Shown here: in pieces, positions 1-34,067 of the stretch | Position numbering within the stretch: position 1 is the first letter of the stretch | Layout of the letters: every line of letters starts with the position of its first letter | Assembly (NCBI GenBank): GCA_003990765.1 | Contig: RBNJ01000286.1 | Location: 1-34,067 of the forward strand | Source of the DNA: Jimgerdemannia flammicorona | Lineage: Eukaryota | DNA length: 34,067 bases | Reading direction: 5' to 3' | Program-made: the position numbers and the translations under genes | The notes under the pieces: generated by a model | What the model saw: the letters and a program-made list of their open reading frames with translations, nothing else | Told to the model about the DNA's origin: nothing | The model's database searches: none

Positions 1-161
1 AAGAGATAACAAGATAGTTAAAGATAAGAAGTTTGAGGACTATAAGACCTTGGGAAGACACTCCAATAAGAACTTGCTTATAACAAACTTGAGTTAGTCT
101 AAGAGATATATCTTGAAGAGAATCTGGCATATTTGAAGGACTCAGTGACCACTTCGTAACA
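1..161 (+). repeat. 3' part (U5) of the 5' LTR of family A copy 1
   Basis: Near-identical to 7237-7395; ends ...CGTAACA. Confidence 0.93.
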
Positions 162-164
162 ACT

Positions 165-182
165 TGGTACCCATTGGCTGGT
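165..182 (+). promoter_or_regulatory. Primer-binding site (tRNA not identified)
   Basis: TGGTACCCATTGGCTGGT begins 3 nt after the LTR-terminal CA; TGG is complementary to tRNA CCA. Confidence 0.7.
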
Positions 183-287
183 GATTTAAGATGAATCCCT
201 CACTTTTAAGCTGAAAAATGAATAACCCCCACAACAACTACCCTGACTACAAGAGTCACCCCTGCAAGAATTCAAGATAAGATAGAA

Positions 288-3200
288 ATGTGTCCCCTCA
301 CATTCTATGGATATACTACTGAAGAGTCAATCCTGACCTTCATTGAAGACTTTGAACAATTCACTGCCATACAAGCCCTTGATGTGGATGCTCAATTGGC
401 CCTTCTACCAGTCAGCCTCAGAGGACCTGCCAGAGACAAGTTTAATGTAGCCACCATTGCTGGTGCTGATGCAGTCAAACTTACCAATATGAAGACCTTC
501 CTCAGAACAACATATTATACCAAAGAAATCAAGCAAGCTCTCAAGGATCAACTCAATACTATCTGCCAGGGACTTAGTGAAGATCCCAACTCATTCTATA
601 CCCGAATCTGTCACCAGATTGTCTTGGCTGGCTATGATGATGCCCTCAAGAAACAAATAGTGGATTCAACCTTCCTCAAAGGAGTTTACCCTGAAATTGC
701 CCTAGCAATCTGGTCTACTCCAGCTGCACTGACCCTTGATCAGAAAGTGGTCTTTGCACAGAGATATTGGACTGCCAGACACTCTGCCAAACACTCAATG
801 GAGAAAATAACTGGCATCAAGATGGAGCCATCAAAGCCAACTAGTATCTTATCTGCCACAGTTATAAACAGATAACCAACCCCACCTACCCCCAAGATAG
901 CCAAAGCTGACCCAGTGGAAGAACTTGCCAAGCAGTTTGCCAAGATGACTGCACACCTCGGTGATGTTGTTAGAGAAGTCCAAAGTGCCAACAAGAGACC
1001 AGTGCAGATATTTGTAGCTACTACAGAAGAACGCAATATCACATGCTTCAGATGTAGAGAAGAAGGCCACTATGCAAAGAGTTGTATGACCGAAATGAGA
1101 TGCAAAGCCCAACCAAGCAATGCTAGCAGAACCAGAGAACAAACAAATACAGTAGTCATTGAGGAGATTGGTGATACTGATGATGAAGAATACTACGAGG
1201 AGCTCAAAATCTACCCTGCTACTGAAGGTACCAGAACCCGGTCCAAGCCCTATGACAAGAAGAGCAACAGCAAGCCAGTTGGAAGACCAAAGAAGACTCT
1301 AGCTGTCACTATTCAAAGCAAGACCTAACCTGAGGAGATTGATCAAGACATGGAGTTAGATGAAGCTATCTGCCAAATTATCGAAGACACTACTCCAGTC
1401 TTAGGAGAAAGCGAGAGCAAGAAGGAACAGAAGCTGCACAAGACTAAGATCCACCAGTATGACATCTACAAGGACCTCAAGGAACAGAAGGTCAATGCCA
1501 CTTTTGGGCAGCTAGCTGAAGTCCCTGCCTTCAGACAGCAGTTGAGAGTAGGACTTGTAACTACTGCCAAGAATCAAGAGTACAAGATCATAGAAGCTCA
1601 CAATGCACAAGAAGAATCTGAGAACTCAGGTAAAGAATCTGAAGACCAGCACAAGACATCAGCCTATACTCCCTGCCAGATCAAAGACTGTATCTTTGAT
1701 GCCATCATTGATACTGGTGCTGGAGGATGCCTCATGAGCAAGAAGGCAATTGACTGCCTAGGTTGGGACATTGAAGAGTCCACCAAGATGGTCTATGTCA
1801 CAGCAGATGGTACATGAGCTACCCTCCTTGGCAAAATCCAAGAAGTCCCCATCAAGATAGGAGGAGCTACCATCCCAGTAGATATGATTGTTACAAGTAC
1901 CACCAACTATGACATCCTCATTAGCAACCAATGGCTTCACAAGGCCAAGGCCATCATTGACCTTAATGCCCAGAAGATGCAGATCAACTACAGAGAAAGA
2001 AAGGTACAAGTTTCTATCAATGTCCACAAAAGAGTCCTGCCAGATATGGAGGAAGGAGATGAAGAAGACACAGAGGTCTTCATGCACTCAGTGAACAAGA
2101 ACAAGAACAAGACACCCAAGCTCACAGATGAGCAGTAGTATAACAAGATCATCGATAGATATGCCCCTCAAGGAAGATGCCCCCATAGTACTAGAATGTA
2201 CTGCTCTGAACATCTGAATGACTGCTGGTCCTGTATCAGCGAAGTCAGGAAAATCCACCAACAGAAATATGAGCAAGAAGCTGCTGAAACAAAAAGGAAA
2301 GCTGAAGAAGATGACCAGCCCCCAGAGCTTCAAGCTGACAGTGACGATGAGGAGGAACAAGAATCAGACATTACTCTCAAGGTCAAGAAGTTTCACCCTG
2401 AAGCTAAGATCCCAGAATACAAGACTGAAGGAGCCATAGGAATGGACCTTACCAGCATCCAAGATGCTACCCTTGAACCACAGACCACCACCCTACTTGG
2501 CACTGGAATTGGAGTCAAGTTGCCAGAAAACCATGCTGGAATTATCAAGACCAGGAGTAGTCTGGCCAAAAGTGAAATCTCAGTTGAAGGAGGAATAATT
2601 GACCCTGATTACACTGGCGAGATTTTTCTCATAGTCAGAAATTACAGCCACACCACCCCCTTCAAAGTCAAGAAGCATGACAGGATTGGCCAGATGCTGA
2701 TCCACGAAATCAAGAAGCCCAAGATCATAGAAGCCACTGAACTTATCAAGACCAAGAGAGGAGAACAAGGCTTTGGATTTACTGGAAGAGGAGCCTATGC
2801 CACTACCAAGATTACTGAACTTGAGCACAAGAAAGACAAAGACCAGAACAAGCACACATATACCATTGGAGAAAACTTTCCCCTGGAGGAACAACTTCTC
2901 AAGATCCTGTACCAGAATGACGAAGTACTTGCTACAGACTTTAGGGATATCCACAATCAAGAACCCAAGTACTATCATGAAGTTGATACTGGTGATACCA
3001 AGCCTATCTACCAGAAAGCCAGACCTATACCACCTGCCTACAGAGAGTGGCTGTGAGCCAAACTCAAGGAAATGAAAGAAGCTGGAATCATCAAGCAAGC
3101 TATCAGCCCCTGGGCCTCACCCATTGTCCTTGTCCCGAAGAAAGGAAGCAAGTCTGGAGAGTTTGCACCAAGACTCTGCATTGACTACAGGAAACTCAAT

Positions 3201-4307
3201 GCCATCACCAAGAAGGATAGGCAGCCCTTGCCGAATATTCAAGAAATCCTTACTACTCTTGGAAGTGAAGCCAAATACTACACCACCTTGGATCTGTTCT
3301 CAGGCTTCCATCAGATCGGTCTCACTCAAGATACTAGTGAGAAATCAGCATTCATCATACCTGATGCCACCTATATCTATCTACAAATGCCATTTGGAAT
3401 GTGCAATGCCCCAGCAAGTTTCCAGTGAATAATGAACAGAGTCTTTAGCAACAAGATTGGAAAATGGCTCTTTGTCTATGTTGATGATGTGATCATCTTC
3501 AGCAACACTGCACAGGAATATGTCAATCACATACAGCTAGCCCTCAAGAGGCTCAAGGAGTATGGCCTCTACATCAAGCCCAAGAAATATAAGTTTGCAG
3601 CTCAAGAAATCGCCTACCTAGGACACCTTATCAACCAGACTGGAATCCATACAGACCCCATGAAGATCGAGGCTGTTGCAGCCTACCCGAGACCCAGAAC
3701 AACTACAGAAGTCCATGCCTTCCTTGGACTGTCCAGCTACTACAGAAGATTCATCAAAGGATACTCCAATATTACAGCACCTATCTACAAGCTACTGAAG
3801 AAGGAGACCAATTTCGAATAGACCAAGGAGTGCCAAGAAACCTTCAATGAACTCAAGACCAGGTTGACCCAAGCACCCATCCTCAGAAGACCAGACTGGA
3901 ACCTAGAATTCATTCTGCAGACAGATGTGAGTGCTATAGGACTTGGAGCAGTCCTAGCTCAGGAGAAAGATAGACATGAATATGTTATCTCCTATATAAG
4001 CTGAGGTGCCTGCAGAGTGGAACAGAACTACAAGTCATGCAAGCTTGAATACTTAACAGTAGTTTGGGCAGTAGATAAGTTCCACTACTACCTAGCCAGA
4101 AAACACTTCACCATTCAAATGGACCATTCCGCTCTTGCCTAGCTATTCCACACTCTGAACCCTAAAGGAATATATGCCAGATGGATCTACAGGCTGCAAG
4201 AGTATGACTGTACTGTCAAGTACTGCTCAGAAAAGACCAACACTAATGCTGATGTACTCTCAAGGACACCCCAAAACACCCCCATCAAGACTACTCAACA
4301 TGAATAA
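288..4307 (+). pseudogene. gag-protease-dUTPase-RT-RNaseH polyprotein, single frame, broken by in-frame stops
   Basis: ORF pieces at 288, 915, 1350, 1884, 2196, 3072 and 3432 share one frame; stops are explained by CGA>TGA, CAA>TAA, TGG>TAG (e.g. FQ*IMN for FQR). Motifs: CFRCREEGHYAKSC (1044-1085), IIDTGAG (D at 1710), SPWASPIVLVPKK, LDLFSGFHQI, MPFGMCNAP, YVDD (3477-3488), LQTDVS..GLGAVL, DHSAL, NADVLSR. Confidence 0.95.
2376..2789 (+). pseudogene. Trimeric dUTPase domain between protease and RT
   Basis: All five dUTPase motifs: GAIGMDL, RSSLA, GGIIDPDYTGEI, DRIGQM, RGEQGFG(F)TG. Confidence 0.95.
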
Positions 4308-5496
4308 GGAGCTATACTATGGATTAATCAGCTACCTTGGGCAGCAGAAGATGCCCAACCACCTCAAACCCTGGATAATCACCATCATCAACTGGACTTA
4401 GAAATAGTTTGAATTAGACAACACTATACTTAGAAAAGGAGGAAAGCTAGTAATACCTGAACACAAGAAGTATCAAGTAATGAAGGAAGTATATGAGCAA
4501 GGACACTTAGGAGGAACCAACATATATGACAAGGCAAGAAGAACCATGTGGTGGCCCAAGATGGAAGAAGACCTACACCAATTTGTCAAAGAGTATGACA
4601 AGTGCCAAAACAGAAACAAGATCAGTAAGACCAGGCACCTGAATCATCAAGAATTGAGCCTATCCCCTTTCACCACATTGTAATAGATATCATTGGATCA
4701 CTACCAGTAACACTATCAGGAAAACTGCTATATTATAGTTATTGTAGACCTCTTTACCAAATGGATAGAGGCAGGAGCATTACAAGAAGCCAATGCCCTC
4801 TCTATAGCCGACTTCCTATACCGAGAAATCATCTGCTGCTACAAGACACCAAAGCAAATCACAACAGACTGTGGTACAGAATTTGTCAATGGATTCCACA
4901 AGATAATGTATCAGAAATACAGGATCCAGCACATCAAGACCACCACATACCACCCTTAAGGAAATGGACAGACAGAGAGAACCAACAAGACCCTCAAGAA
5001 CATTCTAGCAAAGATCTCAGAGACATATGAGAATTGGGATAACTATCTTCCAACTGCCCTCTCTGTTCTATGAGACATATGGTCACAGAGTATACATTTT
5101 ACCCCAAGAGAGCTGCTCTTTGGAGAAGAAGATTCTGATGGAACCTCAGCCACAAATCTAGACCTAACTTGGAGATGGGTTGATGCAGAAATCCGGAAAC
5201 TATACCAAATCAGGAAGAAGGCTGAAGATTACATCACTAAGTTACAAGTGCTGACAAGGAAGAATATGGAAAAGAATCACAAGACCCTAGAACCCATCCG
5301 AATTGGAGAAAAGATTCTACTGTATTAAAATATGGTAGAAGTCTCATGGTCATGAAAACTGGAGCCCAAATGGGAAGGACCCTTCTACATGCAAGATATC
5401 AAGAGAACTATCTTCTGGCTAAGAAAAATCTCAGAGACCATACTGTCTACTATGGTATATAGGAACAGACTCAAGAAGTACCACAAACCTATATAA
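4300..5496 (+). pseudogene. Integrase in its own reading frame (Zn finger, DDE core, GPF motif)
   Basis: ATG at 4300 overlaps the pol stop (ATGAATAA). GHLGG...WWPKM...(C)DKCQ, IDIIG.LP, VDLFTKWIEA, TDCGTEF, TTYHP*GNGQTERTNKTLK, LEPKWEGPF, RNRLKKY. Compensating -1/+1 A-run indels near 4607 and 4722. Confidence 0.92.
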
Positions 5497-5508
5497 GAGA
5501 AGCAAAAT

Positions 5509-5826
5509 ATGATGACCACCTGCAAGGTTCTAGTCCGTGAATCGTAACAGCATGTCCTGTGACCAGAAGGCTATCTGCCTAGACCATTCTCTAAGGGATA
5601 CAGCACTGGCAACTACTCATCCATAAGACTTTTGAAGTCAGAGGAGTTCAAACCATTAACTGATTGGTCAAGATCAGAATCAGGCCCTTACTCTATATGA
5701 AGGGAGTGACCCTTCACCATCATGCCAAAATACAAAGAGAAGACACTAGCCCATAAACATCAGTTTTCAACCCCTTGCTAGAGGTTATGGGATCAGCAAA
5801 TTTTTCAAGACTGGACCAATGAATAA
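5509..5826 (+). pseudogene. Possible small accessory ORF or integrase C-terminal extension, unknown function
   Basis: In frame with integrase; five internal stops, all transition-type; ends at the pre-PPT hairpin; segment also present in copy 2 (~28965-29285). Confidence 0.4.
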
Positions 5827-5860
5827 GGATGCTCAGGAAGATCCTTATTCAGGAGGAAGA
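5820..5860 (+). promoter_or_regulatory. Stem-loop plus polypurine tract of family A
   Basis: TGAATAAGGAT-N10-ATCCTTATTCA perfect 11-bp stem; AGGAGGAAGA immediately before TGTAAT. Confidence 0.8.
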
Positions 5861-6102
5861 TGTAATGGTGATCCCAGAATGATGACATCAGCACTGGAGA
5901 CAGCCTTTCCTTGCAAGCCACCAGATCAGAGCACAAGAAGATCATACAGCATATGAGATGAGCAATAATGACCAACTGTGAGTCATTGTGACCATAGTAC
6001 AAGTATTCTGAAGAATATAAAAGAACAATCAAGGAACCACAGTAGCAGCAACCAATAAGAACCACTAATCCCAAAATAGCTCAAAGACTTACCATAAACA
6101 AA

Positions 6103-6936
6103 ATGCCTGCTGCTCACCAAACCTCAAGGTCAAGGAATCACCAAGGTATCTCAGTTGAGAAAAGGATGTTCCAAGACATCAGAAGAGCCATGAGGACCCA
6201 CTCAAAAAGGACTCCTAGTGTCAACCTGGGTACTGCAGACTCTTATCACTTCATTCTCTACTACCGTGAAATGGAAACAAGAATCACTATTGCCACCAAA
6301 TACCTCCAAATGTGACAGGAGTATGAAATAGGAAACCTCCTCTGCTGGGAGTTCCCACAAGCCAGCACCCAAGAGCTACAAGATACCACTTCTATGGATA
6401 TATGTGAAATAAGGACAGCTAAGAAGATCTATCAGATCTTCAGGCATGCACCATGGTCAATCCCCAACTTAGAGTATGTTAGAGTCTCAGACTTCAGAGA
6501 CCTATCATCCTGCCATATCAACATACTAGAAGCCAGGGTGGCTACAGAAGCCCAGTCCACTATCACTCTCAACAGTGAAGAAGTAGAAGACTTCTGGCAC
6601 TCTATCCTTCAGGACAACCCAGACCAATTTCTGCAAAGATTGATCTCAGTATTCCAAGGCCCAAGCATCCAGGTTAGACCTCCCCAAGACCCCACATTTG
6701 TTCCCTATTTTGTAGAAGAAAACCTCATAGACTGGAGAGCTCCAGATTTTGTTCCCGATTTTCCCACCACAGCCGAATGTGATGACATCATCAACGATGA
6801 CATTATCCCGCACAACATCGACATATGTGAGATATATAATGAAGTATGTGAAAATGATGAATTTGCGGATCTCATCTCCTTCAGTGATGATGATGATGAG
6901 GATAAAGCTCCCATAGTCCTGAACTTTCTGCTCTAA
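6103..6936 (+). pseudogene. LTR(U3)-encoded ~277-aa protein of unknown function with acidic tail; one internal TGA
   Basis: ORFs 6103-6315 and 6394-6936 are in frame and joined across a single TGA (probably CGA); homologous remnant at 27830-28676; motif shared with 14084-14491. Confidence 0.72.
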
Positions 6937-6944
6937 GTTCTGTA

Positions 6945-7075
6945 TTACACTGGATAATGCTAGCACCAGTATTCTCATGTAATACTAGATAATGCCAGCA
7001 CCAGTATTCTGAGGTGATGCGAAATTGTTCCAGTATTGGCATTTTGATGTGACACTAAATAATGCCAGCCCTGGA
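6945..7075 (+). repeat. ~35-bp tandem repeats in LTR U3
   Basis: ACTRGATAATGCYAGCACCAGTATTCT twice at period 35, plus a third partial copy near 7053. Confidence 0.75.
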
Positions 7076-7432
7076 ACTTAGTAGTTTTAGTTATTGGAAT
7101 TTATATTTAGCTTTATATCTTAGCAACCATTGAATTATATTTTGTATAAATACCCCTCTTATTTCTTCTGAAATAAAGTCAGTCAATTCAGTATATTCAG
7201 TCAAGTGTAATATACATACTTCCTTGCAAGCCATCTAAGAGATAACAAGATAGTTAAAGATAAGAAGTTTGAGGACTATAAGACCTTGGGAAGGTACTCC
7301 AATAAGAACTTGCTTATAACAACTTGAGTTAGTCTAAGAGATATACTTGAAGAGAATCTGGTATATTTGAAGGACTCAGTGACTACTATGTGACAATATA
7401 TATATATATACTATTTTATATTTTAGTCTTAC

Positions 7433-8244
7433 TATAATTATTCTAGTTTCTTTAAGAGAAAGTAACAAAATCTAAAAAGTTCTAGTAGATCTAAAGAGAT
7501 ACTTATAAATTTAAGTAGTTTTATAGAATTTCTAAAAAAAAATAAGCTAAGCTTTATTTTAAGTAGTACTTCCAAATAAATCAAATTAATTTGAATTAAA
7601 TTAAATTAAGAGTCATTCAAATCAAATTCAAATTGAATTGAGTTCCAATTGAAATATTTATCCCAAATTCAAAATATAATAACTCAATAGAAATATATTT
7701 AAATTTAATATCCTTTATTATACTAGATTCTCTATTATAAGATATATTTAATAAGCTAAAATTCATTAAATTTAGATATATTTTGATTGAGTTATTGAAT
7801 TTTGAAAAATTTGATTTGAATTGAACTTCAAATTGAATTAGATTGAATCAAATTAACCCTTAATTTGTTTTGAATATTTCAAATTAGAAGTAAATTCAAT
7901 TCAATTTATTTCAAGTACTAATTCTAAGTAAAGAAAGAGAATATTTATATAGAATCTGAAAGAAGGATCCAGAAGGATCTTAGAAATAAAAAGAAAAGTC
8001 AAGAAAATAGTTCTCAGCAAAGATGATTAATTGAATTCTACAATGTTCCAAAAGGTTCTATAATTAGTTAAGATAAGATACTTAGTACTAAGAAAAGACA
8101 TGGATGTTCTAATAAAGTCTTAATACCAAGAGAGAATTTCTAAGCATTTGAGAGATACTGGAACATTGTGGAATATTTAAGAAAAGATAACAAAAGACTA
8201 GTGAAAAGATTTAAAAAATATACTATGATTAAGAAATTATTGCA
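7433..8244 (-). mobile_element. Solo LTR related to family C, interrupted by a MITE
   Basis: Similar to LTRs 16566-17029 and 22164-22617; 5-bp TSD CTTAC (7428-7432)/CTCAC (8245-8249). Confidence 0.88.
7564..7920. mobile_element. MITE, hAT-type
   Basis: TIRs TAGTACTT..AAATAAAT / ATTTATTTCAAGTACTA; 8-bp TSD ATTTTAAG/ATTCTAAG; second copy at 12182-12491. Confidence 0.85.
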
Positions 8245-8249
8245 CTCAC

Positions 8250-8414
8250 TCTGGTAGTCTGATAATAAGATCTTCAGACAGATATCATCTTTGAGCTCAC
8301 CTGTGACTGATTCTGAGGAGTTAAGAAGATCAAAAAATTGCTACTAACTCTGGGAGTCAAGAAAAGATAAAGAAATCTGATGTACTTTTCAAGTTATGCA
8401 TCCACTACATTACA
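8250..8414 (+). repeat. 3' fragment of a family B-like LTR
   Basis: AAGATAAAGAAATCTGATGTACTTT...CCACTACATTACA matches the family B LTR end (consensus CCGCTACGTTACA). Confidence 0.75.
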
Positions 8415-9831
8415 ATAGTATAGTAAACTTGTATAAATAACCTCAGAATGGCAGCCCCTTTCTCTGCTACCTTACTGGTCACAAGGTTTGGTAGGCAACC
8501 TTCTGAGTCCCCTTTTCCCTATTATTACTCCCTCTACCTTGAGTTGGTTTGCTGTACCTATATGGGCATAGTGGGAGGAAGGCAATGGTGATGAGTTGCT
8601 CTTTTTATTGGTGTCTGATCAGTGTCTTCTCCACTTTTTCATGGTTTCTGGTACCTTCAACTACATCTGGAGTGCATCTGTTTTGGTGCGGCACCTTCTT
8701 CCTTTTGCTGTCACCAACAAGGTGCTGTCTTGGTGTATCTCAGGCTACATAGGGAGTTGGCTGACCTTGGGCATCAAGTGCTCAGTGTAGGTTATCTGCA
8801 GGTCCTCAGTACCTGTAGTGGGGCCCTCTGGCTTTGGTGAGCTTCCTGGCAAGCATAGTTCTGGTATAGGTGACTGTTTTTCGGGTGTTGTTGGGATGGG
8901 AGGGGAGATGGCCATCACAGATAGGAGGAAGGACAATAATGGTGGACCAGTAAGGTGCCAGGCTGGGGGCAGCTGTCGGGGCTGGGGCAGGTGTTGCTTC
9001 AGTGGGGCCTTTTGATTGGTGCAGCATAGTTAGGTAGTAGGTATCACTCTCAGCTTCTTTTGGCAGTCAGGTGGATTAGGTCCCAGTCATCAGGGGGGGT
9101 TGGGGGGCCTGAGGCTACCCATTTCAGATGTCTTGGCTGTACTCAACTGGAACCAGGGGCTGATATGGTAATGTAATCAAGGTCCACAGGCTTGAGTAGT
9201 GGGGTATTGGGGGTCTCCTCCCACCTCACATATAAGTCCTTTACTCATCTCAACTGAGAGAACCAGGCCCTACCCACCATGTTGTGCTTTGATGAGAGTT
9301 TTTCTTCTGTCTGTCATTCTCTTTGAGGTGGCAGAGGCTATTCTATTTGGCTTGGGCATGGCCTTGTATATATGTTGGGTTCTCAGGCATGCACTTTCAG
9401 TCATTGGTGTATGACTGGGTTTCCCCTGATGGTAGGGAGAGTGTGGTGTGCAGAATGAGGTATGGGCCTACTTTGGCCCTGCTGTGCCTGGCATGGTCAA
9501 GCTGCTAGACAATAGCTAGCCTAGGTTAATGGGGGGGCAGTGCTTGGTGGGTGGTGGGAGAGGGTTTTGGCCTATATAGTCTAGGTTCCCTTCCAATAAA
9601 AATCCGTGGGACTTGAGTCCGTTAAAAAAAAAAAAAAAAAAAAAATAACCTCAGAATCATAAGTGAATAAACCTTAGATTGAAACAGTTCAGTAAAACAC
9701 AAGTATTCTTGATAACAGACTTTCAGACATACCTTTTTACATTTCAGCCTCACCCTGCAACTGACTCTGGGAGTCAAAGACAAGAATTCAAGATAAAGAA
9801 ATCCGATGTACTTCCCAGGTTACGCGTTACA
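8415..9831 (+). repeat. Partial family B-like LTR (8415-8449 + 9643-9831) split by a non-LTR insertion
   Basis: AAACTTGTATAAATAACC and AAGTGAATAAACC match the 13517-13992 LTR; ends GGTTACGCGTTACA. Confidence 0.78.
8450..9642 (+). mobile_element. Non-LTR retrotransposed insertion (probably 5'-truncated LINE 3' end)
   Basis: Perfect 15-bp TSD AAATAACCTCAGAAT (8435-8449, 9643-9657); ~20-nt polyA from 9624; AATAAA at 9595. ALYICWVLRH weakly resembles a LINE ORF2 C-terminal motif; no RT core seen. Confidence 0.85.
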
Positions 9832-10059
9832 CTAATTTATTCGAAACACATGAAAATATCGCCAGATTTAGTCCAGATCTACAGAGAGGGCACATGATAC
9901 GATGTGGATGCGCTTGCATTTTTGTGAATGAGACCCATTTTGGCAAGCAAAATAATGAATATCGGAAATTGACAGAGTTCATAATTACCTGCATATCCCT
10001 TTTATTATCAGTCTTACTGGTTGCTGCATCTTTCGAATGAACCAGAACTGTCGATGCTA

Positions 10060-10355
10060 TATTGACAGGCCGCAGTATCTCCGAACCGGTCAACGTAATG
10101 GGGACACTATGTTGACTCTCAGAACATGGGAATACTATGTTGACTGGCCACAGCATCTAGGAGCTGCCAACATCTAGGAGCCGCCAATACCTAGGAACCG
10201 TCAACATCTAGGAGCCGCAAACATCTCGGAACCGTCAACATAATGGGACACTATATTTACCAGCCGCAGCATCTCGGAACCGTCAACGTAATGGGGACCG
10301 GCTGCAGCATCTCGGAGCCATCAACATCTCGGAACCGTCAACGTAATGGAGACAC
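10060..10355. repeat. Compound minisatellite built on a ~17-bp unit
   Basis: Repeated CATCT(A/C)GGA(G/A)CCG(T/C)CAA units interspersed with CGTAATGGGACAC units. Confidence 0.85.
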
Positions 10356-10568
10356 GTAGCCATGTTACACCCGCGGTAGTGTACGCTACGCGGCGGGATA
10401 CTCTACGTTGCCAAGACCAGTCGCGACCCACATTACATTGACCAACCGCAGCTCGGGAATGAGGGTTGGTCGTGAAATATGGTGACTTATATGCTGCGGA
10501 ACCAATTTCTGACTCGGTCATGCGGCAAAAACAGAAACTCTATGCCAAAGTGAGACGAGCCTAATCAC

Positions 10569-10578
10569 TATATAAATA
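10569..10578 (+). promoter_or_regulatory. TATA box of the island gene
   Basis: TATATAAATA starting 37 nt upstream of an ATG in CCACAATGG context. Confidence 0.6.
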
Positions 10579-10605
10579 TTCAAATTTCTCGGTCACATTT
10601 CCACA

Positions 10606-11516
10606 ATGGGCGGTGAAGGTCCTTGGTTCGAATTCCTTTCGCATTTTCGAGTTCGCGGCACCTCAACCACAATTTTAAGCGACGACGTCTACCAACGCGC
10701 AGTCCCTTTCCTCATCAAATGCAAGGACGAGCTCATCTCCGAGCACGGTTTCACGACCACCATTGATACCACCAAGCTCAGTGCCGACGTAAGCTCCCTA
10801 GTTCCACCGGAGGAGTCGCTCCTTGCCATTCAAGGCCGTGTTCTGGAGCCCATGAATATCAAATTTTACCCTTCAGACGACCCCCATCGCTATGTGACTA
10901 TACAACTTCCCAAGTCGCTTTCATCCTTCCAGGCTCACACCGCTACCTGGAATGGCCTATTCACCAGCTTTAGAGCCTGGTTCGAAAAAACGTGGCCGCG
11001 CACCCTGTACGTCAACGAACCTCAGCCTCTCCGGGACATTATCTACACGTTGCAGATCGTGACGGATGGCATGTTGACGTTGAAGCGGATTGATGATTTA
11101 GGCGATTACGAAAAGCTCACCACCCAGAATTTGCCACCTCTGGAATGGATCCGTGACCACAAGGAGTTGGTGTGCAACGTGCTGCAGTGTGAATCGACAG
11201 AAGATTTAGAAGAAGAGGCCGCAAATGTTAAGGTGGGAACATAATGTCTTTTGTTTTTTTTATTCGCCAGATTCAATATTATTATATAATTTACACTCAT
11301 GTTCGTCATTCACGGTCTTAGACCAGCCAGGTGCCAAGACCAAGATATTATTCATGGGATTATCGCGGTGGTCGCGTTGACGAGCATTTTTACGATCGTG
11401 ATGATGAGTATTTTGACAATCGTGATGATTTTTACGATCGTGATGATGAGAGCGATGATAGGAGTTTCACAGCTTGTGGTCGGGATTGTGATTATTGTGG
11501 ACATTGTGACTACTAG
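10606..11516 (+). CDS. Hypothetical host protein, ~273 aa, two exons (10606-11232, 11322-11516)
   Basis: Intact 212-codon ORF with normal CpG content. AAG|GTGGGA donor, AT-rich 89-nt intron with CTCAT branch-like site, and TTAG| acceptor join it in phase 0 to an acidic, Cys-ended exon (alternative in-frame acceptor at 11330). AATAAA at 11624. Confidence 0.8.
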
Positions 11517-12067
11517 AATTTCATGAATCCGTGTGGCCTTGAACAAGTAGTCATAATCACATCGTATACTTCCCAATATTAATTACACCGGAGAAAGAAA
11601 AATATTTTCAAACAATCTCAGTCAATAAAAGTTGTATATGCGAAGTCCTTAGTTCATGGGTAACGAAGGTTGCTCGTATATATATATATATATTTTTTTA
11701 AAAAAAAAAAAAGAAAAAAAAAAAACCCCCCCGGTATAGCCTTCACAGGTCCTCCCAAAATCTAGTCACGATAGATAGGATGTAGGAGAGAGGAGAGTAG
11801 ACAAAGAACTGTGACCAAGAAGAAGACCCGGTTGGCTATCCTGTCGTGATTTCTTCATGGCAACAATATACCCATCCACTCCAAGCACGCTCTTCCGAAC
11901 TTCGAACCAAAATATAACAACCATCTTGAAGCGAGTTCAGCAAGTAGGCCTACGAGGCCTTCATCAAATTTGTGCTTCGAGGACCAGAACAACGAGCCAT
12001 ATCAAGTGGTTGCATTAGGAAACAGTCAAGGTCAGTGAATTGTGTATGGAGGAGTCATTTTTTATAT

Positions 12068-13516
12068 TGTAACGTAGCGGACGCGTAACCTGGGAAGTAT
12101 GGCGGATTTCTTTATCTTGTCTTCTTGACTCCTCAGAGTCCTTCAGGTGCAGGGGTGGGTGAGATTGAAGTGTATCTGCCTTAGTGCTCCCAAATGAATT
12201 GAATCGTTTGAATCAAATTTCAAATCGAATTGAGGTCTGATTCAATTCAAAATTTATCCCAATTTCAAAATGCAATAACTTAATGAAAACATATCCAAAT
12301 TTAATATTCTTTGTTGTGCTATATTCACCATAATAAGGCACATCTAACAAGCTAAATTCATTAAATTTAGATATGTTTTGCTCAAGTTATTGAATTTTAA
12401 AAAATTGAATTGGCTCTAAATTGATTTAAATATTTCAAATCAAATTAAATTGGGGTCAAATTCAATTCAATTCAATTTATTCCAAGCACTAATCTGTCTG
12501 CAGGCTTACTAATTATATAGCAGCTAAGTTAGGACTTTCTTTTTCTGTAAGTAATCTTTTACAACTATAATATTCTTATAATTGTGAGTTTCTTATAATG
12601 TAAGATTTTTGCAATTATAGGATTCTTATATAATAACTACTAACTATAATACTATACTATATATAATTATGTATACTATTATCTCTCTATAATACATTAA
12701 GTAGTACTAGTAATCTTGAGAGTTATAACTATACTTTATTTACTAATTATAGTATTTCTTAAGTTAGTTTTAGTAGATAGTAGTAGAGATAATTATATCT
12801 GAGAGTTTTTATAGTCAAAAGATAGTCTCTTTTATATTTTATATAAAATAATATTCTTTTCACTTAGACTTCAGTTTTAGTAATCATAAAGCTTCTACTA
12901 TATTCTGATATATCAAAACTTTATCTCTTATCTTGATAGTCTTTAAAGATTTATAAATCTTTTTTGTATTATTTTGTTATAATATCTATATCTTAATTAT
13001 ATAATCTTCAGCCTTCTTCTTATTTGATACAATCTCTATATTTTTATATCTATATATTTCTGTATTGATGATAGACTTTTTTAAAACTTTCTTCTCTGAA
13101 CAGTAATTTCTAAGAGATAAAATAGGTGCTTTATAATTATATATCTTAAAGAACAGATAATATTATTAATAGATAGCAATTCCAGTTTTCATAGTTATTA
13201 CAAATCTTAACAAAATATTCTTAAGAGTCTTATTAGTCTTTTCTATAAGTGATAAGCTATAGTTTGAATGTGCTAAATCTTATATTTCCTGTAAAGAATC
13301 TCAAAAAGCTAGTTTATAAATTCTGTTCTTCTATCTATAATTACTTACTTTAAGATCTTAAATTAACAGTTAATTTCTCTTTAAAAGAAATCAACAATTC
13401 ACTATATATTGACCTTTTTAAGAAGTCTAGCCTTTATCTATTTTATAAAGAGATTTATAATAATAATAATATATTAGTTACTAGTTAATATTATAAATAG
13501 AGGGCCAATTATATAT
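12068..13516 (-). mobile_element. Older, heavily mutated family B-like relic: LTR end, internally deleted accessory ORF, integrase 3' part
   Basis: TGTAACGTAGCGGACGCG LTR terminus at 12068; ~12700-13516 is colinear with 14440-15290 after C>T/G>A conversion. Confidence 0.82.
12182..12491. mobile_element. MITE, hAT-type (same family as 7564-7920)
   Basis: TAGTGCT...AGCACTA termini; 8-bp TSD ATCTGCCT/ATCTGTCT; shared internal sequence. Confidence 0.88.
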
Positions 13517-13992
13517 TATAATGTAGCGGATGCTTACTCTTGAAAGTACATCAGATTTCTGTATCTTGAGAACTTGACTGTTCTGACTCTCGCAGAGTCT
13601 CTTGAAGTGGCAGGGGAGGGTGGGTGAGTTCAAAGTGTGTCTGCCCGCAGGCTTACTAGTTCCTTTGCTATCTCTTTGCTTTTGAAATATTTCGATCTGA
13701 GGTTTATTCACTTGAAGATACTGGGTTATTTATACAAGTTTGCTAGCTATGAGAGAGTGGCTAAGTAATAAATGAGTCATTTGGACTTTGTTGAAACATT
13801 TGGACAATGTCTAAATGCTATACTAAATTGGGATATTCGATTTGGATAATGTCCAAAATTTAGACAATGTCTAAGAAATTAGACAATATCGAAATCGAGG
13901 ACTGCTAACTATAATGCTATACTACTTTGGGAATGGGTGCGATCAAGTGTCTATTCCTATTTCCTTCTTCCAAATCTGGCTGTACTGTCACA
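13517..13992 (-). repeat. 3' LTR of family B (~476 bp)
   Basis: On the minus strand it starts TGTGACA after PPT AGGAGGAAG, contains TATAAATA and AATAAA, and ends CCGCTACATTATA (mutated ...CGTTACA). Confidence 0.85.
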
Positions 13993-14083
13993 ACTTCCTC
14001 CTGAATGGATGGTCTCATCCCTGAGACATCTATTCAAACTCCCAGGCTTCAACGGTCTGTATGGTCTTATACTGTGCAATTTG

Positions 14084-14491
14084 CTACATGACTGTCTCCC
14101 AATGATGTCTTCTCACTTTCTCGAAGTTGGTAGGGGTTACTCCTCTCAGGTGGTCTATCGCTGCTTCATCTTCTTGGAATAACTTGTGGATCCTTTTGGC
14201 AATAGTGATCTGTGAGTGGGATAGTTGACACTCGGTAATCCAGTCCTCCTTGGTCTTTGCTGGATCCTGATTGAGCATCTGTCCAAGCTTGAAGTACTCT
14301 TGGAATTCTGCTCGATATTGATAGGCTCTAAAGTGCGAGATCCAAGAGAGATGAGTCTGCACAATACTCTGAATATCCTCATAGAATAGCTCTATAGTCG
14401 GAGGCTCGGTAGTGTGCCATTGTCTTTCGATGGCTCTTTGGGCAGCACTAGTGATCTTGAGTGCCATCGCAGTACTTTTGTTACTGGCCAT
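14084..14491 (-). CDS. Family B accessory ORF downstream of integrase (135 aa; ancestrally probably ~20 aa longer), unknown function
   Basis: Open frame whose ATG overlaps the integrase stop (ATGGCCAGTAA); motif similarity to the family A LTR ORF. Confidence 0.72.
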   Translation of the reverse strand: MASNKSTAMALKITSAAQRAIERQWHTTEPPTIELFYEDIQSIVQTHLSWISHFRAYQYRAEFQEYFKLGQMLNQDPAKTKEDWITECQLSHSQITIAKRIHKLFQEDEAAIDHLRGVTPTNFEKVRRHHWETVM

Positions 14492-15674
14492 GGTATTTCT
14501 TGAGTTGGTTTCGGTGAATGGTGGTGGGGATTATTGTGTCTGAGGGTTTTTGTAGCCAAAAGGTGGTTCCTTTTATATCTTGTACAAGGTAAGGTCCTTC
14601 CCACTTGGGCTCCAGTTTTTGTGACCATGAAGCTTCTACTATGTTCCGATATACCAGGACTTTGTCTTCTATCTTGATAATCTCTAAGGATTTGTGGGTC
14701 TTTTCCACATTCCTCCATTGTAGTGTCTGCGCCTTCGTTATGTAATCCTCAGCCTTCTTCCTGATTTGGTGTAGTCTCTGTATTTCTATGTCCATATGTT
14801 TCCATACAGCATCTCCATTGGATGATAAGGTTCCCTGAGAACATTCTTCTCCGAACAGCATTTCTCGAGGGGTAAAGTGGGTACTTTGTGATCGGATATC
14901 CCGGAGAACAGATAATGCTATTGGTAGATAGTGATCCCAGTTCTCGTAGCTATCACAGATCTTGGTGATAACATTCTTGAGGGTCTTGTTGGTCCTTTCT
15001 ACTTGTCCATTTCCTTGAGGGTGATAGGCTGTAGTCTGAATGTGCTGGATCTTATACTTCTTGTAGAGAACTTCGAAGAACTGGTTCACGAATTCAGTTC
15101 CTCTATCTGTAGTTACTTGTGTTGGGGTCTTGAACCGGTAGATGATTTTCTTGTGGAAGAAATCAGCAATTGACTGTGCATTGGCTTCCATAAGGGGTCC
15201 CGCTTCTATCTACTTCGTAAAAAGGTCTACGATGACAATGATGTATCGGTTGCCAGTTAAAGTCAAGGGTAGGGGGCCAATTACATCTATTGCAATATGG
15301 GTGAATGGTACTGGTTCTATGTGTGCTGATCCTGGGGCTTGATTTCGTTGGTCTTATTTCTGTTTCTGGCATTTGTCACAGGTCTTGATGAATTGTCTGA
15401 TATCTTCCTCCATCCCTGGCCACCATATTGTTCTTCTTGCCTTGTCATATATATTTGTTCCTCCTAGATGGCCAAGTTTATATACTGATTTCATTGCTTG
15501 CTCCTTCTTATGTTCTGGTATAACTAGTAGTTTTCCTTTCTTCAGTGTTTCTCCGTCAGTTTTGAATTGTTTCCATGTTCTGTTGATAATCGTTTATGTC
15601 CATTCTTCCAGATGTTGGGGCATCTTTCGCTGTCCCAGGTATGTGATGATTCCATAGTAGAGCTCTTTATTCAT
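14481..15674 (-). pseudogene. Family B integrase, separate ORF (398 codons, a few stops)
   Basis: MNKELYYGIITYLG start; GHLGG, CDKCQ, TDRGTEF, TAYHPQGNGQVERTNKTLK, LEPKWEGPY. Confidence 0.93.
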
Positions 15675-16004
15675 GATTGATTTGTTGGTTGGAGGTAGTT
15701 CGAGGTGTCCATGAGAGAGCATCTGCATTGGAATTTGTTCTTCCAGGGTGGTGTACAATGGTTATGTCATAGGCTTGTAACTTCATTATCCATCTGGCAT
15801 AGATTCCCTTGGGTTGTCCAGTTGTCAGTAGCCAGGTGAGAGCTGAGTGGTCCGTCTGGATGGTGAAGTGTCTTCTGGCCAGATAGTAGTGGAACTTTTC
15901 CACAGCCCAGATGACTGCAAGGTATTCCAACTTGTAGGACTCATATTCTTTTTCAGCCCCTTGGGTTCCGTGGCTAAGATATACAATGATATACTCTTTT
16001 TTGT
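15667..16004 (-). pseudogene. Family B RNase H C-terminal part
   Basis: LEYLAVIWAVEKF, TDHSAL, ARWIMKLQ, NADALS; ends ...NHE*. Confidence 0.92.
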
Positions 16005-16565
16005 CTTACTTTACTCAGGCTTACTGTAACTTATTTCATTTCAGCCTCACTCCTTACTCATGCTTACCCCTCTAGAGTCTGTAGATGTTTTTTAATTTTA
16101 ATTTAGATTTGTTTTGTTTATATTTATTTGTAATTTTTATTCTGCAACTGGGATTGATTCTCTCTTTATCTCTGCTTATGTATCTCTAGCAGTCATATGA
16201 TTCCTAATTCAGATATCTCTATATTGTGACATATCTTCCCTTTTGGGATATTGTATTTTATATATAAGGACTATACTTTTATATAGCAATAAATGGTTGA
16301 TGCATTTTTAGTTATGTTCTTTATTTGTCTCCCTTATATATACCTTTTTATATGTATGTCTTCTATCTACTTTGATCATGGCTCTGAGTTTATTTCCCTG
16401 ACTTCTGCTAGGCCTTCTTTCTCTACTGCTATTCTGCCTGTTCTTGAGACTTCTGTCTCTGCTGATGAAGTCATGGACAAGATTTTTTCTCTTTCTTCTC
16501 TCTCTGTTATTGTCCCTGCCACTGTCTTATTTAAGACTTATATCTTGTCTACTGTTCTCTATCTT

Positions 16566-17029
16566 TATAATGGTTCTAGTTTCTTTAAGAGGAAGTAGCT
16601 AAATCTGGAAGTTCTGATTGACTTAAAGTAGCTCAAAGAGATACTTAAAGGTTCAAGTATTCTTGAAGGATTTCTGAAAGAAAATATTCTGAGCTTTATT
16701 TAGGCAGAGAATAAGGATATTTATACAGGATCTGAAAAAAAGATCTGGAAGGATCTTGAAAAGAAAGAGAAATACCAAGAAATAGATTCTCAATAAAGTT
16801 GACTAATACTATTCTACAATGTTCCAAAAGGTTCCATAACTAGCTAAGACAAGATGCTTAGTACTAAGGAAAGACAAGAATGTTCTGGTGGTGTCTGGGC
16901 ACCAAAAGAAGGTTTCTAAGCAAGTAGAAGGTGATGGAATATAGTAGAATATTCAAGAAATAACAAGAAAAGACTAACTAAAAGATACAAAAATATATCA
17001 AGACTAAATATGACTGTGAAATTGTTATA
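16566..17029 (-). repeat. 3' LTR of family C
   Basis: Direct repeat of 22164-22617; adjacent to the PPT. Confidence 0.92.
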
Positions 17030-17329
17030 TCTCTCTCTCCTTAAGAACCAATGTCCTCATTGAGTTCTTAGATAATATAAGACTAGATATACTTAACTAA
17101 AATTTCTCAAACTTGAATTAGTATATTGGTGGGGATTAACCATTCTTATATAGAGTAGAGGGCCTATTATCAGACTAACTAACTGGGAGGGGTTCAAACC
17201 TAGCTAGTAGCTTCATTTCAGTAGACTTCTTGTTTATTAAATATTCTACTAGTTCTGGGGTTCCAAAGTAAACTTCTAATGCATAAGGTACTGGTCATTG
17301 CCATAGGTCATTGACAATCCAAGAAAGTT

Positions 17330-20300
17330 ACTATAGGGATTGGACAATGTATTTTGCCTTGAAGTCTTGAACTAGATCTTGAGAGTTCTTAAGATTGACC
17401 AGTGGTTTTCAGGTAGTATCATATTCAAGATAACCCATCCACTTGACTAGATATTCAGGACAGCAGTAGCAGATTCATTTGTTAAAGATTTTCTCAGCTT
17501 TATACTCAATATAGTCTTTGATAATCACAGGGGCAGAAGGCTTAGGAATTCAACCAGGGTAGGGTAGTGACTGGTTCCAGGTCTTGAAGTGTGATACATA
17601 AAAGACTGGGTATACTCTTATAGTTTCAGATAGCTTGAGATGATAGGAGAATACAGAGACTTATTCAGTAATCTCAAAAGGTCCAATATACTTGGGTTGG
17701 AATTTGTTCAAAGAGTAGTTGACTTGAGATTATATCTTGAGGTTCTCAGTAGACAGTAGGACTTAATCTCTAATAGTATAAGTGATATCATGGCATTTCT
17801 TGTCAGCATACTTGACTTGATGCTGTTGAGCCTTCTGAAGATTTACAGTAGCAATCTTGAGTAGTTTATCCATTTTGTCTGTAAGGTTCTTGGTAGTTGG
17901 AACTTGTATTTAACTGATTTTCTTGAAAAAGAATAGACTTGCAGAGGTCTCAGGATCTTGACCATAGAGTATCTGGAAAGGGGAAAGACCAGTAGATGAT
18001 TAGACAGCATTGTTGTATACAAACTCTACATAAGTCAGATAGATGTTTCAATTATCTTGCTTATAAGAAATATAGTTTCTAAGTATCTGTTCTAGAGTTT
18101 TGTTCATATACTCAGTTTGTCCATCAGTTTGTGGGTGAAAGGCAGTAGATATAGTCAATTGGGTTTCCAAAGTCTTGAAGAGGGTTTGCCAGAAGTAACT
18201 GGTGAACTTGGGATCATAATCACTGATAATTACTTATAGTAGACTATAGTAACAGAAGATGGACTTGAAGAAGATTCTTACAATCTCAGATATAGTAGTA
18301 TTGGTAGTAATTGGTTTAACAACCATAGTCTTGATCAGGCAGTTAACAAATATGACAATAGTATCAGCATCAGATTGAGTTCATGGTAGTTGAGTTACAA
18401 AGTCCATGGTGACTTGCTCAAACTTCTTTAGGAATTGGTAGTAATTATAGCAAACTGGCAGGGGCTTGGTTGGTAGACATGTTGTACTGACATAGATCAT
18501 AGCTAGCAACATAGTTTTTGATTTCCTTGACCATGTTTGGCCAATAGTAGTGGTGTTGGATGTTCTTAACAGTCTTCTCAATTCCTAGATAACTGGTGAG
18601 AGGAGAGTTATGGTGTTCTTGCAAAACCTTGTAGTATAGGTTCATGTTTTCAGGTAGATAAACTTGATCTTGATGATAGATCAGATTGTTCTCAACAATA
18701 TATGTATCCTTGAGTTTATTCAAGAAAACTCTAGTAGTAACTATGTCTTCTTTGTAAGCTTGTCTGATTTGATCTACAAATTCTAATACCAAGGTAACTT
18801 CTATGATTGTGGTGAGATCTGGGTATCTTGATAGAATATCTGGTACTATAAGTGTCTTGCCAGACTTATAGATGATTGTTGAGTTGAAGGTTTGAAGCTT
18901 GAGGCTCTACTTGGCTTATAGATATGTATGATAGAGTAGGTTGGGTATTGATAAACTTGAGGGATTGATGATCAGTAATGACATCAAACTCAATATCTTC
19001 TAGATAGCATTGCCAGTAGTTCCTTCTTGTGAGTAGCTAGCTTTTGTTCAGCTGGGGCCAGCTTGTGGGACTTGAAAGTAATAGAGTGATGTCCTTTGCT
19101 ATCATCTTGTAATAGGACTGCTCCAATGGTAAAATTCAATACATCAGTAGTAACTGTGAATTTTAGGCCTTGATCTATATTATACAGAACTGGAGCATGG
19201 GTCAGACAGTTCTTGAGTTCTTGAAAGACTTATTGATAGAAGAGATCTCAGGTGTAGGGTATATAGTGGTCTGAGTGCAGGGCCTTCCTCATGAGGTTAG
19301 TCAGTAGCTCAGTAATGTCAGAGAAGTTTCTGATAAAGTGGTAGTAATAGTCAGCTAGACCAAGAAAAGATCAGAGTTCTGTGAGGTTTGATGGAATGGG
19401 CAATTCTTCAATTGCTTCTATCTTATATGGGTCTACTTGAATTTCTTGTGCAGAGACAATGTGGCCAAAGTATTTGACTTATTCCTTGAAGAATTTACAC
19501 TTCTTGAGTTTGGCATAAAACTTGTGTTTTCACAGAATCTCCAGGACTATTCAAATGTATTTGAGGTATTCTTCTTTAGTTATACTAAAGATCAGGATGT
19601 CATCAAGATATACCAACAGAAAAATAAATAGTTAATCCTTGAATATCTTATTCATCAGAGTCTGGAATGTGGTGGGTACATTGGTGAGACCAAATACTAA
19701 GACCAGGAATTCATAGAGTCTAAAAGGGATCATGAATGCAGTCTTGGGAATGTCTTCTGGTTTGATTTGAATCTGGTGGTATCCTGACATGAGGTCTAAC
19801 TTAGTGAAGTACTTGGTATTTTTGAGAGCATCAAAGATTTGATCAATCAAGGGTAGTGAATAGTGGTTCTTGACAGTGAGTTGGTTGAGTATACATATTC
19901 ACAGGGTACTATCCTTCTTCTTAATGAATAAGACTGGTGAGCCATAAGGAGATTTGCTTGACTGGAGCTCCTCATACAAATAGTTCTTCTAGTTCCTTCT
20001 TAACTGCTTCAATTTCAAGTAGTGACATACAGTATATGTGTTTCTTAAGTGGTACAGCTCCTGGGATCAGTTCAATTTCATGATCAACTTCTTGTGCAGA
20101 TGGTAGATTAGATAGCTTATCTGGAAAGACATCCTTGAACTCTTCTAGCAGTAGCTTGATGCTTTCATTGACTAATAGTCTCTTGTCTTATTTCTTAGAG
20201 TGGATCATTACAACAAAGGCATGTATTGTCTTCTTGAGTGCTTTCTTATACTATATAGCTGATAGTGTTGCAATCTGGGTCTTGCTCATAGTCTTGTCTG

Positions 20301-22090
20301 TCTTGATCATAATGTTAACTCTATCTTGAAGTAGGGTGACTTCATTCTTACATCAATCAATATCTGAGTTGTGCTTCATAAGTCAGAGCTTTCCTAAGAT
20401 CAGGTCATAATCTCTTAGTGGTGCAATCTTAAAGTCTACTCATTCCCAATATTTCTGGATCTTAATGGACAGTTTGGTGGCAATTGACTTGATGGGGTGC
20501 AGAGTACCATCTGCAGTAACTATACTATTGTTCTTGGGTGCAGGCTAGGTGAGGATCTTGAGGCTTTCAATGAGATTCTGATTGATGAAGTTTTCTGTAG
20601 CTCTGCTGTCTATAAGTACTTGAACTTCTTTTCCTTTGACTAGGCCTTTGAAAATGAGCATAGCTTGAGCTCAATTTTTACTAAGACTTGCTGCTTAATC
20701 AGTACTACTAAAACCCTTTTGATCTTATTTAGTTTCAGAGTTCTTGGACTTCTATAATCTTAAGTTGACTGGCTTTTTCCAGGATCATTTGCACAACTCA
20801 GTCTCCTTCTTTAACTGTGTAGTCTTGATCCTTCTGGTTGACAAGCAAGACTTAAACTTGTCCTCAAAAGTCTGGGTCAATAACATCAGTACCTACATCC
20901 AAATGATATTTGATACTGAGTCCTGATCATGGTGCAATTCTAGCATAATACATATCCTTCAGGGCATTGAACTGCAATTCCAGTAGGTACCAGAGTACAG
21001 TACTTGGCTGAAATAGTGACTTGTTTGACTGAGTGTAGGTCAAGATCAATGGCTCCTTCTGTTTGATATTGAGAGAACTGGGCCTTCAGATGAAGCTTCT
21101 TGACCTTGAGCTCAAGTTGACTGGTAGTGAGATTGATAGATGTATCCTTAGATAACATGGTGACTGGTCTTGAGAGTTCACTAGTCTTTTTAGGGTATTT
21201 GGTTGCAATGTGTCCTGTTTGGTGACAGAACAAATAGGCTCTAGATTTCTTCAAGTGGTCCTTTTCTTCAGGAGTGAGCTTGGTGTTCTTTTTATTCATA
21301 GTATCTAAGTCCATTGATGCCAGGCCAACTGTCCTTGGTTGGTTTCTGTGGTAGTTCTCAAAATGGTTCTTCTTGTGGTGTTCTGGTTCAAAGCAGTTGC
21401 CAAAGATGATAACATCAAATCTATTAGTGATTATCATAGCTTCATTAAGAGATTTGGACTCTTCTAGCTCAATCTTGACTTGTGTATTTTCCTTCAGATC
21501 TCAGATATAGTGATCTATCTTTTCATCCTCAGATACTGCTGGTAGCTCAAGTAGGATTGATAAGAATTGTACATTATAGCTTTATATAGACTTGAGTTGT
21601 TTGATGTTCACTAGTTTGTCCCTGGCTAGCTTGGTGGCATTAACAGGCTTAAACTGCTTGTGAAGGGCTCTCTTAAAAGCTTCCCAATATAAGTATATAG
21701 ATGTAACCATAATATGATTGCATCACCAGATGGCTGTATTTCCTTGGAGAAGTGTGGTGGCAAATTGGACTTACATATCATCTTCTATTCTTGTGAGTTC
21801 GAAGTATTGGTCCAATTGGAAGGTCTATATATCTGTAGATAGTCCTCCTCAATGGTCATCAAAGATGTCTAGCTTGAGTGGCTTGAAACTGACTGGTGCT
21901 ACAGCAGGATGTAATATTCCTGTAGTTTGTGTTTTCTAGTATTCTAGTTGTTCTTGAAGTTCTTGAATTTGATGGGCTATGGCATTGATCATATCTTCTA
22001 TATTGAGCTGTGATTCTCCTGCTTCTTCTATAACAGAGGGGTCTGACTAGTAGACTGACTCTTTGTGGCTTATTTCAGATTCATTTGACT
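17330..22090 (-). pseudogene. Family C gag-pol (boundaries approximate)
   Basis: MDLD; (C)LFCHQTGHIATK(C) ~21194-21236; LIDS(G)ATENFI (D at 20608-20610); KLDLMSGYHQI; YLDD 19599-19610; FHPQTDGQTE; KYIGPF; chromodomain EYKAEKI...EYLVKWMGY...NLKNS ~17375-17515. Confidence 0.9.
20700..21112 (-). pseudogene. dUTPase domain between Gag zinc knuckle and protease
   Basis: LKVKKLH...TEGAIDLDL...LVPTGIAV..PEGY, then frameshifted remnants of DPDF, DRVVQMI and GFSST. Confidence 0.85.
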
Positions 22091-22147
22091 AGTTGTAACT
22101 GGTTTCTGAATTTGTGTGAGGTTTCTTAATAAGGCAAGGTATAATAA

Positions 22148-22161
22148 CACTGTTGCTACCA
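22148..22161 (-). promoter_or_regulatory. PBS of family C, likely initiator tRNA-Met
   Basis: TGGTAGCAACAGTG 2 nt after the 5' LTR; TGGTAGC matches fungal/animal tRNAiMet 3' ends. Confidence 0.75.
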
Positions 22162-22163
22162 AG

Positions 22164-22617
22164 TGTAACAGTTCTAGTTTCTTTAAGAGGAAGCAGCTAA
22201 ATCTGGAAGTTCTGGTTGGTCTAAAGTAACTTAAAGAGATACTTAAAGGTTCAAGTATTCTTGAAGAATTTCTGGGAGAAAATATTCTGAGCTTTATTCA
22301 GGCAGAGAACAAGAATATTTATACAGGACCTAAAAGAAAGATCCAGAAGGATCTTGAAAAGAAAGAGAAATGCCAAGAAATAGATTCTCAGCAAAGCTGA
22401 CTAATACTATTTTACAATGTTCCATAATTAGCTAAGACAAGATACTTGGTGCCAAGGAAAGACAAGAATGTTCTGGTGATATCTGGGTGCTGAGAGAAGG
22501 TTTCTAATCAAGTAGAAGGTGACAGAACATAGTAGAATATTCAAGAAATGACAAGAAAAGACTAACTAAAAGATGCAAAAATATACTAAGACTAAATATA
22601 ACTGTGAAATTATTACA
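22164..22617 (-). repeat. 5' LTR of family C
   Basis: TGTAAC...TTACA termini; direct repeat of 16566-17029. Confidence 0.92.
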
Positions 22618-23585
22618 CTCTCTCTCTAGATCTTCATTCTTCTATCATCCACTCCTCTCCCAGTTCCAGTCAGTCCTTATCCTCTCCCTCAAGAAGGCTT
22701 GTCTCTGCTGAGACATCAATGCTATCACACTGCCTGCTGTTCATTTCTCTGTTCTCCCCAAGGCCTACTGCCAAGTTCTCTCTGAGGAAATCTGTACTAC
22801 CTCTGTTGCCACTAAGGTTGCTGCTGCTGATGCTGCCACTATAGCTACTATCACTGCCTCCACCTCCTTTCAATATACTTATGCCTCTTTTATAGCCCTT
22901 GCCTCCTCTTGTCTTCTGGATGCTACCTCTTTCTGTGGCTTTGACATCTATAACATTCTCTCTGCCACTACTGATATTGATGCTGTCCATTATTTCCTCC
23001 TCACTGATATCTCATTTGTTGCTCATCTTTATAAGTAAGAAATATCACATACTGTTACTGCTACTTGTGCTGCCACTACTGCTTCTGCCCCTATCTCCTC
23101 TGAGGTTTTAGTCTCTAAGGTTATTTACACTGAGGCTTACACTACCACCTATACTAAAGTCTGTTCCTTCACCACTACTACTACCACCACCAAGGCCCCT
23201 GCCAAGACCCCCACTAAGCCAAATAAGGCTTCATTGGCCTCTTTCTGGTTGCTCTTCCCTGCTAAGAACTCTATCTTAGTCCCCTCTACCCCTAAGTGCA
23301 ACTGCACTCTGGGCACTTACTCTGCTGGAGCTTGGCCTTGCACTGTCTGCTCTGGTCACCTCCACTATACCTACTGGTATCTGGTTAAGTTGGTTTGCCC
23401 TCATGGTGGTGTCTCTCATCCTGCAGCTCCTTCTGCTGCTTGCTCTCTCTCTGTCTCCTCTGCTGGGTCCTTCTTCTCCTCCTCCACTCATGCCCCCAAA
23501 TGCAAGAGTTATACAAAAGCCTGTGGCTGCAAGGTCTGATACTCTGATGGGGTATACTTTCATTTATCAGACTCACCACCTTTAA
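22618..23585 (+). pseudogene. Penelope-like element ORF1 remnant (continues from ~16356-16565)
   Basis: Long, nearly open Ala/Thr/Ser-rich frame with a Cys/His cluster (CNC...CTVCSGHLH...CPH), upstream of the RT. Confidence 0.5.
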
Positions 23586-23639
23586 AAAAAGTCAGAGGGA
23601 AGGAGAAGACCTCCTGCTCTTAAACTTCTCTCTGACATA

Positions 23640-25625
23640 GTTCTCCTCTGATATATATTCCTATCTCATCTCAGATTCCATCATCACTTCTGATATACTT
23701 TGAGTGGTTCTTTATACTATCCCCCCTTTGTCTTTCCCAGTTGCTCATCTCAAACTTTTGAGTTTATTCTTCTTCTAGAGTACTTTTGTCTTCTTCTTTT
23801 TCTTTGGCTGACTATCTTCTTTCTTTTCTTTAAGTCTTTGCCTTATTCTTGGGTTCTCACTTTGTTTTTCCTATGACTTTCTCCCAATTCTCCTTCACTG
23901 ATCTGACTCATTTTATATGTTTTCATCATACTCTTAACCTTATTATCTTTTTTAAAGATTATAGTAAGATGCCCTCTTACTATTATGTCTCTAGTAATTG
24001 AGTCCTCCTCTTATTATCTCTTCATACTGTATATTCTTTAACATAGCTTGCTCACTGTCCATTCCTAAATAGGCTCACTCTTGATTAGTTTCAGACTATA
24101 CTATGTATACTATACTTTAAATTGGTCAAGCAATTGACTTTATACTTACTTACAGTCACTGATAAGAATCAGAGTTTTGTACTTATTCTTAAGTTACTCT
24201 ACCTTGATAGCCTTTCTGCCCTCTTTTGTGCTGTAGCTTATAAGCCTAGTGCCCTTGGATTGAATGAGATTCTCACTCTTCTTTAGGTTTCTCTGGCTTA
24301 TACCAGATGGCTTTTAGACTCTCCATTCATAAACTCCATTTTTAACTTCTTCTAGGACTCTTTGTCCTCTCTAGATATATATTCATCTTCCAGTTTTCTA
24401 TACTCTTCCTAAAGTCCACAAGCCTACCTTGGCTTGGTATCTCATTATGGCTGCTTTTAGTTTATCTACTACTAAGATCTCAAAGTAGTTATCCTGCTTT
24501 TTCCTCTCCTGGATAGCACTTCTTCAACACCATTTTGGGTCTGAGTATACTATTCTTTGTGATACTCAAGAGCTCACTCTCCTTTGTTCTACCATTGTAC
24601 CTATTCACTGTTTTTTCTATTTGGCCTCTGGTGACTTCTTCTCATTCTATACTGCTATTTATTTTGATGAGATTGATGATTGTCTTTATTTCTTAGATTT
24701 TCCAGTTTTATTGGCTTCTATCATTGAGCTTATACTTCTCATCTATAGCTCCAATTATTTTGAGTTGACCCTTAGCTCCTTTCACCAGACTTCTGATATT
24801 ACTATAGAAATAAATTATACTCCCACTCTTGCTAACTTCATTGGTCTGACCTATGAACTTCATATAATATATAATCCTTCTTCACTTCTTTTTATCATAT
24901 TCTGGGCTGGAGATATCTTCTTCTACTAATATATTGATGACTTTATTATCCTTACTATTACTAGTATTGATATTTCTAGTATATTTTATAGTGTCTACCC
25001 TTCCTATTATTCTATTATATAAGTGTATAGTATGTCCAGTATTCTCTTTTTAGACCTTTCTATTTCTCTTTCTCCCTTCTGAACTGTTGTTTGTTCTCAT
25101 TTCCCCTATTCTTAACAGTTTTCTGACTTTTGTTCTGATTATCCTCATCATACTCTTCTTGAATATACTTATGGTGAGGTTTGTCATCTTGCACTCTACT
25201 GCTCTTATCATTCTGACTAAGTGTCTGCTGTTTGGGTTCTTGGCAATTTTTTGGTCTATCACTATACTTACTCTATTTCTATCATTTGCAATCTGCTTGC
25301 TTCTGTTAAATGGTCTGTTGTTTACTCTTTTCTTCTCTCTTCCCTTTACTCTCTCTTTCTTCTCTCTCTCTCCTCTTATCTACTCTATACCTTCTCTTCC
25401 TTCCCACTCTTAATTCTTGTTATAGTATTCAATTGTGCTCACTGGGTTACACAATGCCCTAACACTGTCCTGCATTCTTCTCTTTCATATCATAGACTTT
25501 TATCTCTTTCTCAATGCCCTCTAATTATCAGATCATATATTTCTTCTGTTTTTTCTATAATCCATCACTCTCATTTTGTATTTTTGTCACCTTCTGGTAC
25601 CTTCAGTATTTCTGAAGAGGATTAA
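23640..25625 (+). pseudogene. Penelope-type reverse transcriptase (start approximate)
   Basis: TDKNQ (24161); PVFYTLPKVHKP (PKVHKP 24408-24425); SGDFFSFYTAI; SNYFE..FHQTSDITIEINYTPTLANF (mutated Q..GIAMG...AP.LAN); FY*YIDD (24930-24941); FLDLSI; thumb SDYPHHTLLEYTYGEV...CS. Confidence 0.88.
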
Positions 25626-25708
25626 AAAACATTCTTACCCTCTCTGGGGTCTCACACTTACTCCAGGGTCTTGACCTTCACTCTACTCCTCTTTGCTACC
25701 TTTGGCCC

Positions 25709-26129
25709 CTCACTTTGCTCAGGCTTACTGTGACTTACTCTATTTCAGTCTCACCTCACTCATACTCACCCCTCTAGAGTCTGCAGATGTTTTTTAATCT
25801 TAATTTGGATTTGTTTTATTTGTATTTATTTGTGATTTTTATTCTATAACTAGGATTAGCTCTCTCTTTATCTCTACTTATCTCTAGCAATCATATAGTT
25901 CCTAATTTAATTACTCTTATATTATGACATGTCTTCTCTTTTGAGATATCATATTTTATATATAAGGATCATGCTTTTGCATAGCAATAAATAGCTGATG
26001 TATTTTTAGTTATATTCTTTATTTATCCTCCTTATATATATATACTTTTCCACATATCTTCTATCTGCTTTGATCATGGCTTTAGGTTCATTCTCCTGAT
26101 TCCTACTGGGCCTTCTTTCTCCACTTCTA
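25709..26129 (+). repeat. 3' pseudo-LTR / partial tandem copy of the PLE 5' end
   Basis: Direct repeat of 16005-16430 that includes the ORF1 start region. Confidence 0.88.
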
Positions 26130-27332
26130 GTTTAATTAATAATATATCTAAGATAGAAGATTTTGACTTTTGTACATTTGTATTTCTTAATATAATAGTT
26201 CTAGTTTCTTTAAGATAAAGTGACTAAATCTGAAAATATTTAGGTAGGCCTAAAGTAACTTAAAGAGATACTTATAGATTCAAGAGGTCTTGAAGAATTT
26301 TTAGAGAAAATAAGCTATCTTTTATTTAAGCAAAAGATAGAGTATTTATATAGATCTGAAAGAAGAATCTGGAAAAATCTTAAAAATAAAGAGAAATTCT
26401 AAGAAATAGGTTTTTAGTAAAGGTGGCTAATAAATTCTACAATATTCTAAAAGGTTCTATAACTAGCTAAGATAAGGTACTTAGTACTAAAAGAAGATAA
26501 GAATATTTTAGTAAAGTTTTGATACTAAGAGAGGATTTCTAAGTATTTGGAAGATACTAGAATATTGTAGAATATTTAAGAAAAGACAAAAAAAGTATAG
26601 AGAAAAAGATACAAAAATAGACTATAACTAAGAAATACTAAAAAATTATTATACTTAAACTTAATAAATAGATTATATTCTTACAATTTTTTCAGAATTT
26701 GCAAAATATAATATCGATATTTCTTGACTATTTTACTAAAGATAATAATATCATCTATATATACTATTATTTACTCTTTTATCATTTACTAGAAACTTAC
26801 TAAAATATTATATATTCTGAATAGTATTTATAGATAGATATAGATTTTATCTAGAGTGATAAAGATTGATCTGATAGAATCCTGAGTAGAGTTTCAGAAT
26901 AATATAGTATCTTCTTATATGACTAGAATGTTACTGATGAGAGGCAGAGACTGGTAGTTCTTCTTAATTACTTCATTGAGCTTTCTGTAGTCTGTATAGA
27001 GTCTTGATGTAAATTTTCCTAGCTTGTTTCCTTTCTTTAAGACTAGTATAATTAATAATAACTATGAGTAATAGTTTTCTTAATAATACTAGCTTCCTCT
27101 ATCTGCTTAATCTTCTCTTTGAGTTATATATATATATAATATACTAGTGATATTGATTTTATCTTCTGATAAATTAACTTAGTATTTTCTATATTAATAT
27201 TATACTAGTAATATAGTATCTTTCTCTTAATATTCTTAAAATCTGTAATAAGGATATCTTTAAATTTATAAAGTAGCTTCTTGAGTTTCTCCTTGAGTAG
27301 AAATTTATTTCTAATAGTATAACTATACTTGT
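26130..27332 (-). pseudogene. Very degraded family A/B-type Gypsy RT fragment, interrupted by a solo LTR and by family A copy 2
   Basis: Minus-strand VYIDDIIIFS (~26735-26764), RLYTDYRKLNEVIKK, KKYK..KIFYLRYII; colinear with 2850-3635. Confidence 0.8.
26191..26653 (-). mobile_element. Solo LTR related to family C
   Basis: Similar to family C LTRs and 7433-8244; perfect 5-bp TSD CTTAA (26186-26190, 26654-26658). Confidence 0.9.
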
Positions 27333-28932
27333 TATCACATAGTGAGCACTAAGTTCTCCAAGTATATCAGATTCTCTTCAAGGTATATCTCTTAGACCAA
27401 CTACAAGTTTCTTATAAGCAAGTTCTATTGGAGTGCCTTTCCAAGATCTTATAGTCCTCAAACTTCTTATCTTTAAACTATTCTGTTGTCTCTTGGATTT
27501 GCTTACTTGAAATTGAGAAGAGGACTGGAACTTCTATACTTCTGAGTAGTTGGGTGCTTGAATGCTTAAGTGTTTGAATACTGACTTTATTTCAAAAAAA
27601 AAAATGAGAGGAGTATTTATACAAAATATAATTCAATAGTTGCTAACTTATAAAACTAAATATAGATCCTAATAATTAAATAAAATATTTAAATACAGAA
27701 AACTTCAGGTTGTAAGTATAAATTCAAATATCTATATAATTAGTTATATAAGATCAGAATGCTAGAATAATTTCTAATAATTATATAAGATCAGAATGCT
27801 AGAATAATTTTAATAGTTATACAAATAACTTAGAGCAAAATATTCAGAACTCTGGAGACTTTGTCTTTATCACTATTATTAAGACCAAAGGTCAGAATAT
27901 CTTCAAAAGAGATGAGGTTAGCAAATATTTCTATAAGCATCTTGTCCATTTCACATATTTTGCATATTTTGTATATATTGATTAGTGGAATAATATCATT
28001 GCCAATGACATTATTATATTTGGTAATGATAGAAGAAGTAAAGAGATCAAAGGCTCTCTAATCTATGATATTTTTCTCTACAAAGTAGAGAATAAAGATG
28101 GGATCTTAAGGGAATTAAATCTGAATACTAGGGTCTTGAAATATTAAGATTAATCCTTATAGAAATTGATCTGGACTATTCTTGAGGATGAGATTCCAGA
28201 ACTCTTCTACCTTATCACTTTTGAGAGTGATGGTGGATTGGACTTCTGTAGCCACCATAGTCTCTAGTATATCTATATGGTAGGCTGATAATTTCTTAAA
28301 GTCTGAGACTCTGGTATACTCTAAGTTGGATATATCTGAAGATCTGATAGATCTTTTTGACTACTCTCAATTCATGTACATCTATAGAGGTAGCATCTTG
28401 TATTTCTTGGAGACTGGTCTGAGGGAATTTCTGATAAAGGAGATTTCTTATTTTATATTCCTACCACATCCAGAGATATTCAGTAGCAGTAGTGATCCTT
28501 GTCTCCATTTTACAGCAGTAGAGAATAAAGTGATAAGGGTCATTAATACTCAGGTTAAGGTTAGAAATCCTTTTGGTGTAGGTCCTCATAGCTCTCCTGA
28601 TATCTTGGAATATTCTCTCTTAGACTGAGAATCCTTGGTAACTCCTGGACCTTGAGATTTGGTAAGTGGCAGATATTTGTTTATAGTGAGTCTTTTGAAC
28701 TATTTTAGGATTTTGTAAGTCTTGTTTAAGTTGCTATTGCTGTGGTTTCTTGGTCCTTCTTATATTCCTTAAGATGTCTATCTTGTGGTCATTATGACTT
28801 ATAGTTGTCATCATTGCTCATCTTGTAGCCTGGGTGAGTTATACTATATAATCTTCTCATACTCGAATCTGATAGCTTATAAGGAAAGACTGTCTCTTGT
28901 AATGATGTCACTATTCTAAGATCTCCATTACA
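27333..28932 (-). repeat. 3' LTR of family A copy 2 (~1600 bp)
   Basis: Same PPT-TGTAAT junction and U5 end as copy 1; different 37-bp tandem repeat at ~27744-27820. Confidence 0.78.
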
Positions 28933-31900
28933 TCTTCCTTCTGAATAAAGATCTTCTCTTAAATGTCCTTATTTATTGGTCTAGTTTGAAAATTTTTCTG
29001 ATCCTATAACCTCTAGCAGGGGGTTGAAAAGTAGTATTTATAGGCTAGTATCTTTCTTATATATTTTGACATGATGGTGAAGGGTCACTCCCTTTATATA
29101 GAGCAAGGATCTGATTCTGATCTTGACTAATCAGTTAATAGTTTGAACTTCTCTAGCTATGAAAGTCTTATAGATGAGTAGTTACTAGTACCATATCTCT
29201 TAGAGAATGGTTCAGACAGATTACCTGCTAGTTACAGGATATACTATTATGATTCATGAACTAGAATCTCATAGGCAGTCATTATATTTTGCTTCTTTTA
29301 TATAGGTTCATAATACTTCTTGAGTCTGTTCCTGTATACTATAGTAGGCAATATAGTCCCTGAGAGTTTTCTAAGCCAGAAGATAGTTCTCTTGATATCT
29401 TATACATAAAAGAGTTCTTCTCATTTGGGCTCCAGTTTTTGTAATCATAAGGCTTCTACCATATTTCAATATAGTAGAACTTTTTCTTTAATTTAAATGA
29501 GTTTTAGGGTCTTATAATTCTTTTCTGTATTCTTCCTTATTAGTACTTATGACTTGATGATGTAATCTTCTACCTTCTTCCTGATTTGATATAGTCTCCA
29601 GATTTCTGAGTCAATCCATCACCAAGTTAAGTCTAGATTTGTGACTAAGATTTCATCAGAATCTTCTTCTTCAAAGAGCAGTTCTTTTGAGATAAAGTAT
29701 GTACTCTGTGAATATATATCTCATAGGACAGAGAGGGCAGTTAGAAGGTAGTTATCCCAATTCTCATATATATCTGAGATCTTGGTCAGGATATTCTTGA
29801 GGGTCTTATTAGTTCTTTCTATTTATCTATTTTCTTAAGAGTAATATGCAGTAGTCTTGATATGCTAAATCTTATATTTCTGATATATTATCTCATAGAA
29901 TCTATTGACAAATTCTATGCTGTAGTCTATGGTGATTTGTCTTGGTATCTTATAGTAGTAGATGATTTCTTAGTACAGAAAGTCAGTAATAGAGAGAGTA
30001 TTGACTTCTTATAATACTCTTGCTTCTATCTATTTGATAAAGAGATCTATAATAACTATAATGTAGCAGTTTTTTGATAGAGTTAATGATAGTGGTCCAA
30101 TGATATCTATTGTAATATAGTAGAAGAGGATAGGTTTTATTCTTGATGATCTGAGAATCTGGTCCTGTTGATCTTATTTCTATTTTTAGCACTTATTATA
30201 CTCTTTGACAAATTGGCATAGGTCTTCTTCTATCTTAGACCACTATATAGTTCTTCTTACCTTATTGTATATATTGATTCCTCTTAAGTATTCTTATTTA
30301 TATACTTCCTTCATTACTTGATACTTCTTATATTTAGATATAATGAGCTTTTCTCCTTTTCTGAATATATAGTATTATCTAGTTTGAATTGTTTCTAAGT
30401 CCAGCTAATGATAGTAATAGTCTAGGGTTTGAGATAGTTGGATATCTTCTACTGTCTAAGATAGCTGATTAATCCATAGTATAGCTTCTTATTTATGTTG
30501 AATAGTCTTAATGGGGGTATTTCAGAGTATTTTTGAAAGTACATCAGTATTGACATTGGTTTTTTCTGAGTAATGTTTGATAGTATAGTTATAATCTTAT
30601 AGTCTATAGATCCATCTGACATATATTTCTTTGGAGTTCAGAGTGTGGAATAGCCAGGCAAGAGCAGAATGGTCTGTTTGAATAGTGAAGTATTTCTCAG
30701 CTAGGTAATAATGAAACTTGTCTACTGCTTAGACTACTGCTAAGTATTTAAGCTTATATAACTTGTAGTTCTGTTCTACTCTATATATACCTTGGCTTGC
30801 ATAGGAGATAATATATTCATGTCCATCTTTCTTCTGAGCTAGTACTGCTCTAAGTCCTATAGTACTTACATCTATCTATAGGATGAACTCTAGATTCTGA
30901 TCTGATCTTCTGAGAATAGGTGCTTGGATCAATCTGGTCTTAAGTTCATTGAAGATTTCTTGATATTTCTTAGTCTATTCAAATTTTATCTCCTTCTTCA
31001 GTAGCTTATAGATAGATACTGCAATATTGAAGTATCCTTTGATGAATATTCTATAGTAGGAGACCAGTCAGGAGAAGACATAGACTTCTGTAGTTATTTG
31101 GGATCTTAGGTAGACTGCAATAGTCTCAATCTTTATAGAGTTCATATGAATTCCAGTCTCGTTGATGATACATATGTCCTAGATAGGTGATTTTCTGAAC
31201 TACAAACTTATACTTCTTGAGCTTAATGTAGAGGCCATACTTCTTGAACTTCTTGAGAGCTAGCTGTATATATTTGATATATTTCTGTATAGTATTACTG
31301 AAGATAATTACATTATCAATATAGATAAAGAGCTAATTTTCAATTTCATTATAGAAGACTCTATTAAAAACTTACTAGAGTATTATACATTCCAAATAAT
31401 ATTTGCAGATAGATATAGATAGTGTCAGATATGATGAAGGCTGATTTCTTACTAGTGTCTTAAGTGAGACCAATCTGATAGAAGTCTGAGAATAGATCTA
31501 AGGTGGTATAGTATTTGGCTTTACTTCTAAGAATGATAAGAATTTCTTGAATATTTGATAAGAGCTGTCTATCTTTCTTGGTAATTATATTGAGCTTTCT
31601 ATAATCAATACAGAGTCTTGGGGCAAACTCTCTAGGCTTGCTTCCTTTCTTTGGGATAAGAACAATAGGTGAAGCCCAGGAGCTGATAGCTTACTTAATA
31701 ATACTAGCTTCTTTTATTTCCTTGAGTTCTGCTTGCAGCTATTCTCTGTAGACAGGTGATATAGGTCTGGCTTTCTGATAGATGGGCTTAATATCAATAG
31801 TGTCAACTTTATAATAGTATTTGAGTTCTTGGTTGTAGATGTCTCTGAAGTCTGTAGCAAGTATTCCTTTATTCTAGTATAGGATCTTGAAAAGTTATTC

Positions 31901-34038
31901 TTCTAGGGAAAATTTTTCTCCAATAGTATATATGTATTTATTCTGGTCCTTATCTTTCTTGTGCTCAAGTTCAGCAATCTTAATAGCAGTATAGGCTCAT
32001 CTTCTAGTAGATCTAAAGCCTTGTTCTCCTCTCTTAGTCTTGATAAGTTCAATGGCTTCAGTAATCTTAGGCTTCTTAACTTCATGGATCAGCATCTGGT
32101 CAATCCTGTCATACTTCTTGACTTCAAATGGGGTGGTGGGGTTGTGATTTCTGACTATAAGAAAGATCTCACTAATGTAATCAGGATCAATGACTCCTCC
32201 TTCAACTGAGATTTCACTCTTGGCCAGACTGCTCTTGGTCTTGATAATTCTGGTATAGTTCTTTGGTAACTTGACTCTAGTTCCAGTTCCAAGTAGAGTG
32301 GTGGTCTGTGGTTTAAGAATAGCATCTTAGATACTGGTAAAATCTATTTCTATAGCTCCTTTAGTCTTGTATTCTGGGATCTTGGCTTTGGGGTAAAACT
32401 TCTTGACCTTGAGAGTAATGTCTGGTTTTTATTCCTCCTCATCATTGCTATTAGCTTGAAGCTCTGGAGGCTAGTCATTTTCTTTGGCTTTCTTTTTTGC
32501 TTCAGCAGCTTCTTGCTTGTATCTTTGTTGATAGACTTTTCTAACTTCACTAATATAGGACCAATAGTTATTTAGATATTTAGAGTAGTATATCTTTACA
32601 CTATAGGGATATCTTCCTTAAGAGAATAGCTATCAATAATCTTATTGTACTACTGCTCATCTGTGAGCTTAGTTGTCTTGCTCTTATTCTTATACACTGA
32701 GTGTATGAAGACTTTTATGTCCTCTTCATCTCCTTTCTCTATGTCTGGTAATACTTCTTTATAGACATTGATAGAGACTTATACCTTTCTTCCTCTATAA
32801 TTGATCTATATCTTCTAGATATTGAGATCAATGATAGCCTTGGTCTTATGAAGTCATTGGTTACCAATAAAGATATTATAGTTGGTAGCACTTGTAATTA
32901 TCACATCTACTGAGATAGTAGCTCCTTCAATCTTGATGAGGACTTATTAGATCTTGCTTAGGAGAGTAGCTTATATACCATCTGCTGTAATATAGACCAT
33001 TTTGGTGGATTCTTTGATGTCCCAGCCTAGGCAATCAATTGCCTTCTTGCTCATAAGACATTCTCTAGTACTAATATCAATAATAATATCAAATATATAA
33101 TTTTTAATCTAATATTATATATAGGCTGAGATATTATACTGATCTTCAGATTCTTTACCTAAGTCTTCTTGTTCATCTTCTTATATATTGTGAGCTTCTA
33201 TAATCTTGTACTCTTAGTTCTTGACAGTAGTTACAAGTCCTGCTCTCAACTGCTGTCTGAAGGCAGAGACTTCTACTAGTTGTCCAAAAGTAGTAGTGAT
33301 CTTCTGTTCCTTAAGATCATTGAAAATATCATACTGGTGGACTTTGGTCTTATATAGCTTCTGTTCTTTCTTGCTTTTACTTTCTCCTGAGACTGGAGTA
33401 GTATCTTCAATAATTTGGCAGATAGCTTTATCTAACTCTATGTTTTAATCAATCTTCTCAGATTGGATCTTGTTTTGAATAATAATGGTTGGGGTCTTTT
33501 TTGGTCTTCCAACTAGCTTACTATTGTCCTTCTTATTATAGGACTTAGACTGGGTTTTGATATCTTCAGTAATAGGGTAAAATTCAGACTTCTTATAGTA
33601 TTTTTCTTTATCAGTGTCACCAATCTCCTTGATAACTACAGCATTGGTTTATTCTCTAGTTCTGGTAGCATCACTTAGTTGGACTCTGTGTCTTGTTTTG
33701 GTCATACAATTCTTTGCATAGTAGTCTTCTTCTCTATATTTGAAGTATATAATAGTACATTCCTCTATAGTAGCTATAAACTTCTGTACTGGTCTCCTGT
33801 TGACACTTTGTACTTCTCTAACAATATCACCAAGGTGTACAGTCATCTTGGTAAATTACTGGGCAAGTTCCTCTACTGGGTCAGCTTTGGCCATCTTGGG
33901 AGTAGGTGGGAATGATTGTCTATTAAAAGCTATAGTGAGTATGATACTAGTTAGCTTTGGTGGCTCTATCTTGATACATACTAGTTATTCTTTCCATCAA
34001 GTATTCAGTAAGATGTCTGGTAGTCCAATATCTCTGTA
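27333..34038 (-). mobile_element. Family A copy 2 (sub-family variant), truncated in gag, more heavily mutated
   Basis: Reverse complement is colinear with ~757-7395: pol to 30489, integrase 29298-30496, PPT 28933-28942, LTR 27333-28932 with ORF remnant 27830-28676. Confidence 0.95.
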
Positions 34039-34067
34039 ATTTCTAGAGTAAGGGTCTATTTTTTTTT

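Follow-up and report, generated by a model that had tools for sequence, protein, structure and literature searches.

Integrase in a large and little-described group of Ty3/gypsy LTR retrotransposons is encoded by a stand-alone open reading frame (ORF). Its start codon lies only a few nucleotides away from the stop at which a gag-pol ORF terminates after RNase H. Judging from sequence comparison, this integrase is probably translated by coupled termination-reinitiation. In retroviruses and LTR retrotransposons, integrase is delivered into particles within Gag-Pol. Three copies of the elements, A1 and A2 of family A and a copy of family B, have been found in the window, the whole 34,067-nucleotide stretch of DNA analysed here, and both families fall within a deep Ty3/gypsy clade. 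Directly observed are the division into two ORFs and the conservation of this layout, the short distance between stop and start, the invariant integrase methionine, and the occurrence of intact copies arranged in the same way.

Copy A1 lies on the forward strand. The 3' part of its 5' LTR occupies positions 1-161, where it is cut by the window edge, and its 3' LTR occupies 7086-7396, with an approximate start. Positions 1-162 and 7237-7396 match at 94%, and both LTR copies terminate in ...CTCAGTGAC...ACA. The LTRs thus flank the coding region, and the LTR is also common to A2, since the A1 3' LTR region (7086-7415) matches the A2 LTR at 27680-27313. Translation and Pfam place gag, protease, dUTPase, reverse transcriptase (RT) and RNase H in a single frame (222-4307), with the first ATG at 288 and the terminal TAA at 4305-4307. 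Counted in amino acids of the frame from 222, the Pfam matches are zf-CCHC (274-289), protease (479-589), dUTPase (727-855), RVT_1 (972-1135), RT_RNaseH_2 (1201-1298), and RT_RNaseH (1225-1328). The dUTPase domain (2400-2786, forward strand; PF00692, E = 5e-27) is located between the protease and RT. The RNase H domain (3822-4205, forward strand) is the final Pfam domain of the pol frame, and its match ends at residue 1328, which leaves 34 codons to the stop at codon 1362.

The A1 stop-start junction is ATGAATAA (4300-4307, forward strand), formed by an ATG at 4300-4302 and the TAA at 4305-4307, with integrase in the +1 frame relative to pol. The 9-mer CATGAATAA (4299-4307) is read as CAT GAA TAA in the pol frame, and the +1 frame, opened by the ATG at 4300, reads MNKELYYGLISYLG. 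The A1 integrase ORF (4300-5547, forward strand) is decayed, and its end is placed by comparison with P0004, the closest intact relative. A 51-residue N-terminal leader precedes the H2C2 (residues 52-107) and rve (residues 139-219) domains identified by Pfam, and the stretch at 4606-4721 is frameshifted relative to most related contigs. The order protease-RT-RNase H-integrase, with an H2C2 and rve integrase, was obtained by Pfam on P0001, P0002, and P0003.

The other two copies are located on the reverse strand. Copy B (14379-16005; tblastn frames -3 and -1, Pfam) is a 5'-truncated element. It retains 112 residues from the end of the RNase H region, and its 397-codon integrase contains three internal stops. 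Its junction (15667-15675) is the same 9-mer, CATGAATAA, with the ATG at 15674-15672 and the TAA at 15669-15667. Copy A2 (28053-34037) is a heavily mutated family A copy with 80% identity to A1, and its junction, CATAAATAA (30489-30497), keeps the pol stop and has lost the start codon by a G-to-A transition (ATG to ATA). These positions agree with an earlier note on this DNA, made from the sequence alone, which had reported identical 9-mers in A1 and B and a mutated form in A2. The residues preceding the junction differ, as the earlier note also had it: the pol tail reads ...TPIKTTQHE-stop in A1 and ...TSNQQINHE-stop in B. In all three copies, the RNase H frame ends in TAA and the +1 integrase frame opens five bases upstream. 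The three junctions align over 287 columns, none is gapped at the junction, and the sole gap is a 2-base insertion in A2, ~130 nt downstream. The 9-mer is not rare (21 matches with at most one mismatch against 18 expected); therefore, it carries weight through its homologous position and not as a motif.

Every copy in the window is decayed, and in A1 gag-pol is interrupted by nine internal stops and the integrase frame by ~17. The in-frame stops fall at tryptophan, glutamine, or arginine positions of the relatives, and the differences between the copies are mostly transitions. A variant genetic code has been considered for these stops and rejected, with decay preferred: translation with table 6 leaves the frames interrupted by TGA, and the internal stops of A1 are of all three types. 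No Pfam match has been obtained for the other larger ORFs of the window.

Besides the window copies, the comparison set comprises metagenome loci and sequencing-run contigs. The homologous start methionine can be compared at 15 junctions, those of A1 and B and of 13 of the 17 metagenome loci, and at 12 of them stop and start are adjacent; L012, with 42 nt upstream only, was left out. In the 10 adjacent metagenome relatives, the pol stop lies between -5 and +8 nt from the integrase ATG. The distance is +5 in A1, B, L003, and L004, +1 (ATGA) in L002, L011, and L018, -2 (TAATG) in L007 and L010, -5 in L008, +7 in L005, and +8 in L006. Seven junction forms result: ATGA, TAATG, ATGAATAA, ATGAATAG, TGATCATG, ATGGATCTAG, and ATGAACACTGA. 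Relative to pol, integrase is offset by +1 in five of the 12 junctions and by -1 in seven. As an exact octamer, ATGAATAA is a trait of one subclade (A1, B, and L003), with ATGAATAG in L004. The conserved overlap proposed in the earlier note is supported and reaches well beyond the window; across the wider clade, it is the closeness of stop and start that is kept, in several forms (ATGA, TAATG, and others).

Intact relatives keep the split. In L002, gag-pol spans at least 1577 codons and its terminal TGA shares bases with the ATG of an intact integrase ORF of 418 codons, so RNase H and integrase occupy separate ORFs in an intact copy. The gag-pol ORF is 1651 codons long in L005 and 1281 codons long in L003. 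The junction is also covered by contigs of four sequencing runs (at least 80% likeness), and no indel is present at 3753-4605 among those listed. A joint that skips 4187-4299 in a contig of run X2 has been discounted, as it is single, at 80% likeness, with a depth of 3.45, a side of 23, and non-canonical ends. By our reading it would not fuse the frames, since the pol frame hits a TGA directly past the joint. A scan of viral contigs returned six distant loci only (25-32% identity), none of them usable.

The split is also visible in protein records on both sides of the junction. In an alignment of 120 stand-alone integrase proteins, methionine occupies the start column in all 102 that cover it; 97 begin at this column and five extend upstream while keeping the methionine. 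This count is partly a product of gene calling, as called ORFs begin at start codons, although the shared position is not built in. Residue 2 is asparagine in 59 and aspartate in 36 of these proteins. Representative stand-alone integrases align residue 1 to residue 1 of the query, and most fused polyproteins align to it only from about residue 45. The leader motif ELYYGLISYL aligns with the linker motif PWYADIANYL of the fused relatives. On the other side, the pol proteins closest by identity, including P0279 (1499 residues), P0283 (1507 residues), and P0289 (1483 residues), run from the gag methionine through CCHC, protease, dUTPase, RT, and RNase H, and end 15-35 residues past the RNase H motif ADALSR, without rve or H2C2. 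The C-terminus of P0279 is ...NHE, as in the window copies. Conservation reaches the junction from both sides, with a pol end of ...ERLPKGPPWTETY-stop (L007 and P0288) and an integrase start of MNxELYY, which leaves no room for an intron. The claim that integrase is a stand-alone ORF is therefore borne out by the window copies, the intact relatives, the stand-alone integrase proteins, and the pol proteins that lack integrase.

In a quick, midpoint-rooted tree of integrases, a clade of 15 (SH-aLRT 99) has the overlap in 11 of the 11 members with a visible junction. A sister group (L020, L024, and L026) keeps the Met-Asn start, with the pol stop and the integrase ATG 95-374 nt apart; hence, stop-start coupling is not universal. 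Three further loci (L021, L022, and L028) have an integrase ORF and no RNase H within 450-730 nt upstream. The spacer loci and the lone integrase ORFs indicate that relatives evidently can express integrase without adjacency. The overlap-bearing L018 groups with the fused L027, so the history of the split is not a single clean gain. The split count leaves out L034, L059, L073, and L077, in which RNase H and integrase are in different frames and no methionine leader is present. Three of these group among fused relatives; L077 is not in the tree, and its integrase frame itself reads through ...NADALSR. For these reasons, the four loci are taken as decayed fused copies.

The following mechanism would account for the layout. 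One long ORF encodes Gag, protease, dUTPase, RT, and RNase H, with integrase as the second cistron of the same genomic RNA, and these elements lack any frameshifting or readthrough where gag meets pol. The ribosome would read the whole gag-pol ORF and terminate at the pol stop. Some 40S subunits would then remain on the RNA and restart at the integrase AUG, a few bases to either side of the stop, so that integrase would be made in cis, in a constant proportion to Gag-Pol and in smaller amounts. The restart, the lower amount of integrase, and the passage of free integrase into particles are what we infer from the arrangement. Two traits of termination-reinitiation are present: stop and AUG lie out of frame within a few nucleotides at the 12 junctions, and the adjacency is kept in diverged relatives despite sequence change. 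Among the three mechanisms suggested by the earlier note, termination-reinitiation is favoured, because the direction of the shift varies, the start methionine is invariant, and the stop-start adjacency is conserved. The same observations disfavour programmed frameshifting, an intron, and decay.

The strongest competitor, still an unlikely one, is that integrase is translated from its own mRNA, a spliced subgenomic RNA or the product of an internal promoter, and that the closeness of stop and start reflects compact coding. Retroviral env and foamy-virus pol are expressed from spliced subgenomic RNAs. An invariant start methionine fits any mode of initiation, the spacer loci and lone integrases have no adjacency, and the last 60 nt before the integrase ATG, which are G-poor and C-rich in 11 of the 12 junctions, could be a pyrimidine tract. 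A separate mRNA, however, would not account for a stop-start distance that remains between -5 and +8 nt at 12 of 15 junctions despite changes in sequence and offset. There is also no conserved splice acceptor beside the start, as the 45 nt before the ATG of copy B contain no AG dinucleotide. The same unstructured, G-poor tract could alternatively serve for internal ribosome entry, independent of termination at the pol stop, with which the spacer-type relatives would be compatible. This is less likely again, since entry of this kind would make the stop adjacency unnecessary and no conserved structure has been found.

A programmed frameshift close to the pol stop, by +1 in the window copies, that would yield a Pol-integrase fusion later cleaved by the protease is very unlikely. 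It recalls the classic +1 frameshifting of Ty1 and Ty3 at gag-pol, and in A1 no stop interrupts the integrase frame over the 141 nt that precede the ATG. However, one clade would need a +1 shift at five junctions and a -1 shift at seven, and the integrase frame is open only 6-39 nt before the ATG in L018, L004, L002, and L011, which leaves little overlap for shifting. In addition, the Met-Asn codons would be bypassed by a shift at the stop, whereas methionine is kept in 102 of 102 integrases and asparagine or aspartate follows in 95 of them, and no shared slippery site is visible by eye in the junction sequences. Of the earlier proposal, the +1 shift is the part that the comparison disfavours. 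The idea that the split is a dead end, an indel inherited by non-functional copies and no expression strategy, draws on the many stops of the three window copies and is hardly credible, given that relatives with 40-55% identical integrases have intact gag-pol and integrase ORFs in the same layout and that a widely diversified clade carries the split. The earlier argument against a decay indel thus holds, with intact relatives keeping the split and 10 metagenome relatives keeping the adjacency.

Termination-reinitiation in other systems can involve RNA structure. Near the junctions, neither a TURBS-like nor a pseudoknot-like cis element common to the relatives has been found. Upstream of the junction, the window subclade shows no significant structure (z between -1.6 and +2.2, mononucleotide shuffles). 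Downstream z-scores range from -2.3 to +1.3 in mononucleotide shuffles and fall below -2 only in L010. A strong hairpin is present in L007 and L010 and is not common to L008 and L011, and the shuffle z-scores are unremarkable save in L007 and L010. RNAalifold returned no consensus structure for four junctions of the TAATG/ATGA subclade.

In their LTRs, CCHC Gag, protease-RT-RNase H-integrase order, and H2C2 and rve integrase, the elements resemble Ty3/gypsy (Metaviridae). The dUTPase between protease and RT is a further likeness to the dUTPase-bearing Ty3/gypsy elements of basidiomycetes, Tuber, and bdelloid rotifers. Unlike in canonical Ty3/gypsy, integrase here lies outside the Pol polyprotein, in a different frame and with its own invariant methionine. 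In the parts of the publications consulted, the dUTPase of rotifer and Postia elements is placed between protease and RT, fungal elements are described with one Gag-Pol ORF or separate Gag and Pol, and rotifer elements with gag, pol, and ORF3; a separate integrase ORF is not mentioned in those parts for either group (PMC5408684, PMC2864245).

Closer parallels in translation are found in viruses. According to the consulted parts of two sources, ATGA and UAAUG overlaps accompany restart in caliciviruses, influenza B, and a hypovirus, and two of the viral restart systems operate in fungi (PMC10275272, PMC2699510). As in caliciviruses, influenza B M1/BM2, the hypovirus CHV1 (UAAUG), and the victorivirus HvV190S (AUGA), where restart follows long ORFs, the two ORFs here are out of frame and the bases of stop and start are shared or nearly so. 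The present case differs from these in being an LTR retroelement with an upstream ORF of ~1360-1650 codons, in having as its downstream product an enzyme that is normally released by proteolysis, and in that no TURBS-like or pseudoknot element has been found. Upstream ORFs in the known restart cases measure roughly 250-770 codons; the greater length here was counted against restart, and if restart does occur, this ORF would be among the longest known to allow it.

Among retrotransposons, UAAUG couples ORF1 and ORF2 in the non-LTR element SART1 of Bombyx, which requires a downstream structure (Kojima et al. 2005, as cited in the part of PMC10275272 consulted). SART1, so far as that part describes it, shares with the present elements a downstream cistron reached by stop-start coupling (predicted here) on a full-length RNA. 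SART1 is LINE-type with coupling between ORF1 and ORF2; here, the coupling would be inside the usual pol, at the RNase H/integrase border, and no downstream structure is evident. In a literature search with most subscription journals outside its scope, no separate integrase ORF or stop-start coupling was found in LTR retrotransposons, and SART1 was the only retrotransposon found with stop-start coupling.

Ty1 and Ty3 use +1 frameshifting at gag-pol, and retroviruses use -1 frameshifting or readthrough there; Gao et al. (2003, RNA 9:1422) reportedly dealt with recoding between gag and pol. The likeness is that a translational step would set the ratio of two parts of the proteome. In those systems, control is exerted at the gag/pol border and yields fusions, whereas here gag-pol is one ORF, control would fall between RNase H and integrase, and a free protein beginning with methionine would be produced. 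On balance, this may well be the first LTR retroelement clade with a free integrase made by termination-reinitiation and with the ratio-setting step between RNase H and integrase in place of gag and pol.

It is reasonable to suppose, as the earlier note did, that an integrase made on its own also requires a separate way into particles. If the proposal is true, integrase would enter particles or reach the cDNA untethered from Gag-Pol. A large natural clade with integrase split from Pol bears on how free integrase finds the particle or the cDNA, and on the amount of integrase that an element requires compared with RT and Gag. The short list of eukaryotic stop-start systems would also gain a probably fungal LTR retroelement, with seven natural junction variants (ATGA, TAATG, ATGAATAA, and others) that can be compared. 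Annotation pipelines that expect a fused Pol would call such elements broken or miss the integrase. The clade is abundant in soil metagenomes and nearly missing from named protein records, and its host lineage is possibly Mucoromycota, which is offered as a lead only.

The window holds a nest of Ty3/gypsy LTR retrotransposons. The first family A copy (A1; 1–7396, forward strand) has its 5′ LTR truncated at the window edge, and its LTRs (1–162 and 7237–7396) match at 94%. Its frame at 222–4307 encodes Gag with a CCHC knuckle, protease, a dUTPase domain, RT, and RNase H, while the integrase (H2C2 and rve domains) lies in the next frame. The second family A copy (A2; 34037–28053, reverse strand) shares 80% identity with A1. 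Copy B (16005–14379, reverse strand) represents a second family and is 5′-truncated, retaining only the final 112 residues of the RNase H region together with the integrase. It is surrounded by a repeat of ~450–1000 bp (16005–17038, 22166–22627, 25709–26655, and 7930–8252; 72–88% identity). Its copies are probably solo LTRs, or pieces of another element, by which the 5′ end of B was cut off. A distant, decayed Tf2-like gypsy element (~21206–17619, reverse strand) carries RT, RNase H, integrase, an SH3_Tf2-1 domain, and a dUTPase-like stretch. Unlike in families A and B, its RT and integrase matches share one frame.

The pol frame of A1 ends in ...CAT GAA TAA, with the stop at 4305–4307, and the integrase starts at the ATG at 4300 in the +1 frame with MNKELYYG. 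The same 9-mer, CATGAATAA, is found in copy B at 15675–15667, and its A2 counterpart is CATAAATAA at 30497–30489. The overlap, its identical form in family B, and its mutated form in A2 were all described in the earlier note and are confirmed here. The alignment of the three regions is free of gaps over the junction. The 9-mer itself occurs in the window at chance frequency (21 matches at ≤1 mismatch vs 18 expected), so only its homologous position counts as evidence. A second ATGAATAA at 218–225, just upstream of the start of the gag frame (first ATG 288), is for the same reason treated as a coincidence.

All copies are decayed. Differences between copies are mostly transitions, and C-to-T and G-to-A changes dominate, turning former Gln, Trp, and Arg codons into TAA, TAG, and TGA. 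The in-frame stops stand where relatives carry W, Q, or R; for example, the A1 TAG at 4399–4401 is TGG in nearly all related contigs. Since all three stop types interrupt the frames, a variant genetic code is rejected. This transition bias is similar to that left by repeat-induced point mutation or by the deamination of methylated repeats. The G+C content is 32–35% in the part of the window holding A2 and 42–45% around A1. Relative to most related contigs, the A1 integrase has a single-base deletion after 4606 and a single-base insertion near 4721, which puts ~38 integrase codons out of frame.

With the copy B integrase as query, 193 proteins were found in the size range searched, 237–756 aa. 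The 120 matches listed are mostly stand-alone integrase ORFs of ~405–435 residues from metagenome assemblies, with 39–50% identity to the query. In a MAFFT alignment of these 120, the start-Met column holds M in 102 of the 102 sequences with a residue there; called ORFs begin with a start codon by definition, but the constancy of its position is not built in. Ninety-seven of them begin exactly at this Met and five extend upstream of it with the Met kept; the remaining 18 are shorter at the N-terminus and do not cover the column. The second residue is N in 59 and D in 36, and the conserved motif x-E/D-L-Y-Y-G/D-L comes next. An exhaustive search of representatives pairs query residue 1 with residue 1 of the stand-alone integrases, while the match to most fused polyproteins begins only at ~residue 45, the start of the zinc finger. 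In the Atlas, the closest stand-alone integrase clusters come mainly from Mucoromycota, then Rotifera, which is at most a lead to the host. Many soil metagenome runs have contigs with this family, and the background of the window is AT-rich.

In a search from the pol side, the closest proteins by identity (44–50%) are metagenome ORFs of 1483–1507 residues (P0279, P0283, and P0289) that span the Gag Met, CCHC, protease, dUTPase, RT, and RNase H. No integrase domain is found in these three, which end 15–35 residues past the ADALSR motif; P0279 ends in ...KYNHE, comparable to ...TQHE and ...INHE in the window. Named genome proteins from arthropods, fish, frogs, and plants are more distant in this search (33–42% identity), and most are fused to integrase.

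A metagenome scan yielded 80 loci (L numbers). An RNase H match is found upstream of an integrase match on the same strand in 52, in a shared frame in 35 and in different frames in 17. In 10 of these 17, the pol stop adjoins the integrase ATG, as ATGA (L002, L011, and L018), TAATG (L007 and L010), TGATCATG (L008), ATGAATAA (L003), ATGAATAG (L004), ATGGATCTAG (L005), or ATGAACACTGA (L006). Three others (L020, L026, and L024) keep an MN-x-EEY start behind stop-to-ATG spacers of 95, 281, and 374 nt, respectively, and L021, L022, and L028 have an integrase ORF without RNase H within 450–730 nt upstream. The integrase ORFs of these six loci are related and have a Met-Asn/Asp start; they may reflect another mode of integrase expression or another gene arrangement. 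The remaining four of the 17 (L034, L059, L073, and L077) have no Met leader and appear to be fused copies that have decayed. With A1 and B added, adjacent junctions account for 12 of 15 split junctions.

In a quick maximum-likelihood integrase tree with a midpoint root, a clade of 15 (SH-aLRT 99) includes 11 of the 12 overlap junctions, and in the four members left the upstream DNA is too short for a verdict on the junction. The overlap locus L018 groups with the fused L027, the spacer loci are united in a clade of their own (support 100), and three of the four loci without a Met leader fall among fused relatives, L077 being absent from the tree. The split layout is also kept where the frames are intact. 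In L002, the gag-pol ORF is open from the contig start and at least 1577 codons long; its terminal TGA overlaps the integrase ATG, and that integrase is intact at 418 codons. The gag-pol ORFs of L005 and L003 have 1651 and 1281 codons, and the integrase ORFs of L004, L007, L008, L010, and L018 are intact. These copies decide in favour of the earlier note, which would have been refuted by a continuous RNase H–integrase frame in the youngest intact copies. Contigs from four sequencing runs cover the A1 junction at ≥80% likeness, with no indel listed between 3753 and 4605. An origin of the split by a decay indel, which the earlier note had argued against, is contradicted by the stand-alone integrases, the invariant Met, and the pol proteins ending after RNase H.

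The integrase is probably made by coupled termination-reinitiation, in which a ribosome would end at the pol stop and restart at the adjacent ATG. This reading is based on comparison of the junctions: the stop-to-start distance stays within −5 to +8 nt in the adjacent junctions while the sequence varies, the integrase is +1 of pol in five of the 12 (A1, B, L003, L004, and L006) and −1 in seven, and the Met is invariant. The same offsets make programmed frameshifting, the +1 shift among the three mechanisms proposed in the earlier note, very improbable, because opposite directions would be required within one clade. Moreover, just 6–39 nt of overlap are usable at four loci, and a shift at the stop would bypass the conserved Met-Asn codons.

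A separate mRNA or internal entry, taken together, is an unlikely source of the integrase but keeps some weight, because the spacer-type and lone integrase loci lack adjacency and such relatives would be able to express integrase without it. An intron bridging the frames is excluded since both proteins are conserved right to the junction, the pol side to ...ERLPKGPPWTETY* in L007 and ...ERLPKGPAWRETY in P0288 and the integrase side from MNxELYY. Leaky scanning across >1300 codons would not be credible. The earlier note's interpretation of a stand-alone integrase ORF is supported by the comparisons, with termination-reinitiation as the favoured route.

No cis element common to the junctions was found in the folding and composition of 12 junctions, four of which were compared for shared structure. 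In 11 of the 12, the 60 nt directly preceding the ATG, often C-rich, contain less G than the preceding 540 nt (0.10 vs 0.20 in A1, window 4240–4299). In the window subclade, RNA folding at the junction shows nothing out of the ordinary. L007 (1795–1835) and L010 (413–453) have a strong hairpin of two stems, with a 3′ AC bulge, whose end lies 5–6 nt before TAATG. There are compensatory changes between the stems of these two loci, and the hairpin is absent from L008 and L011. The folding energy of the 100 nt before the ATG is −23.7 kcal/mol in L007 (shuffle z −1.9) and −27.1 kcal/mol in L010 (z −3.8).

The window element resembles Ty3/gypsy elements in its LTRs, domain order, and integrase type but differs in that their integrase is usually embedded in Pol. 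A dUTPase between protease and RT is known in rotifer and basidiomycete elements, laid out as gag, pol, and ORF3, or with Gag-Pol as one or two ORFs; the layouts given in these reports do not describe the separate integrase ORF that the window element has (PMC5408684, PMC2864245). Restart after long ORFs is known at ATGA or UAAUG overlaps in caliciviruses, influenza B, and the hypovirus CHV1, and victorivirus HvV190S is a further fungal system (PMC10275272, PMC2699510). The ATGA and TAATG junctions of the metagenome loci have the same overlap forms. In its treatment of retrotransposons, a 2023 review names only the non-LTR SART1 as a restart user (PMC10275272). A full-text literature search of incomplete coverage found no report of a separate integrase with a stop-start layout in LTR elements. 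Comparative support is good for a Ty3/gypsy element that would combine a separate integrase with stop-start coupling.

Since Gag and Pol form one ORF, the sole translational ratio step would lie at the RNase H/integrase border. The integrase would be made in cis, as a free protein, and in lower abundance. Its leader of 51 residues has homology to the RNase H–integrase linker of fused elements (ELYYGLISYL aligned with PWYADIANYL), which would place the start Met near the normal protease release point of integrase.

Other reading frames lie close to the integrase. A third conserved ORF on its 3′ side is always +1 to the integrase and overlaps its 3′ end by ~30–450 nt. It is found after the copy B integrase (14572–14114, reverse strand) and in L007 (3012–3782), L008 (2403–3119), L010 (1597–2271), L002 (5951–6652), and L005 (7154–7639), with 27–30% identity between subclades. 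Its ATGs have no consistent adjacency to the integrase stop in the loci compared. Family A has a 233-codon ORF with an acidic tail between the integrase and the 3′ LTR, which has no Pfam match and is not matched by the third ORF of the metagenome loci. It is common to A1 (6316–7017, forward strand) and A2 (28460–27752, reverse strand), with 46–56% protein identity.

Follow-up and report, generated by a model that had tools for sequence, protein, structure and literature searches.

A constrained accessory gene likely located wholly inside the U3 region of the LTR of a dUTPase-bearing Ty3/Gypsy element in Jimgerdemannia flammicorona

The sag gene of MMTV, known as the 'LTR ORF', is a complete gene located inside the U3 region of the long terminal repeat (LTR); in the 5' LTR it precedes the main promoter. 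Because of its location in U3, sag is present in both LTRs. The foamy virus genes tas/bel1 and bet, and HIV nef, are 3'-end accessory genes reaching into U3. Tas, expressed from an internal promoter of its own, is a DNA-binding activator with an activation region at its acidic C-terminus. The gene described here, called ORFx, resembles sag, as both are complete protein genes in U3, a placement that for ORFx is deduced and that is otherwise familiar chiefly from complex retroviruses. In contrast, foamy virus tas/bet and HIV nef overlap U3 only in part, and ORFx is placed wholly inside. MMTV is a vertebrate retrovirus with env, whereas the element hosting ORFx lacks env. The Sag protein is membrane-bound, but ORFx lacks any hydrophobic segment, and shows no Pfam likeness. 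The layout of Tas is that proposed for ORFx, which is known here from sequence alone. Compared with the MMTV superantigen and the foamy virus Bel-Tas families, ORFx gave neither a Pfam match nor a fold match.

Ty3/Gypsy elements of plants and bdelloid rotifers carry lineage-specific 'ORF3' genes between pol and the 3' LTR (PMC6431247, PMC5408684), and in Gypsy elements of rotifers and basidiomycetes a dUTPase resides between PR and RT (PMC5408684). For LTR retrotransposons outside the retroviruses, the same papers regard LTRs as non-coding control regions and locate extra genes between pol and LTR (PMC6431247, PMC5408684). Subfamilies of crapaud, a fungal Gypsy family of Podospora, have exchanged the 5' half of their LTR, the U3 stretch ahead of the TATA box (PMC10787394), which shows that U3 takes up new sequence readily. 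The variable U3 of crapaud, however, measures <200 bp, with no ORF mentioned in the passages describing it, in contrast to the ORFx gene, placed in a putative 1,535-bp LTR. A gene residing wholly in the U3 or LTR of a non-retroviral Gypsy element was not found in the literature searched, most subscription journals being outside the scope of the search.

The window analysed is a stretch of 34,067 nucleotides of J. flammicorona DNA (contig RBNJ01000286.1). Its first 7,395 nucleotides, on the plus strand, correspond to a dead Ty3/Gypsy element (copy 1 of family A) with the layout gag-PR-dUTPase-RT-RH-INT. Pfam domains follow one another along 876-4959 in the order zf-CCHC, RVP_2/Asp_protease, dUTPase, RVT_1, Integrase_H2C2, rve. 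The CCHC gag and the PR-RT-RH-INT order of pol are those of Ty3/Gypsy elements, RNase H being detected by Pfam only in the sister element. In gag-pol, the reading frame changes at least once, and no fewer than 6 in-frame stops interrupt it. The pol terminus reads ...KKYHKPI*, and was assigned by its likeness to the pol end of sister family B. No chromodomain was found at the integrase C-terminus, as no Pfam family was assigned to the tail piece of pol, 5074-5328, after which pol soon ends. Element C, located elsewhere in the window, features a chromodomain-like stretch at its end, judged by eye only. Features of the elements are listed in Table 1.

Table 1. Features of copy 1, copy 2 and sister family B in the window
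Feature	Position	Strand	Remarks
5' LTR of copy 1, final 161 nt (U5 end)	1..161	+	remainder upstream of window
PBS-like stretch, starts TGG	165..177	+	3 nt past LTR end
Decayed gag-pol	222..5495	+	zf-CCHC, aspartic protease, dUTPase, RT, RNase H region, integrase; from Pfam and ORF pieces
Spacer, pol stop to PPT	5496..5850	+	no ORF in three-frame translation
PPT AGGAGGAAGA	5851..5860	+	followed directly by TGTAAT at 5861
3' LTR of copy 1, 1,535 bp, TGTAAT...GTGACA	5861..7395	+	start deduced, end set by repeat match
TATA-like motif GAATATAAAAG, candidate own promoter of ORFx	6013..6023	+	80-90 nt 5' of ORFx ATG
ORFx	6103..6936	+	277 codons plus stop; one in-frame stop, 6313-6315
CpG-retaining patch	6755..6870	+	codes variable acidic tail of ORFx
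Imperfect ~37-nt repeats, candidate U3 enhancers	6941..7084	+	units start at 6941, 6978, 7048; from ORFx stop to TATA box
LTR core promoter TATAAATA and AATAAA	7145-7152; 7172-7177	+	downstream of ORFx
Family B LTR, 476 bp	13992-13517	-	start deduced from PPT plus TGT
ORF-B, sister family B	14084..14491	-	135 codons here; 153 aa in longest relatives
3' LTR of copy 2	27333..28932	-	same family, ~76% alike, heavily AT-mutated; PPT/TGTAAT junction shared with copy 1
Decayed ORFx of copy 2	28676-27833	-	in 3' LTR of copy 2

A previous reading of the DNA, made from the sequence only, had described an ORF starting ~240 nt after the putative LTR edge, interrupted by one internal stop, ending in a very acidic tail and keeping CpGs in its 3' part. 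These traits were all found. ORFx starts 242 nt after 5861, and the internal stop is single. It is private to this copy: position 6315 reads another letter in 1395 of 1407 summed depth units over four runs. The pol frame over 222-3821 (~1,200 codons) contains 6 stops, or ~1 per 200 codons, before changing frame; since at this rate ~1.4 stops are predicted in ORFx, one stop in 277 codons denotes no special preservation. Residues 213-277 include 20 D/E out of 65, and 1 K/R; residues 1-45 have a pI of 12. The 3' patch retains 6 CpGs, whereas the remainder of the element predicts 0.49 (Poisson p 1.3e-5), and the CpG observed/expected ratio is 1.32 in the patch vs 0.11 for the element.

Contig depths and loose ends were obtained from Logan contigs, which derive from metagenomes and coded organisms, in four runs (X1, X2, X4, X6). 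Region 6729-6910 is thinly covered in all four, with few contigs at least 80% alike, which we read as reflecting the variability of the tail rather than its absence. A loose end at 6750 in X2 is CpG-rich too. Tail length varies among ORFx homologues, in which small motifs are kept, and one X6 contig features a 111-nt in-frame length difference in ORFx.

Comparison of copies, suggested in the previous reading as a check, revealed constraint. The in-frame dN/dS of ORFx is 0.20 against copy 2 and 0.26 against the metagenome contig L001 in nucleotide alignments, and 0.21 against L001 by the NG86 method in a protein-guided alignment, whereas values of 0.68-1.52 were obtained when the two other frames were read, and of 0.42-0.73 for the adjoining non-coding stretch. 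Six homologues, 47-84% identical (alignment A1), were found among 5.8 billion clusters, and one of them is an intact, full-length protein of 271 aa. An exhaustive profile search of 1.84 billion representatives yielded 5 relatives, all measuring 342 aa or less; intact homologues of 271-342 aa have a common start. Fused forms of 600-2000 aa were not found, an absence to which the tool gives little weight. Contig L001, which ends before both LTR ends, carries an intact homologue of 323 codons, and is the single locus detected in a metagenome scan for more ORFx loci; the scan found none in viral contigs and genome contigs. In the window, there are no ORFx copies besides those in Table 1. These comparisons establish ORFx as a real protein family that evolves under purifying selection and is restricted to a narrow set of relatives of the element.

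Sister family B carries a short ORF, ORF-B, which starts inside the last pol codons and ends ahead of the putative family B PPT (14002-13993). No second full copy of the family B LTR, confirming its start, is found in the window, where relatives correspond to 3' parts only. The ORFx and ORF-B profiles were aligned by hhalign (A2 vs A3) over 115 columns with a probability of 88% (E 3.2e-6), and BLASTP matched P0011 to ORF-B (E 8e-5); hhalign controls with gag and with an unrelated ORF scored 0.1% each. An origin of ORFx from gag is ruled out by the same 0.1% score. The N-terminal half of ORFx is probably homologous to ORF-B, judging from the profiles, and a single accessory gene would thus be internal in family B and located in U3 in family A. 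As ORF-B, which the sequence-only reading did not mention, lies outside the LTR, the gene would be an old accessory gene of the lineage, not a recent novelty of U3. ORF-B matches the 'ORF3' pattern exactly; the family A gene differs, being placed after the PPT, inside the LTR. ORF-B has no acidic tail. In the spacer of family A (5496-5860), neither tblastn with ORF-B nor three-frame translation detected any vestige of this ORF.

Searches for known relatives of the protein were negative. No Pfam family matched ORFx at E 0.01 or better, and none passed its curated cut-off; when 12 members were screened at E up to 1, the sole entries to emerge were ATG5_HBR (E 0.02, under its cut-off) and, for 1 member, NpmA (E 0.026). 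PDB sequences gave 0 matches at E 10 or better. In the ESM Atlas the best score was 0.83, for an entry whose own model has a pLDDT of 0.35. Structure prediction, which had also been proposed as a check, was of little help, yielding a low-confidence ORFx model (AlphaFold, pLDDT 48), the tail of which is predicted to be disordered (pLDDT 25-33), and no fold match, as Foldseek found nothing against pdb at E 0.001 or better with either the ORFx or the ORF-B model. The best-modelled part of the shared core corresponds to residues 60-125 of ORF-B (pLDDT ~78-82). In VIA-align, 23 of the 50 rows listed fall on the core, and 13 of these 23 are DNA-binding domains, mostly HTH. The DNA-binding neighbours listed include sigma domain 4, KorB, ParB, VirB, SopB, Mor, DeoR and CENP-B, with Z 3.5-4.3 and rmsd 2.6-5.4 A over 48-72 aligned residues, values that the tool rates as chance range; all structural neighbours listed have Z of 5.0 or less, which is the chance range for helical models. 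The maximum Kyte-Doolittle mean over 19 residues is 0.32-0.74 in three ORFx members; having no hydrophobic 19-mer above 0.74, ORFx is not a retroviral or errantiviral Env.

We tentatively view the ORFx protein as a nuclear regulator of the transcription of its own element. The regulator would be made by a basic N-terminus, a helical core, possibly HTH-like and DNA-binding, and an acidic activation-type tail, and may act on the short repeats found 3' of the ORFx stop, ahead of the LTR TATA box. A role as transactivator would fit loosely with the basic N-terminus, a helical core weakly resembling HTH domains in the models, and a tail both acidic and hydrophobic. It is also possible, and likewise doubtful, that ORFx in the LTR encodes an adaptor, the tail motifs of which bind a host protein, rather than a DNA-binding transactivator. 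An adaptor could blunt silencing, direct particles or integration, or chaperone nucleic acid through the basic N-terminus. A disordered tail of variable length, in which small motifs are kept (presumably the recurring DLISF and LNFLL-type ends), would suit this function, as would the fact that the HTH likeness is within the chance range; as ORF-B lacks the tail, the shared core may act alone. No family or structure match, however, points to an adaptor.

Signs of terminal repeats in copy 1 include matching LTR 3' ends, a PBS-like stretch beginning with TGG, and a PPT followed by TG; the start of the 5' LTR lies outside the window. Sequences 1-162 and 7237-7396 match by 94.4%, the 5' LTR remnant ending in ...GTAACA and its counterpart at 7395 in ...GTGACA. 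This match and the PBS-like TGG stretch set the LTR end at 7395. The start at 5861 is deduced, since the 5' LTR, apart from its final 161 nt, falls outside the window, in copy 2 as in copy 1. The LTR of copy 1 most likely starts at 5861, which would place ORFx wholly in U3. This was also the main claim of the sequence-only reading, and it stands as the most likely arrangement because of the PPT, the loose ends and the depth step described below, although the pairing with the 5' LTR is not seen in the window. The PPT-like junction reported at 5860/5861 was found as described, as was the LTR TATA box at 7145, downstream of the ORF. The junction had been called the only one of its kind, but a second purine run, GAGAAAAGGA followed by TGTTCC, occurs at 6157-6166, inside the ORF; nothing else supports it as an LTR start. 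The context ATTCAGGAGGAAG followed by TGT is common to copy 1, copy 2 and the putative PPT/LTR junction of family B. The LTR core promoter (TATA box and AATAAA) is conserved in copy 2, in contig L001 and in the LTRs of family B and element C.

Alternatively, ORFx could be an internal 3' ORF, of the 'ORF3' type between pol and LTR, and the true LTR would measure ~350-455 bp, starting at 6941, 6978 or 7048. The edge at 5861 would then mark another repeat unit, such as non-autonomous derivatives sharing ORFx plus LTR. We consider this quite unlikely. LTRs of sister elements are indeed short (476 bp in family B, 454/464 bp in element C), the probable homologue ORF-B is internal, and only 161 nt of the 5' LTR are visible. 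A sister-sized LTR would start at 6941, where TGTATTAC is found 4 nt past the stop of ORFx, ahead of two more TGTnnnAC units. All ~37-nt units open with TGTnnnAC, resembling the LTR start; their mean column identity is 80% (hand alignment A4), and they were not reported by Tandem Repeats Finder. At a joint within 6941-7084, one X1 contig is longer by 40 letters, which resemble the repeats. Against short LTRs, a 10-nt purine tract precedes 5861, and no purine run of 8 nt or more is found before 6941, 6978 or 7048. In X6, likeness is lost upstream of 5861 in one contig, and upstream of 5868 in another; both feature 255 unlike letters as flank, and the two flanks differ from each other and are not purine-rich. 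Loose ends at 7012, 7041, 7061 and 7069 (among 24 listed, with 231 more unlisted) fall in the ~37-nt repeats, and 3 of the 4 read as variant repeat units, not as foreign flanks. 5' truncation is uncommon for LTR elements, which also counts against the short LTR.

Summed contig depth differs from copy number, nor can parts of a gene be ranked by it. In each of the four runs, it climbs ~3-fold or more at the 5819-5909 bin. Mean summed depths over 5000-5818 and 5910-6728 (nine bins each) are 439 vs 1329 in X1, 69 vs 195 in X2, 27 vs 69 in X4, and 0.7 vs 1233 in X6. ORFx thus exceeds pol ~3-fold in X1, X2 and X4, and >1000-fold in X6, which again argues against an internal ORF. The X6 excess of LTR over pol is compatible with many solo or 5' LTRs bearing ORFx, depth not being equivalent to copy number.

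It is highly improbable that ORFx has no role for the element and is a fortuitous or decayed frame, or a fragment of a host gene captured recently: the stop in this copy, the dead state of the element and the wrecked ORFx of copy 2 would agree with such a view, but low dN/dS values (0.20-0.26) are found only in the ORFx frame, intact homologues of 271-342 aa have a common start, no relative outside the narrow family is found among 1.84 billion representatives, and a probable homologue resides at the same end of the sister element.

With ORFx in U3, the gene would sit between the first 242 nt of the LTR and the TATA box from which genomic RNA is made. The LTR would be unusually long because its U3 contains a complete accessory gene. 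Reverse transcription would place a copy of ORFx in either LTR, and the gene would persist in solo LTRs. In family A the old 3' accessory gene would have changed place relative to the PPT/LTR edge, and the family A version carries ~140 further residues, acidic tail included. Taken as a whole, a dead dUTPase-bearing Gypsy element with ORFx in U3 is the best explanation of the data, and its chances of being right are about even.

The TATA-like motif found ahead of ORFx is identical in the distant member L001, ~60 nt before the L001 ATG, and degenerate in copy 2; the ATG context is conserved between ORFx of the window and L001. ORFx may conceivably be transcribed from this putative promoter of its own, using the AATAAA of the LTR, a suggestion drawn from motif conservation. 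In such a case, each of the LTRs would amount to a self-contained gene. The basis for a promoter of its own is a single 11-mer, conserved in two sequences. A further reading, which we deem unlikely, is that each LTR is a dispersed expression unit of a DNA-binding regulator, acting in trans on the U3 of the family, and possibly on host genes. The gene would have entered U3 as the PPT/LTR edge shifted past an older internal ORF, and families A and B, found side by side in the window, would represent the 'after' and 'before' states.

What is new here is that one accessory gene would be internal in one lineage and located in U3 in the other. Sister families A and B provide a natural comparison for the movement of the PPT/LTR edge relative to a gene. 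A constrained gene in U3 would be present twice per insertion, and would survive the LTR-LTR recombination which deletes everything else. It would also break the assumption of neutral LTRs on which the dating of insertions by LTR divergence is based, and 1.5-kb 'solo LTRs' may be scored as orphan genes. If it is true that the protein regulates transcription, ORFx would play in a retrotransposon the part that transactivators play in complex retroviruses.

ORFx, an open reading frame located at 6103-6936 in copy 1 of the Gypsy family A, probably resides within the LTR, for the start of which four indirect lines of evidence point to 5861. The purine run AGGAGGAAGA (5851-5860) abuts TGTAAT, and is the sole purine tract found directly 5' of a TG at a position otherwise supported. 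It is not the only PPT-like junction, as the sequence-only reading had claimed, since another purine run followed by TGT is found within ORFx (6157-6166). The wider context, ATTCAGGAGGAAG followed by TGT, is present also in copy 2, the second family A element, and at the inferred PPT/LTR start of the sister family B. In run X6, the likeness of assembled contigs to the window ends, going upstream, at exactly 5861 in one contig and at 5868 in another; both continue with 255 unlike letters, mutually different and ending in AT-rich, non-purine sequence, as would the sequence bordering the outer edge of a 5' LTR or a solo LTR. Further contigs span 5861, as expected of a 3' LTR junction. Summed contig depth increases in the bin containing 5861 in all four runs (means of nine bins on each side, 5000-5818 versus 5910-6728: 439 and 1329 in X1, 69 and 195 in X2, 27 and 69 in X4, 0.7 and 1233 in X6), which is soft support because depths are summed over contigs that may stem from several organisms, and do not measure copy number. 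Counter-evidence comes from the LTRs of family B (476 bp) and of element C, a third Gypsy element (454/464 bp): a family A LTR of similar size would start at 6941, four bases past the ORFx stop, leaving the gene outside. A short LTR of this kind is judged improbable; runs of 8 or more purines precede neither this candidate start (TGTATTAC) nor the later ones TGTAATAC (6978) and TGTGACAC (7048).

The TATA box of the LTR (TATAAATA, 7145-7152) and an AATAAA (7172-7177) are both found 3' of ORFx. The position of the TATA box, the 277 codons interrupted by a single stop (6313-6315) and the very acidic tail (20 acidic residues out of 65, 213-277) all agree with the sequence-only reading. One stop in 277 codons matches the decay rate of the element (about 1 stop per 200 codons over 222-3821, which predicts about 1.4 stops in ORFx), and the copy 1 gene is therefore not specially preserved. 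The stop is private to this copy, because, of the 1407 units of summed contig depth at its last base (four runs), 1395 show a different letter, and a sense codon is found at this position in the aligned homologues.

Sequence comparison shows that ORFx represents a genuine gene family. Six homologues (47-84% identity in alignment A1) were identified among 5.8 billion clusters by a word-indexed search, including one full-length, intact protein of 271 aa; among 1.84 billion representatives, searched exhaustively with a profile, 5 proteins were found, each of at most 342 aa. The metagenome contig L001 carries a 323-codon version that is intact and about 63-71% alike at the DNA level, and the same Met-Pro start is common to all full-length members. 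ORFx and L001 differ at 95/68/131 sites in the three codon positions, and dN/dS is 0.21 (Nei-Gojobori, protein-guided alignment, 276 codons). Coding constraint was confirmed in nucleotide alignments, in which the annotated frame gave 0.20 (copy 2) and 0.26 (L001) versus 0.68-1.52 in the two other frames, taken as controls, and 0.42-0.73 in the adjacent non-coding region 5496-6102. As dS is near saturation, these values are rough; the contrast between frames is plain.

Family B, the integrase of which is about 70% alike to that of family A, features a shorter frame, ORF-B. Nine ORF-B homologues have been identified (63-79% identity, up to 153 aa); the stop in the window occurs 18 codons earlier than in the longest relatives, P0012 and P0018. 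Profiles of the ORFx and ORF-B families match with a probability of 88% (E 3.2e-6, 115 columns), versus 0.1% for the ORFx profile with gag and 0.1% with an unrelated ORF, and P0011, the most distant ORFx member, matches ORF-B in BLASTP (E 8e-5). Common to both are the motifs (W/F)(Q/H)EY...L and AK(K/R)IH(Q/K)(I/L)F...(H/N)L..V; ORFx is about 140 residues longer, acidic tail included. This likeness suggests an old accessory gene at the 3' end in this lineage, internal in family B and located past the PPT/TG junction in family A. PPT and LTR-end words may have arisen anew 5' of the gene, or the gene may have been inserted behind existing ones. No remnant of the gene was found in the 355-nt spacer preceding the family A PPT. 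Three repeat units following ORFx start with TGTnnnAC, which may be the remnant of a former LTR start; a relic purine tract was not found at these units.

The window is made of decayed, nested Ty3/Gypsy elements, and the 5' LTRs of both family A copies extend beyond it. Copy 1 features gag (CCHC knuckle), protease, dUTPase, RT and integrase in this order (Pfam), with pol ending at about 5495; gag-pol is riddled with stops, 6 of which fall within the single frame 222-3821, followed by a frame change. Copy 2 is AT-rich and far more decayed. Decay modes of the two copies differ (27333-34067 versus 1-7395). The dinucleotide pattern of copy 1 (CpG observed/expected 0.11, TpG 1.41, CpA 1.17) is as expected of methyl-CpG decay, that of copy 2 (CpG 0.01, TpA 1.08, GC content far below copy 1) is more like RIP. 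An LTR-C-like fragment is found close to the end of each family A copy, 31 nt past it in copy 1 and about 680 nt away in copy 2; these copies therefore lie in or beside older LTR-C debris. In element C, no extra ORF was found before the LTR, and the PBS-like word begins with TTGGTAGC, similar to TTGGTACC of family A. Tandem 17-nt units (CAACATCTAGGAGCCGC-like; 8 copies of a 45-nt register according to the repeat finder) reside at 10057-10349, in a kilobase that is the sole GC-rich one (0.50) of the window, and the adjoining 222-codon open frame (10576-11244) has no Pfam match.

Elements and features located in the window
Feature	Position	Strand	Remarks
Copy 1, family A	from before position 1 to 7395	+	
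Copy 1, 5' LTR tail	first 161 nt	+	1-162 vs 7237-7396, 94.4% match
Copy 1, PBS-like stretch	165-177	+	TGG start; 3 bases past LTR tail
Copy 2, family A	window end down to 27333	-	76% alike to copy 1
Family B fragment	13517-16005	-	RNase H and integrase (Pfam), ORF-B, PPT, LTR
ORF-B	14491-14084	-	135 codons; begins in last pol codons, overlaps pol stop, ends before PPT
Family B PPT (inferred)	14002-13993	-	
Family B LTR	13992-13517	-	476 bp; start inferred
Element C, full-length Gypsy	16566-22617	-	both LTRs in window
Element C LTRs	5' 22617-22164, 3' 17029-16566	-	about 90% alike (repeat finder)
Element C integrase zinc domain	18445-18906	-	
Element C dUTPase-like stretch	near 20940-21500	-	
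Element C chromodomain-like pol end	near 17330-17520	-	by eye
LTR-C-like fragments	7427-8251 and 26185-26650		66-83% alike to element C LTRs

The CpG retention reported for the 3' part of ORFx was reproduced: 6755-6870 contains 6 CpG versus 0.49 expected (p 1.3e-5), corresponding to an observed/expected ratio of 1.32 over 116 nt, versus 0.11 in the rest of the element. The patch, located 280-390 nt upstream of the LTR TATA box, is the part of ORFx most divergent between copies. Contig cover of 6729-6910 is thin in every run, and the loose end of another copy, at 6750 in an X2 contig, is likewise CpG-rich. Distinct short repeats (CTAGTTAGT-type) are found in L001 (1040-1345) between the ORFx stop and a conserved TGTATAAATACCCC box, and copy 2 has its own repeat pair between ORFx and the TATA box; the ORFx-TATA stretch therefore turns over between subfamilies.

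A 3' LTR copy of ORFx would be carried on genomic RNA, and a 5' LTR copy would precede the main start site. At 6013-6023, 80-90 nt upstream of the ORFx ATG, is a TATA-like GAATATAAAAG, which is letter-identical in the distant L001, about 60 nt upstream of the ATG; the ATG context AAGACTCACTAnAAACAAA is also common to the two. This one motif, conserved in two sequences, and the downstream AATAAA could make each LTR a complete transcription unit. The N-terminus of the protein is basic (pI 12), the body helical and the tail predicted to be disordered; no membrane segment is present. In the ORF-B model, obtained from the joint alignment, residues 60-125 form a small helical domain (pLDDT 78-82). 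Among the 50 VIA-align rows listed in the full-library search 23 fall on this domain, and 13 of the 23 are DNA-binding domains, mostly HTH, at Z 3.5-4.3, the chance range for helical models; Foldseek found no match for the model. Composition and weak fold resemblance tentatively suggest, as the role thought most likely, a regulator with a DNA-binding core and an acidic activation tail, which would act on the variable short U3 repeats separating the ORFx stop from the LTR TATA box. About as likely, ORFx may be a host-factor adaptor working via tail motifs.

Genes in or reaching into U3 are featured by complex retroviruses, as MMTV sag, foamy bel/bet and HIV nef, and the term LTR ORF is in use for MMTV. 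Passages of two reports (PMC6431247, PMC5408684) place extra ORFs of LTR retrotransposons downstream of pol and outside the LTR, and part of another (PMC10787394) describes a fungal LTR retrotransposon in which the 5' half of U3 is readily exchanged. In a literature search, of incomplete coverage and not proof of absence, no report was found of a gene located entirely in the U3 of a non-retroviral Gypsy element. ORFx would have the same layout as the genes of complex retroviruses, but in an element class lacking such description: a family without named relatives, in a known gene-in-U3 arrangement, where this arrangement is undescribed.
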